Shown here: piece by piece, positions 1 through 64,000 of the stretch
How the letters are laid out: each line of letters begins with the position of its first letter
How positions within the stretch are numbered: the first letter of the stretch is position 1
DNA from: a virus
Lineage: Duplodnaviria; Caudoviricetes
Length of the DNA stretch: 64,000 bases
IMG/VR virus record: IMGVR_UViG_3300013426_000016
Coordinates: 128,001-192,000 of that record
Direction: 5' to 3' (one strand)
The notes under the pieces: generated by a model
Told to the model about the DNA's origin: nothing
Databases searched by the model: none
What the model saw: only the letters and a program-made list of their open reading frames with translations
Program-made: the position numbers and the translations under genes

Positions 1-845
1 CAACACGGTGAGTAGAAATATAAGTACGAGCCTTCTCTACGTTAGACTGAGCCTTTACGTAACCAGTCTCGTGAAGCTCCGGCTTAATGTTGGTAATCCA
101 ACGAGTAGTAGCACCTACGAGGCTACCACCAAGCTTGTCAATAGTAGAAGAGTAATCGTTGTCGTTAATCTTAGCAACTACAAGCCAGCAGTTATCACGC
201 AGACGCTGCGGAGTATTAACTACAATAAAGTGCTGACGAGTCTTCTCGATTACGAAAGTATCCTCTTTCTGGTAGTAATTTTCACTAAAATAGAACTTAA
301 TATCACCAGCATTTGCACCATCTCCTTCTGGCTCAGCAATGAGCGGAAGACGCTTTACCTTGTTAACTACAATATCCCACTCAATAAGGAAAGAGTTAAC
401 TGACTGGAAACCCTTCTTAGCCTTCTCCTGTGTGAAGGTGTTCATAAGAGCTTCAGTAAGGTGCGTAGCTGTGTATTGATCGTATAACGTAGATACGATT
501 CCTAAACGTGCGGGATTCTCCGCTTGTTATCCTATAGGCTCTTTATCCTATAGTTCATATATTTTACCATCATATATGTTCAGACTATATCATCACTTAC
601 GTGCCTGGCGCTCGTGTCTAGAAATTCTTATAAAGAACTCTAATTAGTCTTTGAACCTTTAAAACGATCACTCGTTAAACTTGGCTGCTGATTACCCTAT
701 TATATGAGAATTTCATTTGGAGGGTTCCCAGCAGTTCACCAGGTTTTATTTGGGCGAGACTTTCACCCAAAAATTTAGAAAAGTCCTCATAAGTGCGCGT
801 AGCTGGCATATTCGGACGTACGGTTGTAAAACCTGAAATTCTCAT
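1..845 (-). CDS. Major capsid protein (crAss-like), spliced: exon1 845-765, exon2 520-<1 (runs off window)
   Basis: Removing the intron gives MRISGFTTVRPNMPATRTYEDFSKFLG|ENPARLGIVSTLYDQYTATHLTEALMN...PELHETGYVKAQSNVEKARTYISTHRV, open to the window edge. Resembles the crAss-like MCP N-terminus and follows an acidic scaffold-like gene. Confidence 0.8.
521..764 (-). mobile_element. Group I intron (no ORF) in major capsid gene
   Basis: P1 TTGGGT/GCCCAA with U.G at the 5' splice site; core CTGCTGGGAA, CAGCAGCCAAG, GTTCAAAGACTA, GATATAGTCT; terminal G at 521; removal restores the frame. Confidence 0.92.
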
Positions 846-869
846 AATTAAATAAATTTTAAATTAATA

Positions 870-1940
870 TTATATTAAGCCTGATTTATCCCATAAATCA
901 AAGTCGGCAGTAGGCTTAGTTTTATCTGCCGGAGGAACAATAACAGTATCTTTACCAACTTTATCAAGTTTAGCTTGCAATTTCTTATTCGTAGCTCGCT
1001 CGTCGGCAAGCTGCTTCTTCCAGTACTTACTCAAATCAGAAAGCACATCTGCGCCTTTCGTACGCAACCATGCTAACTCTATAAGAGTATCTGGATTCTC
1101 CAAGTCTTTTACAAGCTGTGATTTACCATCTTTGTCTTGGTCAAGTATATATGACAACATTTGTCGTTTATCTTCGTCCTCAATTATTAGAGCGTCACTC
1201 TCAGCGTCTGTATAGTCTAACTGTACAGCATTAAAATTACGAGAAGCCTCTAACAAATTGTTTCTAAGATCTTCAGCCTGTTTTTGTTCTGTTTGCTGCT
1301 GATAAGCCACTGCTGCATCTTCTTGTTCTTTAAAGTACTTTCTAAGAGATTCACTTTCTTTCTTAAAAAGCTCTTCATTAGATTTTGCTGATTCCAACTT
1401 AGACATAAGTTCTTCATCAGTAAAATCTGGATATCTGTTTTTTAAATCTATTAAGTACAGATCATCATCACTGTAGTCATCAATTTCATAAGTACGTTGG
1501 TGTACTTGTTCTGGGTGAGCATTTAAATACTGCTGCAAATAATTATTTGCATAAGCATCTAAAGCTTGCTCCAAACTAAGATTACCATGTTGTCTTAAGA
1601 AATTAATAGCTCTCGTCTCATTTTCTGAGAGCCCAGAATCTGTTACTTGCGTAAGAATATCAATCTTATCCTCTGTACTTAAAGAATTAAAATCAATTTC
1701 TTCTTCGCTTCCATCTTCATTACTAATTACTATCTTACTTGGATCTTTTACTCCTCGCTGTTGCAAGAACACGTAAAGTGGATCTTCGGAAGTAGTCGGT
1801 TCTGTGGAAGTAGTTTCGTCTGCTTCAACTACAGTATCCGGTTGTGTTTCTTCTTCTTGTACAGTTTCCTCTACAGGTTCTTGTACTTCCTCATCAACTG
1901 ATACCGGGTCTAACAGATCATCAAAAAAATCATTTCCCAT
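870..1940 (-). CDS. Acidic putative capsid scaffolding/assembly protein
   Basis: 356 aa, very acidic N-terminus, coiled coil, immediately upstream of the MCP as in crAss-like head modules. Confidence 0.6.
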   Translation of the reverse strand: MGNDFFDDLLDPVSVDEEVQEPVEETVQEEETQPDTVVEADETTSTEPTTSEDPLYVFLQQRGVKDPSKIVISNEDGSEEEIDFNSLSTEDKIDILTQVTDSGLSENETRAINFLRQHGNLSLEQALDAYANNYLQQYLNAHPEQVHQRTYEIDDYSDDDLYLIDLKNRYPDFTDEELMSKLESAKSNEELFKKESESLRKYFKEQEDAAVAYQQQTEQKQAEDLRNNLLEASRNFNAVQLDYTDAESDALIIEDEDKRQMLSYILDQDKDGKSQLVKDLENPDTLIELAWLRTKGADVLSDLSKYWKKQLADERATNKKLQAKLDKVGKDTVIVPPADKTKPTADFDLWDKSGLI

Positions 1941-2003
1941 AAAACTTTTTTCTTATTTGTTCTCTAAATCTATTTATATAGCTAACATTTAGCTATTTTG
2001 CTG

Positions 2004-2011
2004 CAAATATA
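2004..2011 (-). promoter_or_regulatory. Bacteroidota-type -7 promoter element (TAnnTTTG)
   Basis: TATATTTG upstream of the scaffold/MCP genes. Similar elements precede the genes starting at 3005, 18658, 30277, 30425, 40553, 45857 and 59163, pointing to a Bacteroidota host. Confidence 0.55.
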
Positions 2012-2080
2012 TATAAAATAAATTATAAATCCAAATTTATAAAATAAAAAAGGCGAAGAACTAAATCTCCGCCTTATATA

Positions 2081-2554
2081 TTACTCTTCTGGAGCAGTCC
2101 AAAGAACTCCCTCCAGTACACTTTCAATAGCTCCAGAGAAAACGTCTGTTTCTTTATCATTAATCTTAACAGCTCTATTCTCCTTCTTAAGCTTAAACCA
2201 ATCCTCATAAGAGAGAGATTTAACACCAGAAATATCAACATCATCTGTATAAAGAGCCTCTCTAAGAGAGATATACTTCTTAAGCTTCTCTCCCATTTCA
2301 TCAAGCTCCTTCTTTTCCTCTTCTGTAGGATTTTCAATTTTTGCAAGTTCTGTTCTACGAGCATCAAAAGATGCACCATCTTCAATTCCTGCGTTCTTAA
2401 GCAGATCACGTTCATCTTCCTGTAATTTTTCAAATGCCTTCTGTACAAGCTTCTTAAACTTATACAGCTTATAGGCAGACTCTGGGCCAAGCTCATAAGC
2501 AGTAGTCTGCATAAGACCAGAGTTCATAAGTGCTAAAATTTCGTAATTCTTCAT
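2081..2554 (-). CDS. Hypothetical protein (possible tail-fibre assembly chaperone)
   Basis: 157 aa helical ORF at the end of the tail-fibre cluster, followed by a hairpin terminator at ~2047-2075. Confidence 0.6.
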   Translation of the reverse strand: MKNYEILALMNSGLMQTTAYELGPESAYKLYKFKKLVQKAFEKLQEDERDLLKNAGIEDGASFDARRTELAKIENPTEEEKKELDEMGEKLKKYISLREALYTDDVDISGVKSLSYEDWFKLKKENRAVKINDKETDVFSGAIESVLEGVLWTAPEE

Positions 2555-2741
2555 TTAACTTATTTTCCTTAATCCATTCTCTATAAAGTTTCTAATACCA
2601 TATATACTTAAGAGTATATTTGTAATAGCTCAAAAGATATAATCGGCTTCATAAACTTGTAGAAATAAAAAACTAGTAAAGGAAATTACTCCTAACCATA
2701 TACAGGCTAGGAGTAATATTCCTATACTTAAAATCTTCTTT

Positions 2742-3005
2742 TTACTCTCCGGTGACATGCTCTTCGATAGCTCCGAAGATTCCTGCTACCGTAGTTGCAG
2801 CAGTGATTATGTCAGCCGTCTTAAATCCATTAATGCTAAGATTTCCATTCCCATCGAGGGCAGCAGAACCATTGCTAGTACCTGCCTGGATATTCCAAGC
2901 GGTAGCACTGGAAATCTTATTATCTGCATACTCTACGCTTCCATTGTAAGAAGCATCCGGATCATTAAAATTCTCCTTAATTGTTTTGTCAGTAAAAGTA
3001 ATCAT
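2742..3005 (-). CDS. Hypothetical protein
   Basis: 87 aa ORF, ATG start, TAA stop, upstream TAnnTTTG. Confidence 0.6.
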   Translation of the reverse strand: MITFTDKTIKENFNDPDASYNGSVEYADNKISSATAWNIQAGTSNGSAALDGNGNLSINGFKTADIITAATTVAGIFGAIEEHVTGE

Positions 3006-3037
3006 AATTAATTTGTTTTTGCAAAAATAATAAAAAT

Positions 3038-3481
3038 CTAAATACTTTTCAAATCTTTTTTATAATCTTTTCACATTTTATTTTCGAGACTAAAAGCCTC
3101 TATTTCTCAAGGTCTTGATTTATATGGTATACTGTTATCATATTTTTCACCTTTTCAGAAATATTCATTCTCAACTCTTTTTAAATCTCCTCTTTCAAAT
3201 TGCTTTATATGTACACATTCATGCATTAAAATAATTGGCGTTAATGCATTATGGGCACATATAAGCTGATAATTATGAGGAACAGGAAGAGCATATAAGA
3301 AAGCCTTTAAATCATATTCCTCATTAGAGAGTCTCTTTAATAAATTTGGATTCTCAAATATAAATACATTTATATCTTTTAAATCTTGTAAAGCCCATTT
3401 AGTCATATCTTCAAAATCATATTTAGATTTAATTTGGTTTTGGACTTTCAAAGAGTCTAAATAAGTTTTATTTGTTTTCAT
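3038..3481 (-). CDS. Zincin-like metallopeptidase (HExxH), 147 aa with 3 TGA=Trp
   Basis: MHECVHIKQ motif. Reading through TGA gives the family-typical RP[W]EIEA motif and a TAG stop at 3038-3040. Confidence 0.75.
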
Positions 3482-4872
3482 TAATAGAAAATATATCTAC
3501 CGTCTTTTTCTACTCCATTTGGATCTCCGATATTATCCTGTATACAAACTATAGGTTCAGCCCACTGATCATATGAATAACCAAATGCATCTTGTGTAGC
3601 ATTAAAGAAGAAATGAAATGTTTGTGAACTATTTTTTGTTATAGTTTTTTGTGATGTTGCAATAGGAATTCTTTTATATGCAGCATACACACCTTGCCCT
3701 TCAGAGCCTGTAATAGAAATACCAGAAGTGGACTCCGCTCCATTTGTTATCCAAGAACGTTTTACTTCGTCAATAACATCGTCTCTGTTATTATCTGCCA
3801 CATGTTCAGACATCAAATACATAAAAATATTAGACAGAACGGCATCCTTAGTTGTGTTATTTTCAATACGAACATCTACATAAGTTTTACCATTTGCCGT
3901 ATAAATGCCGTTTGGAAAGCTGAAAGCCAAATAATTGGAACCGCGCGGTTTACTTATATTTATTTTAGCAGAAGAATACGAAGCTTCAGAAAAAGGCAAG
4001 GCATATACTCTGTAAGCATGAGAACTTAAATCCGTTTGCGCTACACATCCTCCTTTATATGATGTAGGAATTTCTCCATTAAATGCTTCTGCCAAATCAA
4101 TTAAACATAAATATGCTTGCGTAGAAATAGACCCACCTACAGCTAAATTCCTAAAAGGAGTAAATAACCCATCTGGATTAATTATAGACAGTGAAACCGA
4201 AGCACCTTCGTCAGCTCAGTCCACTAAATTATCTATAGTATCTGTAGAAAAAATATAATAATATTCAGTTCCAACTTTAAACATAAAGCATAAATAACAA
4301 TTTCGTAAACAAGTTTGATTAGCTGTTACATTCTGTGTTGTACCAAAATTAGGAAGCTCATCAAAATGAAGCTGTCCAGGACAACCAGATTTAGTTCTAT
4401 CTGTGAATCATACAGTTACACTGCTCGCTACGTTTGTTTGATGATTTGCTGAAAGATCTGATTCTTTACAAGGTCCTTCGCAAGAATGATCATATCCAAC
4501 CGTAGTGCTATACCCATTAGGATTAGCAAAATCATCTAATCTAGCATAATCTGTACCAGCTACTACGTGAGGATAAGTTCATAAACCACTTTCTCCACAT
4601 ACAGACATAATTTTTTCCGGTAAATCTGCTTTACTATTTGATCTCGCTGATTTTGCTTGTAATCCATAATTAGCAGCTTTTCTTTGTGCTTCTGTTAATG
4701 AAGATGGTGTATCTGTTAATCCTAAAGTAGAAAGTGCTATAGGCTTATATTTAGCCCATTTATTTATAATACTTGCTTTACATATAGAAAAAGTATCAGT
4801 AGCTGTACCAAAATAGTTGGCCAGCGTATTTACTCCTAAAGGAGCTTTAATTTCTCCATTTGAAATTCCCAT
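3481..4872 (-). CDS. Tail-fibre-associated protein, 463 aa with 3 TGA=Trp
   Basis: ORFs 4579-4872 and 3481-4095 share a frame and are separated only by TGA. INKWAKYKP and RLDDF..GY motifs; paralog of the 4916-6182 gene. Confidence 0.75.
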
Positions 4873-4915
4873 AAATTAAAAATTTTACTTTTCCTATATA
4901 TAAAGCAAGCAATAA

Positions 4916-6182
4916 TTATCCAATAATAAGCGAACTATATGTACCAGACCAAGTGTCTCCTGTACCTGTCACCCAAGTCTTCTTTCCATCACCAGAAGCC
5001 TTTATGGTACCCTTGAAGCTATATAATACTCCTACTTCCGGAGTTCCCAAACCTAGTTCCTCACAACTTATACTGTATATAGGAGCGATGTTTGAATTAG
5101 CATTAACAGTAATTTCTTTTGTAACGGTTATCCCAAAATTTCCTTGTGAAGTATTTGTGATAGTAACAGAAAGTATAACAGACATGTCTTTCTTTTTGGC
5201 AAAAGAATAACTCCATCGTAATCCACTTTCACTCAGCCCAGCAATACTCAATGTAGGCTTAGGAGCAGATTGTGGAACAGTAAGCTTATATTGTAAACCT
5301 ACGCATTTATGTATAGGAAAAAATATTTCGTTTGAATATGGAGTAGATGGTAGCTCATATCATTTTCCATCTGTATGGGTTGCTGAGATAGCTACCATTA
5401 CTCCTATTGTAATCTTATAATTTCCGTCTTCGGTAAACACAGAAGGGTATTCTTCTAGCAGTTCGGCTAGATCCAGTTCAAATCCTTTATACCAATATGT
5501 GCCATCACAAAGACTTCTTATTGTATAGTTACTAACTTCTGTCCCCCCCCCCTATCTCACCCACACCACTGTCATCTTTACCCAGTTGGGTAGAAATGGA
5601 ATTTGTTGAAGCAGTAGAAAGTTTTCTTTCTGGCATCACACACCAATAGTTTCCTACTATACAAATAGGATATACTTTTTTAAATATATCTTTAACAGAA
5701 GTAGAAGCATCTAAGTTCTGTATCTGTCTAAATACTTCTATATAATCAATCCCATACTGGTTGGCTGTAGGAATGTCAAAAGTTACAAAGTCCCCGTAAC
5801 TCATACCCATGTTTAATGTTGTACCATAATTTTCATTTACAGTTACAGTGAGATTAGGAGCTGCTCCTTGGCTATATCCAATAAACTCTTCTAAGCGTTT
5901 ATAGCTACTATCAGTAGGTTTTTTATAATCAAATCCAAAACTATGTATAGATTTTGGTGCTGTACATTTTAATTTAACTGCCCATCAATATCCATCTGAT
6001 GTATCTGTTGTAGTCGAAGGCCTTGAAGGACTATCTGGATTAAATCCCGTAGGCTTTCATTTAGACCATTTGTTTATCGATCCTGCTTTACAAATAGAAG
6101 CGACATCTTTTGCAGTACCAAAATACTCTGCAAGAGTAGCGACTCCTAAAGGGGCAGTAATAAAACCTTGATTAACCGGCAT
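4916..6182 (-). CDS. Paralogous tail-fibre-associated protein, frameshifted at a G10 tract (5543-5552)
   Basis: Starts MPVNQGFITAPLGVATLAEYFG, similar to the 4872 gene. With 9 G the frame runs into ORF 4916-5251 (421 aa, 3 TGA); with 10 G it stops at TAG 5532. Confidence 0.7.
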
Positions 6183-9100
6183 ATTCTTTTAATTTTTTAA
6201 TTTCATTTTCCAGCTCTGCTACCCTTCTTTTAAGAGCTTCTACTTTACTATCTTCTTCTTGTATTGCTGCTCCCAGAAGGGCTGTAGATGCAGCATAATC
6301 ATATGTTAAATGTCCTACACTATCGTGGGACTTGACTAAATATCCATAATCTCTATTCTCCTCTTCTTGTGCTATAATACCCATTGACAGTTGCATAGTA
6401 TCTTTCCATTTAAACTGTGTATAATGAGTTTTAAGCACATAATCCAGAGCATTCTTTATAGGACTAAAATCTGTCTTGAGATTTATATCTGAACTCGTAT
6501 CCTGTCCTCTTGCTGATACGTAACCACTTGAGTAAATACCAGTAGAAGAGTAGATAGTTCCTGTTGCTGAGATTGTACTTGAAGCAGATACTGCTCCTAC
6601 AAGAGTAGATGTACTTGCTATATATAGGGTTCCCACAGATACTATGTTTCCCATTTTGTGATTTGCCCAGGAAGTACTAGAGCCTGCTTGCCAGTAATAC
6701 TGTGCAATAGCTTTTCCTACTGTTGGTGCGCGATAGCCAAAGTACAGATTACCATTACTACTCCCTAACTCGAATTCATCTCCATTATTCATTGAGATAT
6801 CTACATACGCACCTTGATGTGTAAAGTAAACAGCTTGACCTTCTATATAAAATCCAACATTAGAACGGCTCCAACCAGAAACATAGCTGTCTCCTGCAAC
6901 GTTTAGTGCGTAGCTGGTAGATGGATAGCCAACATATACATTAGTTGCCTCTAAAGCCAATTTTCCAGAACCATATTCTATAATTCTTGATGTAAAATCC
7001 TCAGTACTCCCATTATAATGAAAATCTATATAGCCTCCGTGTCCTGTGTTACTACCCACGTTACTAAATTCTAAACCCTGCGTAGCAACCAGACCTGCTA
7101 CATTTAAACTTCCATATGTAGTAATTGAATCATTGAACCACCATTGATTCGTATGTCCCATGTATGCTGAGGCATTTGAATCACTACCATTCTTGGCAAT
7201 CCAGAAATTACCGTTGTTATTATGGATGCTCCATGTGTTGGTTGTGGTTCCGGACGATGATTTTAAATCATTTCCTCCCAGAACTATGGTGCTCCAACTG
7301 TTGTAAGGGTATATTCTTATACCTTCACGCCAGGAGGTCTTGTCTGCCTGTATCTCAAGCATACCTGTGATTTTTCCACCACTTAATGGTAATGCATAGT
7401 TAAAATAGTTGTTTTCACTCAATAACAGTTTCCAATCCGGAGATTGCGATGTGGTTCCACTCCGCACGAAAAGATTTCCATTAGTTGAATAAGGGAAATA
7501 TAATTGACCAAATGTATCCAATCCTCCATAAACGGACAAAAGTTGTCCATAGGCATATGCCCACGGCTGTCCACTCTGATTAAACATTCGCACCATCGCA
7601 GCCTTTGTTCTGTATACATCGGGGGAATTTGTACTGGAATCTACACAAACCACACTGTCTCCAATCCCATAACCAGACAATGTTGTAGGTCTGTTGACTA
7701 TCCTTGACCAGCTTATGTTGTCTGTAGTCAGTTGATTAGTTCTAACTATTTCGTCAGGTACTGTGGTCGTAGGTGCTATGGTCTCTTGACTGAAGGTTGA
7801 ACTCTCGGTGATTAACACGGGAACAGAACTATTACTAGTCCAAAACTCGTATTCCCCACCACCTCTCACATATACATATTCATTTGCAGAGTTAGTAAGT
7901 TGTCCGATTCCCCTAACTGGGTCAGTGCCACACCATGAATACGTGGACACATACACAGTTCTTGAAACGTTAGGTACAACCCCCCAATTAGATCCATATA
8001 CATCCCATACTTTCTTACATGTAAATCCAGATTCATGTGTAGCCCATGAGGGTTTGTTCTGTGAAAGGGAATTCGTTATCTCGATACGGGTTATCTTCCC
8101 GTATGCAGACACCTTTATAAGCACAGGATACCAAGTATTTTCATCTAATGCTGATGCATCAATTACAGTATACTTGTATCCTACATAATTAGCGTCATTA
8201 TTCAGTTGAGATACATTGGTGAGATTGTTGTTGTCCCATATTTTTCTCCATCCATAATTAGGGTTTCCATTGGTATTTCCCCCACGATAAAGAAAATTTC
8301 CGGCAGCCTCATATGGAATTATCAATTGTCCCCATGTATCGTTATTGGTAATATTCAACATCTCTCCATATACAGAACCATCTGGACGATCAGAACAATT
8401 ATCTGAAATATAATATGAAGTATTGGTAGTGAATTTTGTAAGTTTATTAGTACTTCCGCCCGCATTGAACAAAGTAGGCTTACTATTTACATTTGTCCAA
8501 TCCACTTTAATACTATAAGTCCCACCATCTTCTTGGACTATTCTGTACCAACTTCCCGGATTGCTGTTAACTACACTTCTATGCCAGAGAGAGTTGTTGT
8601 TTGGTGTCATAAAGAAGTCATGATAATAAGTACCTTTAGCCCATGTGAACCGCAAGTCCATTATATTTGCAGTGCCATTAGTCTCTGAAGTGCCAGCGGA
8701 AGTTGGATAGGACCAAACGTTATAATCTGCAATACTTCCAGAATAACTATTGTTTTTTGACGTGCCCTTTGTAATTTGGCCACATTTATATGACACTCCA
8801 TATAATGTACAATTATCCACATCTGGAGTTGATTGTAAATTATATGTCCTAGTAGAATGGTAAACAGAAAAATTCTTAGGATCATACACATACATGTTAG
8901 TCCCATCTTCTCCACCCCATAGCCATGTAGGTTGTCCATCATGTCCATACCAGTTGAAGGTCATTGGCTTAGAAACGTCTCCATTTCTGGCTAAAGTGGT
9001 TGCAGTAATTCCACCATTCCAATACCAGTTATATTCCCATATTGTAAATGTATATGTGTGTAGGTATGTTTGATATGTTCCTGTCAAATATCTAGGATAC

Positions 9101-12100
9101 CCTTCACTATTGTTTTCATGGGAATATTTGTGTATTATGCACCATCCTTGTGAATTAGGTTGACACCTGCCTATGAGTATCGCTTCTTTATTCTTATATG
9201 TTGCACCTATCCATTTACATAGTCCTTTAAAATATGAGTTATCATCGTTTATTTTATCTGAAGTATTGTATCCAAGACTTACCAGGTTGCCTGCATCTGG
9301 GAAATTACAATAATAAGGTATATGTCCATTTGTTAGTCCTACAGTATATTCAGTAGTTCCATCACCAAGAAAATTAGCGGTTCCTCCATTAGCAGGTAAA
9401 GTACTTGGAATATCAGTAGTCAATGCGATTGTCCCGGATGCTGCTGGGAATTTGAGTTCATATGTAATATTATTACTACCCGCATTATAATTCGCATCTG
9501 TAATATACACAAGACGCACCTGCTGATCGGATGTTAGCGTGCCCAAACTCCAGTCTCCAGCAGTTGTTTTCATAGACAAAATAGGATTCCAGGATCCTGT
9601 ACCATAGCTGTTCTTATACAAGGATGCATAATCTCTTGCTTGTACCCACATTCCTCCGGTTTTATTACTAACTATTCTACCGCTAGCATATATTTCAGAA
9701 TTAACGTCTAAAGTACCACTTAAAGTACCTCCAGATAAAGGTAGGTAACTACTTAAATCAGATTTAAGTGCTAAAGGAGCATTCTGTTTAGTACTAGTTA
9801 AAGCCGAAATAGCAGTAAAAGTAATGTTTCCAGAAGAAATTACTTCTACATTATCTGTACCAGTGGAATTTGCACCAACTAAAATTTCTATGCACCGAGC
9901 TAAGCTATCGGTTTCTGGTAAACACCACGTGTAATAACCGCTTGGTGTGACTAATTCAGTAAAACGGTTTCTTACAGTACCGTGTTCCCCATATCCAGTC
10001 CCAATAAGTACCATTTGCCTTCCACCATTATGTCCACATATACTTATATATACACTCGCCTCATCCTCATATGTAATCCGAACTCCTCTGTTTCCAGATG
10101 CAGGTATAGTATACAGAAACCTTTTAGTAGCACTTGATATATTTATTTTATTTGTATTTAAACTATTTAATTGGTCAGTTAACCCAGAGATATTTCCTAT
10201 AGGAATGTTCTTTAAATGATCTGAGTGTATTACTTTTGTACCATAAGTAGTATCAGTATTTGTAGTTAAAGTATTCCACATAGCAGAAATAGTACCTTCA
10301 CTAGTTCCTCCTCCACCAGAACCTGCTGAAGAATCACTTCCTCTTGCAGAAATAAATTTATCAGAATAAAATCCTACATTAGTATGAAGAGCACCATCTT
10401 TTAACTCTATGTAAGAAGTCCCATCACTAAAATATAATTTATTACCAAGAGTTAAATCCTTTGCTTTTCAGTCTATAGAAGTTGAATTAGAATTTCCTGT
10501 ATCATAAATCTTATAAGTATTAGTTCCTACGGTTATTATGGCATGTGTAGGGCTTCTAAAGAGTAAGGCAGCTGTTGTTCCTGTATCTAAACTTCCAACA
10601 ACAGTACGCTTATTAATAGTATCGAAAAAAATTAACCCTGTACTATAACCAGAATTACCATTTAAAAGAGCAGAACCATTACTCATTACGATATCACCTT
10701 GCATAGTACCTCCTGTGAGAGGTAAAGCATAATTACTGTAGTTTGCAGAATCTAAGACAGTATGCCAACCTTTCTGTATACCTCATTGTAAAGCTCGTAT
10801 ATAAAGATGAGTATCAGTATCGTTAAAAGTTTGAGCTATCTCTGTATAATAACCTTGAGAATTATTGTGTAAAATTTTAATACGATTGGTTCATGAACCA
10901 GAAGGTTGACCTCCAGAAGTATCTTGTAACACGCCTCCGTAAGCTCCATATGTAGCCTCTTTTAACCCTGTTGGGTTAAGCGTCCATGAATCTGCCGAAA
11001 GTGCGATATTTGCTTTATTTACCCAACCCGCTTCTACAAAATCTATATTAGATTTTGTACCAGTTGGAGTTGTGTTTGTAGTTATAGAAAGATCTTTATT
11101 AGTCCAATATCCTCCAGGTAAATAACAGGTACGTACAGTAAAAGCTAAGAATGGGTCATAATTATTAAAATCGTTACATTTAACCCAAAAATTCCAAGTT
11201 AAATTATCATCTGAAGTAACTCTAAATGTATGAAGTTTTGTACTGCCGAAATTAATTACGTGTGCAGAATAACTAGTTAAAACATTAGAAGCATCTTTGC
11301 GTAGTGTTAAAAACAACTGCCCTCTTTCTTGTATACTTTGACCTATTTCAAAACCGTTAACATCAACAACTATATAATTAGAAAAACTTGCTCCAGAAGG
11401 TAAAATTACAGTTAAAAAATTTTTTCAGTACCATGTTTGATATTGACTGATTCTTACATCTGAAGCAGTGCTATCTGCTTTAAATCGTGCCCAAGTATAA
11501 TACTTATTACTTCCTTCACCTACTTGATCTGTAGTTAAACCATTTACACTTATTTTATTATTAGAAATAGAAATGTTATCTCCAGCTGTATAAGTAGTAT
11601 TTACCCAAGGAACATTCACATAAGCAGCCCCATCTCCATTTAATTGTACAGGGTAATTCTGTCCAGAAGGAGTATATCCTATTTTAATTCCTCCTAAAGC
11701 ACTAACAGTAGCCTTAGGGAGTGTATATATAGTATCTGTAAGCTCTATAGTAGCATTTTCAGATTGGTTAAGTGTGAAAGAACCTCTTTTCTGTCCTGTC
11801 TGTGTAATAGTAATTGTACCATTTCCTACAGTAGGAATAGTAAATGTAGACCTTATATATTCTGCAAGTTTTGAAACTGGACGTCTTACATATGTCGTAT
11901 TCTGCGTCCCCCCATCTGCCCATTGCGCAATATAATAATCTGTACCAACAGGCACACTTTCTCCTGTATCTAATTTATTAATCGCAGCAGATAAATCTGT
12001 TATGCCAAGCCCTTGTCCAGTATTCCCCAGTCCCCCTTGTCCATCCACATCTACAGCTAAAGTAAAAATATCTTCTTTGCTCGTTACCGATAAATACTTA

Positions 12101-12249
12101 TCACTAACGGCCAATAACAGCTGATTTTCCTCATTTATCTTCCAATATATCTTATTACCATCTATAGAGAGACCCGTCACAAAGGATGGGCAATTCTCTA
12201 TAGCATTTCCATGCATATTTATACCATTTAAAAAATCTGTTTTTGCCAT
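6172..12249 (-). CDS. Long tail fibre/receptor-binding protein, 2025 aa, with C-terminal intramolecular chaperone (peptidase S74-like)
   Basis: Four ORF-track pieces share a frame and are joined by 4 TGA. YLPLSGG repeats; C-terminal SDINLK...GIIAQE...LTYDY plus coiled coil. Confidence 0.85.
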
Positions 12250-12250
12250 A

Positions 12251-13909
12251 CTATGAAGTTGTATAGAAAGTTTTTATTACCAATTTATTTGTTGTGCTTA
12301 AAGTTACTCCGGACCAAGAAACTGTTGCTTTATTTGCAGCAGTAGAATCTAACAGAATACTACAAAAACATTCTATTCCATTGAGGTATGTTTTAATAGT
12401 CTTAATTTTATAAGTACTAATAAGTGTAATAGCCTTTGATGTGCCAGCAGTTAAAGTTTCCTCTTGACATTTGATAGAAGTTTTATCTGCATTAGAAACT
12501 GCTGTACTTATAGCAGTGTTAATTCCAGAAAGTTTTAATCCCCCTGTTCCTACAGTAAGATAACTTTCAGAAGCACTGTCTATTTTTACTGAAACAGTGT
12601 TGCTACTAACAGAAATACCATTTCCTGCAACAATAGAAGTTAAGAAACTAGCCCAACCACTTACTTTAATTTCTTGACCTGCTATACTTATAGTACCCGC
12701 AGTAGAGCCAGTAGCAATAGGAATAGAAACAATCTTACTAGAGTCTCCAGTATAAGATTTATTTCCTACCTTTATTGTTTCTATAGTATTTACCTGTGCC
12801 CCCTCAGCAATACCATTTAGTTTTGTTACAAGATCATCTGTAATACCAGAGTTAATAGCACTCCACTGAGTTGCTGTAAAAGAAGAATTATTCAGCACAT
12901 ATTCTTTTTTCCAAACATACTCTTCGTTTTCTACTGTATATTTATATCTAGCGTACTCCGGATTCCCATCTGAACTTGTTTCTATAACAAAAGCATAATC
13001 ATTAATTTTAAGATCAGAAATATCCTCTGTAGTAGGCAAATCCGATACTTTTTCATAAGTACCTCTAAAGGTAGCTGTATTAGTGCTTACAGAGCTATTA
13101 ATTTGATCTGTAACCCAAGATTGATCAGCTAACTTATTGGTCTTAGATGCTGTAGTTGGAATTTTAGATTTTATATCTGTAATTCCAGTAGTAAGAGCAT
13201 TTAACTGATCGGTTAAAAGATTAATATCACTTATTTCTAATGTAGGGAGGTGAAGTTTAGCTATTTTATATTCTTTATAAAAAGCAATATCCTCATTGGT
13301 ATCTACATTATCATTTCGCAGAGATTCCCAAACTAAAGCCAGAGATGTACCTCCACCGCTTCCAGCAGTATCATCTTTACCCCTAGCACTAATAAACTTG
13401 TCTGAGTAAAATCCAGCATTAGTGTGAATATTACCGTCTTTATCTATTTCAAAATAAGGTTTGACTGCTCCGGTAGAAGGATTTTCTGGAAGATCGAATG
13501 TTATTGTTCCTCCTATAGATTTGTCACCATCAAAAGAATTTCCTCAAAGATTTACTGCTTCTTTTAGTTTAAGTGCTGTTTTTGCAGAACCGTTATCAAA
13601 GTATCCTTGTACTGTCTCTAAAGCCATTTTAGAAGCAACGTCTGAAATATTAATTGTGCCATCAGCGTCAGCTTTCCAAGTATCTACTTTTTCTCCATTT
13701 TTTTGTATAGTAAGAGTACCTATATTAGGTATATCTGAAGTAAATGCAAAGGTTTTTGCTACATTATCGGTGATTCCTCCGTAGTATTTACCACCAACAT
13801 AGACAACTCTTCCTGCAAGCAAAGTACCTGGAACCTCAGTGAGAGTATCTATTTTAAAGTTTTTTATTTCGTGGTTAAATAAATTTATATCTGTTAAAAA
13901 TTGTGACAT
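12251..13909 (-). CDS. Tail fibre protein, 552 aa (1 TGA=Trp)
   Basis: Read-through gives NL[W]GNSFDG, a common Bacteroidota phage fibre motif. KLNGIAEGAQVN repeat; frame open from 13909 to 12251. Confidence 0.8.
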
Positions 13910-13913
13910 ACTG

Positions 13914-16900
13914 TTATACTATATAAACTCTTCCTGAGGATAGAGAATCCCCGCCTCAAGAAAGAGAAAGATTATTTTCATCTGTATATGTAATTCTTAC
14001 AAACACTTCTTCTCCTTTAGAATCGATTGTTGTTACAGAAGGTCTTTTTCCTAAATTATGACTTATGTTCATAATATAAGTAACTCCGTCTTCTTGTAAC
14101 GTTCCATTTATAAGATATTCTTGGCTAAAAGCTGTGCCTGTAGGTAAATTTTCTTTTGGTATTTTATTGTTCTCATCTAAAGTGGGAACATTTATATTTC
14201 CTTCTCCAAGTAAAGACTCATTATTAATTGTCTTTATATTAGAACCACTGACAAGTTTTTCTTGCTTAGCTGCTAGAGTGTTACCAAGATTTAAAATCTT
14301 TTCTATTGGAATACCTTCTGGTATATGTGCAACATTAATAGTTACATCTAAAAAAGGATCCTGGTTTCTTTGTAATGCAGCTCACATTTCATCCTCTGAA
14401 AAACTTCCTCCACTTCCACCAGAACTTCCTCCAGCATCTTTACCACGAGCAGAAATAAATCCTTCAGCCCATAAGCCAGAATAAATAGGATTTAACTTTA
14501 AAGTCTTCGTACCATCTGTTTCTGTCTGTATTAAGAACATTTCAGAAGCAGTATTTCAAGTAGTTTTATCAGCTTCAGTTAATAAAGAATAATTCTCAGC
14601 AAAAGTAAGTTCTAATGTGCCACTACTTGTAATAGGACTTCCTTCAACAACAAATCCTTCTGGAACAGAAAGCGCAACACTAGTTACAGTTCCTTCTGGA
14701 ATAGTAGGTTTATTAACAAGATCATTATAGTCTCCAGTAGTAGCTACTGTTGCAAGATCACTTAAAGATACTTTACTAGAAATAAGAGTATTTAAATCAG
14801 ATAGAGTTTTAGATAGATTATTAATTTTATCCATACTTAATGTTGGAATATGACCAGCATCAATAGTATGATTTATAAAATCACCTTCATTTTTCTCTAA
14901 AGCTGCCCACATAGCTGCTTCAGAAAATCCACTACCACTTCCTCCAGCGGTAGTATCCTGCCCTCTAGCAGATAAATATCCTTCTGTTCATAATCCTTTA
15001 TATTTAGGATTTAATTTTATAGAATTATCCTCTTGGATTAAGAACATTTCAGATAAAGTATCTATAGTTGTTTTATCATCCTCGGTAAGTAAAGAATAAC
15101 CACTCGATAATGATACCCCTATAGTACCAGAAGAAGTTATAGGAGAATTTGTTACACTAAAGCCTGTAGGCATAGAGAGTCCCACACTAGTAACAGTTCC
15201 TTTGGGTCCTGCATTAATAGCGTCGCTAATAGTTTGTAAATCCCTCTCTAAGTTTTCAATATGACTTTGGGGAACATTCTGTATGTGAGCATTATCAATA
15301 GCAGTACTATTATATGCATCCTCTACTGCATTTGTTAGAGACTTCCATACTGCATCTATATTTGTTCCTCCCCCACTACTACCCCCACTGGTATCTTGGC
15401 CTCTAGCAGATAAATAACCATTAGTCCAAGTACTATAATTAAACTCAACAGAGTCTATTTCAGAAGTATCCTCACCATTAGTATCTTTCTTAAAGTGTAT
15501 AGTAAAGATTTTACTCCAAAAACCAAACTCAGCTTGTACAGAGAGAAACATGCCCACTATCTGAGAAACCAGGGTATCTCCCATAGTTACATCATCGCTA
15601 ATAGTTAGTTTAAATTCTCCATCAGCGTCTTTTCCTCAAGAAATCAATCCTCCTCCTACTCCACCATAACCATTTTCATCCCAATATATGTTTCCGCCCG
15701 CTTCATAGCCAGAACCATCGTGTCTAAATATGGTCATGGCATAATCGTCTGCATCATAGGTAAAAGTAGAATCTTTTTCCGCTTTTGCTTTTAGGACATC
15801 TAAATCTTCCATAGGTCCACCATACCAAGCAGCAATAGCTTTAGGATTATAAACTCCATCTACAGTGTCTATACCACTTATACCAGCAGTAAGTATATTT
15901 TTACCTTCAGAATCAACTCCTTTCGTATTTCCCAAGCCTATTCAATTAGTAAGAATAAGACCTCCAGAAATAGTAGTAGTTCCCTTTTCAAGGGCTTCTT
16001 TTATATAACCATAATTATCATTTAAATAGGTCTGAGCAGCTTTATATATAGCCTGTTCTATATATTGATTTGTTTTCTCTACTTCTGTGCTATATGCTCC
16101 TAAAGCCGAATTAAAGCTATTATATGCTGTCTCATAAGCTGTAACTAAAGTAGCTAAATTAGAATTAGTTTCATTAACCTTAGTAGGACCTTCATTTATA
16201 ATAGCTTGTACAGCAGCTTTTAATACTTGGTAAGCTCCTGTATTTTCTTTATATAAAACTAAGAAAGCATTTGTTAAGGCTTCTTTTGTCGCAGTTGCTT
16301 CAGTAGTTCCTAAATACTCATTTTTAATAAGAGTTCCATAACTATTAACAACATCTTGCATTTCACTAGCAAGAGTTTTTAAATAAGTTTCTAAAGAACT
16401 TATTTCATCTAAAGTAAGAACTCCATCCTTTAAAGCAGTACTTAAATAATTATTTATCTTTCCAGCAGCACTGCTAGCTTCTCCTGCTTCTTTCTTTGCT
16501 TCTCGTGCAATTAAAATAGCTTCTGCTGAAGCGTGATCCGCAACTTCCACCCATTGGTAGGTTCCGTCTTTAACTGTAAATCGATATGCAGAACCTTGTA
16601 AAGTACCCTCTACTATATAATATAAATCACCGTAATGGGCATTATATGTATCATCATAATCAGCAACCACATAAGCAGTACCGTTCCATTTAAATGTAAT
16701 GCTTTGGTAGCTTCCTATAGTTCTTATTTTGTAGTAAGTATTTGTATCTGGAACTATAGCGTTTCCAGAACTGTCTTTTAACCAAGTAGCAGATTTTTCA
16801 GTTGCGCCTTCTACTATATAGGCATCTAAGCAAGGATACCATTTATTTGCTGGCCAAGAACTTAAAGTAGGTAAAGCATGCTTACTTGCAGCTGGATTAT

Positions 16901-18038
16901 CATTTTCTTCATCATCTGAAAACCAAGCTTGTACTTCATCATCTATTTGCTTTTGTAAGTTCTCCAGCATATTATATGTATTACCGCCAGTAATATTAAC
17001 TTGGCCAGTAATAGTCAAACCTGTATCTGGATGATAATCTAGAAATTCACTTCCTTTGCCTATATGGAAAGCTCCATTTAAAAAGTCTAAGTACTGTAAG
17101 CCATCAGCAGTCTTAAATACATAAGCTGTGATTTGTCCAGGGAGGATTTCTGTAAAGCCGTTCATGTACCCCACACTCCTGTCTCCATCTGTAGCAGAAG
17201 TAATTATAGCACATAAAAGATAATAATCATTCCCCACTTCAGATTCAAAAGAGGTTTGTGAAAGTACAAATTCTCCAACTCCAGAACCTTTAAGGTCTTG
17301 ATTATTTGCTATAGCTTCTTTTATTTCATCGTCTGTATATGGATTTCCAGAAGCATTTAAATATTTAGGAACTTTTATATACAAATAATAAGAAGCATCT
17401 GGATTATCGAAAAATAGTCTTGTGTCTTTATATGTTTTACCAGAAACAACTCTTTCTATATCACCTTTAATTGCCCATCTTGCATAATAACGATAGTCGA
17501 GATTTGGTTGTACTGCTTCTGGTCCGTCTAATTTAGTATGTAATATATAACATTCTGGGCAAGTAAGTGTTTCTGAAACAACATTTACTCCTGGAGCAAC
17601 AACTAAAAAACCGTCTTTTGTAGTACCAGTAACTGGTTTAAGGTTTGATACAAAATTATATTGTAAGTTCTCAGAACCTACAACTAATTGCATTGTACTA
17701 ACTGTTATAGGATTTATAGATTCTGTAAATCCTTCTAACTTAGCATCTTCTAATAATCTTTTAGTTTCTTGTAAATCTTCCCAACCTCTTTTGGTAATAT
17801 AATTATTTAAAGAAGCTTTTAAATAGGCTTTTGTCACATATTTAGAAAGATCTGGAGATTCTGGTATATTAATATCTGGCTCTACTGGCTGATTAATAAT
17901 AGTAGTTGTTCCATTCTCTTGGTCTCTAAAATGTAATTCATAATACCTATCTGCTACTTTAACATATACTTTACCAGCTGTTTCTAATACTAGGTTTTTA
18001 TTCTTTTCTCCTAGTACGTCAGCATTATTTATACTCAT
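13914..18038 (-). CDS. Tail fibre/tail structural protein, 1374 aa (6 TGA=Trp)
   Basis: Four ORF pieces in one frame. GTVTSV..PITSSG repeats and ISARG.D.SGG modules; C-terminal HNLGKRPSV domain; TAA at 13914. Confidence 0.8.
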
Positions 18039-18658
18039 TATTCTATAAGTTTAACGTGTCTTTGTTCTTTATTTTCACAGTACGGATTCTGCTGAACAAC
18101 TTCTACAGTAATTACAGTATGCTTCTTTTGGAAGAGTCTTGCCAACCAACATTTCTTTGGTGGATTTATAGTTTCTTTCTTAGCTGAAGCTATAATGATT
18201 TCTTCGTTCTTAAACGAGTAGTCTGTAATTATCTTATTCGGGTATTCTAATTGTAAGCGCATACTAGCTCACTGATCCGTTAAAGTAGTATCTATTTTAA
18301 CCTCTTTTACAAAAATAGTATCCCTTATTAGGACACTATCTACTTTATTGGTTTGAGAAGCTATATATTGTAACTCCTTTATATTTTTATCTTTAATTCG
18401 TAAATCCTTCCTTACAGCATTTAATTTCTGTATTAAAGAGTCTTTACTATTATTTAATTGATCTATAGTAAGTAAAAATTCTCTATTCTCCTTACTTATT
18501 TTTGAGTTTTCATATTCATATGCTTTAGCATTATTCGTTGCATATTCTAATTCTATTTGTGTTTTCTTTAATCGACTTGTTGATATACTTGTATATACTC
18601 CAAATCCCACGCAAATGGCAAATAAAGCTAAAATAATATAGTTTTTTATTTTTTCCAT
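18038..18658 (-). CDS. Membrane-anchored coiled-coil protein (spanin-like), 206 aa
   Basis: N-terminal TM helix and coiled coil; TGA at 18269 read through joins ORF 18038-18262. Confidence 0.6.
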
Positions 18659-18746
18659 GTATAAGTGTTTTGGAGCAAATATACAAATTTTTTTACCTAT
18701 TTCCAAACAAAAAAGGAGTGCAGTTATTCACTCCACTCCTTTATAA

Positions 18747-18941
18747 TTAAATTAAAACGATATCAACAATCTCTTCTATTTCCTCTGCACTTAATTGGGT
18801 ATTATTTATATAGTATAATATACCAAGTATACCAAATAAATGACAGATTCTTTTCGTATTATACGTGTATCCTATCTCAAGATCTTTTAACTCTTTTAAA
18901 TAGGTATCTAAGTAATGTTTTTTAAGCTTTTCCACAACCAC
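18747..18941 (-). CDS. Hypothetical protein
   Basis: Short ORF overlapping the upstream stop and followed by a terminator hairpin at ~18710-18743; start uncertain. Confidence 0.5.
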   Translation of the reverse strand: MVVEKLKKHYLDTYLKELKDLEIGYTYNTKRICHLFGILGILYYINNTQLSAEEIEEIVDIVLI

Positions 18942-19629
18942 AGTCTGTATTTTCTATTTCTTCTTTTCCACAGACGCTACCACAACTCATAACTGTATCT
19001 AGGACACGCTGTGCATCGGAGAGTTTATTTTGGTCTACTAGCATTTCTACTGCATATAAGCTCTCAAGGAGAAATTTAAGTTCATAATTCTCTTGCTTAA
19101 TACACCCAAAATCACAGCCTTGTTTTTTAAACTCCTGTATTTCTGCCTTTAAATGCTCTAGAACACAGTTCTTTAATGCACAATAAGAAAATATAGAAGC
19201 TTTTCCAGAATAAATATCTGACTGCTCTGTATCAAGTAAAACAGAATAATCTTCTATTAAAACCAAACTATCTTTATCGACAGAAGAAAGATCGGCTTCT
19301 GAGAAATATACCTCGTTATCTAAAATAAAATATTTATTTTCAACTTTATATGCAGAACCTTCTTTATAAGTTTCTATAGAAGGTACAAGCACCCGAACCA
19401 TACTCTGTAGGCCATTAAGACCTTCAAAGGGTTCTGAAGTTTTTAAAATAGAGTCCTCATTACTTGTAATTGGAGTAACTCGTTGCTCTACAACTGCATC
19501 GTCTTGTTCAACATATTCTACTAAAGAAAATTTGCTAACGTCAGTGAGAGAAGCGTAATTACTACTATCTTCCAAATAAATTTCACAACTAGGAGTACTC
19601 TTTAAGGTAAGAACTAATTGTTTATCCAT
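18922..19629 (-). CDS. Portal-adjacent structural protein with C-terminal Cys cluster
   Basis: 235 aa ending CGSVCG...DCGCGKA; coupled to the portal stop. Confidence 0.6.
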   Translation of the reverse strand: MDKQLVLTLKSTPSCEIYLEDSSNYASLTDVSKFSLVEYVEQDDAVVEQRVTPITSNEDSILKTSEPFEGLNGLQSMVRVLVPSIETYKEGSAYKVENKYFILDNEVYFSEADLSSVDKDSLVLIEDYSVLLDTEQSDIYSGKASIFSYCALKNCVLEHLKAEIQEFKKQGCDFGCIKQENYELKFLLESLYAVEMLVDQNKLSDAQRVLDTVMSCGSVCGKEEIENTDCGCGKA

Positions 19630-22049
19630 TATGCTTCTTTAATTTTATCATTATATGGGTTATTATCATTTAACTGAGCATACTCAAGTTCAGTTTGCTT
19701 TTCTTTATTTGCAGCAATTCTATCATTATAAGTTTTGTCATTAAATACTTTCTGAGTATCAAGATCAAGTCTCTTCTGCTCAAGAGCCAGCTTTTCAGAA
19801 CTATTCTTTTCAACTTCTTTCTGTAATTTATTATTATTATCAGTAAGAGAGTTAATTTGCTTAGAAGCCTCTTGTAATTGCTGTGACATTTCTTGTAATT
19901 TCTGTTGTAATTGCTGAATTATATTATTCTCTTTCTTCTTAGCAGAAACCGCAGAGTTAACATAACTCTTAAGTTCAGTAAGATTCTTAGCTGAAATAAT
20001 ATTAATCATCATTTCTGGATCAGCTTGTCCAGATTTTACAAGCTCTATACTTATTTGCTTAAGCTCATTAATCTTTTGGAAAACCTCTGTACTATCCTGT
20101 ATGTGTATATCAAAATCAGTCATAGTGTAATACTCAGGTAAAGTAGTATATATTTGGTTTAACTCTAAACCATTAATAAGAGTACCACAAATTCCTGTTT
20201 TAAAGGCTATTTTAGCTTGGTTTAACAAATCATAATTAACTTCTTTATAAAGAAGATCCATCGCTGAAAAATACTGCTTTGTAAGCAAAGTAGACTGTCT
20301 AATTCCTACTTTTACATTACTAACAGCATCTCTTTGTTGTATTCCTCCCAGTTTCTCTGCAAATACACCAGTAATAGAACTAGCTTGCTGCTCTATACTT
20401 TCTAGTACATACTGAAAAGCTTGTATACACTGAGCTTTAATAGTATCGTCATACCCATTAAAAGTAGTATTAATTAATTGGCTCCCTTCTTGTGAAGAGT
20501 CGAATAATGCTACTCCTTGTTTTTTATATGCCATCCACATTTGTACTCTATCCGGTAGTTCTTCGCCAAGATAAGTAGGTAAATGGGCAGCATCCAACCA
20601 ATCTCCAACAGTTCCAGAAGAAGCAATTAAACTATCCCTGTAGAAGATGGTAAGATCATATCTCGTTTTGTTCACGTAGTTTCGCTAAGACTACGCCGCT
20701 TTCGCTGCTGCATATTTCTATGCAGTCCAGACTATATCATAACATTTCTGTTTCCCGTGCTTCGTAACGCTTGTTACTATAATTAGTCGTTGAACCTTCC
20801 CCAAAAAAGGGCTCGGCTGCTGGTTGTCTTCGTCTTTTCTCGTTAAGAGTTCCCAGCAATTCTCGGGATTTACCCAGGACTAGATAAGTCAATCCTGCAA
20901 GTCCATAGTACTCAACATAATACTAAATGGCATTCCATTCTTATCTTCAAAGAAAATACCATTTATAGAAAGAGAACATTCTTTAGGATTACTAATACTT
21001 CTTATAACAGTTTTAGATTCTCCTCGTACTATGTATATTTCTCCTCCTATACGAACTCCTTCATGCCTATAAAGAGTACCCTCTTTATATTCAAGCCATT
21101 CACATTCGTAAACTTCCCAAACTTTAGCATTGGTAATTATTCTATCCTTATTTTGCATAGGATATACTTCCAAACCGCCTAAAATACCAGGAGCTTTTCT
21201 ACAGTCAAATTCTCCTTTCTCATTATATGGAGAGTATGCAACCGTAGTAACATAATGGTCAGTTAGTCTATTTGTCGAAGAACTTTCTTTTAAAATCTCT
21301 TTTGCTTCTGAAGAAAGTTCATCTCCAAACTCAGCAAGAATTTGTTCTCTATTTAAATATCTACGAATAACCGCTCTTGGAGATTTATTTAAATAATACT
21401 CATTAGGATTTCTTTCTATAAAGGTATCTAATGGATTTAATATCTCTAACTTAATAGCTCCATTTTCAGTTGCTTTCGTACGATAATAACAAACTCCAGA
21501 AATAAGAAGGTCTGTTAATAACTCCCTCATCTTATTTTTTAAATCTATATTTCTAGAGTTTTTAATATAATTTAAAATATTTTGTGCCGCTATCTCATAT
21601 TGAGAAACATAGTTTTTAGAAACATCTTCCTTAATTTGATTAATTTCTTCTTCATAATAAGGATCATTTACAGCACTCTTATTTTCTAAGAAGATTTGGA
21701 TTAAAGCATTTTTAAGTTTCGCTTTAAAGTGCTCTAAAACTGCGGCATCTATCTTTAATTGTTTGTCTCTCATTATATCTGAAACTGTCTTCCTGTCCTT
21801 ACAAGAGATCTGTAGTTCTGGATCGAGTTCCAAATACTCTCCCACTAAAACATCTATATGCTTCTTTATTAAAGGAGTAAATCCTATAGAAGTAGGAGTA
21901 CCGAGACCATAATTATCTTCTAGATGCTTGAACTGCTCTTTGTCTCTAGTACAGTGGTAGTAATTATAAGCTTTCCTTAATTGTACTTTATCATATACTA
22001 ATTCAGAAATACAAGCATTAATTTTTTCTATTTCTTTGTCTTTATTCAT
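19629..22049 (-). CDS. Portal protein, spliced (exon1 22049-20892, exon2 20663-19629), ~730 aa
   Basis: KAYNYY..R, FTPLIKKHIDVLVGE and SSITGVF.E.LG motifs of crAss-like portals; downstream of TerL; splicing gives MDLQD|RYDL. Confidence 0.85.
20664..20891 (-). mobile_element. Group I intron (no ORF) in portal gene
   Basis: P1 CAGGAT/GTCCTG with U.G; P10 TATCT/AGATA; core TTGCTGGGAA, CAGCAGCCGAG, GTTCAACGACTA, GATATAGTCT; terminal G at 20664. Confidence 0.93.
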
Positions 22050-22317
22050 AATCACTATCCGCTTGTTCTAATATTGTTTTATAAAAAGACACATAATTAA
22101 GAGTTCTAGTTCTTATTTCTTTCGTAATAAAAGCTAGAAACTCTTCTTCTGTGCCTTGCATTCCCATAATAATAGGGGAGTGTTCAGTATCTAAATACAT
22201 AAAAAGAGTTCTAAGTGTTCCACCAGGTAAATCCTCAGTTTCTACTTTAATTTTACCTATGTATTTACACTTCATATTCTCTTCTATAATATTTCGTATT
22301 TGTGTTTCTATATTCAT
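22042..22317 (-). CDS. Small hypothetical protein between TerL and portal
   Basis: 91 aa ORF tightly packed between terminase and portal. Confidence 0.65.
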   Translation of the reverse strand: MNIETQIRNIIEENMKCKYIGKIKVETEDLPGGTLRTLFMYLDTEHSPIIMGMQGTEEEFLAFITKEIRTRTLNYVSFYKTILEQADSDYE

Positions 22318-22319
22318 AT

Positions 22320-24527
22320 TTAAGTAGGTATAACGCCTCTACGTTTAATACCATTTTCGTCTGTATATCATCCGAAGTTTTTCCACTGAGAAGCAGTTGC
22401 TTGTACAGTAGATGGAGTTATTCCAGTCATATCCTCGTCTCCCAGCTCAACCATCTGCAACGCTGCTATAATATCGAACTTTCTCTTATACTCATAAGAG
22501 TAATTCAACATTTGCTCTAGCATTTCTTTAAAGTCTATAGTATGCCAGAAATCATTAATAAAGCTGCCAACTAATTCAAGACCGTGATTAATAACTGCTT
22601 CTGTAGAAGGTACACCTATAAGCTGCTTACCTGTATTTCTTTTATTTGTTACTGCGAAATCTGGACGTTTCATAAACAAATGGCCCATATTCCTGTCTCT
22701 AAAGTAAGTTTGTATAGAGATTTTCGTATACTCAAGTAATGCCTTACAATTATACCAAACTAGCAATTTCATAGCCATATCATAAGCCTTACGTATATCA
22801 TCTGGACGTTCTTTATACATAGCTACGTATCTAGGTTCATTTAACCCAAAGACTCTCTTCTTAATTACTATACAGAAATCTGATACATCTTTACTTGTAG
22901 CAGAGTCTCTAGAACCCATATCGATAGCATCTATACCAGCAACATAAAGATTTTTATATGGTTTGCCTTCAGCATCTAAAAGAGGGGGTTCTACAACAAA
23001 TAAGTTAGATGAAGCACTTTCTACAGCCTTAACCTTAGAGTATTCTTTGCCAGCAGTATTATCCCATAAAAGTTGTGTTCTAATCGGCTTAATATAATTA
23101 TTGTTTGTTTGTATCTGCACTAACCTTTCGGAAATAGCAGCTGCATCGAACATGTTTCCAGCATGCTTAGAAAGTGCCTCTCTAGGTGTAAAACAGTGCT
23201 CAGCGCATTCATTTAAGTAGTCTTTATCAGTTAACTTAGAACGCTGAGCATCATAGTATTTTTTAAATTCTTTATAATTAGTAACTCCTCTTTTATCTAA
23301 GTACTTGCTCACCAAAGCAAATTTATGAGCAGGTATAAAGAAGCCGGATAGCTCTGGTTTTCCATCGTCAGTATCTACATTCTTAAATTTCAGAACATTA
23401 TAGCCATCCGGATTATTAAATATATTTTTTAATCCTTCGAGAGAAATATCGTCTCCACCAGTTCCGACTGCTATTCTGGTTCCGAAATGTTCGCCTCCTA
23501 AGGAAACAAGAGCGTCTCCTTTAATCCAAGATTCTGTAAGTTTCGGCGCTGAACCAGCCTCATCATAAATAAGTCTATCAATTCGCTGTCCTCTGACTTT
23601 ATCAGAAGTATCCGCTACTACAGTATTAATTTGTGACATCCATCCATACTCAATTCCATCTGGAGTCTTTAAAGATGCTCTTTTTGTATCATTATTATTT
23701 ACTGCCAAACGAGCATGCCTCATTCCTCCTCCAGTATTCATATTTAGTCAGTCTAACTGTTTTCATACTTTTTCTCTTAAAGGGGCAAGTTTATTTTCAG
23801 CAGCACAAGTAAGCATTACATTATATCCTTTATTTGTAGTATATGGACGTACTGCAAGAGATGCTAACATCTCGCTAGCGCCCAAACCACGGGCTTTTAA
23901 TAGACAAGCGTCTTTATGTAGCTTCTCGGCCATTTCCAAATAATGGAAAAATTCATACTGCTTGGAGAGAAATCCAGGGAAAGATTCTGCACGTCCAGTA
24001 CCAGAAATAGCGCCTTCTTTAATTACAAACATTCTATAGTAATTAATAAAGAAGTAATGATCACCAGTAATACGATATTTTCCAACTGTATAGCCCTCTC
24101 TACATCTTCTAAACTCTTCTGTTCAGAAATCTTTATTTGCTTTACTTCCTTTAGGAAACTCGGTATATTTACCAGTCCTGTTATAGGTCTCGCCTCTTTC
24201 TCTAAATGGAGTAGGATCGAAATCAAGTCCTTCTTCCAAATTAATAGGCCTATAGCCAGTTATTTCATAAGAAAGATCCGGATCAAAATACTGTATCTCT
24301 TCAGTTAAAGGAACATCTCATTCTTCATTTGGACGCTTTTTATGCACAAATACAGCAGTATTTAAGTAAGTATCCTGGGCTTCTTCTTGCTTTCCAGATT
24401 CTTCAAATAACTGTTTCTTTAATTCCTCTTCCCACTTTTCACTGAAAGAAGGTAAGGCTGGTTTCTCTTCCTTTTTTGGTTGTTCCTTAGAAGCGAAATC
24501 CTTATAAGTAGGTAATCTTCTAGGCAT
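22320..24527 (-). CDS. terL: Terminase large subunit, 735 aa (5 TGA=Trp)
   Basis: Three ORF pieces in one frame. ITGDHYFFINY, LKARGLGASE (Walker A region), LIYDEAG (Walker B), VAGIDAID and KFD nuclease motifs. Confidence 0.9.
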
Positions 24528-24529
24528 AA

Positions 24530-25108
24530 TTAAGCATCAAATATTCCAAGTTCACTATCTCCACGTACCTTTGCACCAGCTTCTGCAAGATTCTTTTTAT
24601 GTGTAACTTCAAGCTCTTGTAACTGAGTACGCATCTTAGCAATTCCACCTAAGTCAGCAATAACGTCTTTTGGTTTATTTAAAGGTCTTCCTTCAGAATC
24701 AACTTCTTCAAAATCAATATTATCAAGATGAACTTGCATTTTATGTAGAGTTTTATATGCTGTTTTAATAAGTGCTAAGATAGGATCTGCGTCTTGCATT
24801 TCTTGGTATTTGTGATAAGCATTTAAGAAAGCTTCATCTTTAAGATCGTTCTCTGTTAAACCAGAGTCAATCAAAGCAGCAGAGTGCTTGTCACGTTCCA
24901 AATACTGAAAATAAGGAGATTTAAAATCTAGCACCAAATATATGTAAGTAAATTCTTTATACGCTTTTAATCGCAACTTTCCAGTCTTATCTTCTTTGCA
25001 TTTATTTCTACTTACATCTCATAAATCTTTAAACTCTTTTACAAGTAAAATGCTATATTCATCTATCCTTAAAACATTTTCAGTATTATCAAATATGAAA
25101 ACGTTCAT
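24530..25108 (-). CDS. Conserved TerL-upstream protein (possible small terminase), 192 aa
   Basis: ATG 25108 is in frame through one TGA (KDL[W]DV) with ORF 24530-24976. Confidence 0.6.
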
Positions 25109-25689
25109 TACTTTCTCTTCGTCTTATCTACAATATTAGTGGTATCGTTCTTATGATTATTCATAATTTCTCTCCAGTTCTCAAGAAGCTCTTCTGGAGC
25201 CATTCTATTTCCCCACAAAAATCCTCTCAACCAATTTGGAGAAGTTCTGTTAGGATCCCAGTAAGTATTTGTGTCAGAGCGAGTAGTGGTAGTATATCTA
25301 ACACTTCCGTCTGGATAGGTCTGACGCTCTTCTACACTATACTTATATGGCTTAACCATTAAAGTATCTCCTGGAGCTTTAATTATTTTATAAAACTTAC
25401 TATAATCAATAGGGCCACCGTCTTGGAACTTTCTAAGACCATAAGCAAGTTTACCTCCCTCTCTAAACAATCCTGTCTGAGATTCAAAGGCCTTAAATAA
25501 ACTCTGTACTACCTGATTTCCTTCCTCTGAAGAAGCGAGTTGGTTAAGTATATCCACAACCGTTTCTGCATTCTGAGCTTCCATAATAGGCTTTACAATT
25601 TCCTCTGGGAGTTGATCTGCATAATTACCAATATTCTGAGGAAGCCAATTAATGAAATCAGACATTACTTTTTCTTGATTTTCGTTCAT
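25108..25689 (-). CDS. Hypothetical protein with FREGGKL/FQDGGPI motifs
   Basis: 193 aa ORF in the operon. Confidence 0.6.
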   Translation of the reverse strand: MNENQEKVMSDFINWLPQNIGNYADQLPEEIVKPIMEAQNAETVVDILNQLASSEEGNQVVQSLFKAFESQTGLFREGGKLAYGLRKFQDGGPIDYSKFYKIIKAPGDTLMVKPYKYSVEERQTYPDGSVRYTTTTRSDTNTYWDPNRTSPNWLRGFLWGNRMAPEELLENWREIMNNHKNDTTNIVDKTKRK

Positions 25690-25690
25690 A

Positions 25691-25930
25691 CTATATTTTA
25701 ATTAAATCCTTTGTAGAAAAAACAGCTTCTTGTAGTTCTGATTTAGTATTAAACCATATGCACTTAATGCCTACAAGAGTGTTGTTAATATTTCCATCTT
25801 TATCTTTTATAGATCTTTCTACTTTTTCTTTTACTAGCATCATCTTAGGAGTATTATCCAAAGGATGCTTTAGTGTAACATGATCCCCTGGGATAAAATA
25901 CACCTTTTCTTCCATTTTTACTTCGTACAT
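25691..25930 (-). CDS. Small SH3-like hypothetical protein
   Basis: 79 aa; F.PGD.V.LK ... IKCIWF ... EAVFSTKDL pattern. Confidence 0.6.
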   Translation of the reverse strand: MYEVKMEEKVYFIPGDHVTLKHPLDNTPKMMLVKEKVERSIKDKDGNINNTLVGIKCIWFNTKSELQEAVFSTKDLIKI

Positions 25931-25935
25931 ATAAA

Positions 25936-26331
25936 TTACATATTTTCATCCTTTATAATACAAATGATGTTTTGTTCAGTAACAGCTCTATATCCCTTAT
26001 TCCTATAAGGAAGAGGAGTGGCTATATGTTTTACAGCAAATACATCATCTCCAACTGAAACATTCTTACAAGCAGGACCTACAGCAATTACTTTCGCACA
26101 AGCGATATATTCTTCAGCATCCTCCATTTCTCCAGTTTCATTAGATTTATATTTCTTTTCTCCATTAATTCCTAAAATCAAACCAGCAGAGGTTTTCTCT
26201 ATATAATTATATGGATTATCTTCGTAAAACTTTACAATTACATTTGTGTTACAAGGTACAATAACAGTGTTATTAGTTTTAATGTTTTTAGTGTTCTTCT
26301 CAAGAACTTTTTCTACTATTTCATTTACCAT
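25936..26331 (-). CDS. GroES-like co-chaperonin
   Basis: KTSAGLIL mobile-loop-like segment and AKVIAVGP..VSVGDDV motif. Confidence 0.75.
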   Translation of the reverse strand: MVNEIVEKVLEKNTKNIKTNNTVIVPCNTNVIVKFYEDNPYNYIEKTSAGLILGINGEKKYKSNETGEMEDAEEYIACAKVIAVGPACKNVSVGDDVFAVKHIATPLPYRNKGYRAVTEQNIICIIKDENM

Positions 26332-26528
26332 TTGTTCAATAAACATTTTTCTTTTTTGGATCTCACTTTAGCATCTATAAAGCAGCCACACATAGTACAA
26401 ACATCCATATTAAAAACTTTTGTTTTATGTAAGCAAGCTTTACATTTAAGCAATCTATCTCTTTCTTCACTTGTTAGTTTACAAAATATCTTTCTAAACC
26501 AACCTTCTAATATATTAAAAATTATCAT
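26325..26528 (-). CDS. Small Cys-rich zinc-binding protein
   Basis: RLLKCKAC..CTMCGC..KVR..CLLNKW*. Confidence 0.65.
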   Translation of the reverse strand: MIIFNILEGWFRKIFCKLTSEERDRLLKCKACLHKTKVFNMDVCTMCGCFIDAKVRSKKEKCLLNKW

Positions 26529-26746
26529 TTTCCGGCGACACAATGCCCTTTAGGATTCTTAGCTTTTAAAGTAACAATACAATTGCAACCCTTTATATAA
26601 CCTTTCTTTGGAAAATAACTCCATTCATCAGTATCTGGGTTTATATATCTTTGAGAGTTGCATCTCTCACCAAGAACATCTTTTTTATATAAAGGGCATT
26701 TATAACAAATATTCAGTCGCTTATTAGCTAAGTCTTCTATAGTCAT
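26522..26746 (-). CDS. Small Cys-rich zinc-binding protein (paralog)
   Basis: RLNICYKC..GCNC..CVAGK[TGA]TAA; ends in KW like its neighbour if TGA=Trp. Confidence 0.65.
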
Positions 26747-28662
26747 TATTTTATATAAGGTATATCCTTGTCTAATTCCATTTTCATCTTTAATTGCTTT
26801 TTATAATGCTTCAACATCTTTTCTACTTCATCCTTAAGATATGGAACATCTAATTCAGTTTCATTTTCATTCCTATCTATATGAATTATCTTCAATCCTT
26901 TAATTTCAAAATTAGGATTTATTTGTTGTAGCATATAAGCATATAAAGACAACTGACAAGCATAATGATTAAAAGTACAGTCTTGCAGATTATTTAATGG
27001 ATATTTCATCATCTGCCTGGATTTAGTAGCTCTATTGTAATAGGACTCTTTTTCTATTTTAGCATTAGTATTATGAGTAGGAATTAAACCTCTTCCAGCT
27101 AAATAAGTGTGTGTAGGACTATCTACTTCTATACAACGAGTAGGAACTGTTTCTACTTCTTTTACAGAAACAACTCTTCTATAATAATGCATATCTCGCT
27201 CCATGTCCGTAAACTTATCAGCTTTATCTTGAAATTTAACCAAGAAAGGATTTATTTCTAAGCTTCTCCATCGAATATAAGTTTTACCTTTTTTGGTAAA
27301 GAGCCCACATTTAACACCAAAGGAGGTGATTAATTCTGACAAATATTTAGTTTCATTAGGGTTTTTAGGCACTATAACATAAGACTTATAAAAAGCTCAC
27401 GATATTCCTCTAGCATCCATAATTCCTCTTAAAAGAGCTAAACGGTCTTCATAAGAAGCCATTAAATATTCTTGTGGTATGTGCTTATTATTTATTAGAT
27501 TTAATTTATTTAGACGTGTTCCTAAACAAACAGAGCTTTTATAAATATGTGTACCTTTAGAAAAAGGAGCTATTTTAAAATTATATCCTTTCTTATCTAA
27601 TTCCTCCATTATTTGCTTATCTCTCGCTGGGATAATACTACAATCCTCGAAACCAATAGCTAACCATACTCCTAGCACATAAGGATCTATGAGTAACTTA
27701 TTTTTAGGAAGATTAAGGGGGGCTGGATTATATATACGTATAGAATAATCAGGTTTTGTCTCTACTCAACTCTTTATTTGCTTTGTAGTCATTACTTTTT
27801 CTGGAAAGCAATCCTCTCTAAACCTATAAGCTACTAACCAACGATGCTCTTCATCTGCAATTAAAGTTTCTCCAGTATCAAAAGTAAGCTCATAACAAGG
27901 ATTATAATGCACTTCAGAAACGTGAGTAATATTTACTGGATTTCCATCTCTATCAAAAACTTGGTCATCTAAAGTAAGAGTACCCATAGTTTTCCATCCA
28001 TTCGTAGTTAAAATAGGAGTGTTTACATCGAGACCTTTTCAGTCTATAATATAAATATCATTCTCATCTTTAATTAAACAATCAATTTGCCCAGAAACTC
28101 TCAATAACCCATCTTTACTTGTAACAGAAACAAGAAATTCTGGGTATACACCTTTAGGAGTATCCAACTTAAAGTAATCTTCTTTACAATCAAACACTCC
28201 TTTTAAATCCTTAAATCCGTATCTTCCGAAATCAAAATCTTTTCGGTCATAAAAAGATAATTCTTTCTTTAAATGCTGTGCTGTACCATGTTCACAAGCT
28301 TCTTCTCTTTTTGCCTTATATGAGTCTAGGATTTCCTGTTTCTTCTTAAAGAATTCTTCTTCATTCATGCCTAATTTAGAAATTATTTTATTATCAAATT
28401 TCTTTTTGGCTAAAAGAACTTTCTTAAGAGTTAACCAAGTGTCCATATCCAATAGAGCTTCGGCAGCCTTATAAGAAGACCAGAAATCTTCATCAAATTC
28501 TTCACAATACTTTCCAATTAACTGTGTAACTGAAATATAAGGTTTCATATCTGCTTTATTATAGTACTTATGTTCAGCATCATTAAAGAAGCACTCATCA
28601 TTTTCCTTATCTACTTTTATTCCATTAATGTATTTATCTTCAATTATTTGTGATTTTGGCAT
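26746..28662 (-). CDS. PD-(D/E)XK (Cas4/RecB-like) exonuclease precursor containing an intein, 638 aa
   Basis: Four ORF pieces in one frame. SVTQLI, HGT, SGQIDCL, IID[W]K|TN and YACQLSLYAYM motifs. Confidence 0.85.
27070..28035 (-). mobile_element. Intein (class 3 signature) with LAGLIDADG-type endonuclease domain, 322 aa
   Basis: Starts GLDVNTPILT; block B ADEEHRW; block F TRCIEVD; ends IPTHN before +1 Thr. PYVLGVWL and LLRGIMDARG motifs. Confidence 0.85.
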
Positions 28663-28674
28663 ATTTCATTAACA

Positions 28675-28911
28675 TTAGTCTATAAAAATAAACTCTAAAT
28701 CTTCAGAGTTTATAAATTCTATTATTTTATTAAAAATCTCAGTTTTAGTTAAATCACTATTATTATATATAGTATCGATAATTTTATCGAAGGATTCCTC
28801 ATAAGCAGGATACTTGTTAAAATACCCTGCTACGGGATCATCGTAATTATAATTAATTTCTTCTGAGATTCTCCAAAAAACTCCTTTATCGGGTATTTTT
28901 ATTAAACTCAT
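28675..28911 (-). CDS. Small hypothetical protein, paralog of 28986-29219 (putative immunity/partner)
   Basis: First 18 aa identical (MSLIKIPDKGVFWRISE); ~60 bp DNA duplication. Confidence 0.65.
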   Translation of the reverse strand: MSLIKIPDKGVFWRISEEINYNYDDPVAGYFNKYPAYEESFDKIIDTIYNNSDLTKTEIFNKIIEFINSEDLEFIFID

Positions 28912-28985
28912 TGTTTAAAATCTTTTAACTTATATGAAAAACAGTTTATTCTTATTCTTCTATTTCTCTGTTTTATAATTAACAT

Positions 28986-29219
28986 TTACATATATATTAT
29001 TTCTAAATCTTTAGAAATAATTAATTCTATAATCTTATTGAAAATATCAGTTTTTGATACGTTACTACTTTTATAAATATCATTTATAAGAGCATCTAAA
29101 GAATTTGCATAAGCAGGGTATCTATAAAAATATTGTTCTACAGGATCTTTTGCATTTAAACGTAATCTTTCTGAGATTCTCCAAAAGACACCTTTATCGG
29201 GTATTTTTATTAAACTCAT
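28986..29219 (-). CDS. Small hypothetical protein coupled to HExxH gene
   Basis: 77 aa; overlaps the 3' end of 29194-29859. Confidence 0.65.
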   Translation of the reverse strand: MSLIKIPDKGVFWRISERLRLNAKDPVEQYFYRYPAYANSLDALINDIYKSSNVSKTDIFNKIIELIISKDLEIIYM

Positions 29220-29859
29220 TGTTTAAAATTGTACTTCCAAGTCCTATAACTGGTATAGAAAAATATTTCCCAGTTATAGCATCTCATAATCTTTTATAAT
29301 CTCTTTTAGTTACGAGTTTAGCTTCCTCTAATATACCAGAAAAAGGAGCTTCTTTATATTTTTCAATGTCCTTTTTAAAAGTTTCATATCCCGGGTATTT
29401 TTGTCCAGGACTTAAACCCAAAATGTGTCCTAGAGTTGCAGAATTTGCAGCTGCTTCTCCAGGAAGATTTAAATATTCACTATCAGGAAACAAAGATTTT
29501 GCTTTTATTTTCTGTAATTTTTGTTGAGCTTCCCCGTATCTTGCATGATGTAGCATCTCATGAAAAATTACAGGTTCCTGAATATTTTCATCTGCAAAAA
29601 CAGATACAGTAATTTTTTGAGGCCACCTGCCTTGATATGCCCCATAAGTAGGAGGAGGTAAAAACTCAGAATCGAATAACACTGGAGTGTTCATTCATGC
29701 CTCATGTATTTCATTTGCAGGAACATCTATGTCGTTAAATAGTTTTTTTGATATTAAATCATTATTAATTGCAGTAGTTCTTACCGCATCAGACCGCAAA
29801 TATTTAAAAGCTGCATTTATAGCCTTAGAGGTTGTGTTTTGGGGTACCAAAAAATTCAT
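29194..29859 (-). CDS. Zincin-like HExxH protein, 221 aa (2 TGA=Trp)
   Basis: FHEMLHH..GEAAAN..KYPG..RL[W]DAITGKY; paralog of 37209-38033. Confidence 0.7.
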
Positions 29860-29860
29860 A

Positions 29861-30277
29861 TTATTCTTCTATTTCTCCTGTTTTATAATTAATCTTCTTA
29901 AAGCCGAAAGGAGGTATTCTTGAAGCACAAGATAAAGTATCACATCTAAGCATTTGTGCCTGCGTAACATTTGCAGAAAGCTGTAATGCTTGTAGATTTA
30001 AATCAGCTATTTCTTTTCTTAATTGGGTTATTACAGCATCACGATCTTGTACTACAGAACGATAATACTCTATATCATGCTCGTGTTGGGCACTTAAACG
30101 CTCCCAATCATCTACAGTTCCCTGCGCCCGTTTTTCTATTTCTTGTTGCTTTGCTTTATTTTCAAGATCCTTAGATGCTTTAAAACTCTTTCTTGTATAT
30201 AACCATTTAATAAGTTCCAGAAAACCACCTCCGAGCAAAACTCCTCCAACGACTTCTATAATGGATATTAATTCCAT
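29861..30277 (-). CDS. Holin-like membrane protein with coiled coil
   Basis: N-terminal TM (VVGGVLLGGGFLELIKW) followed by a coiled coil. Confidence 0.5.
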   Translation of the reverse strand: MELISIIEVVGGVLLGGGFLELIKWLYTRKSFKASKDLENKAKQQEIEKRAQGTVDDWERLSAQHEHDIEYYRSVVQDRDAVITQLRKEIADLNLQALQLSANVTQAQMLRCDTLSCASRIPPFGFKKINYKTGEIEE

Positions 30278-30424
30278 AATTATTAGTTATTAAGTTCATA
30301 TTATATACTTATTTGTTCGGTATTTTTGTTTTCCTACAAAAATACTGTTTTATTTCCAAATAAACAAATAAAAACTTGATTTAGAATTTAAAATTAATTA
30401 ATTTTGTAGAAATTACACATTAAT

Positions 30425-32467
30425 ATGCCAGATAAATATAAAGTAAAATTAAACGAGTTACCTAATAAAAATATTTTAGGTACTCCGTGAACTACTGATG
30501 ATAATGGGTATAATTGGTATGAAGCATCTAGAGAAAATGTTCCCACACAAAACGGGGAGCATGCTTCATCACGAAATCCATATACAGGTAGAATTTTAAA
30601 ATCTGTTCAGCATCCAACCTTTAATAAAACAGTAATAGGAGAAAAGATAGCTGGATATGATTTTTATACAGATAGAGACAATAATCTATACTCCTTTAAT
30701 GAAAATCCGGGAGAAGATTATACTCCTATAAATATAGATATAGATGAAAACGAGATTAAAAATAGGCAAGCTTTTATGGAAAGTCGATTAAATCCTAATG
30801 CAGAATCTTACAGAGGAGCGAGAGGTTTATTTCAAATAATACCAAGAACACAAAAAGCTTACGAGAAAGAAAATAAAGTAACAGTAAATCCATTTAATCC
30901 AGAACACAGTACACAAATGCGAGACTGGTTATGGAAGAAGTTGGATACTACTAAAACTACTCAAGGTAATAAAGACTTTGTTGTATTAGCTAAGAAATTA
31001 GCAGCATATAATTATGGGCAAGGTAATCTTGGTAAAGCTTTAGAAAAAGCTAAAACGGAAGGCATAGATATTTATAATACAATAGATTTTCTTCCTTACT
31101 TGCCTAAAGAAACACAAAACTATGTAAAATTTATTCTTATGAATGAAGATGCTGGTAAAACATATAATAAAGATTATGACAAGGCCATAGGAAAATACCA
31201 ATCTCCTTCTGGCCCCCTACCTTTTAAATGGAAAAATATAACTATTCCAGAAACTCCTTCTGTAAATTTTACTCCTACAGATCCTTATACAATAGCAGAC
31301 GAATCTTTACCTGCTTATAGAGAACTGCAAACACTTAATGAAAGAATGAAGAAAGGAGAAATAACTCCAAGTGTATATGATTATAAATATAATAATTTAA
31401 TTAAGCAAATACATACTTTAGGAGATGAAAATCCTTCTCTTTATAAAACCTATTTTCAGCATCAATCAAATCAAGCTTTAAATCAAATAAGTGAAACAGT
31501 AAGTCCTTATAAAAAGGCTGTAGCAGCTAAATCCATGCCTGAAATAGGACCGTTAACAGAAGATCAGAGAGAATATCAAGCAGAACAAGAAAGGCTTTTA
31601 AATGCCCGTAAAAATGGTGTTGCTGATATATATAATAATCAATATAACTCAAACTTAAGTTATGAAGACTGGGAAAAGGTTATAAATTTCTATAATTCTC
31701 CTTACAAGCATGTAAACATAGGAGCACCTATGATGGGAGCAAATACTGTTCTTTTTGCAAATACACAAAAAACTGTAGACAGGCACTCTGATCAAAGATA
31801 TGCAGAATTAAATGAGAAATATCCAGAAGTAATTTCTAATATAGAAAATGAAATTACAGAAAATGATAGTAAACAATCTCTTGTTTATGATGGTATACCT
31901 GCATTACTCGGTACTTTAGCTGCTGGAGCACCATTACTCTCTTCTGCTTTAAATATTGCTGGAATGAAAATAGCTACTGCAATACCAAATACTTTTGGTA
32001 GAGTTCTTGGAACTGCTGTTGCTAATCCGATAAATACTTCTTTTATAGGCTTAAATACATATAGTGCGGGAAAGAACTTTTCTCAAGGTAATATAGGTAA
32101 TGGATTAATAGATACTGCTTTTGCAGCCATGGGCCCTATAAGTAGAGCGGGACAGATATTAAAAACTCCTTCAGTAGCACTTAAAGCAAGACCTTTATCA
32201 AATGCACTTAAAGGAACTTCTCCGGTAGGTAAAGTATATAATACGCCTCTTGGTAAATTAGGAGTATCTCCTTATGTAAATGCTTGGCAACCCAATGCCT
32301 TAGGAAAAGTAACTGGATACGCTATGCAACATCCTATGCAAGCTTATGGGCTTGGTATGATAGGAAAGGGTTTAACAGATCAAAATCAAACTCCTGTAGA
32401 AAAATGAACTAATATAGGTTTAGGAACTGCTTTTTCTGCTGGATTACTTAAAAACTTAAAACGTTAA
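30425..32467 (+). CDS. Putative virion cargo protein with lytic transglycosylase (SLT) domain, 680 aa
   Basis: MES..NPNA.S..GARGLFQI, LAAYNYG and ETQNYV motifs; 2 TGA read-throughs; TAA overlaps the next ATG. Confidence 0.75.
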
Positions 32468-33618
32468 TGCCGATTTCAAAATATATACAAACAGCTGGAG
32501 CTAAAGTACTTACACAAGTACCAAAGAAAGTTAGTCCTACTGGAGCTTATGTGTTGTTTCAAAGGCCATCTTTACTAACAGAGGCAGAACGCTTGGGAAT
32601 TCCTAAAGGAGAGAGAAGTTTTACTAAAAAGCCTTTTACTTATGGAGAAGATTTTACAAGAAGGATGTTGAGTGAATGAAACGAAACTCCTCGTTTAGAA
32701 CAGCCGTCATTAAAAGAAGTCTTAGCAGAATCTAACTCTACTGTCAGAGATAGAATGCTTGCCGCAAGAGAAATTTGGCAGCATGACCAAACTGCTCCTA
32801 TGAAAAACCAAGTAGGCCGACTTAAAAGAAGGGCTGATATAGAAACTTTTAATACTAATTTAAAAGAATTTGCAGAATCATTATCTTCAAGTAATCCGAA
32901 ATTTCAAACTATAAATATTGATGAAAATACTATACAAAGGAATCCTTACATAAAATATTATAGACAATATTTATTAAATACAGGATATGATGCTGCTGAT
33001 GTTTCTGATGAACAGTTAGCAAAAGTATTAACTTATATGGACCAACATCAACGTGCAGGAATGACGGGCGCTTTAAAAGAAACACCTCCTTTATGGCATG
33101 GAAGTCGTACAATGTTTGACGAATTTGATTATTCAAAAATAGGAAGCAACACTGGAAACACAGGTACTGTTGGACCAGGAAATTATTTTTCTACTTATGG
33201 TGCTTTATATGGATTTGATAAAAGCTTGGGACGAGCTGTTAATTTACAGCCTTATTATATAACAGACATAGATAGTATGCCAAACGGTCTTATGATGCAA
33301 GCTAAAGGTATTTTACCAAGTGTTCTTTCAGAAAAACAAATAGAAATATATCCAGAAGTATACCAAAAAATAATAAACACAAATATTCCTGGACAAAATA
33401 CAACTTTATTTTTAGATCCCTCTGAAAGAGTGCCTGGTATTTTTAATACAGTTAAAGCTGGGGCAATGTTAAGAAGAAACACAGGAATAAAATCTTTATT
33501 TCCCGACCCAAGTCGTTTTATTAGAGGTGCTTCTGGAAAAGTAGAATTACTTCCTACTGATTGAAAGGATGGTAGAATTAATTTTAAACAAGGTGGTAAA
33601 TTAAAATATATTAAATAA
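32467..33618 (+). CDS. Putative ADP-ribosyltransferase-like (polyvalent-protein ART type) cargo protein, 383 aa
   Basis: WHGS..FDEFD..GSNTG..GPGNYFS motif; 2 TGA; ends FKQGGKLKYIK. Confidence 0.6.
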
Positions 33619-33622
33619 CAAT

Positions 33623-35551
33623 ATGCCGATACAATTAAAAACAATAAAACTTACTCCTCAAAGTATAGAAAATTATACTAAAAATATGATGAGGAGCCAT
33701 CCGGAACTTTCAAGTTTTATATCCGGAAAAGCAGAAGATTTTGCAAACCAATATGTTTTTGGGGCTGGAGATGAAAATTTAGGCTATCTTATAGGCGCTC
33801 CTATAGCACAAGGTAGAGGAATAATGCCTACTCATAATTTAACAAATGGTCTTAGAAGTACGCTAAGCCTAGTTAATGAATTAGGAGAATCAACAAACCC
33901 TACTGTTTTTGCAGTTACTCCAAATATTGGAGATATGCTTGGAAGATCCAATTTTATAAAAGCGGGTACTGTCATGCAACCCTTTATGGGGCAGAATGTT
34001 ACTAAGGATGTTATGATAAGTCCTAATACTGCTTTAGAAGATATTCCTTATTCTCTTAGATTATCTGGCTCTTTTAACGGAGTTAAACCAACTATAAAAA
34101 TAGGAACCAAACATTATTTTCAACAGCCACAGTCTGTGTATATAGGACAAGGAGAATACGTTTCTCCAGAAGAGATTATGAGAGACACCTCTTTAGAAAA
34201 TATAACACGTAACAGAGAATATTTAAAAAATGTTAATGCTTATTTTAAAAGATATGGGTATGTACCACTTAATTTAGACTTAGCAAATTATGGAGATAGA
34301 ATTGTAGAAAATGCTGTAAAAGACAGAATTACACAGCATAATTCTTTTCTTAGAGGGGTGAATGATCCTAATCCAACAGTGGGGGATGGCGCAGTGGCTA
34401 AGGCAATTAATGCATTTCGTATTAGCCGAGGATTACCCGCACGTGAAGGTCCGACTTCTCCTCATATCGATTATAATCCGGAAGAATTAGTTACTAAATA
34501 TTTAGATTTTAATACTACTAAAGGTGGAAGAGCAGATATTGATGTAAAAGATGACCAAGGGACTTATTATGTATCCACTAAACCTTCTTGAAATTTGGGA
34601 GAAACATTTGTCGTAAGAAGACCTGTTACTTTTTCTGAAAATAGAGATAATTGGATTAAGGAAAATGATGAGCCTTTAAATCCTACTACTAAAATTCATA
34701 CTGCTTTAGAATATAAAAACTTAACTGGAGAAGAGGCACCTGTTATTAAATCCGAAGGAAAAGGTTCTTTTGCACATTTTTCTGAGAGAAATGACACCCT
34801 TGCTAAAATGGGTCCTATATTACAAAAAGCAATAGCAGATGCTCATCCTTTTACTGGAGAAGGCCCTAATCCATGAATGTTGCCTGGAGACTATAGTAAA
34901 CCTACTTATGCCTTACGATTATGGAATTTTATGAACGATAATATAATGAGTTTACCTTCTCCAAAGTTCATAGTGGACCCTAACACCCCTTTTAATCTAT
35001 CCTCTGGACCTCTAGGAGGAAAATTCGCAGCAGCATGACAAAATCCAAAGTTTTTTACTAAACTATTATTTCAATCTAAGCTTCCAGATTTATCTTATGC
35101 TGCATATAAAGTACAATATCCTAAGACCCTCTTCCATATAGATAAAGATGCTGTATCTACTGCATTTAAAAATGCTGGAGTTATAAATGTTAGAGGAACC
35201 TACGGACCTATATTTGTAGGAGAATCGGGAACTCCTGCTGCTGAAGTGCAATATTTATGGCCTACTCAGGCTGCTACGAGAGTAATCGATAATAAATTTG
35301 GTTCCGAAGATGTAGGTATTTCTAGAAAAAAGGAAGGAGGAATTTTAAAACGAGTGGAAGTAGGTAAATCCGGAATACATATAAAGAAGAAGAACGAAGG
35401 AAAATTTACAGATAGTGCAAAGAAAGCCGGAATGGGAGTACAAGAATATGCACATAAAGTAATGAATGACCCAGATGCCTCTCCTCTACAAAAGAAGAGA
35501 GCTAATTTTGCAATACAAGCTAAAAAATGAAAAAATAATAGATGTAACTAA
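33623..35551 (+). CDS. Large hypothetical (putative cargo) protein, 642 aa (4 TGA)
   Basis: Three ORF pieces in one frame; C-terminal KSGIHIKKKNEGKFT...KKRANFAIQAKK[W]K module. Confidence 0.7.
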
Positions 35552-36377
35552 ATTATCTTACTGGCCTAGAATGCAACAGTTCTTCGCTCAAGATGCATTA
35601 AAAAGAACTCAACAAAGTTTAACAAGATTAAATCTTCCAGAAAATATAGCATCTAAAGTAGAAAATGATTATAAAACTCCTTTAGTAGGATTAACTGTAT
35701 ATGAAGTAGATAACCCCAATTTTAGAGGATATGCTCAACCAGCTCCTGTAGATTTATATCCAGGATTAAACTTAGTAATTCCTACAGACTTACCTTATAT
35801 AGAATTAAGTAATGGTTGGAATGATACTACTTTAGCCCACGAACTTCATCATATAACAAGATATGATTTAGCGAACAACTTATATGGCTATAACAATTCG
35901 GTTCCTGCAAATAGAGGTTTAACTCCTAAAAGAGAATATGTAAGTGTGGTAGAAAAGCCTATGTATACTCAAGAAGAAAGAAATACTATGGCTCCTTTAG
36001 AATGGGATACAAAGCAAATAAAAGGAAGTCTTGATCCAGAAGCTGAAATTGCAGCTACCGCAACTGCTTGAAGATGAGATTTATATAATAAGTTCTGGGA
36101 AGATAATGGGAGGGCTCCTACAATAGAAGAGTTAAATACTTTAATAGATGAATCTCCTATAGACTGGAAATCTCTATCCTATTCTAAACAAATCGGATCT
36201 AGAATACAAAAAAGAACAAATAGAGACTTTTTAGCTTCTTCTGGAATACCAAGTGCAACTTTTAGAGAAAAAGGATTAAAGAAACTTATTCCAGCATTTA
36301 AAGAAGTTGCTAAAGTAGTTGGTGCTATGGGAGCCGTAGGATTAATACCAAAGAAAAATGATAATACTACTAGATAA
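35527..36377 (+). CDS. HExxH protein (start uncertain; ATG 35527 needs one extra A, otherwise ATG 35571)
   Basis: LAHELHH motif; the frame continues through 2 TGA to TAA 36375-36377. Confidence 0.6.
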
Positions 36378-36960
36378 TGGTCATGCAAAGAGTACTAAAG
36401 GAAAAAGAAGTCCAGATAGCTCTTTCTTTGAATACGAATTTAATAGAGATATAGTTAAACGTATTTCAGAAGGTTTGACAAAGAATAAAATAGATTTTCA
36501 TATAATAACTCCAGAACTAGAACTTGATGTACCATTAAGTGAAAGAGCAAAGAGAGTTAATAATTACTGTAGCATATATGGTGCTGGAAATTGTTTACTT
36601 ATTTCAGTACATGCAAATGCAGCGGGTAATGGTAGTCAGTGGATGACAGGTAAAGGATGAAGCGTATATACAACTAAAGGACAAACAAATAGTGATAAAT
36701 ACGCTACTCTCATATATAAAGAGGCTGAGAAAATAATACCTAAGTTAGGAAGTAAAATGCGAGCTGATTATAGTGATGGAGATCCAGATTGGGAAGAAAA
36801 CTTTACACTGCTTTATAAGGCTAAATGCCCCGCTATACTTACAGAAAATTTATTTTATGATAATAGATCAGATTTAAAAATACTACAAAGCGAAGCTGGT
36901 AGACAAGCTATAGCTGATATACATATTAATTTTATTAAACAAATAAACCCAGACCAATAG
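36358..36960 (+). CDS. N-acetylmuramoyl-L-alanine amidase (Amidase_3) endolysin, 200 aa
   Basis: LDNGH, E, SVHANA, G[W]SVYT (TGA) and PAILTENLF motifs. Confidence 0.9.
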
Positions 36961-36978
36961 GCCTGGGTTTTCTTTTTT
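36945..36978. terminator. Intrinsic terminator between convergent genes
   Basis: AAACCCAG-loop-CTGGGTTT followed by a T run. Confidence 0.6.
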
Positions 36979-37216
36979 AAATATTTGTTATTTCTTTTAA
37001 TGAAATTTTATCCTTATTTTTAAAAAAGGTTACAAGTCCTCGTTCTTCTAAAGAAGCGAGAAATTCTAAATCTTTTTTATCTTTTATTATTTGTAATGGA
37101 TCTGAAAAAGAATGAGGATAAATACCACTCATAAAAGTAAGAAGGGGGTCATTAAAAATAAGCAAATAATCTTCTGCTGTTTTAGGTGTAAATTTATAAA
37201 AAATAGAATTATTCAT
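36977..37216 (-). CDS. Small hypothetical protein coupled to HExxH gene
   Basis: 79 aa; ATG overlaps the end of 37209-38033. Confidence 0.6.
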   Translation of the reverse strand: MNNSIFYKFTPKTAEDYLLIFNDPLLTFMSGIYPHSFSDPLQIIKDKKDLEFLASLEERGLVTFFKNKDKISLKEITNI

Positions 37217-38033
37217 TCTTACTAACAGCTCCTCCGATAGCTAAAGGGATCAAATAATATCTCCCAGTAATAGCATCTCAAACTCGTTTTGGTTTCTTTT
37301 TCCAATTATAGCTATTTAAGAAAGGAGTCGCAAGCCCGTCCTTATTAGAAGTATCCTCAAAAAACCTTAAAGCAGCCTGCTTTCCAGGATACTTAGTTCC
37401 TATCGGAAGATTAAGTTCTCTTCCTATATGCAAGGCGTTAACAGCAGCTTCAGCTGGATCTGAGAGATAAGGATCTAATAAACCTTCGTCTGTTAAAAGT
37501 TTATCTGTCTTTCATAGATAAAACGCTTTAGTATCTGCATAGGAATCTAGAGTCTCTGGAGTTTGTAGTTCAGAAGGCACATCTCCATACCCTCCTCTAT
37601 GTAAAGTTTCATGAAAAGCTGTATGGCTAGGTTCTCCCAAAGTGGAAATATACATTTGATCTAGGTAAGGAAATTTTCTCGAAGTATATGTTCTACCGAG
37701 AGCACTATCCTCTATAAGTCCAGGGTATAAAAAATACCCATCCTGTTTTCCTCCTACTCAAACAGAGTTTTTAACAAAAGGCTCTTCTGGTTTTTCCATA
37801 GGAATTCGGGCACGAACACCACCCATATAAAAAGGTTTAAAATTAGGAAACCTTGTTCTTTTCGCTATCCTACTGTTATTTTTATCTGAATTTCATTTAA
37901 CTTCAGAGTTTAAAAAATTAATAGCAGCGGATCTTCCATTATTAATGTCTTCTAAAAGATTTTCCACATTTATTTTCCCAGAAGGTTTTAAATACTTTTG
38001 GGCTATAAATTTTGCATTATTTATTATTGGCAT
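37209..38033 (-). CDS. Zincin-like HExxH protein, 274 aa (4 TGA; absent from ORF track)
   Basis: MPIINNAK...FHETLHR...AEAAVN...KYPG...RV[W]DAITGRY; the only internal stops are TGA. Confidence 0.75.
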
Positions 38034-38988
38034 AAGTTTCCACTCACGTTTTAAATTTATTTAAGTCTTTTGGATATTGAGAAAGACTCTTAAAAGAAGA
38101 ATATTTCTCCCCTCACCACATTCTAACAATATCATCTTGCTCTCTTGTAGGTCTCTCTAAGAAAGATTCCCATACGGATTTAGAAATTATAGGCGGAGTA
38201 TAATTAAAGTCTTGTTGTATAAAGCCTATATGCTGAGGAGTAAGTGTCTCTGGATCTATTCCAGAATACAATTCCTCCATAATAAGAGAAGCTGGTCTAG
38301 AAGTAATCTTCCCTACAGCATTAATGGCTTTACCAAATACTTGAGGTAAACCTGTTCCACGCCCAGCTTTAATTACTTTATATGTATCTGTTAACTTCTT
38401 AACATAATTAGGATCTTCGGCATAACCACCAGCTTTTACTCGATCATAAAATTGATTCGGATCTCCAGTAAAGGCATTGTATCGTTTTCCATTTAAAAGG
38501 TCGATTTTAGCATTAACCCATTCATCTAAAGAGTTATAATTTCTAAATTTCTGAGAAATAGTATTTCCAAGACCATCTTTATCATTTCCCATTGTATAAG
38601 ACTGATCTCCTATAGCAGTAATATTACCATAATTATAATTTCCACTATACTTACTTCCATAAGCAGATTCTAAAGCATCCTGTGCAACAAGCATATAAGC
38701 ATAAGAAGGATCGAGTCCTTTAGCATTTAAAGCAGAAGAGTAAGCAGCATATAAGTCAGAAACAAATTCATCTCTATCTGTGTAGCGCTTGGACTGCTTC
38801 GGAGCAGTAGGTCTCTGTATAGTAGCTAAACCAGAAGTTGTTGTATAAGCCTTACTTGTTATTGGAGTTGTAATCTTTGGAAGAGTATACTCTTTGGAGG
38901 CGGATAAGGAAGTGTAATCTGGTAAAATATCCTCTTCATATTTATGTACACTTTGAGGAATATCTATAGTTTTTAAGTATTTTATCAT
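38017..38988 (-). CDS. Glucosaminidase (GH73/FlgJ-like) domain protein, 323 aa
   Basis: AQDALESAYG, NYGNI, FRNY and GYAEDPNY motifs; extended by 2 TGA. Confidence 0.8.
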
Positions 38989-39029
38989 AATGTAATGTTT
39001 TAAATAAATGCTAAGTTACTATAAAAATT

Positions 39030-40553
39030 TTATGATTCCAAATATATAGAAATAGCTTTTAAAGGAGTAAAATCATAAATATTAACTCTCTTACCATTGA
39101 TTCTATTCATACTTTTAGTATAGTATTGCGAAATTGAATTTAACACGGAGTCCGCTATAATTTTATTATTAAAATAAATAGGAAGAAGTATTTTACTTAT
39201 TTCTGCATAAGTTACTTTTAATGCTGGTAACTGTTTATATAGAGTTTTTAAAAGTTCTTTATTTTCTATTTTAACTTCACATTTTTCTTGCTGTGTAACA
39301 TTCTTAATAACGCTGATGGTATTATTAAATATTTTAGTAATAATATTAAAATTCTGTATATCTATCTTTTTAAGATTAGGATCATATATAACCTTATTTG
39401 ATTTAGCTCCTAAATATCTTATATGGTAATTTTCCGGATCACCACAATATAAATCATATTGTTTGTTTTGTGTAACTATCGAACTCTTATTAATATCTCT
39501 TTCAAATATAACAGCCTCATCTCTAAGTTTATCAGAATCCATCATAAACTCGGATTCTTGCTTATAATGCATATATCTATGATTACTGGTATTACATATA
39601 AATAACACCTCATCTTTATATGCCGAATCTCTCAATCTTCCGCATATTTGTATCATTAGTGTAGAAATATCTATAAGAGTTTGCGCTATATGAGTATCTG
39701 AAACTATTAAAGTTTTACCTACTGGATCATATATATCCACCCCTTCAAAAGCAGTAGCAGTATAAAAATTAAGTTTACAAACAGGGGAATTAATAGAAGA
39801 AACCTTTAATTGTCCACCAGAACGAAGATCCTTATTTTCAGCATCTTTAGAGCATATAGTACGAAAATTAACATCTTTAAGATCTTTTACGATAGTTCGG
39901 ATTGTGTTTATGGAATTAATAAATATATGCAAATTATAATCTTTTGATAAACACTTATTTACCTCTTTAAGAATTTCTTTTGTTGTAAAGTAAGTACTTC
40001 TAATTGTAATTTTCATTTTAACTGCCTGTGGCCAAGTAAGAGTAATGCGAGGAAGATCTTTAATTTCTTCAAGAATATTAAAATCCTCTAATGGAGTAGC
40101 AGTCATAAAACAAAAATCTCTAAACTTAGAATAATTATCTAATATATACTTTATAGGCTTGTATCTAAATGAATAGCTATTAAAGAGAATATGATACTCA
40201 TCTATTAATAAAAAGTAGTCAAAAGCTTTTTCTCCAAGTACATTAAGAATTTTAGGAAGGGAATCGTATGTTCCTATTAGTTTTTTATATTTGGAACGAG
40301 CCTGTAAAGCAAGAGACAAATCAGATTCAGAAATCTCGCCATATACTCCGATTAACTGCTTATATGCTGCACATTTATTTAATACGAGATTTATATTAGG
40401 TACTAATATAATAGAGTTTCTTTTACTTTCTATCTCCAAGGTAGTTCCTCCACAACCAGTAATACCTTTGTTAAAAAGACATCTAGAGGGAAGCTTAGAA
40501 AGCTCGTCAGAAAGAAATTTGGAAGTTGGTTTTACATTAATTGTTTGATTCAT
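39030..40553 (-). CDS. SF2 helicase-like / origin-binding-type protein
   Basis: TGCGGTT, LLIDEYH, MTATP, TAFEGVD and QICGRLR helicase motifs. Confidence 0.75.
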   Translation of the reverse strand: MNQTINVKPTSKFLSDELSKLPSRCLFNKGITGCGGTTLEIESKRNSIILVPNINLVLNKCAAYKQLIGVYGEISESDLSLALQARSKYKKLIGTYDSLPKILNVLGEKAFDYFLLIDEYHILFNSYSFRYKPIKYILDNYSKFRDFCFMTATPLEDFNILEEIKDLPRITLTWPQAVKMKITIRSTYFTTKEILKEVNKCLSKDYNLHIFINSINTIRTIVKDLKDVNFRTICSKDAENKDLRSGGQLKVSSINSPVCKLNFYTATAFEGVDIYDPVGKTLIVSDTHIAQTLIDISTLMIQICGRLRDSAYKDEVLFICNTSNHRYMHYKQESEFMMDSDKLRDEAVIFERDINKSSIVTQNKQYDLYCGDPENYHIRYLGAKSNKVIYDPNLKKIDIQNFNIITKIFNNTISVIKNVTQQEKCEVKIENKELLKTLYKQLPALKVTYAEISKILLPIYFNNKIIADSVLNSISQYYTKSMNRINGKRVNIYDFTPLKAISIYLES

Positions 40554-40965
40554 AATAATTTAATTAAATTTAAAGGTGAAAAAGATTTTATACTGCAAGG
40601 GGGGGAGTGTCAAAAGTCTTATATAACTGTCAAACCCCCCCTTTGCACCTTCAAATTTAATACTTATTTTTCTTAAATACAAATAAGAAAACATAAAAAA
40701 CCAATTAAATAAATTAATATGAGTTGAAAATAAATTGATAACTAACTATACTTAATATATTTAATATACTTAATAGATTTAATGAACTAGACTTAATGGC
40801 TTGTAAAGAGGGATGAGGATATGTTATACGAGGAGAGACACTCTACTAAAAACACCCCGGGGCCTAATGAAAGGGAAAATCGATTTCAATTTGCTTACCT
40901 TTCCAAAATTTTAGGAAATCAAATTTACTAAGACTCTCCTTATACGTAAGTAAATTTAATTAGAT

Positions 40966-41184
40966 ATGAGAGTACTATATCATTGTGAATTTCGTTCTCC
41001 ATCTAAGAGATTGGTGGAGAACAAAGAAATTGAGATCAAAGATCTTATTACGACATTTGACCACATTAAAGAGGACAATCCTGCTTTCCTTTCTTATTTC
41101 GTTGAGGAAGGAAAGCAATATATGCGTGCTCAGTATTCCGCCAACGGTGGAGAGTGGCAAGAGTCCTGGACAGAAATAAAATAG
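40966..41184 (+). CDS. Early hypothetical protein
   Basis: 72 aa ORF after the ACTAAGAC motif, followed by a GAAA hairpin. Confidence 0.55.
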   Translation: MRVLYHCEFRSPSKRLVENKEIEIKDLITTFDHIKEDNPAFLSYFVEEGKQYMRAQYSANGGEWQESWTEIK

Positions 41185-41237
41185 GGGAAACCCTATTTTA
41201 TTTTTCTTTAAATAACTAAGACTCTCTTCTTAGGGAT

Positions 41238-41708
41238 ATGAACGAACAATTCGTACCGTTTGGCGCGACCATAGTGGCCGACGCTGACCGGGAGTCCGTA
41301 CTCCGCAACTCCCACAACAAAGGCGGATTCAAGTTCTTCGGAGACGAGAAGATCGTCTTCGGAGACCGGGTTTTCTCAAAGCCTGTCCTCGATGAGAACG
41401 GGCAGCAGAGAACCCGTAACGGTAAGCCGTTGATCTCGGTCTCCATACAGGCCGAGGTGAATGGCCAGGAGGTGGCACTCTCAATGAGTACATTCGCCAC
41501 CTTCCCGAAGGGTCTAGAGGGGATAGACCAATATCCCTTCATGAAGAAGCTGGTTCAATGCGCCAGCGACTTCGAGCGGTATCAGCTGCTCAAGGATAAG
41601 ACCTTTACCGTCAGCATCTTCCACGGCCAGGGCATCGACTGGCTGAAAAGCACCGAGAAAGAGCGTGTCTATAGGGACCGTGACTTCCCGATGCTGAAGG
41701 AAGCCTAA
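41238..41708 (+). CDS. Early hypothetical protein
   Basis: 156 aa, GC-richer ORF flanked by the motif and a hairpin. Confidence 0.65.
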   Translation: MNEQFVPFGATIVADADRESVLRNSHNKGGFKFFGDEKIVFGDRVFSKPVLDENGQQRTRNGKPLISVSIQAEVNGQEVALSMSTFATFPKGLEGIDQYPFMKKLVQCASDFERYQLLKDKTFTVSIFHGQGIDWLKSTEKERVYRDRDFPMLKEA

Positions 41709-42177
41709 CGAAAAAAGAGAGGGGAAACCCTCTCTCTTTTTTCTTCCAAAATAACTAAGACCCAACCAAGAGGCACATCCTCTTAGCAACACCTTATTGA
41801 CTAAGACCCATACACTACTTAGCGTAGTACACCACGGAGATTGAATGATTTTCCGCACGTGGTCACTACACTATCATTACTAAAAAACTAGCTACTACAT
41901 GATTGGAGCGTAGTGTAGTAGTGATTAAAACTTCCGGTATATGTAGGTTAACCGGGCTCCATATGTAACCCTTGCTCGTTGGGTTAATACGGGTCACAAG
42001 TCTTCCCAAAGAGACGTGTAGCTTTGGGGTCTCTTACAACATAAGGAAGGGTGTTGTAAAGGGTCATGTTACCTTCTGAGGACTTATAGGTGACTCCTAT
42101 AAGTGGGTACTCCATTAGTTCGTCAGCTAATAACGGAGTACGCCCCTATTGTGGATGCATACATAATAGGGTTTTAT

Positions 42178-42250
42178 AGCGGGATAGAGCAGAGGTCAGC
42201 TTGCCAGTCTCATAAACTGGAGGTCGGTGGTTCGAATCCATCTCCCGCTA
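42178..42250 (+). tRNA. tRNA-Met (CAT)
   Basis: Acceptor AGCGGGA/TCCCGCT; anticodon arm CCAGT-CTCATAA-ACTGG; T loop TTCGAAT. Confidence 0.92.
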
Positions 42251-42322
42251 CTAATGTTTGTTGATTGGTCCAAGTCAAAGACTGTCGTGAGATACTCTTT
42301 GATTTTTAATCTTTTTTTTATT

Positions 42323-42736
42323 ATGAAGACAGTAGATCAAGTAATGACATGGTTAGTCTACCAAGGTATTTATAACAAGGTTATCAAATACCTAAAAGAC
42401 AATGGAACAACTCTTGAAGAGGCTCTTAAAGAAGAGGGAGAAAATCTTCTTTTGAATGGCGTTTGTTGGGTTAATACCAAAGAGAGTGATGCTTCTTGGG
42501 AAAAGAGTGTTGCTTTTTGGGAAGAGAAGAATATGCTTTTTAAAAGGTTTTATTGTTCTCCGAAAACTTTTGTATGTTTTCATGAAGCCATAGTAGTAGC
42601 TACTATATGGAAGCAGGATGATATGAAAGTAACTGAAGAGCAGCTTCTTGCAAAATGTCCAGAAGCAGACTATGCAATTATTGACGATGAGGTTTGTTAC
42701 TTGTATAAGACAGGTATAACCATCTCGGAGATCTAA
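42323..42736 (+). CDS. Hypothetical protein
   Basis: ATG 42323 (MKTVDQ); the ORF-track N-terminal extension overlaps the tRNA. Confidence 0.6.
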   Translation: MKTVDQVMTWLVYQGIYNKVIKYLKDNGTTLEEALKEEGENLLLNGVCWVNTKESDASWEKSVAFWEEKNMLFKRFYCSPKTFVCFHEAIVVATIWKQDDMKVTEEQLLAKCPEADYAIIDDEVCYLYKTGITISEI

Positions 42737-42837
42737 AGAAATCCCAGGGAAAAATTTCTCTGGGATTTTTTTAAAAATATTTGGAAATGTCAAATATTTT
42801 TTTATCGCGCGCGCGTGCGTATATAATAATAGGTATA

Positions 42838-42891
42838 TCGAGTCAGTGCTGAGCACTCTGAAGAGTCTTTGAAAATTAAGACGAAACTCGG
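42838..42891 (+). ncRNA. Hammerhead ribozyme (type III)
   Basis: Stem III CGAG/CTCG; GUC cleavage triplet (cut after 42844); stem I AGTGC-TGA-GCACT; CTGAAGA core; stem II GTCTT/AAGAC; GAAA. Confidence 0.9.
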
Positions 42892-42921
42892 CAAGAAGTT
42901 TAATATTTAATTTAAGTAAAA

Positions 42922-43395
42922 ATGCTTGAAGTAAGTAATTTTCCTATACTGGCAGGAAGTAATGAAAGGCCAGTAACAACTATCGCAGCAGATAAGCTGA
43001 AAGAAGTCGGAGCAAATAATGGAGCATTTGCTCTTCACACAGATGATGTTGTCGAATTCTTCGATGATGAGCCTATGGTTATCAGTCAGAAGATTCGTAA
43101 CACTGCTAACTCTCCTGTAGCCTATTATGTAGGCGTAAAGAGGAACGGGAAACCTTCATGGCTTCCAGTAGGCTGGTTCACTCGTAGAGATGCAAAGGGT
43201 GATCCTATCGGTAAGTTCCAAGAGATAAATATGAAGTGTCCTAACTTCGGAGAGGTATATGCTATCTGGAGAGGTAAGACCATTAAAGGTGGTCCTATGA
43301 AGGTACATCAGATGGCGAAGTTTGATCAGCAGACTGGTCAGCGTATCGAAGGAGAAACTCGTCCTCAGTCATTCTCAGAGGTTATCTTTGAGTAA
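42922..43395 (+). CDS. Early hypothetical protein
   Basis: 157 aa ORF directly downstream of the hammerhead. Confidence 0.7.
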   Translation: MLEVSNFPILAGSNERPVTTIAADKLKEVGANNGAFALHTDDVVEFFDDEPMVISQKIRNTANSPVAYYVGVKRNGKPSWLPVGWFTRRDAKGDPIGKFQEINMKCPNFGEVYAIWRGKTIKGGPMKVHQMAKFDQQTGQRIEGETRPQSFSEVIFE

Positions 43396-43556
43396 TGACT
43401 GTCTACGGGCATCTAGAAGGTAATACCCTCATATCTAACGCTGGAGTATTTAAAGTTACTCAGTGTTTAGATATTGAGGGTGATGCCTATTTTGAAATTA
43501 AATACTACTGTGACGCTTTTGGTTTGCCTTTTTATGTGGTTTGCAATGTATTGTAG
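43395..43556 (+). CDS. Small hypothetical protein (53 aa)
   Basis: TAATG coupling to the upstream gene; MTVYGHLEGN...VCNVL*. Confidence 0.45.
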   Translation: MTVYGHLEGNTLISNAGVFKVTQCLDIEGDAYFEIKYYCDAFGLPFYVVCNVL

Positions 43557-43583
43557 TTCGTTCATATATGCCACAGTAGTAAC

Positions 43584-43620
43584 AAAAAAGCCCTCGTTGT
43601 GATAACAAGGGCTTTTTTAT
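43584..43620. terminator. Bidirectional terminator
   Basis: AAAAAAGCCCT...AGGGCTTTTT between convergent genes. Confidence 0.6.
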
Positions 43621-43664
43621 TAATTTCCATATAAGGAAAAATTTTGGTGTAGAATACTGTTTTA

Positions 43665-44108
43665 TTAAGAAAGATCGAAAGTAATACGAAGTTCTGTATT
43701 TTTTAATAAATCTTTTCTAGCAGTTAAATCTCCTTTTCAAAAGATTTGGGGATTGATTAAATAAGATCCGTTCTCTCCAGAAATAAGTTTAAGAGTTTTT
43801 AAGGTTTTAAGATAGTTACTAATAGAGTTAGTAGCTAATCCTAATGTAGTATGAATCTCTTTCCTATCAGCAGTAGTAAGGGAAACTTTTCCTGTATTAA
43901 ACTCTGCATGTTGACACATCCATATGAGAAGATTTTTAGCACCTTCTGGCTTTAATCCAAATAAAGGACTAACATAGTCTATGAAAGTCATATAAAAAGA
44001 ATCTTCTGTCACTTTGGTAGTAAAAGTTCTCGAAGAATCTATTTTTACTACTTCTCCGGTTTGGGAATCTACAATTTCCCGTTGTACAATTTGTTGTAAT
44101 TTTGGCAT
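43665..44108 (-). CDS. RepL-like winged-HTH protein, 147 aa
   Basis: FYMTF..AEFNTGKVSL..Y.INPQIF[W]KGDL; the paralog has TGG at this position. Confidence 0.75.
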
Positions 44109-44188
44109 AATTTTTTTATTTAAAGTTACAAAAATTTTTGTACAAAAACAAATGAATATGTATAATTTACATTTTTTTTTGTAAAATA

Positions 44189-44236
44189 TTCATGTCACAT
44201 GTAAAATGTTCATGTCACATGAATATTATTCATGTG
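44189..44236. repeat. Iteron-like repeats TTCATGT(CACATG), 20-bp period
   Basis: Three copies upstream of the RepL-like gene. Confidence 0.6.
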
Positions 44237-44373
44237 TGGTGTACATAAAAAAATGTACATCTCGGTATTTTACAGATTCTCAGAAAGTTATAGGGTTTTG
44301 TTAGTTTTCCCCCTTCTTATATTATTGGTAAACATATAAAGAGAAAGAAAATTAAAAAGGATATTCTTTTTTA

Positions 44374-44883
44374 TTAATATTTTGGAGGATCTTGTGAAAG
44401 AGAGGGATCTTCATAAGAAGATTGAAAAGTGATAATTAAATCTTTTCTTTTCTTTAAATCTCCTTTCCAAAACATTTCTGGATTAATAGTATAATCTCCT
44501 TTTACTGGTTTAATTTCTCCTGTAGAAGAGTTTACTACAGTTTCTTGAAAAAGAGCTTTATTCTCAATGAGTTGATTAAGTGCTTGTGTAAAAGAACTTT
44601 TTTTAATTCCAAGTTCTTCCATAATAGTAACTCGTCTTCCCGGAGAAAGTGATACTTTTCCTGTTTCTCATTCTGCAAATTCTAAAAGTTTATAAAGAAC
44701 TTTTAAAGGAGTAATACTTTTGATTCCATACATTCAACCCACACAGTTAACGAAGGTCATATAAAATTTATCTTCGTCATCTACTTTGAAATTAATCTTT
44801 TTTTCGATAGTTTGAACTCTCGCTCTTCCGCATTCATCATAAAGTGTTCTTTCGGAAGAAAATGTTGTGTACTTTTTAGACAT
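44374..44883 (-). CDS. RepL-like winged-HTH protein, 169 aa (2 TGA)
   Basis: FYMTF..AE[W]ETGKVSL..YTINPEMFWKGDL. Confidence 0.75.
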
Positions 44884-44928
44884 TTTTAAATTTTGTTTAA
44901 TTAAAATAATCTTTTGTTTATACAAAAA

Positions 44929-45040
44929 TAAACAAAGTTTACAACTTAAACAAACAAAGTTTAAAAAAAAGTAAACAAAGTTAGCTCAAAACAGTCGTTA
45001 GTTAGCTCAGAACAACCAAAAGTTAGCTCAAAACAACCAT
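44929..45040. repeat. Iteron-like repeats AAACAAAGTT and AGTTAGCTCARAAC (21-bp period)
   Basis: Three plus three copies upstream of the second RepL-like gene. Confidence 0.6.
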
Positions 45041-45125
45041 ATTTTTTTGTTAAGAAACTGATTTAAAAGCAGTTGTGTATTTTTCTCTTCTAATCTAATT
45101 AGCAAACATATAAAGAGAAAGAAAA

Positions 45126-45857
45126 TTAAAAAGGATATTCTTTTTGTATTCTTGGTAAGAGTTGTTTTTTAAGTTCTTCAAGTTCTCTAAGAAGAAGTTC
45201 TTTATCTTTCTTAAGACTTGCGATTTCTTTTTCTGTTTCAGAAATACGCCATTCATGGTCATTTAAAGCAAAAACTATGGCTTGCCCTATTTTATTTAAG
45301 TTATATATAGTCTCTTTGTTTATTAGACCTGTTTCTGGATTTTTAGTCTTAAGTGTAACTTGAGTAGCAAAACCTTTCTCTATAAGAGAAGAAGTTGTTT
45401 TTGCTATTGTATGCCGATTAAGTCCTGTTTTTTCAGCTAATTCATTATCTGAATAAGAGACTTTTCCAATACCATTTTCTTTAAACATAAACTGTTGAGT
45501 ACAAAGAATTTGTAGTTTTTCAGCTTTTGTTAACTCAGGATTATCTAAAAATTCATAACTAAAAGGTTCAAAGGACTTTTCGTTATTAAAAGTATAGATT
45601 GTTCCAATACCAGGATTTATTTCGACAGACATATATCCTTTATTTACAATTTGTTGTATTATCTTTCTAATTGTTGGTATAGAGCAGCCAGTATCTTTTT
45701 GAATTCTATCTAAAGATGGATATGCTTTCATTGTAGTTTTATTCATATATCGCCTAAGTGCTACATATACCAAGATCTCATATTTTTGTAGTAATTCTCC
45801 ATTTTCTTTCTTTGGAAGAACTACAAATTGTGTAGTTGTGTGTTTATTTGTTTCCAT
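45126..45857 (-). CDS. Tandem HTH (replication-initiator-like) protein
   Basis: AYPSLDRIQKDTGCSIPTIRK and a second HTH (LAEKTGLNRHTI); C-terminal coiled coil. Confidence 0.7.
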   Translation of the reverse strand: METNKHTTTQFVVLPKKENGELLQKYEILVYVALRRYMNKTTMKAYPSLDRIQKDTGCSIPTIRKIIQQIVNKGYMSVEINPGIGTIYTFNNEKSFEPFSYEFLDNPELTKAEKLQILCTQQFMFKENGIGKVSYSDNELAEKTGLNRHTIAKTTSSLIEKGFATQVTLKTKNPETGLINKETIYNLNKIGQAIVFALNDHEWRISETEKEIASLKKDKELLLRELEELKKQLLPRIQKEYPF

Positions 45858-45943
45858 ATTTCATATTTTTAATCATATGCAAATGTAGGAAATAAAATGA
45901 ACATATAAAAATATTTTTCTATTTTTATGCCCTATTTTCAGGG

Positions 45944-46069
45944 CATTGGCTATATTTTTCAGACCATTGGCTAAAAAGTACCTGACCATTGGCTATATTT
46001 TTCAGACCATTGGCTATATTTTTCAACGAACTATACTTAATACTATACTTAATCGTAACTATACTTAAT
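45944..46069. repeat. Iteron-like repeats CATTGGCTA x4 (21-22 bp period) plus CTATACTTAAT x3
   Basis: Directly visible upstream of the HTH gene at a strand switch. Confidence 0.65.
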
Positions 46070-46077
46070 CGCGATTT

Positions 46078-46329
46078 ATGAAATATATCCTCAAAACAAA
46101 AGTTAGATTTCTAGGTATCTCTAACGTTCAGTATTTCCTCTTATCTGTAGAATCAGATGCATTTACAATCCAAGAACTTTCACGTAAAGAAGCTTGTGAT
46201 TATATAGAGGAAAATAATCTTCCGAAAGTATTCTCGTCTCCAGACGGGTCAATATATACAAATAATGGAAAAGATCTATTGTCTTCTCCACTTCTTCAAC
46301 AAATATACGAGAAATTAGATGCAATCTAA
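46078..46329 (+). CDS. Hypothetical protein
   Basis: 83 aa ORF starting a + strand operon. Confidence 0.55.
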   Translation: MKYILKTKVRFLGISNVQYFLLSVESDAFTIQELSRKEACDYIEENNLPKVFSSPDGSIYTNNGKDLLSSPLLQQIYEKLDAI

Positions 46330-46675
46330 ATCGGCTCCCTCTACATCTAGGATGAATGAAGCCACAATCTCTCTCCTTACTAAAGTGTTTGGGTATCTAC
46401 ATCATTGTAATACCTTTCAGTCCTTTGAAGACCTTCTTAAAGGTGCTTCTATCTCTCCAGCTTATGTGTCTCGAATTAAATCCGTAGCCATAGACTGTCA
46501 CATCCTTATAAAACAGGGAAATAAAGTGAAATATCGTAGTGGACTTACAAAGCCATCTAAGAAGATGATTATTAACCTTATAGATAATGAGGTTAGACCT
46601 ACTAGACTCTCACAATTCTCTGATAAATCAATAATTCGTGAACTTGCCTTTAGAGGCTACAAAATCTCAAAATAA
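46319..46675 (+). CDS. Hypothetical protein
   Basis: 118 aa; C-terminal LSQFSD..IIRELAFRGY motif. Confidence 0.6.
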   Translation: MQSKSAPSTSRMNEATISLLTKVFGYLHHCNTFQSFEDLLKGASISPAYVSRIKSVAIDCHILIKQGNKVKYRSGLTKPSKKMIINLIDNEVRPTRLSQFSDKSIIRELAFRGYKISK

Positions 46676-46854
46676 TGAAAGGAATTACAATCTATCGCCG
46701 TGACTTTACTCGGCCGATGACTAAAGAAGAAGAACAACTTGCAAAAAAATATCATGTCGATGAATTTCGTCTCTCCACCCCTTTTAGATTGACTGAAATT
46801 GCAGCAATTCCGGGTCATAAAATGATTAAAGAAGAGGCAGGAAATGAACGCTAA
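46675..46854 (+). CDS. Small hypothetical protein (59 aa)
   Basis: TAATG-coupled ORF filling the gap before clpP. Confidence 0.5.
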   Translation: MKGITIYRRDFTRPMTKEEEQLAKKYHVDEFRLSTPFRLTEIAAIPGHKMIKEEAGNER

Positions 46855-47416
46855 TGCATCGTACGTGGGCATTTCTGAGTTTGGAGTGGAACTTTCCCTT
46901 CCCTCCAAACTCCTTCAAAATCGCATAATTTTTCTCACAGAGCCCGTGGCGCCTGAAATCACTTCGTCTATAATAGCACAACTTCTTTACCTGGAGTCTG
47001 AGGCTCCAGGAACCCCTATAAACTTTTATATAAATTCTCCAGGAGGTTATGTAACTGATGGACTTGCTATTTATGACACTATGCAGTATATTTCATCGCC
47101 TGTTAACACTATATGTGTAGGACTTGCAGCTTCTATGGCAGCAGTTCTTCTTTCAGCGGGTAAAGAAAGATATGCTCTCCCTCATTCTTCCATAATGATT
47201 CACCAGCCATCTGGAGAAGCATTTGGACAGGCTTCTGATGTTCTTATTCAAGCTAAATTACTCGAAAAGAACAAACAAACACTTGCAGAAATCTTAAGTA
47301 AACATACCAATAAATCTATTTCCACAATTCTTACAGACATGGATAGAGACTTTTGGATGTCTCCTGAAGATGCTCTTTCATACAACATTATAGACAATAT
47401 AAAATGCTCTTATTAG
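46844..47416 (+). CDS. clpP: ClpP-family serine protease
   Basis: RIIFL, YINSPGG, GLAASMAA (Ser), MIHQP (His), DRDFW (Asp). Confidence 0.92.
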   Translation: MNANASYVGISEFGVELSLPSKLLQNRIIFLTEPVAPEITSSIIAQLLYLESEAPGTPINFYINSPGGYVTDGLAIYDTMQYISSPVNTICVGLAASMAAVLLSAGKERYALPHSSIMIHQPSGEAFGQASDVLIQAKLLEKNKQTLAEILSKHTNKSISTILTDMDRDFWMSPEDALSYNIIDNIKCSY

Positions 47417-47568
47417 CCTTAATCTTTGGTGGATTAGCATATGCAGTTAAACCAGAAGATAACGATAAACATTTTGTTCTTAAACTTGTTCTTTGTATTC
47501 TTCTTACTTTAGTTGCATTTGGATGTTTTTTAGCAGGTAGAGGTGAAGTAATTCAATATTACGATTAA
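47404..47568 (+). CDS. Small two-TM membrane protein (54 aa)
   Basis: MLLLALIFGGLAYAV...LVLCILLTLVAFGCFLAG. Confidence 0.5.
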   Translation: MLLLALIFGGLAYAVKPEDNDKHFVLKLVLCILLTLVAFGCFLAGRGEVIQYYD

Positions 47569-47845
47569 ATTTGTCTAGTTCAAATATTTTTCTCATATTT
47601 GTATTAAAATCCATCTTTAACTGCAAGAGTTAATTATGGTCGCATTATTGAACTTTATTAGTTTTCATAAATAATTGTGTAATATAGAAACTATTCAGTA
47701 GAAGACGCTGATTATCTTAAAACACTACATTTATGTTTAATCTTGCTAAACATAATGTATAATAGTCTGTGTTGAAGTATATAATGCTTTCGAGATTATT
47801 ATTTTTTAAAGTTTCTTTGGAGTAATTATTTTTTATTTTTTTTTC

Positions 47846-48146
47846 GGCCCGTTGTTGGAACTGGTAGAGGTCTGCCCATTACAATGTTAATGAATTGCTT
47901 CAAATTCGGTATCAGTTAGATAAGACATTTTTGTACGAATAAGCTGACTAAGAAAGCCTGATATACCAGAAATGGTAAGTAGTGGTAATACCGAGCTAAG
48001 CCTTTTTAAGGAAAGTGTAGAGACTAGACGGAGCACTAGAAGATATAGTCCGAAGATAAATAAAAATTTATCAAAATTCAAGACAAAACGGTCTTAAAAA
48101 CCGTTTCCAAGCATTTGGAGTGCGTGTTCAAATCACGTACGGGCCA
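47846..48146 (+). tRNA. tRNA-Leu (TAA), split by a group I intron in the D-loop (exons 47846-47865, 48081-48146)
   Basis: Spliced: GGCCCGT TG TTGGAACTGGT|AGACAA A ACGGT CTTAAAA ACCGT, long variable arm, T loop TTCAAAT, ACGGGCC A. Confidence 0.85.
47866..48080 (+). mobile_element. Group I intron in tRNA-Leu D-loop
   Basis: P1 GGTAG/CTGCC (U.G at U20); P3 TGCTTC/GGAGCA; P4 TTCGGT/ACCGAG; P7 GACTA/TAGTC; P9 GATAAAT/ATTTATC; P10 GTCT/AGAC. Confidence 0.85.
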
Positions 48147-48232
48147 CTAAATAATTTTTTATAAAAATGAAAACTAATTATTCCAAAGAAAATTTAGAAA
48201 AAAATCAGGTAATGTAAACAAACGATAATTTT

Positions 48233-48640
48233 ATGCAACCTTTATTTTACACTGCATTAAAAGATGTTTCTGATGCTTTAGTTTCTAATAAAGAATTAGA
48301 AATACTTCTTCCTCCAAAAGTAAATGGAAAATATCATTTTTATTTTGGATATGGTGATTTTAATTATAATTATCATAATCTGAAAGTAGATGATGGTTTC
48401 TATTATCACTTAGGTAATTATAATTGGAAACAAGCCGTAGTTACTTATAAGCGTTCTGGAGTTCTTTTTTATAAAGACTCTGATTCTAAGAAAGAGAAAG
48501 CCGCATTTAAAGAGGAAGCTTTCTTTAAATATATCTGTCCTATGTACATTCTTGTACCAGACGATAGGTTTAGTGTTACTTGTATTTGCCCTTTAACTGA
48601 ATTTAAAGATGTGCTTTTGGAAGAAAAAACCTCGCTATAA
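48233..48640 (+). CDS. Hypothetical protein
   Basis: 135 aa ORF. Confidence 0.6.
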   Translation: MQPLFYTALKDVSDALVSNKELEILLPPKVNGKYHFYFGYGDFNYNYHNLKVDDGFYYHLGNYNWKQAVVTYKRSGVLFYKDSDSKKEKAAFKEEAFFKYICPMYILVPDDRFSVTCICPLTEFKDVLLEEKTSL

Positions 48641-48827
48641 TGCAGATCTTGTTTATCAGCATTATGATAAAATTTTGCATTGTATAACAAGCTGTAATAC
48701 TATTCCTCAATTATATGTAACAAGAGTAATGATAAAACAATTTTATGATCGTTTTATGGATTCTCAGCTTACAAATAGTCTGAGAGAGTTTTACAGACAA
48801 AAAAGGAAACAAATTTACAATCGTTAA
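48609..48827 (+). CDS. Hypothetical protein
   Basis: 72 aa ORF. Confidence 0.55.
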   Translation: MCFWKKKPRYNADLVYQHYDKILHCITSCNTIPQLYVTRVMIKQFYDRFMDSQLTNSLREFYRQKRKQIYNR

Positions 48828-48842
48828 TTGTGAATTACACTA

Positions 48843-48921
48843 TAATCTAAAAGAGTGGGTTCAATTCCCACTATCACCAGGTAACAGAGGTGATATAGTG
48901 TAATTGGGGCACATTAGATTA
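48843..48921 (+). ncRNA. Circularly permuted tRNA-like RNA (T arm, loop-closed acceptor stem, D arm; YrlA Y-RNA-like topology)
   Basis: TAATCTAA AAGA GTGGG-TTCAATT-CCCAC TATCACC-AGGTAACAGA-GGTGATA TA GTGT-AATTGGG-GCAC A TTAGATTA; every stem pairs. Confidence 0.75.
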
Positions 48922-48925
48922 ATAT

Positions 48926-48997
48926 TGAAATATGGTGTAATGGTTAGCACTTCAGATTTTGGTTCTGGCAGTTTAGGTCCGAATCCTAATATTTCAA
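48926..48997 (+). tRNA. tRNA-Gln (TTG)
   Basis: Acceptor TGAAATA/TATTTCA; anticodon arm TCAGA-TTTTGGT-TCTGG; T loop TCCGAAT (atypical C55). Confidence 0.85.
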
Positions 48998-49018
48998 CTA
49001 AATTTAATTTTCATCATT

Positions 49019-49375
49019 ATGATTAAAGAAATGGTTTACTCTCATCTTCGAGAAAAAGAAATTTTAATGGAAGATGTGTATAAAGACATCCCTTTTGTTA
49101 TTATCAGTTACGGTCTTTGGCCATGTTGTTATTTCCAAATCTCTACAGAAGAACCTAAAGCTGATATAGACATCGATGATTTTCATGGCTTAGATGTTCA
49201 TGGAGGGGTTACACTTGCTGGGAATCTTCCTGGTTATAAAGGAACTTGGATAGGTTGGGATTATGCACATTGTGGAGATTTCGATGTTTTTACAAAAGAT
49301 GGAGATGAATGGTTTATAAAAGACCTTATAAACGAAACTCTTACTGGAATTGATGACTATTTAAAAACTTTTTAA
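49019..49375 (+). CDS. Conserved phage hypothetical protein
   Basis: VHGGVT..WIGWDYAHCGD motif common in phage early genes. Confidence 0.7.
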   Translation: MIKEMVYSHLREKEILMEDVYKDIPFVIISYGLWPCCYFQISTEEPKADIDIDDFHGLDVHGGVTLAGNLPGYKGTWIGWDYAHCGDFDVFTKDGDEWFIKDLINETLTGIDDYLKTF

Positions 49376-49376
49376 T

Positions 49377-49613
49377 ATGAAAGGCGATTTGCTTTATGAC
49401 AAGTACTCTATTATTTCTGAGAAAACTCTTAGAAAACCAGAGTCACAGTACAAGTCTTGGATTTCTAAGCATAAAGAAGGTAAATTGGTAAAGACTGCAA
49501 GAGGATATTTCCTTAATGGCTACCAAATTGATCTTCGTAGTGCTTATGAGTGGTTTCTTTATAATCAGTTTGATAAAGAAGCTACTGCTCTTTCTACTCC
49601 TTTTATAGGATAA
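49377..49613 (+). CDS. Hypothetical protein
   Basis: 78 aa ORF. Confidence 0.55.
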   Translation: MKGDLLYDKYSIISEKTLRKPESQYKSWISKHKEGKLVKTARGYFLNGYQIDLRSAYEWFLYNQFDKEATALSTPFIG

Positions 49614-49622
49614 TTCTTTTAT

Positions 49623-49693
49623 GCTCGGATCGTCTAATGATTAGGACAACTTCCTCTCCGGTTGTTATATAGGTTTGACTCCTATTCCGAGTA
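49623..49693 (+). pseudogene. Degenerate tRNA-Glu(CTC)-like element
   Basis: Acceptor GCTCGGA/TCCGAGT, D and T stems intact; anticodon stem mismatched, D loop lacks GG, T loop TTTGACT. Confidence 0.6.
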
Positions 49694-49701
49694 CTACTTT
49701 T

Positions 49702-49999
49702 GGGTTACTTCAGCATTTATATTTAAAGTACCACTTTATTTTTTTTTACTCATGTAACCTGTTTTTTAAGATTACTTTTTAAAGATTACTTCAGCATTAA
49801 ATTTTTAATTTAGAGCATTGATTTTTGCAAAATTATTTTTATAGTAATCTGATTTTTTAAGGTTGATTATACAGCATTTCATTAAAGAATTTGTGATTCA
49901 TAATTTCAGCCTGGTTTTTTTTTGGAAATAGTTCAGCATTCCTTTTTGCAAATGATTAGTTTTTTAGACCATTGTATAGGGGAGAGACACACTATTTCG
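49702..49999 (+). repeat. Array of four stem-WCAGCA structured RNA units
   Basis: GGGTTAC/GTAACCT, AGATTAC/GTAATCT, AGGTTGA/TCAGCCT and GAAATAG/CTATTTC stems. Each 5' arm is followed by (T/A)CAGCATT and each 3' arm by G. Confidence 0.7.
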
Positions 50000-50033
50000 A
50001 CATAAAGTCTCTCTCCTATACTTTTTATTTTTT
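49974..50033 (+). terminator. Terminator/attenuator-like hairpin just before the DUF2828 gene
   Basis: 15-bp stem GTATAGGGGAGAGAC/GTCTCTCTCCTATAC plus a T-rich tail ending at the ATG. Confidence 0.55.
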
Positions 50034-51386
50034 ATGAACAAATTAGTCGAATCTCTTGACATGGGGTATACTAAAAACGGTGCCCTTACATATAAGACAT
50101 CTCTTAACAAATGTCTCGATCTCTTCTTTGTTATAGGCTGCCATAATGATTATTCTGAGCTATTTTGGGAAGCATATAAAGAAGATGCACAACTTGCATT
50201 ACGTATTCTTTTTTGGAGTAGAGATTGTAGAGGAGGAGCTGGAGCAAGAAGAACTTTCCAAGAAGTTATTAAAGTTCTTTCCGGTAGCCCAGAATTTTCA
50301 AAAGTCCTAAAATATATTCCAGAATTTGGATATTGGAAGGATCTTTTTAAACTTTCTCCAACTAAAGAGATAGCCGATTTTATTATCGCTACTTTAAAGA
50401 ATGAAAATGATCATTCTTTGTGTGCTAAATACTGTCCACGTAAAGGACTGTGGTTTGGTTATTTGCGAAATCTAATGCACATGTCTGCTAGGGATTTTCG
50501 CCATTACATAGTATATAAAACACAAGTTGTGGAACAGCTTATGTGTGCTAATAAATGGTCAGAAATAGAGTATTCTTCAGTTCCGTCTCTCGCTGGGCTT
50601 AGATACTCTAAATTATTCCTTAAGCATGATCCAGAACGTTATAAAACATATATAGATAAAGTAAATGAAGGAAAGGAGAAAATAAATGCTTCTGTTCTTT
50701 ATCCACATGAAATTTTTGCTTCTTACATGACAGATAAAAAAAGAGATGTAACAAGAGCTTTGTGGAATGCTTTACCTAATTATATGCAAGATTGTAATGA
50801 AAACATTTTGCCTATATGTGATGTTTCTGGTTCTATGATAGGTCTTCCTATGAATATTTCTGTATCTTTGGGTTGTTATATCTCAGAAAGAAATACTGGA
50901 GACTTTAAAGATTGTATTATCACTTTTTCCCAATGTCCGGAGTTTGTTAAACTTACTGGAAGTATAGATGAACGCTTTGCTCAATTAAGAACAAGCTCAT
51001 GGGGATTTAATACTAATCTGCGACGAGTATTTGATCTTATTTTGAAACGAGCTGTTATGAATGAAGTTCCAAAAGAAGATATGCCTACTAAGTTGTTGAT
51101 TATCAGTGACATGGAACTAGACGATGCGTCACCAGAGTATACAAACTTTGAAGCTATTAAACAAAAATATGCAGCTTCTGGATATGAGATGCCTACTATT
51201 ATTTTCTGGAATGTTAATGGAAGATTAAATAATATTCCTGTACAAAAAGATGAAAAGAATGTAGCACTTGTTTCCGGATATTCACCAAGTATCTTAACGC
51301 ATCTTTTGAAAGGAGAGGTTCTTACTCCTATGCAAATAATGCTAGATACAGTAAACTCTGAACGTTATCAGTGTATTAGGTTGTAA
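50034..51386 (+). CDS. DUF2828-family protein with C-terminal vWA domain (Ro60/TROVE-like)
   Basis: TKNGA..S..CLDLFF, RDCRGGAG.R, EFGYWKDL, YSSVPS, DVSGSM (MIDAS), ISDME, IIFWNV, LVSGYSP. Confidence 0.85.
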   Translation: MNKLVESLDMGYTKNGALTYKTSLNKCLDLFFVIGCHNDYSELFWEAYKEDAQLALRILFWSRDCRGGAGARRTFQEVIKVLSGSPEFSKVLKYIPEFGYWKDLFKLSPTKEIADFIIATLKNENDHSLCAKYCPRKGLWFGYLRNLMHMSARDFRHYIVYKTQVVEQLMCANKWSEIEYSSVPSLAGLRYSKLFLKHDPERYKTYIDKVNEGKEKINASVLYPHEIFASYMTDKKRDVTRALWNALPNYMQDCNENILPICDVSGSMIGLPMNISVSLGCYISERNTGDFKDCIITFSQCPEFVKLTGSIDERFAQLRTSSWGFNTNLRRVFDLILKRAVMNEVPKEDMPTKLLIISDMELDDASPEYTNFEAIKQKYAASGYEMPTIIFWNVNGRLNNIPVQKDEKNVALVSGYSPSILTHLLKGEVLTPMQIMLDTVNSERYQCIRL

Positions 51387-51431
51387 TATTATTTGGGGAG
51401 AATGGAGAAATCTATTCTCCCTTTATTTTTT

Positions 51432-52067
51432 ATGGCAGCTATAGACAAAACTTATATAAAGACTTTTGAAGATTATAAAAGTGTCATTGAATGGTGTAAA
51501 CAAATAGGAGAAGTTACAGATGACTATGGAAATGTATTTTCTCCTTATGAGTATATTTATTGGCCAGAAGTAACAAAAGAACTTTGGAATAAAGAAGTAG
51601 AACAAGCTCTCACATATAAAGAAGCATATGAAGCTATACTTTGGAATACTCCTGTTTTTATGGATGTTTGGCTTATAAGATATTGTCCTTTAGATATTAT
51701 ACAAAATCGTCTAAAAGAACAATATGGAGACTCTTATAAAGCAATTAAGAATAGAGTTTCTGAATATGACACTATTGATACTTCTCAGTCTACTAAAGTA
51801 AAACTTATTTCTAAAAAAGGTAAGTTGGAAAGAAATAAATACCATTGTTATTATGTAAGTATTAAAAACTTCATTTATAATGAAAAAACAGATAAATGGC
51901 AAAGTTTTTATGATTTACGCATAGTAAAAACGTGGGGATGTTGTTATTTTCCAGCTACTTGCTCTCTGAAAAGTATTTATAAAAAAATACTTAGATGGAA
52001 ACTACCTATAGGAACAATCGTAGAGGTTTCTTCTAATAATTTGACTTTAATTTATAAAACAAAATAA
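51432..52067 (+). CDS. Hypothetical protein
   Basis: ATG 51432 (MAAIDK); the ORF-track extension is a terminator hairpin at ~51395-51431. Confidence 0.65.
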   Translation: MAAIDKTYIKTFEDYKSVIEWCKQIGEVTDDYGNVFSPYEYIYWPEVTKELWNKEVEQALTYKEAYEAILWNTPVFMDVWLIRYCPLDIIQNRLKEQYGDSYKAIKNRVSEYDTIDTSQSTKVKLISKKGKLERNKYHCYYVSIKNFIYNEKTDKWQSFYDLRIVKTWGCCYFPATCSLKSIYKKILRWKLPIGTIVEVSSNNLTLIYKTK

Positions 52068-52068
52068 A

Positions 52069-52308
52069 ATGATTTTCTTTTATATCATAGGCCTTATATT
52101 TTTTCTTTATATATGTAATAACATTACATTTAAAGATAAGTTTTGGTTTGCTTTATTTGCTTTGAACTTTTTTGTTCCGGTAATAAACACTCTGTTACCA
52201 ATTGTATTTATAATCATTTTAGGTTATTTTGATTTGGAAACAGATGCTGCCGTACTTAAAGATACTAAATTAAATCGTTGGTTATTTAAATCTAAATTTA
52301 ATGCTTAA
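52069..52308 (+). CDS. Small membrane protein
   Basis: Hydrophobic 79 aa ORF. Confidence 0.55.
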   Translation: MIFFYIIGLIFFLYICNNITFKDKFWFALFALNFFVPVINTLLPIVFIIILGYFDLETDAAVLKDTKLNRWLFKSKFNA

Positions 52309-52507
52309 AATGAATTTGTTTAGAATAGGATTAAAAGTTATAATCCTACTTATTTACGCCTTGTGTATTATGCTTCTTTGGAATGCACTTCTCCCTATGC
52401 TTATAGGGCTTCCTACTATTAATTTCATAGAGGCTTTGGGGATAAGGGTACTTATACACTTTCTTATTTACAACATAAATAACATATTTTCGTATAATGA
52501 CATATAA
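52301..52507 (+). CDS. Small membrane protein
   Basis: MLLWNALLP..GLPTINFIEALG motif. Confidence 0.6.
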   Translation: MLKMNLFRIGLKVIILLIYALCIMLLWNALLPMLIGLPTINFIEALGIRVLIHFLIYNINNIFSYNDI

Positions 52508-52790
52508 AACAAAACTAGGGGATTTACACTATGATATTCTGATAAAAGACATAGGTAAATCCTCTTTTTATATGCACTATGATTCTACTGATAATCTTCG
52601 TTTAGTTAATAGTGAAAGAGCTTTAGAAAAAGTTAAATCTGAATTAAGTAAAGTATATGGAAACATCACTGTTTTAGTAAATTCAGAAAAAGGAAAAGAA
52701 GTTACTATACTTGATACTAAATGGAAAGAAGATTACAAGAAATATATACAAGATAAATTAAACTGGTGTAATACTTACACTGCTGAATAA
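52497..52790 (+). CDS. Hypothetical protein
   Basis: 97 aa ORF in operon. Confidence 0.55.
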   Translation: MTYKTKLGDLHYDILIKDIGKSSFYMHYDSTDNLRLVNSERALEKVKSELSKVYGNITVLVNSEKGKEVTILDTKWKEDYKKYIQDKLNWCNTYTAE

Positions 52791-52792
52791 TT

Positions 52793-53359
52793 ATGAATAT
52801 AAAGAAAGAAGAAATCTTAAACTTGTACAGAATAGCTACTAAATTTGGGGAAATAAATACAACAAATGCCTTAGAAAAACTTTTAGGTAAAGAAACTTTT
52901 ATTCCTATTAAAAAAACAAAAAGTATGATTGATAGAATTAAGACTTTTGAAGATGCAGAAGAACTTCTTGGAAATCAACACCCTTTAGTTGAAGCTTGTG
53001 ATAGTTGTGAATTTCCCGGAGATGATTGTTTAAATGCTTATTTAAAATTAAGAGTTATTTGTGCTGCTTTGAATGAAAATTCTACTCTAGATCCAGAGTA
53101 TCTTATGTATTATCCAAAGTTTGAGCTTTTATATGAAGATGAGTGTGAGTATTATAAGAAAGAAGGAAAAATTTTTATAAACATCGAAAGATATAATACT
53201 TCTTATTATGGAATGCGTTTCTTAAAAAGTGATTTTCCATTTGAAAATACTCCACAAAGATATGGAAATCAACTTTGCCTTAATACTGAAGAGCTTGCAA
53301 GTTATTGTGGAGAACAGTTTATAGATCTTTGGGCAGATTTTTTATTCACTAAAAAATAA
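52793..53359 (+). CDS. Bacteroidota-phage hypothetical protein
   Basis: RIKTFEDA..AYLKLRVI..ALN..QFIDLW pattern. Confidence 0.65.
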   Translation: MNIKKEEILNLYRIATKFGEINTTNALEKLLGKETFIPIKKTKSMIDRIKTFEDAEELLGNQHPLVEACDSCEFPGDDCLNAYLKLRVICAALNENSTLDPEYLMYYPKFELLYEDECEYYKKEGKIFINIERYNTSYYGMRFLKSDFPFENTPQRYGNQLCLNTEELASYCGEQFIDLWADFLFTKK

Positions 53360-53368
53360 AAATATATT

Positions 53369-53854
53369 ATGAATGAGAATTTAAATTTAGTAAAAATCCT
53401 TGAAGGTTGTCCAGCAGATACAAGTCTTTGGTCTCCTTTATTTGGTCCTGTAAAATTTGTAGACTTCAGCCCAAATAGGATACGAGTAGCTACGACAAAT
53501 GATATAGTAGAAGTGTTTTCTCCTAATGGAAAGTACTTTGATCTTAAAAGCGCAGAATGTACTCTATTTCCATCTAAAGAGAATAGAGACTGGAGTACAT
53601 GGAAGTGTCCAAAGAAAAAGAAGAAATGTTTTGATCCAAATACACTGAAACCATTTGATAAAGTACTGGTAAGGGATTTTGCAAATGAAAAATGGGGACC
53701 TTCTTTCTTTGGTTATATGGATTATGAAGAAGGTGACTTTCCATGTAAGCATGTAGGATCAATATCAAATTGTTGTATTCCTTATAATGAGGAAACCAAA
53801 CACCTTATCGGAACTACGGACGAAGCTCCAGAATATTACAGATGGTGGAAATAA
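53369..53854 (+). CDS. Bacteroidota-phage hypothetical protein
   Basis: LFPSKENRDWS and LKPFDKVLVRD..CIPYNEET motifs. Confidence 0.7.
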   Translation: MNENLNLVKILEGCPADTSLWSPLFGPVKFVDFSPNRIRVATTNDIVEVFSPNGKYFDLKSAECTLFPSKENRDWSTWKCPKKKKKCFDPNTLKPFDKVLVRDFANEKWGPSFFGYMDYEEGDFPCKHVGSISNCCIPYNEETKHLIGTTDEAPEYYRWWK

Positions 53855-53869
53855 ATAATATAAGTAATT

Positions 53870-54199
53870 ATGTGGATAGCAAGAGATAAAAGTGGTTATT
53901 TATGTATCTATAATGAAAAACCTCGTAAAGATGAGGTAGAACATATATTTGAAAACAAAGATGAACTTTTACACATAGATAATGATGAATTTCCAGAAAT
54001 AACTTGGGAAAACTCTCCTGTAGAAATTACAACTACTTCTTTTGAAGATATTTGGGAACAACGCAGATATGAAATTGCAAAGGACACAATGTGTGCATTG
54101 ATTATAAGTGACAGCATTCCAAAAACGACTCCAGTTTTAAAAGTAGAGGAATTAGCGGTTGCTTATGCAGATGGGCTTATTAAAGAATTGAAGAAATAA
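53870..54199 (+). CDS. Bacteroidota-phage hypothetical protein
   Basis: WIARDK and WEQRRYEIAK modules. Confidence 0.65.
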   Translation: MWIARDKSGYLCIYNEKPRKDEVEHIFENKDELLHIDNDEFPEITWENSPVEITTTSFEDIWEQRRYEIAKDTMCALIISDSIPKTTPVLKVEELAVAYADGLIKELKK

Positions 54200-54202
54200 G
54201 TT

Positions 54203-54601
54203 ATGAAAGCAAATGAGTTAATGTTGAACGATTGGGTGGAATTTGAGGCCTCAACAACGGAATTTCTTTACGGTAAGGTTATAGAAATTTCTGAACGTTA
54301 TGTTACAGTAGATACAATAAACGACAGTATCTGCATAGAAATAGACAAGGTGGGTCAAATACCTGTTACTCCAAAGATTCTTAAAAAGAACGGATTTGAA
54401 AGGTACTTTGAAGGATATTATGAGAACCCCAAAGAGCTGCATATTTCATATAATGACAATCTGGGATGTTGGTATATTAGTGACAGCCACGACCAGTATA
54501 TGCATAGTGATTACATAACTTCATTTTCCGCAGTTCATGAATTGCAGAATATTTTAAGAACTCTTGGATTTAATGATTTAGCAGACAATTTTAAGATATA
54601 G
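54203..54601 (+). CDS. Hypothetical protein
   Basis: ELM..DWV..IPVTPKILKKNGF..VHELQN pattern. Confidence 0.65.
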   Translation: MKANELMLNDWVEFEASTTEFLYGKVIEISERYVTVDTINDSICIEIDKVGQIPVTPKILKKNGFERYFEGYYENPKELHISYNDNLGCWYISDSHDQYMHSDYITSFSAVHELQNILRTLGFNDLADNFKI

Positions 54602-54623
54602 AAACAATCGAAGAAATAGCATT

Positions 54624-54923
54624 ATGAACTTTGAAATACCACAATTCTTCTCAGTCGGAGGGCTTTACTACAAAATCCTTCACGAAGAATCTATGAGATA
54701 CGGTGAAGAATATGGACATTGGAACGGCACGACATGCACCATACATATAGCCAAAACCGCAGGTGGAGAAAAGCTGTCGGAGGAAAGAAAACAACAGACA
54801 TTCTTTCACGAACTCGTTCACGCGGCTCTCGACGCTATCGGCGAGGATGAACTAAATGACAACGAGCGATTTGTGGATGCCCTTTCGGGCACTCTCTATC
54901 AAGCAATAAAAACAATGAAATAG
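54624..54923 (+). CDS. Small HExxH metallopeptidase-like protein
   Basis: QTFFHELVHA..NERFVD. Confidence 0.7.
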   Translation: MNFEIPQFFSVGGLYYKILHEESMRYGEEYGHWNGTTCTIHIAKTAGGEKLSEERKQQTFFHELVHAALDAIGEDELNDNERFVDALSGTLYQAIKTMK

Positions 54924-54925
54924 CC

Positions 54926-55165
54926 ATGAACATAAAAGAAAGTGCGGATGGATACATAGGCCTCCCGAAAGAACGCGGCGAACTGCTTGAAGTCACCATG
55001 CGCAGGAACGCGTTCTTCGACGGAGCGGACTGGATGAGGCAAAAGGCCATGGTCAGCTTCGAGGACGCTATCCGCAAACTCAAATCACGCCTGCCAACAG
55101 AAGCCCGGCAACGCTTTTCCGTGACGGAAGAAATGATGAAATTCAATAAATCACTATCAGAATGA
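54926..55165 (+). CDS. Hypothetical protein (TGA stop)
   Basis: ATGA overlap with the next gene. Confidence 0.6.
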   Translation: MNIKESADGYIGLPKERGELLEVTMRRNAFFDGADWMRQKAMVSFEDAIRKLKSRLPTEARQRFSVTEEMMKFNKSLSE

Positions 55166-55467
55166 ACACAATAGACGTAAAAGACCTCGAACTGTTTAAC
55201 GCCAATCTGGACAGACTGCTGCACTCAATCGAAGTGGCTCACGTCATGGCGACGACAAAGACACAGCGGATGACCGACTACAAACACCAATACCCCTACA
55301 TGGATGACGCGAAAATTGAAGACCTCTTCCGCCGCGAACTCCACGAAAAGGAACTGTCCGTCCGCGCCGACTACGATTCCATGCGGATGCGCGCCGTCAC
55401 CTGCGGCATCACTCTCCCCTACAGCATCGGAGAAATCCTTGACTACATAGAAAACTCGAAAGCATGA
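55162..55467 (+). CDS. Hypothetical protein (TGA stop)
   Basis: ATGA overlaps on both sides. Confidence 0.6.
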   Translation: MNTIDVKDLELFNANLDRLLHSIEVAHVMATTKTQRMTDYKHQYPYMDDAKIEDLFRRELHEKELSVRADYDSMRMRAVTCGITLPYSIGEILDYIENSKA

Positions 55468-55847
55468 AACACCTAATCACCATCCTCTGCCTCCTGCTGC
55501 CCATCGCAGTACAGGCCCAAATCATTGACACCGACTTCAACATCGGCGGAAAGGCCGTCACCGTCCTCGACAAGAACGGAGACTACCATGAACTCATCGA
55601 TGGCTGTACTTTCACCATCCAACATCAAGTGTTCGGCTCTGCCGGGACAATCACACAAATCAAAATCGTCACCCCGACCGGAGAAACCGTATACAACGAA
55701 CTCCTCACCGACAAACAGGCCGTCTACATCCCCAAGAACGGAGACACGCCCTACGCCATAGCCATCATCGGCGACTATTTCGTCCATGTGCTCGCTTTCC
55801 CCGACACAGGCCTCATATCACTCAAAACCCAACCCTACAAGCAATGA
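55464..55847 (+). CDS. Secreted hypothetical protein
   Basis: Signal peptide MKHLITILCLLLPIAVQAQ. Confidence 0.65.
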   Translation: MKHLITILCLLLPIAVQAQIIDTDFNIGGKAVTVLDKNGDYHELIDGCTFTIQHQVFGSAGTITQIKIVTPTGETVYNELLTDKQAVYIPKNGDTPYAIAIIGDYFVHVLAFPDTGLISLKTQPYKQ

Positions 55848-56019
55848 AACCGTCTAAAATCATCATCACCCTTGAAGACAACCTCATCGGCTGCGAACTC
55901 AACGACAGCCAAGGACGCATCCTTGACATCCACAATATGTCCAAGGAAGAATGCTCACACGTCATCAACGCCCTCAATGTCGCCTTACACGACCTTTTCC
56001 TCAAATACCTCAAAACAAA

Positions 56020-56346
56020 ATGAACAAGACAGCATTATTGGCAATCATAGCCGCCGCAATAACCGGACTGGCAGCCCTCACGCTCATCCCCGTCAGAGCA
56101 AACTTCCGCGACAAGGAAAGACAACGCCTCAACGAACAAATCCAACTCCGTGACGACTTCATCCGGCAACACCTCGACACCCTCTACTCCCTCAAGGACG
56201 AGTTCGTGCTCAACGAATCCAACGTCCGCACAATCCACAACCTCGATTCCATCGGACTGCAATTCGCGAAACGCTCCGGGACAATCGACTACTACCGCTA
56301 CGCTCTCGACATAAACTACCTACAGGAACAACTCAGAAACAATTGA
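56020..56346 (+). CDS. Membrane-anchored hypothetical protein
   Basis: MNKTALLAIIAAAITGLAAL followed by a coiled coil. Confidence 0.55.
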   Translation: MNKTALLAIIAAAITGLAALTLIPVRANFRDKERQRLNEQIQLRDDFIRQHLDTLYSLKDEFVLNESNVRTIHNLDSIGLQFAKRSGTIDYYRYALDINYLQEQLRNN

Positions 56347-56410
56347 CAGATAACGCCCGTGCCGCCCCCACTCTAACCGGAACGCACGGGCTTCAAACTC
56401 ATCCACCACC

Positions 56411-57009
56411 ATGACCTTCGGACTGCCCTACAAAGGAAGCAAAAACAAACTCGCCGCACGCATAGCGGAACTCCTGCCCCCTGCCCACACCCTCGTGGAC
56501 ATCTTCTGCGGCGGTTGCGCCGTGGCTCACGCAGCCGCACTCTCCCGCAAACCGCCCTGCACAACATCAAAGGATTAACGGAAAGACGACTAGCACTGAA
56601 ACGCTTGCCGTTGCCTATCCCTGACAGACACCGCTGTTTGCAAGGCTTGGAGAGACTGAATAGACTGAATAGACTGAATAGACTGCCCCACGATATGTTC
56701 TCTCCCACGAATCTTGACTACCGCTCCGTCCCCATCCCCGAAAACTCCATAATCTACGCCGACCCTCCCTATCAAAACACCAACCACTATGGACATACGC
56801 GCTTCGATTCCGACAGCTTCTGGAACTGGGCACGCAACTCTATACACCCTATCCTCATCTCCGAATACCACGCCCCAAATGACTTCGTCACCGTGGCCGA
56901 ATTGAAACGCGTATCCCCCCTCTCCGCTACCAACAATAAAGCCGCAGCACCCGAACATCTCTACACCACGCCCCGATTCGCCCACCTCTTCCATGATACC
57001 CTCTTCTGA
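56411..57009 (+). pseudogene. Frameshifted/internally deleted DNA adenine methyltransferase (Dam/D12-like)
   Basis: PYKGSK and DIFCGG in one frame; YADPPY and LISEY in another; AGACTGAAT tandem repeat between them. Confidence 0.7.
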
Positions 57010-57623
57010 CGAATTACTACCCCGAATTTCGGTGGTTGGAATTGTCGCGAATTTTGGAGGCTTGGAATACCGCGAATTTTGAAGGGGATACCCGGGGCGC
57101 CTGCCTAAAACGCAGGGGGGGGGTATCCCAAACCGCCCAAAAGCGACAAAATGTAAGTACCCCAAAGTGTTTTCCCCGTATTTTCGGACACCCACGGGGG
57201 CAAAAAGCGACAAAATGTATAATTTCGAGGGTACGGCAGGCGGCGAAAGGCGGCAAATCAAGGCCGCAGGGGCGAAAAAGGTCGGCACACTGGAAGAGTT
57301 AGGCCGGTAGAGGGGTGCAAAATGAGGGCAAAAAGGGGCAATTTCGCAGCGCAATTTGTACACAGCAAGTCTGCCCCCCGTGAAAAATTTGACCACTTCC
57401 GAAATTTATTTGTACACCGCCGCGGAATTTCGCGACATTCGGCGCTGTCGCCCATATCCTTTCCTGCCCAAGAAGAAAACCGCAGAAGTGGCCCTATTTC
57501 GCACGCGAAAGCCCCTCAAGGTATCGGAGTACCTAAAGGGGCTATAAGGCTGCAAAACAAGGGTTTAAATACGAGAAAACGAGACTTAGCGCGTGAGGGG
57601 TTAAACGCTTTCAGACAAAAGCG

Positions 57624-57697
57624 CGGCCCTATTGCCTTATTTCGCCCTATTGCCTTATTTCGCCTTTCACCTTATTTCGCCCTTTTGCCTTATTTCA
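57624..57697. repeat. Tandem ~18-bp repeats (GCCCTATTGCCTTATTTC) x4
   Basis: Directly visible in a non-coding region. Confidence 0.6.
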
Positions 57698-57949
57698 TCT
57701 CTTTATCGCTCACTCAATCAAACAAACGTCTGTCTTGCGGTTATATAAGAGAGAAAGGGCGCAACCTGTAAGAGTTGTGCCTTTCCTTTCTTTTTTCTCC
57801 TTGTGGCTTAACCTACTATAAATGACGCTATTAGATTGCCATTTCGGTTATAAATGTTAGTTTGATTCTTTGTTTCTTCCATTCGCGTGGCCGCTATGCA
57901 ATTGATATAGAATATGTTAGCCGCGTCCTTGCGTTGCGTTGCTGTGCAC

Positions 57950-58183
57950 TTAAATATCTTCGTTTTCATCGTCTAAATCATTATATATCATGTCGTTAAT
58001 GGTTTCATCGAACCATAGTAATTCATTAATTTCCCCTTCTGTCGCCTGCCCGTTTGTCACCTCTTCGATATACTTCCAAACTTTTTCCGCAACTCCGGAG
58101 TAAATAGCATCGTCTTTCCTCGCCTTGCCGCCTTGCCAAGCGTCAAAATCTTCAAGCGCGGTAATTTCTGTAATTACGTTCAT
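57950..58183 (-). CDS. Hypothetical protein
   Basis: FDAWQGG..INELLWFD motif. Confidence 0.6.
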   Translation of the reverse strand: MNVITEITALEDFDAWQGGKARKDDAIYSGVAEKVWKYIEEVTNGQATEGEINELLWFDETINDMIYNDLDDENEDI

Positions 58184-58201
58184 ATCTTAATGTCTTGAAA
58201 T

Positions 58202-58480
58202 TTAACCGATTACATATATTTTCCCTCTCCGGCTATTGGCTATATACTCCATGTCGCAAATTTCGTACACGGGGAGATAATTTGCGCGCCGACCATATCC
58301 ATCATCGTAGAACCCCTCGAAGGTAAATTGATTAGGTTCTGCGCTCTTGATTATTTCGATTTCGCGAAAACCAAGGTAAATGTCTTTTCGCGGTGTGCCG
58401 TCGTGGCGCAGGAGCGAAATTTGACGCTCTGTAATTTCGCCTTTCGCGGCGATTTCCTTCAAAATCATTTCAGTTTTCAT
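58202..58480 (-). CDS. Hypothetical protein
   Basis: 92 aa ORF. Confidence 0.55.
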   Translation of the reverse strand: MKTEMILKEIAAKGEITERQISLLRHDGTPRKDIYLGFREIEIIKSAEPNQFTFEGFYDDGYGRRANYLPVYEICDMEYIANSRRGKIYVIG

Positions 58481-58506
58481 TGCTTTGTAAATTTAAATTA
58501 AAAAGT

Positions 58507-58728
58507 TTACTTATTTTCCAGAGACATAAATTTATCAAAAGAGATTGAGATTGTGCAGCGATTGCCCCACTTTGTAACACTTTTTATATCTCCGTGTACG
58601 ACTGCGTTATAAATTTCAAGAGACGGGCAACATTCGCACACTATAATTCTATCACCATAAAATTCGACTTTTTTTACCTCAATTTCAAGGTAATCAATAG
58701 CTCCGCTCTTGATTGTAAGTACTTGCAT
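58507..58728 (-). CDS. Hypothetical protein
   Basis: Likely start MQVLTIK after an AT-rich leader. Confidence 0.5.
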   Translation of the reverse strand: MQVLTIKSGAIDYLEIEVKKVEFYGDRIIVCECCPSLEIYNAVVHGDIKSVTKWGNRCTISISFDKFMSLENK

Positions 58729-58941
58729 GATTTTAATATTTAAATTATTTAATAGCTCGTATACAATGGTTTGACCCATTGCGGCCGTAAATTCTCACAA
58801 CGCACCCGCCTATTTTCGCGAACCTTTTGACAAGAATTTCCGCTTCGGCAATAGCCTCTTCCAAGCTTTGGAAGTCATCTAAATCGAACCTTTTTAAGAA
58901 CTTTGCATCTTTCATTTTACTAAAATATTTAAAATTAAATC

Positions 58942-59163
58942 TTATTTGTAAATTATTTCATAAATCACGGGGTCGGCAGAAAGAAGATAATTTATATCCA
59001 TCTCATCAGAGTCGCCGCACTCTATATATATATCGCACAACATTTGCCACACGGCGGCCGCCCGATGTCTGCGATATGCTGCTTTCCTATTATCCGCTGC
59101 AACGCCGAAAAGTTCGAAGTCACGAAGACAGCTGTAAAATTGGCCGTTAATTATCATTTTCAT
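58942..59163 (-). CDS. Hypothetical protein
   Basis: 73 aa; TACCTTTG promoter element upstream. Confidence 0.5.
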   Translation of the reverse strand: MKMIINGQFYSCLRDFELFGVAADNRKAAYRRHRAAAVWQMLCDIYIECGDSDEMDINYLLSADPVIYEIIYK

Positions 59164-59739
59164 TTCTCATCAAAAATTAAAACTTGTTTGTCTCGTTCGG
59201 ACAATGCAAAGGTACAACGATTTTTGATAACTACAAATTTTTTTTGCACTTTTTTCGAGTTTTTTTCATCCTTTTCCTTTTGTCCTTGATTTTCAAACAA
59301 TTACGATAGCGTTTGTATTTTTCCCTTTGCGTATATATAAGTTCACGCGCGCGTTATTTACAACTTTCAGCAGTCGCAATCTTAATTGCTATTGCGCGAT
59401 CTTAATTTATAGCGCACCTTTGCACTATCAAATTTATAGCATTATGATAGCTAAATTTCTACACGCAGCGACTAAATTTTTCGCGACGCACGTCCTTCGG
59501 CTACTTGCAACCGCCGCCCTCGTGGCCCTTGCCCTCCACTGGAAAGAGGGCGGAGTATTTCCCCTCGCCCTTGCTGTGCTCTTGTGGACTGCGTGAATTT
59601 TTAGAGCACTTGCAGGACGCGCCCGGCAAAGGGCCGTGAATTTTTAGACCTTGCCCGGAACGGGGCATGAATTTTCAGACGCCAAGCGGCTGACGTGAAT
59701 TTTTAGGCCGTGTGAATTTTTATAAACAAAACGATTAAA

Positions 59740-60051
59740 ATGAAAACAAGCAAAATTTTTCGGGAAAAAAGTCTTGAGGAACTCCACGCAAGCCACTTCT
59801 ATAAGTTGCGGAAAACCTCACAAAACACAATGATTGAGTACGTGGTCAGATACGACTACAACGGGCGTTTCGCAGTGCGCTGCGCAGGCGTCAACGCAAA
59901 CGGGGTTCCTTTCGTGGGTTCGGCGCAGAACGACGGGCGTTACTTCTTCCAGGTAGACACCTGCGACACTTTCGAGCAAGCGCAGGAGCACCCCGAAGAG
60001 TTGTACTCCGACATGATGCTTGCAATAGGGGCAAGGCGGAGGAACAAATAA
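59740..60051 (+). CDS. Hypothetical protein
   Basis: 103 aa ORF. Confidence 0.55.
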   Translation: MKTSKIFREKSLEELHASHFYKLRKTSQNTMIEYVVRYDYNGRFAVRCAGVNANGVPFVGSAQNDGRYFFQVDTCDTFEQAQEHPEELYSDMMLAIGARRRNK

Positions 60052-60098
60052 TTTTTAGGACGTGAATTTTTAGTAAACACAACAAAAATAACAACGCA

Positions 60099-60776
60099 AT
60101 GAAAAAGTTTAATATCAGCGCGTTCTGCGCAAAGAAGTCGGACCCCGTGCCGTCCAAATTTTGGGGAATAAGCTACAAGGACGGCAAAATGATAGCATCG
60201 AACACGCTTGTGCTTGCATCCGTCAAAGCGGATTATCCGGCGGAATACGAGGGCGGCATATATGCCGGAGACGTACGGATTTTCGATGAAACCATCCCTG
60301 CCGAAATGGTATTGGAGCAAGGACGCGCCAAAACGCTTGCAGTATCGTTACCTATTGCGGAACTTAAGGCCGCCTGCAAAGTCTGCCGTGATAGCGGCAA
60401 AGCAATGGGCGCGGTGGAATTTGTCGCCATCCCTTTCGGGGACAATCAAAAATTGCTTTTCAAACGCACTCTTCTGTCAAAGATTCTCACCGCCTGCGAA
60501 TGTTTCGGCATCAAGGAAATGCATATATCAGAATCGAGGCCGTATTCTTCCGCATATCTGACAGACGGCAACGGCAACGAGTTCGCTATCATGCCGGCCT
60601 ATCCGGCATTCGCCTATGTTGACCTTTCCGGACGAATCCACGATTATCCTTTTCTCATTGACGATTTGATAAGGCAGGCGGAGATTGCGCTCAAAGACGC
60701 GGGGAAGCCGCAGGAGCAAGCGAAAGCGGCGTCACATCTGATTAGTCTCAAATTCATAAAATCCCGTCTTGCTTAG
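60099..60776 (+). CDS. Hypothetical protein (weak sliding-clamp-like pattern)
   Basis: G.MIASN..VLA near the N-terminus and FAIMP near the C-terminus. Confidence 0.55.
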   Translation: MKKFNISAFCAKKSDPVPSKFWGISYKDGKMIASNTLVLASVKADYPAEYEGGIYAGDVRIFDETIPAEMVLEQGRAKTLAVSLPIAELKAACKVCRDSGKAMGAVEFVAIPFGDNQKLLFKRTLLSKILTACECFGIKEMHISESRPYSSAYLTDGNGNEFAIMPAYPAFAYVDLSGRIHDYPFLIDDLIRQAEIALKDAGKPQEQAKAASHLISLKFIKSRLA

Positions 60777-60778
60777 AC

Positions 60779-60817
60779 GAAAGAAAGGGGTTTCCGAACT
60801 GGAAGCCCCTTTCTTTG
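60779..60817. terminator. Bidirectional terminator
   Basis: AAAGAAAGGGG..CCCCTTTCTTT between convergent genes. Confidence 0.65.
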
Positions 60818-60916
60818 AAATAAGGCCTATTTTAGGCGCGCCAACGGGATAGGATGATAAGTTATACCAAAAGGTTCTTTACCGCGCCAAAAACGGCATC
60901 AAAACAGCAAATACGG

Positions 60917-61255
60917 CTATTTACGGATTATGTTTCGCTTGTATGTTTCACAGATATGCCCGTATTTCCATTCGGGATTGAGTTCGCAGCCCAAGCATTT
61001 GCCGTCTGCCGAATATTCGGACATCTGCCCGAAAAGGCAGGTGTCGCAGGTGTCGGGGATTTTCGAATCTTCCCTCTCCTTGATTTTCCGGCCTATCCAG
61101 ACGGACAAGTTCAAGCCTGCAACGAATGTCGTCACCAAAGCCGCGGGGAACCACAGCCAAGAGAGGGCCACGGCCCACGAGACGAGGCCGAGAATTTTCA
61201 GAACCAAAGCGGCCGTCACCCAAAGGACGTATGCCGCATAACCGATTTTCCTCAT
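60917..61255 (-). CDS. Membrane protein with Cys-rich tail
   Basis: LVLKILGLVSW..WLW.P TM motif; CDTC. Confidence 0.6.
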   Translation of the reverse strand: MRKIGYAAYVLWVTAALVLKILGLVSWAVALSWLWFPAALVTTFVAGLNLSVWIGRKIKEREDSKIPDTCDTCLFGQMSEYSADGKCLGCELNPEWKYGHICETYKRNIIRK

Positions 61256-61563
61256 AGTGAATTTTTGAAATGTTTTTCGTACTCCTCATATTTCTCACCG
61301 AATGCGCCATCCACCAGGAGCAGGTCTCCGGCGCGGTAATAGGAGTATACTATCGTTGTGTAGTGCATCCCGAAAAGCTCCGCAATCTCCACGTAGGTCA
61401 TGCAGGTGTTCTCCCGGAGAATCCGCACGGACATCATCCGCACGTCAGCGTACTTTCGCTTGTGAGACCTGTTCTGGTAGTTGGCCAAGGGCGCGCCGAA
61501 CACCTCCATGCAGGCGGAGTCCAACGCCCCCACGATAATTTTTAGTTCCTTTTCGCTGACCAT
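61252..61563 (-). CDS. DnaA C-terminal-like HTH protein
   Basis: RSHKRKYADVRMM..IAELFGMHYTTIVY. Confidence 0.7.
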   Translation of the reverse strand: MVSEKELKIIVGALDSACMEVFGAPLANYQNRSHKRKYADVRMMSVRILRENTCMTYVEIAELFGMHYTTIVYSYYRAGDLLLVDGAFGEKYEEYEKHFKNSL

Positions 61564-61579
61564 AATTTTTAGACTTTTT

Positions 61580-61843
61580 TCAGAACGGCAGGTCATCTTT
61601 CTCCGCGTCCTGCGGCGCGGAATTGCCGCCCCCGAACTCCTTAGTCTTGAGGTTGCCGAGGTAGATTGTCTCCCGATTCTCCTTATCGTAGATGGAGACG
61701 GAGTGCGTGTTGCCGTACTCGTCTTCGCCGTTCTTGTTCGGGACGATGTCGATGAAGATGCACTTGTCCCCTTTCTTCGTTTCCCCAATCAACCGCTTCG
61801 GTATCTTGGTGAGGTTGATTAACCCTGTCAGTTTTGTTGCCAT
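61580..61843 (-). CDS. Small SSB-like protein
   Basis: INLTKI..DEYGNTH..YLGN with acidic DDLPF tail. Confidence 0.65.
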   Translation of the reverse strand: MATKLTGLINLTKIPKRLIGETKKGDKCIFIDIVPNKNGEDEYGNTHSVSIYDKENRETIYLGNLKTKEFGGGNSAPQDAEKDDLPF

Positions 61844-61846
61844 AAA

Positions 61847-62302
61847 TTATTGTTTGACATATCGTTTCTCTATCCACCGCTTCGCCATCGGAAAGTCCAA
61901 CTGGCGCGTGCGCATCACGAAAGACACCGCGTTCTCTCTCGCACCGCATCGGAAGCAGCCGAAAATCTGATATTTCGGACTTGTATACGCAACATTCTTC
62001 TTGCCGCAGAACGGGCAGTCGCAGATGTAGTTCTCGCCACGGAATTCCGCCGGAAGCGTGTCGCAGACGATTTCTTCTATCCGTGCATGCCTGCACAGCT
62101 CCCTCGCCGCGCCGATTTCGCCGTCCTCACGGAATTCATATCCGCGCGCCTCCGCTATGCTGCGGCAGTAGCCGTAATCCGTCCCGGCAGGGATTGCCCC
62201 GTCCACGGGATAATACACGTTGTCCATTATCCACTTGTGCAGCTGCTCATCGTTCGTCACCGAATTGATGTAGTTGCCATATCTGTATATTCTTATCTTC
62301 AT
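61847..62302 (-). CDS. CHC2 zinc-finger (primase-type) protein
   Basis: CPFC..FGCFRCG..NAVSFVM..DF..A. Confidence 0.7.
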   Translation of the reverse strand: MKIRIYRYGNYINSVTNDEQLHKWIMDNVYYPVDGAIPAGTDYGYCRSIAEARGYEFREDGEIGAARELCRHARIEEIVCDTLPAEFRGENYICDCPFCGKKNVAYTSPKYQIFGCFRCGARENAVSFVMRTRQLDFPMAKRWIEKRYVKQ

Positions 62303-62553
62303 TTGATTCTCTCCGCAAATTCCCTGCTTTCTATCTCCAACGGCTGAAGATAATCAGCCGCCGTGTCGAGTACGTAGTCTTTAGCATCTTCATATCCGTT
62401 CTTGATTGCGCACACGGTTATCGCCGACAGGTGCTTCCGCCCATCCTCGTCCGTGTTGACCGCCAAGAAGCCCTCGCCGCGTCTGCGCACCACGAGCATG
62501 TAGTCGCACCTGCGCATCATCCACGTGACCAGCTTTATCAGCAAATCAAACAT
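62299..62553 (-). CDS. Hypothetical protein
   Basis: 84 aa ORF in operon. Confidence 0.55.
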   Translation of the reverse strand: MFDLLIKLVTWMMRRCDYMLVVRRRGEGFLAVNTDEDGRKHLSAITVCAIKNGYEDAKDYVLDTAADYLQPLEIESREFAERIK

Positions 62554-62932
62554 GCCTTTCCTCCTTTGTCACGCCGTCCCCGTTCCCCTCTATCGTCCCG
62601 TTCGCTTTCCGCTTCGCGAGCTTCTCAAGATTGAACTTCGCCACCTCCTCAAGTGAGTAGCCCATGGATGCCGCCATGCCTGCTACGCCCCACAGGATGT
62701 CCCCGAGTTCAAGTATCACCCCGAGGTCGAAGTCCATCTCCTCGCGCGTCTCCATCACTGAAGAATTGATGAGGTTGTCGCTGAACTTCAGCCTCCCTTT
62801 CCTTATCGCCTTAGCGAACTTCCCTTGCAGTTCCCCGGCCTCCGATGCTATCTCAAGCATCATGTAAAGATGATTGTCGCAACTGTCCATCCTCGTGGAC
62901 ATCGCCTGCGTTTGATAATCATTCAACTCCAT
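62546..62932 (-). CDS. MazG-like nucleotide pyrophosphohydrolase
   Basis: EAGE..ELGDILW..NLEKL..R..G.I.G.GD. Confidence 0.85.
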   Translation of the reverse strand: MELNDYQTQAMSTRMDSCDNHLYMMLEIASEAGELQGKFAKAIRKGRLKFSDNLINSSVMETREEMDFDLGVILELGDILWGVAGMAASMGYSLEEVAKFNLEKLAKRKANGTIEGNGDGVTKEERHV

Positions 62933-63332
62933 TGTATTCCTTTTTCAGTTGTTCTATTCTCCTGTTGTTCTTTTCAAGTATCCGCATCCCCGTCCTTGTC
63001 GTGGAATGCTCCCAACGCTCGTGGCAGTGTTCGCAGAGGATGTTCACGTTCCTCGGGTCATGGGCCATCCTCGCATCCGCGCCACGGCTGATGATGTGGC
63101 TCACGTTGTAGGCACTCGGAGTCCGTATCGGCCTGCGGCATTCCTCGCAGATGAGCGGCAGGCGCGAAAGGCAGAAGCGGTAGAACTTGTGGTTTCCCAC
63201 CGCATCGTTCTTCCCGAACCGCTCTTTCTGCACCTCCACACGGAGCGCGTGCGACATCGGAAGCCGCTCATCAATCAAAGGCTCATAACCGCGTTCCACG
63301 GCATAGCCGTATTCCTCCCGTGTCTCTATCAT
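62919..63332 (-). CDS. HNH-family (NinG-like) nuclease
   Basis: CEEC..SHIISRG..HDPRNVNILCEHCH. Confidence 0.7.
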   Translation of the reverse strand: MIETREEYGYAVERGYEPLIDERLPMSHALRVEVQKERFGKNDAVGNHKFYRFCLSRLPLICEECRRPIRTPSAYNVSHIISRGADARMAHDPRNVNILCEHCHERWEHSTTRTGMRILEKNNRRIEQLKKEYNGVE

Positions 63333-63685
63333 TTGATGCCGTTGAAATAATCCCTCTCCCAACGCTCGCGTTCCGCCTTGGGGACTTTCGCCTCCTCGGG
63401 GAAACCCTCGAACCAATGGTCGATATTGATTCTCCGGGCTTTTTTCTTCCCCAAAGCAATACCGTACAGCATTTGCATGTCATAATCGTACCATTTGAGA
63501 AACGAATCAAAATCTATCCCGTTGTCTACGACATAACGCAATTCCCAGTTCGACAGGAAGAGGTCTACGACATCGAATGTGCAATAGCCATCGTCCATCC
63601 ACTCTCCGTCAGTCTCCCACATCTCGTTCAGTTTCTCCACGTATGCCTTGCACGCGGCAGAGTACATCAACTGTAAACTTGTCAT
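63329..63685 (-). CDS. Hypothetical protein
   Basis: ATG 63685 with ATGA overlaps on both sides. Confidence 0.6.
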   Translation of the reverse strand: MTSLQLMYSAACKAYVEKLNEMWETDGEWMDDGYCTFDVVDLFLSNWELRYVVDNGIDFDSFLKWYDYDMQMLYGIALGKKKARRINIDHWFEGFPEEAKVPKAERERWERDYFNGIK

Positions 63686-64000
63686 ATCTTCGGATAATCC
63701 AATATCTGATAAAAATTCTCCGCAGCGTACTGGACGGCCCATTCTATCACCTCGTTTGCCTCCGCGCTGTCGAGTTCCTCGAAGTCCTTGTAACCCACTC
63801 TCCACTTCCCGTCAATCCTTTCCTCACGTGCGAAGAGTGGGCACTGCCGCTTCATCCATTCGTAGGTCTGCTCTTTCGTGTATCTCTCCCCGTACTCCTG
63901 CATCAACATCCCCTGCATCTCCGGCACGACATACCCGAAGAAGTAGTTGGTGACCTTGTCGCTCGGCTCAGCGGCGAGTATCTCCGCACGCAGGATTATG
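63682..64000 (-). CDS. NinB-like protein (5' truncated by window)
   Basis: NYFFGYVVPE..TYEWMK..ELDSAE..IE..QYAAE. Confidence 0.55.
   Translation of the reverse strand, partial: IILRAEILAAEPSDKVTNYFFGYVVPEMQGMLMQEYGERYTKEQTYEWMKRQCPLFAREERIDGKWRVGYKDFEELDSAEANEVIEWAVQYAAENFYQILDYPKI

Follow-up and report, generated by a model that had tools for sequence, protein, structure and literature searches.

A group I intron without P8 that interrupts the D-loop of a phage tRNA-Leu(UAA) gene and apparently ends in A instead of G

Can a tRNA gene that is interrupted in its D-loop still give rise to a tRNA, and, if the interruption is a group I intron, where does that intron end? These questions are raised by a locus in the 64,000-nt stretch of DNA analysed here (the window), which corresponds to positions 128001-192000 of IMG/VR record IMGVR_UViG_3300013426_000016, from a phage of the Caudoviricetes. 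The unspliced segment 47846-48146 is not called as a tRNA by ARAGORN, no gene is found there by ARAGORN or by an Rfam search at the gathering score, and an Rfam scan gives a partial match to the tRNA model at 48068-48139. With the two exons of Table 1 joined, ARAGORN calls a canonical 87-nt tRNA-Leu(UAA). This tRNA has the cloverleaf, the long variable arm and the anticodon UAA of a class II bacterial-type tRNA-Leu, together with a 7-bp acceptor stem, a UUCAAAU T-loop, a GG in the D-loop and a D-arm that reads UUG-GAACUGGUAGA-CAA. Exon 2 ends at the discriminator base, A48146, and CCA is not encoded. The interruption lies between tRNA nucleotides 20 and 21, that is, in the D-loop and outside the anticodon loop. 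The codon TTA accounts for 44.7% of Leu codons (38 per 1000 codons), and the initial annotation was right to call it very frequent; its further proposal, that splicing would gate the supply of the tRNA for this codon, is speculative.

As the initial annotation had predicted from the letters alone, the interruption is a group I intron. Besides the joined tRNA, the evidence is a full-length Rfam alignment and a homologue in a second phage, which is described below. The Rfam Intron_gpI model aligns end to end over 47842-48072 (model positions 1-253; permissive scan), with 21.5 bits and an E value of 0.0028 in a 501-nt search. The gathering score of RF00028, which is 50, is not reached, mainly because of the missing P8 (59 model positions are deleted) and a 77-nt insertion in P5. 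In 121 phage IC3 introns of the Azoarcus type, the core strings GUGUAGAGACUAGACGG and AAGAUAUAGUCC are the same. The helices listed in Table 1 were placed from the minimum free energy fold, the reading of the sequence and the Rfam alignment, and the alignment and core strings place a pseudoknotted P3-P7 core together with P4, P6 and the joining strands J3/4, J6/7 and J8/7.

The internal guide, GUCU-GCC (47870-47876), forms P1 with the end of exon 1, and the U.G wobble puts the 5' splice site after U20, as had been proposed. The GUCU part of the guide (47870-73) pairs with AGAC (48081-84) at the start of exon 2 as P10, contiguous with P1; this pairing was also foreseen. In P7, A48021 is bulged and the pair G48022-C48050 is intact, in line with the claim made for it; we take it to be the guanosine-binding pair, by what is established for IC3 introns (Azoarcus G130-C177). 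In the 3' domain, GAA and UUC could pair as P9.0, and no equivalent of this pairing is found in the relatives. The intron had been said to have a complete group I core. That description is correct for P1, P10, P2-P7, J8/7 and P9, all of which are present, and incorrect for P8, which is absent.

Table 1. Features of the split tRNA-Leu(UAA) gene and its intron (window positions)
Feature	Position	Strand	Description and basis
tRNA-Leu(UAA) exon 1	47846..47865	+	acceptor 5' strand GGCCCGU, U8 G9, D-stem 5' strand UUG, D-loop to U20; ARAGORN
Group I intron, IC3-like, P8-less	47866..48080	+	215 nt given the P10-defined 3' splice site; Rfam Intron_gpI, homologue in second phage
P1 hairpin	47863..47876	+	GGUAG-AGGU-CUGCC, strands 47863-67/47872-76, wobble U47865.G47874; sequence reading, MFE fold
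P2	47877..47892	+	CAUUA-CAAUGU-UAAUG; MFE fold
P3 5' strand	47896..47901	+	UGCUUC, partner GGAGCA 48030-48035; Rfam alignment
P4	47906..47994	+	UCGGUA 47906-11/UACCGA 47989-94, encloses extra hairpin and P5; folds
Extra hairpin inside P4	47912-47947	+	folds
P5	within 47906..47994	+	GCC 47956-58/GGU 47984-86, with GAAA-capped stem 47964-77; folds
P6 and P6a	47995..48016	+	GCU/AGU and CCUU-UUU-AAGG; Rfam alignment
P7 5' strand	48020..48026	+	G-A(bulge)-GACUA, pairs with 48046-48051; string identical in 121 phage IC3 introns
P3 3' strand to P7 3' strand	48030..48051	+	GGAGCA, 4-nt P8 remnant C48036-G48039, J8/7 AAGAUA, P7 3' strand UAGUCC; sequence reading
3' domain	48052..48079	+	GAA, P9 hairpin GAUAAAU-AAAA-AUUUAUC (48055-72), AAAA, UUC; fold
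Terminal (omega) position	48080	+	A here, G in L411, L376 and L374; by P10, canonical tRNA and three relatives
Candidate cryptic 3' splice site	48082	+	sole G near intron 3' end; product an 85-nt tRNA with 15-nt D-arm, 5 nt after GG
tRNA-Leu(UAA) exon 2	48081..48146	+	AGA, D-stem 3' strand CAA, anticodon arm (UAA), long variable arm, T arm, acceptor 3' strand; ARAGORN

P8 is normally counted as part of the group I core. In the window only CUAG stands between GGAGCA and AAGAUA, where P8 would be expected, and UAGUC follows GACGG at a spacing of 14 nt, versus 20-41 nt in nearly all of the 116 phage IC3 intron cores that share GTAGAGACTAGACGG. P8 is also absent from two introns in phage protein genes, whose exons join in frame. 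One of them, in L374, is a 183-nt intron that interrupts the Walker A motif of a terminase gene (11780-11962, - strand); its boundaries are GGUGGU|...CACUG|UACGG, and the restored frame reads GTFGG|YGSGKS. A non-canonical junction considered for this intron was dropped, as enumeration of the junctions gave a solution with U(-1), a terminal G and a 3-bp P10. The other, in L376 (identical in L378), interrupts helicase motif VI, with the restored frame QRVG|RILRH. Both have the canonical U(-1) and terminal G. Since these introns lack P8 and their canonical boundaries nevertheless restore the frames, the loss of P8 is not a decay peculiar to the window copy. The intron of Azoarcus, at 205 nt, is usually cited as about the smallest; the terminase intron is smaller.

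The protein-gene relatives (L376/L378, L409/L410/L412 and L374) resemble the window intron in the lack of P8 and in a GCC(C) guide that targets (G)GGU|, a guide that the window, L376 and L374 have in common. The exon junction of the helicase intron in L376, GGGU|AGA, is close to that of the D-loop, UGGU|AGA, and J8/7, which is AAGAUAUAGUC in L376 and AAGGUAUAGUC in L374, is a further likeness. They differ from the window intron in their location in coding genes, in the canonical U(-1) and terminal G, and in that some of them carry endonuclease ORFs. In an SF2 helicase gene, the introns of L376/L378 and of L409/L410/L412 lie at separate sites, and they have endonuclease-like ORFs. The 94,451-bp contig L409 recurs as L412 in a human gut collection, where it was binned into an Acholeplasmatales MAG; this is a possible hint to the host of that phage. 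The window intron thus belongs to a small phage subfamily that is IC3-like, has P8 reduced or absent and uses the internal guide (UCU)GCC, and it splits tRNA-Leu(UAA) between D-loop nucleotides 20 and 21.

A search for homologous split tRNAs in phage genomes, which the initial annotation had put forward as a check, returned one at the same D-loop site. It was found by a pattern made from the extra hairpin and the P5 region, and it lies on a 42,706-bp IMG/VR phage contig (L411; identical in L408). The nhmmer match between the two introns has an E value of 5e-18. The layout in L411 is GGAACUGGU, a 236-nt intron and AGAC, with the intron end reading ...AAUUG|AGAC; when the intron is removed in silico, ARAGORN calls a canonical 86-nt tRNA-Leu(UAA). 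The L411 intron scores 23.3 bits against Intron_gpI, also below the gathering score of 50, in a full-length alignment with P8 deleted. It shares with the window copy the insertion site, the GCC guide, the P10 partner AGAC, the L2 loop and the extra hairpin; this hairpin and the adjoining CUAAGAAAGCCUG are nearly identical in the two and are common also to L376, L409 and L410. Unlike the window copy, the L411 intron ends in G, retains a 4-bp mini-P8 (CACU-UUU-AGUG) and has a P9 three-way junction with a GAAA loop. The tRNA exons differ as well, in the acceptor, anticodon, variable and T stems (the L411 acceptor strand is GCCCCCG and its anticodon stem AAGGA/UCCUU).

The two copies were compared in a helix-by-helix table, the MAFFT alignment being set aside as it mis-registers the 3' half. 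Each of the 68 modelled pairs is standard in the two copies alike; 46 of them are unchanged and 21 are changed on both sides. Only one change is one-sided, a C-G pair in P10 that is a U.G pair in L411 (AGAC/GUCU versus AGAC/GUUU), and it keeps the pairing. Nine of the 21 compensatory pairs fall in the intron: one in P1 (GGUAA/UUGCC in L411, with the wobble kept), two in P2 (UACUA-CAAUGU-UAGUA, with the loop unchanged), four in P3 (CAACUC/GGGUUG), one in P6 and one in P7, its last pair. The other 12 fall in the tRNA stems, that is, in the acceptor stem and D-stem to which exon 1 contributes and in the stems of exon 2. Judged from these sequences, selection acted on the ribozyme fold and on the tRNA alike while the two copies diverged, and the evidence for this is strong. 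The compensatory changes across both copies therefore indicate that the D-loop site is a maintained arrangement and no accident. The only GAAA tetraloop is in L5b in the window (47969-47972) and in the P9 branch, L9b, in L411 (about 12096-12099), so a switch of tetraloop and receptor between the two sides of a P5-P9 contact may have taken place.

Where the intron ends is a more difficult matter. An AGA repeat, which the initial annotation did not mention, stands at both junctions, so that four registers give the same product. In just one of them, U47865|...A48080|, does the 5' splice site fall at the U.G wobble; only the register G47867|...G48082| ends in G, with a G-C pair in place of the wobble. 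In L411, L376 and L374 the terminal G is immediately followed by the exon bases whose partners in the guide adjoin the wobble G (P10 is AGAC/GUUU, AGA/UCU and UAC/GUA, respectively), and by this family rule the terminal base in the window is therefore A48080. P1, P10 and the canonical D-loop agree with the proposal that the 3' splice site follows A48080: the junction U47865|A48081 gives a D-arm of 17 nt with 7 nt after the GG, which is within the range of phage genes. Among 54 unique phage tRNA-Leu genes at the loci that were fetched, the D-arm is 16-17 nt in all and 15 nt in none, and 7 nt separate the GG from the end of the D-arm in 51 of the 52 that were scored. Use of G48082 would, as had been pointed out, remove 2 nt of the D-loop and give an 85-nt tRNA with a D-arm length that none of the 54 genes has.

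The terminal G (omega-G) that is nearly universal in group I introns is thus not found at 48080, the nearest G being 2 nt into the exon. The A is not a sequencing error, because it is present in 15 of 15 independent assemblies of the allele (the window and 14 others from SPAdes, MEGAHIT and Logan, in several studies). The strands of the P7 pocket (GUAGAGACU and AGUCC) are identical in the window and L411, so nothing compensates for A48080. From the sequences, A48080 appears to be derived, a change without compensation in a ribozyme specific for G. Its origin is possibly a G-to-A change of the terminal base, or else a shortening of an earlier ...CAAG|AGAC by one AG. The suggestion of a possible omega-A intron is not supported as it stands, since the sister copy ends in a normal G and has the same pocket strands.

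The locus itself is variable. It lies downstream of the gene for ClpP, and at least four versions of it occur in a single phage species. The allele with the D-loop intron is found in 15 of the 21 assemblies typed. Three assemblies (L247, L428 and L432) carry a second tRNA-Leu(UAA), which starts GCCUCAG and whose anticodon loop is interrupted by a 376-nt intron with a terminal G; this tRNA is intronless in L435, as it also is in a relative with 89% ClpP identity (L423). In a further form (L426 and L434) an HNH endonuclease gene stands beside the locus, and no tRNA of that form was seen. In a more distant relative (L425, 69% ClpP identity) the tRNA-Leu(UAA) has an anticodon-loop intron and an HNH ORF. 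Relatives down to 69% ClpP identity all retain a tRNA-Leu(UAA) at the locus, and this conservation and the frequency of TTA argue for function.

The cassette region with the D-loop intron (47417-48232, 816 nt) has only two singleton SNPs, and its flanks have many shared SNPs. With a diversity near zero, the D-loop allele is therefore of recent origin, and fitness need not be the cause of its high frequency. The comparison (47700-48232 and eight loci) suggests an active turnover of introns and endonucleases in which cassettes are replaced behind a shared upstream block. For the flanking 135-aa protein no relatives were found, and a scan for promoters and terminators gave nothing exceeding shuffled controls. 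Inside the nearby tRNA-Gln gene (48926-48998), linked SNPs at 48968 (G>A) and 48997 (A>G) segregate together in several assemblies.

As far as the mechanism is concerned, we predict that the transcript would fold into P1-P10, that a free guanosine would attack after U47865, the U of the U.G wobble, and that the 5' exon would stay on the GCC guide. The AGAC of the 3' exon would then pair with GUCU as P10, which would set the 3' splice site after 48080. In the intron of Tetrahymena, exon ligation is blocked or greatly slowed when A replaces the terminal G, unless the pocket pair is altered as well. Michel et al. in 1989 and Been and Perrotta in 1991 reportedly found that changing this pair from G-C to A-U makes the intron accept the new base. 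Those engineered introns resemble the window intron in having a base other than G in the terminal or nucleophile role; they differ in that the window pocket is unchanged. We put at about one half the probability that the window allele is a derived mutant of the terminal base, not adapted to A, in which the second step, exon ligation, is impaired. This is the best reading because the sister copy ends in G and the pocket is unchanged, and the impairment itself is one that we infer from the behaviour of other introns. The canonical tRNA would then be made inefficiently at best, and a stalled RNA of intron and 3' exon, or a product 2 nt short formed via G48082, would be likely by-products. Against an impaired intron stands the fact that the allele with A is the commonest at the locus, although working alleles, one intronless and one with an anticodon-loop intron, coexist with it.

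The alternative that splicing is completed at A48080 well enough to supply the tRNA is possible, although we regard it as unlikely. The 4-bp P10, a possible P9.0 in which GAA/UUC abuts A48080, and the tRNA scaffold would offset the weak binding of A in a G pocket; P10 and the tRNA fold might position the site enough for slow ligation. The convergence of P1, P10 and the canonical D-arm on 48080 points this way, as do the majority status of the allele with the A fixed within it, the structure maintained since the split from L411 and the 44.7% share of TTA among Leu codons. The conserved tRNA-Leu(UAA) in relatives would fit with an allele that still supplies the tRNA, and the GAAA loops in L5b and L9b leave room for a P5-P9 tertiary contact that could still be under selection. 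However, the P7 pocket is the same as in L411, which ends in G, the allele is young enough for its frequency to reflect a recent sweep or hitch-hiking, and among 5,292 bacterial tRNA introns none was accepted with a terminal base other than G (10.1101/2020.01.27.920355). The general claim that a natural group I intron ligates with a terminal A in an unaltered G pocket, with its site fixed by P10 and the tRNA fold, we hold to be a little more doubtful still.

Ligation at G48082, by which the ribozyme would bind this G and join U20 to A48083, would give an 85-nt tRNA that lacks two D-loop bases. The G-specific pocket is intact; the introns of relatives end in ...AAG or ...AAAG, like UUCAAG here, and if GAA/UUC pairs, a 2-nt tail precedes G48082 just as one precedes G12116 in L411. 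Slippage may have removed one AG unit from an ancestor with ...CAAG|AGAC, and ARAGORN still calls the 85-nt product a tRNA-Leu. But P10 would be down to 2 bp with a 2-nt gap beside P1, and the D-arm would be outside the range of all 54 phage tRNA-Leu genes and unlike that of both other alleles at the locus, which make this outcome improbable. Much less probable is a shift of both splice sites, with the 5' site after G47867 (GGUAG|A) and G48082 as the last base. The AGA repeat would give the same canonical 87-nt tRNA, with P1 of 5 bp and P10 of 2 bp contiguous, yet cleavage would take place at a G-C pair, two pairs away from a U.G wobble that is conserved in L411, L376 and L374, and it is the wobble pair, rather than the end of the helix, that sets the cleavage site. 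The shift is also impossible in L411, whose intron starts with AA. That the insertion is no intron at all, and that chance or some other element destroyed the tRNA gene, is hardly credible: an Rfam score under the gathering threshold and a missing P8 might suggest it, but the alignment is full length, nine pairs in the intron helices are compensatory relative to L411, and the protein-gene relatives restore their ORFs at canonical boundaries. The impaired mutant of the terminal base is therefore the reading that we prefer.

How does this intron compare with those already known? The survey of Williams covered 5,292 bacterial tRNA group I introns in 21 classes, all in the anticodon loop, with U(-1) and terminal G in 98.5% of the raw calls; by design, the method tested eight anticodon-loop positions only, and other locations are not reported (bioRxiv 10.1101/2020.01.27.920355). 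T-loop group I introns are noted there only in tmRNA; like the window intron, they sit in a tRNA-like fold outside the anticodon loop, but in another host RNA and at another site (10.1101/2020.01.27.920355). The position beside the anticodon is also the one given for bacterial tRNA group I introns in a 2014 review. In the searched literature no D-loop tRNA group I intron, no P8-less intron and no natural terminal base other than G was found. The insertion site, which the initial annotation had thought to be new, is thus new as far as that literature goes, and the second phage, L411, indicates that it is real and evolutionarily maintained.

The closest known systems are the IC3 introns of bacterial, plastid and phage anticodon loops, such as those of Azoarcus tRNA-Ile and cyanobacterial tRNA-Leu(UAA). 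They share with the window intron the core strings J3/4 AAAU, GUAGAGACUAGACGG and AAGNUAUAGUCC, a short P1 with three exon base pairs and a U.G wobble, and tRNA-Leu(UAA) as a type of host gene. The window intron differs from them in its D-loop site (20/21), the absence of P8, the lack of a GNRA loop in L2 or L9, the extra hairpin after P4 and the last base, A instead of G. Archaeal non-canonical introns also interrupt tRNAs outside 37/38, the D-arm included, but they are short, have a bulge-helix-bulge and depend for their removal on a protein endonuclease and a ligase instead of a ribozyme (PMC4090602, PMC4033280).

Of the 121 phage introns with the same IC3 core, 80 are in anticodon loops according to ARAGORN, and 65 of these are in tRNA-Leu(UAA). 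Exhaustive joining followed by ARAGORN gave D-arm junctions among the 41 unclassified ones, which proved to be artefacts of complete downstream tRNA genes. Phage entries in GenBank gave short core matches only, or nothing. A pattern for the anticodon stem had 36 matches in IMG/VR, of which 35 were uninterrupted tRNA-Leu(UAA) genes and one was not a tRNA. The first P8-less pattern had zero matches, and a metagenome scan with TGGTAGAGGTCTGCC had at least 120 chance matches, with a group I core in none of the matches listed. In GTDB genomes, P8-less or D-loop-specific patterns gave no matches, or chance matches in coding sequence only.

Several other observations concern the rest of the record, which is 203,856 bp long. 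The GC content is 0.50-0.54 at 0-25 kb, about 0.31 in the middle of the record, and climbs from 0.46 to 0.51 over 185-204 kb, a region that takes in about 57000-64000 of the window. For the same phage, independent contigs in ENA measure 153-156 kb, and the record may be chimeric or have foreign flanks. Some metagenome samples contain the phage at high coverage, for example ERZ808283 (NODE_8, 137x) and ERZ26858444. The genome has at least nine further group I intron matches, several of them clustered at 124-129 kb; they include window positions 561-774 (-) and 20708-20929 (-) and genome positions 124683-127767 and 48942-55124. The match at 20708-20929 reaches 76 bits in the genome search, yet it was missed by the window-wide gathering scan. 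One of the matches (about 126200-126700 of the genome, - strand) carries a LAGLIDADG-like ORF. A type III hammerhead ribozyme is matched at 42837-42892 (+) of the window with 52.1 bits, which exceeds the gathering score. In-frame TGA occurs 3.4 times per 1000 codons in long ORFs, ARAGORN finds a tRNA with the anticodon UCA at genome positions 38494-38568, and the HNH gene of L426 and L434 needs TGA as a sense codon (about 440-450 in L426). These findings fit with TGA recoding in part of the genome.

In conclusion, the subfamily described here shows that P8 can be missing from introns whose helicase and terminase exons still join in frame, one of them only 183 nt long. All catalogued group I introns of tRNA genes interrupt the anticodon loop, which is also the sole place that standard finders examine. 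Split tRNAs of the present type therefore go undetected, as the gene in the window does in ARAGORN and in the Rfam search at the gathering score. Two phages with an intron in the D-loop, which differ by 21 compensatory changes, indicate that the ribozyme can use another part of a tRNA as its exon scaffold. An intron that ligates with a terminal A would, if real, be the first natural and working departure from the terminal-G rule, besides being the first group I intron in a tRNA D-loop. The four forms of the locus, together with the sister intron that ends in G, provide a system for measuring how important the terminal G is when P10 and the tRNA fold hold the splice site.

What the first reader, a model, noticed from the sequence alone, without database searches (positions are those of the whole stretch)
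48833..48921. Circularly permuted tRNA-like gene with YrlA topology and a built-in antisense switch
Seen: the 3' half of a tRNA (T arm, acceptor 3' strand) precedes the 5' half (acceptor 5' strand, D arm). The acceptor stem is closed by a 10-nt loop, and the anticodon stem extends to 8 bp with no loop. The leader AATTACACTATA (48833-48844) is the exact complement of TATAGTGTAATT (48894-48905), so it could unfold the D arm. Established: permuted tRNA genes are known in some algae and an archaeon, and YrlA has a loop-closed acceptor stem. Inference: a Y-RNA-like mimic, or a precursor ligated into a tRNA (most junctions give loop TTAATAA). Standard tRNA scanners would miss it.
Basis: partly seen in the sequence, partly recalled or inferred. 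Interest (0 to 1): 0.85.

Follow-up and report, generated by a model that had tools for sequence, protein, structure and literature searches.

The report
Handle-less tRNA mimic beside Ro60-like gene
A gut phage carries a real "scrambled" tRNA-shaped RNA gene just upstream of a gene for a Ro60-shaped RNA-binding protein; it looks like an odd, dispensable member of a large phage family of Y-RNA-like tRNA mimics rather than a precursor of a working tRNA, and its proposed on/off switch exists in the sequence but is unproven.

Summary
The T arm, loop-closed 7-bp acceptor stem, D arm and 8-bp anticodon stem are all present (0 of 30 shuffled genomes match). Rejoined, it scores as tRNA-Ile. A second haplotype has a compensatory T-stem change.

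The element lies 1.1 kb upstream of a DUF2828 gene whose model folds like Ro60 (Z 21.4). I recovered 87 distinct cores of this topology, nearly all phage; 18 of 19 complete carrier genomes encode this protein family. This scan reported that family before, on other DNA.

This copy is atypical. It lacks the family's CAGCA handle (four handles sit separately, 0.8 kb downstream) and YrlA's GNCGAA motif, and it alone lacks both the Levitt pair and A21. It does not hit Rfam YrlA. A 93%-identical sister lineage has an unrelated ORF in place of 48818-48921, so leader plus mimic form a dispensable cassette.

The 12-nt antisense leader is beyond chance, but which fold wins depends on the unknown 5' end.

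Best reading: a handle-less tRNA-elbow mimic of the Ro60-like system (0.55). Rivals: decaying relic (0.25), ligated tRNA-Ile (0.1), functional switch (0.1). No expression was shown.

The parts
48609..48827 (+). 72-aa ORF ending just before the leader; its stop codon overlaps the antisense arm
   Evidence: ORF kept open in the sister lineage L395/L396 as a 78-aa version; 6 synonymous and 5 non-synonymous codon changes over 66 codons
48818..48921 (+). Exchangeable cassette (antisense leader plus permuted core); the left edge is approximate (48815-48823)
   Evidence: Replaced by an unrelated segment of about 290 nt with an 87-aa ORF in L395-L397, whose flanks are 93% identical
48812..48836 (+). 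Upstream hairpin that can hide the 5' part of the leader
   Evidence: Part of the minimum-energy fold of 48810-48925, which gives the cloverleaf; z -4.35
48825..48844 (+). Antisense arm; the perfect 12-mer is 48833-48844, complementary to 48894-48905, extendable to 48916
   Evidence: the 12-mer is invariant in 16 same-species loci
48843..48850 (+). Anticodon-stem 3' strand (5 bp plus 3-bp extension)
48851..48854 (+). 4-nt variable region; position 48 is A, so there is no Levitt partner for A15
   Evidence: 48852 A>G is polymorphic
48855..48871 (+). T arm
   Evidence: 5/5 pairs; haplotype B has compensatory G48857A + C48869T and loop purine A48863G
48872..48895 (+). Acceptor stem as a hairpin: 3' strand 48872-78, 10-nt loop 48879-88 (A73 first, no encoded CCA after it), 5' strand 48889-95
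   Evidence: 7/7 Watson-Crick pairs; pairing probability 1.0 in every context folded
48896..48913 (+). U8-A9, D arm (G18 G19 kept, A21 absent), position 26
   Evidence: C48912T in haplotype B keeps G10-U25
48914..48921 (+). Anticodon-stem 5' strand with extension; 3' edge of the cassette
48922..48998 (+). 4-nt leader (shared with the sister lineage, so not part of the cassette) and tRNA-Gln(UUG) at 48926-48998
49623..49693 (+). Normal-order tRNA-like RNA with an aberrant anticodon arm
   Evidence: T-arm scan; no variable site in 12 variants; similar element at the same place in L220, L222, L224
49702..49998 (+). Four stem + WCAGCA handle hairpins (about 49702-760, 49783-850, 49860-912, 49925-998) with no tRNA core
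   Evidence: the same motif occurs beside DUF2828 genes of many phages
50034..51386 (+). DUF2828/DUF7788 protein (phrog_850), predicted Ro60 fold (helical ring plus vWA domain)
   Evidence: model pLDDT 87; Foldseek top 12 hits are all Ro60/TROVE; VIA Z 21.4, rmsd 3.6, 371 aligned to 1yvp

Best explanation
The element is a non-coding tRNA mimic of the phage's Ro60-like (DUF2828) RNA system. It has the YrlA-type tRNA domain but lacks the protein-docking handle that its relatives carry in the same RNA; in this phage the handles are four separate hairpins near the gene. SHOWN: the sequence anatomy, the family, the gene linkage, the Ro60 fold (predicted model), one compensatory change, and absence from a sister lineage. 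INFERRED: it is co-transcribed with tRNA-Gln; RNase P cleavage at 48926 sets its 3' end; it folds as a tRNA elbow with an open anticodon end. Its 7-bp acceptor could be cut by RNase P and given CCA, as shown for M. smegmatis YrlA (PMC4201824), yielding a two-piece RNA that looks like a tRNA already cut in the anticodon loop. Its most likely job is as a decoy or substrate mimic for tRNA-recognising host defence or decay enzymes, or for the Ro60-like ring, not as a decoder. The antisense arm is best read as an inverted copy of the D-arm region that came with the cassette; it may bias folding but is not shown to regulate anything.
For: Ro60-fold gene 1.1 kb downstream on the same strand; related genes are annotated 'Ro-like RNA binding protein' in mycobacteriophages. 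Same topology in 87 non-redundant cores. Of 72 matches to a pattern that did not require acceptor pairing, 61 paired at 6/7 or better, against 3.3 with shuffled partners. None of about 39 ordinary tandem-tRNA junctions exceeded 5/7. DUF7788 is found in 18/19 complete carrier genomes versus 1/11 complete control phages (controls are related to each other). Family members give sub-threshold YrlA hits of 32-49 bits against a cut-off of 69. All 5 variable sites in the core are structure-compatible and include both sides of one pair, P about 0.02. A Ro60-like protein upstream of the tRNA array of phage Bas63 counters the Ppl defence (PMC11482910); that it is this same family is my inference from its position.
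Against: No handle in cis: 70 of 87 cores have WCAGCA plus a closing stem (the search selected for CAGCA), and all 3 cores found without that filter also had a handle. It is the only one of 87 lacking both the Levitt pair (77/87 have it) and A21 (74/87). A sister lineage lacks it altogether, and four related phages with about 59% identical DUF2828 have no permuted core within 6 kb. When the whole cassette is folded free, the model predicts the leader-paired form, not the cloverleaf. The compensatory pair is in the T stem, which both folds share.
Confidence: 0.55

Rival explanations
1. A decaying relic: a former handle-bearing Y-like RNA that lost its handle and tertiary contacts and picked up a local inverted duplication; it now has little or no function.
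For: No handle, Levitt pair or A21; absent from the sister lineage; no orthologue near the DUF2828 gene of the next-closest phages; the core has more variable sites per base (0.066) than neighbouring ORFs or tRNA-Gln; the inverted copy spans about 30 nt with gaps, as template switching would leave.
Against: 23 of 24 stem pairs are Watson-Crick and the other is the usual U13-G22; all 5 variants are compatible and one pair is compensatory (P about 0.02); present in all 16 loci of this lineage examined.
Confidence: 0.25
2. A true permuted tRNA-Ile gene: RNase P opens the acceptor loop and frees the 3' end at tRNA-Gln, and the phage RNA ligase joins the halves in the anticodon loop.
For: All 8 junctions give ARAGORN tRNA-Ile, with U32 U33 and A37 A38 available; 7-bp acceptor plus A73; only 14/87 family cores have 5 or more anticodon-stem pairs; the phage encodes an RNA ligase (phrog_968, E 4.5e-44, about 100 kb away) and has no other Ile tRNA among its plain ARAGORN calls; a permuted core in L206 with the same acceptor sequence carries an AAU anticodon hairpin.
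Against: No bulge-helix-bulge at the junction (plain 8-bp helix) and no evident signal for an exact 5' cut; no Levitt pair or A21; stems lack the E. coli Ile identity pairs C4-G69, U12-A23, C29-G41 (own knowledge); nucleotides 48922-25 belong to the shared tRNA-Gln leader; no RtcB or CCA-adding enzyme found in the genome; the Ro60-like family explains the topology without ligation.
Confidence: 0.1
3. A functional two-state switch: the leader unfolds the D arm (its own, or that of tRNA-Gln) unless masked, for example by a ribosome ending the upstream ORF at 48825-27, so translation controls maturation.
For: Complement beyond chance; equal energies of the two folds; masking up to 48840 moves P(anticodon stem) from 0.0 to 1.0; the leader is inside the cassette and the 12-mer is invariant in 16 loci.
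Against: No covariation between leader and target; invariance over 12 nt is expected at this low divergence; unique among 87 cores (next best 7 nt); the outcome depends on the unknown 5' end (P(leader paired) 0.1-1.0); 2D energies ignore tRNA tertiary stability.
Confidence: 0.1

Closest known systems
YrlA Y RNA (Rfam RF02553) bound by Rsr/Ro60 (Chen et al. 2014, PMC4201824; structure in bioRxiv 10.1101/312249)
   Same: Order T arm, loop-closed acceptor, D arm; RNA ends on the anticodon side; no anticodon loop; Ro60-fold gene within 4 kb on the same strand; 7-bp acceptor like the RNase P-cleaved M. smegmatis YrlA.
   Different: No GNCGAA motif, no long Ro-binding stem, no Levitt pair, no A21; no RF02553 hit at E up to 10; the partner is DUF2828/DUF7788 (10-17% identity to solved Ro60s), not a recognised TROVE protein.
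Phage DUF2828-linked CAGCA-handle RNAs
   Same: Same permuted core; same partner gene; this locus has four handle hairpins.
   Different: Here the tRNA core and the handles are separate RNAs; the core is closed by an 8-bp anticodon stem, has an antisense leader, and has no upstream anticodon hairpin (29/87 relatives have one).
Thermus phage phiLo Ro60 with Yrl1/Yrl2 (PMC12135203)
   Same: Phage-encoded Ro60 fold with small RNAs upstream of the gene (model matches 9l5y: Z 14.1, rmsd 4.9, 377 aligned).
   Different: Yrl1/2 use a CGAA motif in a 5'-3' stem-bulge; the passages I read describe no tRNA core.
Circularly permuted tRNA genes of algae and Thermofilum (from memory, not checked here)
   Same: 3' half precedes 5' half, and the halves rejoin into a full cloverleaf with the break in the anticodon loop.
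   Different: Those use a bulge-helix-bulge and the splicing endonuclease; this one has neither feature evident and sits in a phage that appears to infect bacteria.

Membership tests
YrlA (RF02553) | T arm, closed acceptor hairpin, D arm in permuted order | tested here: met
YrlA (RF02553) | Ro60 orthologue within 4 kb on the same strand | tested here: met
   DUF2828 gene 1.1 kb downstream; predicted fold matches Ro60 (Z 21.4, rmsd 3.6, 371 aligned); met by fold, not by sequence
YrlA (RF02553) | GNCGAA(N)G motif near the 5' end, in a long 5'-3' Ro-binding stem | tested here: not met
   No such motif in 48780-48850; the closing helix is 8 bp only
YrlA (RF02553) | Levitt pair 15:48 and U8-A14-A21 triple | tested here: not met
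   A15 with A48; G at the 21 position
YrlA (RF02553) | Rfam score at or above 69 bits | tested here: not met
   No hit at E up to 10 at this place
YrlA (RF02553) | Bound by the Ro60 protein; carries tRNA modifications | not testable with these tools
   Needs pull-down and modification mapping
DUF2828-linked CAGCA-handle RNAs | Permuted core with covarying stems | tested here: met
   40.1 bits with a model built without it; the score alone is not specific, since ordinary tandem-tRNA junctions reach 42-44 bits; 7/7 acceptor pairing is what separates it
DUF2828-linked CAGCA-handle RNAs | DUF2828/DUF7788 gene in the genome | tested here: met
DUF2828-linked CAGCA-handle RNAs | WCAGCA handle with closing stem around the core | tested here: not met
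   Nearest matches (48656, 48764) lie inside the upstream ORF, and I found no stem from them enclosing the core
Circularly permuted tRNA genes | Rearranged halves give a canonical tRNA | tested here: met
   ARAGORN tRNA-Ile for all 8 junctions, with non-canonical 15:48 and no A21
Circularly permuted tRNA genes | Bulge-helix-bulge at the joined ends | tested here: not met
   Plain 8-bp helix by inspection
Circularly permuted tRNA genes | Circular intermediate and mature charged tRNA | not testable with these tools
   Needs RT-PCR and aminoacylation assay

The most novel reading that the evidence does not exclude
The cassette is processed by RNase P and the phage's own RNA ligase into a tRNA-Ile, or deliberately left as a pre-nicked two-piece tRNA, with the antisense leader gating maturation. 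That would be a permuted tRNA gene matured without a splicing endonuclease, in a phage.
Probability: 0.1. Interest if true: 0.88.

Novelty: new variant of a known kind. Interest (0 to 1): 0.5.

Why it matters
The function of the tRNA-like domain of bacterial Y RNAs is still open. This locus naturally separates the two modules (tRNA core versus protein handle) and has a close sister lineage without the core, so it offers a direct test of what the tRNA-like part does on its own. It also adds to the evidence that DUF2828 is a second, widespread Ro60 branch in phages with its own small RNAs, which tRNA scanners miss and Rfam scores below its cut-off. If the RNA were ligated, it would be a new route to a tRNA.

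Tried and rejected
Expression: no RNA holder listed; only contigs could be laid, so nothing is known about transcription or ends.

Single-sequence fold of DUF2828 was unusable (pLDDT 39). Sequence search of the PDB found no Ro60; only the alignment-based model did.

I guessed two wrong Rfam accessions (RF02924, RF02565); neither is informative.

No orthologue of this exact element was found at intermediate distance. The pattern search gave nothing in viral contigs and only two near-identical contigs in metagenomes (L206, L207: same acceptor sequence, different handle). The flanking ORFs returned only their own clusters. BLAST of the rejoined tRNA found no parent tRNA.

A handle at 48656 was considered and dropped: it lies in a conserved ORF, and a common variant (48651) appears to break its stem.

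The promoter scan was at chance level (17 versus 12.5 +/- 3).

The covariance-model score was rejected as a membership test because tandem tRNA junctions score as high. Pair counts on A2 are inflated because the scanner selected for pairing; the unbiased test is.

The first relaxed scanner had a bug and found nothing (first part). The bacterial-genome pattern scan was mostly noise, with about 7 cores in 80 loci. Literature searches found no paper on DUF2828 RNAs or on permuted tRNA genes in phages, but the library is incomplete.

Full report
Setting. The window is part of a 203,856-base virus record. Sample names of related contigs point to gut metagenomes. The finding sits between a 72-aa ORF and tRNA-Gln(UUG), in a stretch with several odd tRNA-like elements, 1.1 kb upstream of a 450-aa DUF2828/DUF7788 gene.

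1. Observation. ARAGORN and Rfam do not report it. A strict permuted core arose 0 times in 30 shuffled genomes, and this is the only one in the real genome. The 12-nt leader complement is exact and unlikely by chance (P about 3e-4 to 8e-4). It extends to about 19 bp with a 4-nt bulge.

2. The neighbouring protein. With a 75-sequence alignment the DUF2828 model is confident (pLDDT 87). Foldseek's first 12 hits are all Ro60/TROVE structures. VIA-align gives Z 21.4, rmsd 3.6, 371 residues against Xenopus Ro with RNA, well above the vWA-only hits at Z 10.7 or less. A shared fold does not prove RNA binding, but relatives are annotated Ro-like in mycobacteriophages.

3. The family. My scanner first found the same topology beside a distant DUF2828 gene (L017), then in wV8, Halena and phiM19 and, by eye, Cronobacter phage S13. 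There the core lies inside a hairpin whose 5' strand runs into an unpaired WCAGCA motif. A pattern search gave 87 non-redundant cores. The pattern did not ask for acceptor pairing, yet 61 of 72 matches pair at 6/7 or better, against 3.3 for shuffled partners. Ordinary tandem-tRNA junctions never exceeded 5/7. The Levitt pair, also not selected for, is kept in 77 of 87. DUF7788 is present in 18 of 19 complete carrier genomes and 1 of 11 complete control phages; the controls are related to each other, so this is indicative only. Members hit YrlA only below threshold. I reached this before opening the scan's notes; earlier notes report the same family on other DNA, which is agreement, not independent proof.

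4. How this copy differs. It has no handle around it; four handle hairpins lie on their own at 49702-49998. It lacks GNCGAA and has no YrlA hit. It is the only one of the 87 without both the Levitt pair and A21, and the only one with a long antisense leader (12 nt; next best 7).

5. Natural variation. Sixteen same-species loci give three haplotypes. Haplotype B (L217, L218, and independently a contig of run X1) changes a T-stem pair G-C to A-U on both sides, keeps a purine at T-loop position 57, and turns G10-C25 into G-U. All five variable sites fit the cloverleaf; five random transitions would do so and include a full pair with P about 0.017. This is modest evidence of selection, mostly on the T arm. 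A sister lineage (L395-L397, 93% identical flanks) has an unrelated 87-aa ORF in place of about 48818-48921, while keeping the upstream ORF, tRNA-Gln, the downstream ORFs and at least one handle hairpin. So leader plus core form one exchangeable, dispensable cassette, and bases 48922-25 belong to the tRNA-Gln leader. The sister contigs are short, so a copy elsewhere in those genomes is not excluded. Four related phages with about 59% identical DUF2828 have no permuted core near the gene; two have a normal-order tRNA-like RNA with a long anticodon arm before tRNA-Gln.

6. The switch. The cloverleaf and leader-paired folds both score -23.0 kcal/mol. An RNA starting at 48815-33 favours the leader fold (0.9-1.0). 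Starting at 48790-48810, an upstream hairpin competes and the folds are mixed. Starting at 48836 or later, or masking the leader as a terminating ribosome might, gives the cloverleaf. There is no covariation to show the pairing is selected, and a local inverted duplication explains it equally well. The leader also fits the tRNA-Gln D arm.

7. Mechanism. Shown: anatomy, family, linkage, predicted fold, variation. Inferred: co-transcription with tRNA-Gln, a 3' end from RNase P, and a tRNA-elbow fold with an open anticodon end. M. smegmatis YrlA with a 7-bp acceptor is cut by RNase P and gains CCA (PMC4201824), so the same could happen here and would give an RNA resembling an anticodon-cut tRNA. 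I rate a handle-less mimic acting as decoy or substrate in the Ro60-like system at 0.55, a decaying relic at 0.25, a ligated tRNA-Ile at 0.1 and a functional switch at 0.1. The ligation route is not excluded, because the phage encodes an RNA ligase. But there is no bulge-helix-bulge, no RtcB or CCA enzyme was found, and tertiary contacts are missing. A counter-defence role is suggested by Bas63 gp130 (PMC11482910), assuming it belongs to this family, which I did not test.

8. Verdict. A real feature. It works like the tRNA domain of YrlA but is not a YrlA member, and it is an atypical relative of an uncatalogued phage family that this scan has met before. New variant of a known kind; interest 0.5.

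Noticed in passing
window 47846-48148: tRNA-Leu(UAA) interrupted in the D loop by an insert of about 215 nt with group I intron motifs; removing it gives ARAGORN tRNA-Leu. Variants L212, L215 and L216 have a spacing about 214 nt longer here; I did not look at why.
   Followed up: partly
window 49623-49693: Normal-order tRNA-like RNA with a 10-nt-loop anticodon arm, invariant within the species and present just before the handle hairpins in related phages L220, L222, L224.
   Followed up: partly
window 49702-49998: Four CAGCA handle hairpins; the sister lineage L395 lacks the first; the fourth overlaps a 15-bp hairpin at 49975-50022 just before the DUF2828 start.
   Followed up: partly
87-member family (e.g. 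L105, L112, L114, L154, L173): 29 of 87 permuted cores carry a complete anticodon stem-loop upstream of the T arm, with varied anticodons (Lys, Arg, Thr, Ile, Phe, Asn, Asp), so many are whole tRNAs opened at position 26/27; possible anticodon-nuclease decoys.
   Followed up: partly
L113, L146, L152, L155, L166, L192: The acceptor loop (TTGGTC) is complementary to a GACCA just upstream of the handle: a possible conserved pseudoknot.
   Followed up: no
L206, L207, L253, L259, L112: Permuted cores with a different handle motif (GTTACTTC type, no CAGCA); the one complete carrier genome without DUF7788 was L112.
   Followed up: no
L079 8869-9111; L223 7330-7430; L224 9490-9605: Normal-order tRNA-like genes with long anticodon arms; those in Cronobacter phage S13 carry the CAGCA motif inside the arm.
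   Followed up: no
G000 C1 38494-38568: tRNA with a UCA anticodon; long ORFs cover more of the genome with TGA read as Trp (crude count), suggesting recoding.
   Followed up: partly
window 42837-42892 and 561-774: Type III hammerhead ribozyme and a group I intron above Rfam thresholds.
   Followed up: no
G000 C1 about 73296-74678: 460-aa RNA ligase (phrog_968).
   Followed up: partly
L395/L396 315-605: The alternative allele at this site: an 87-aa ORF followed by a GNRA-capped hairpin that shares a 7-nt motif with this element's acceptor loop.
   Followed up: no
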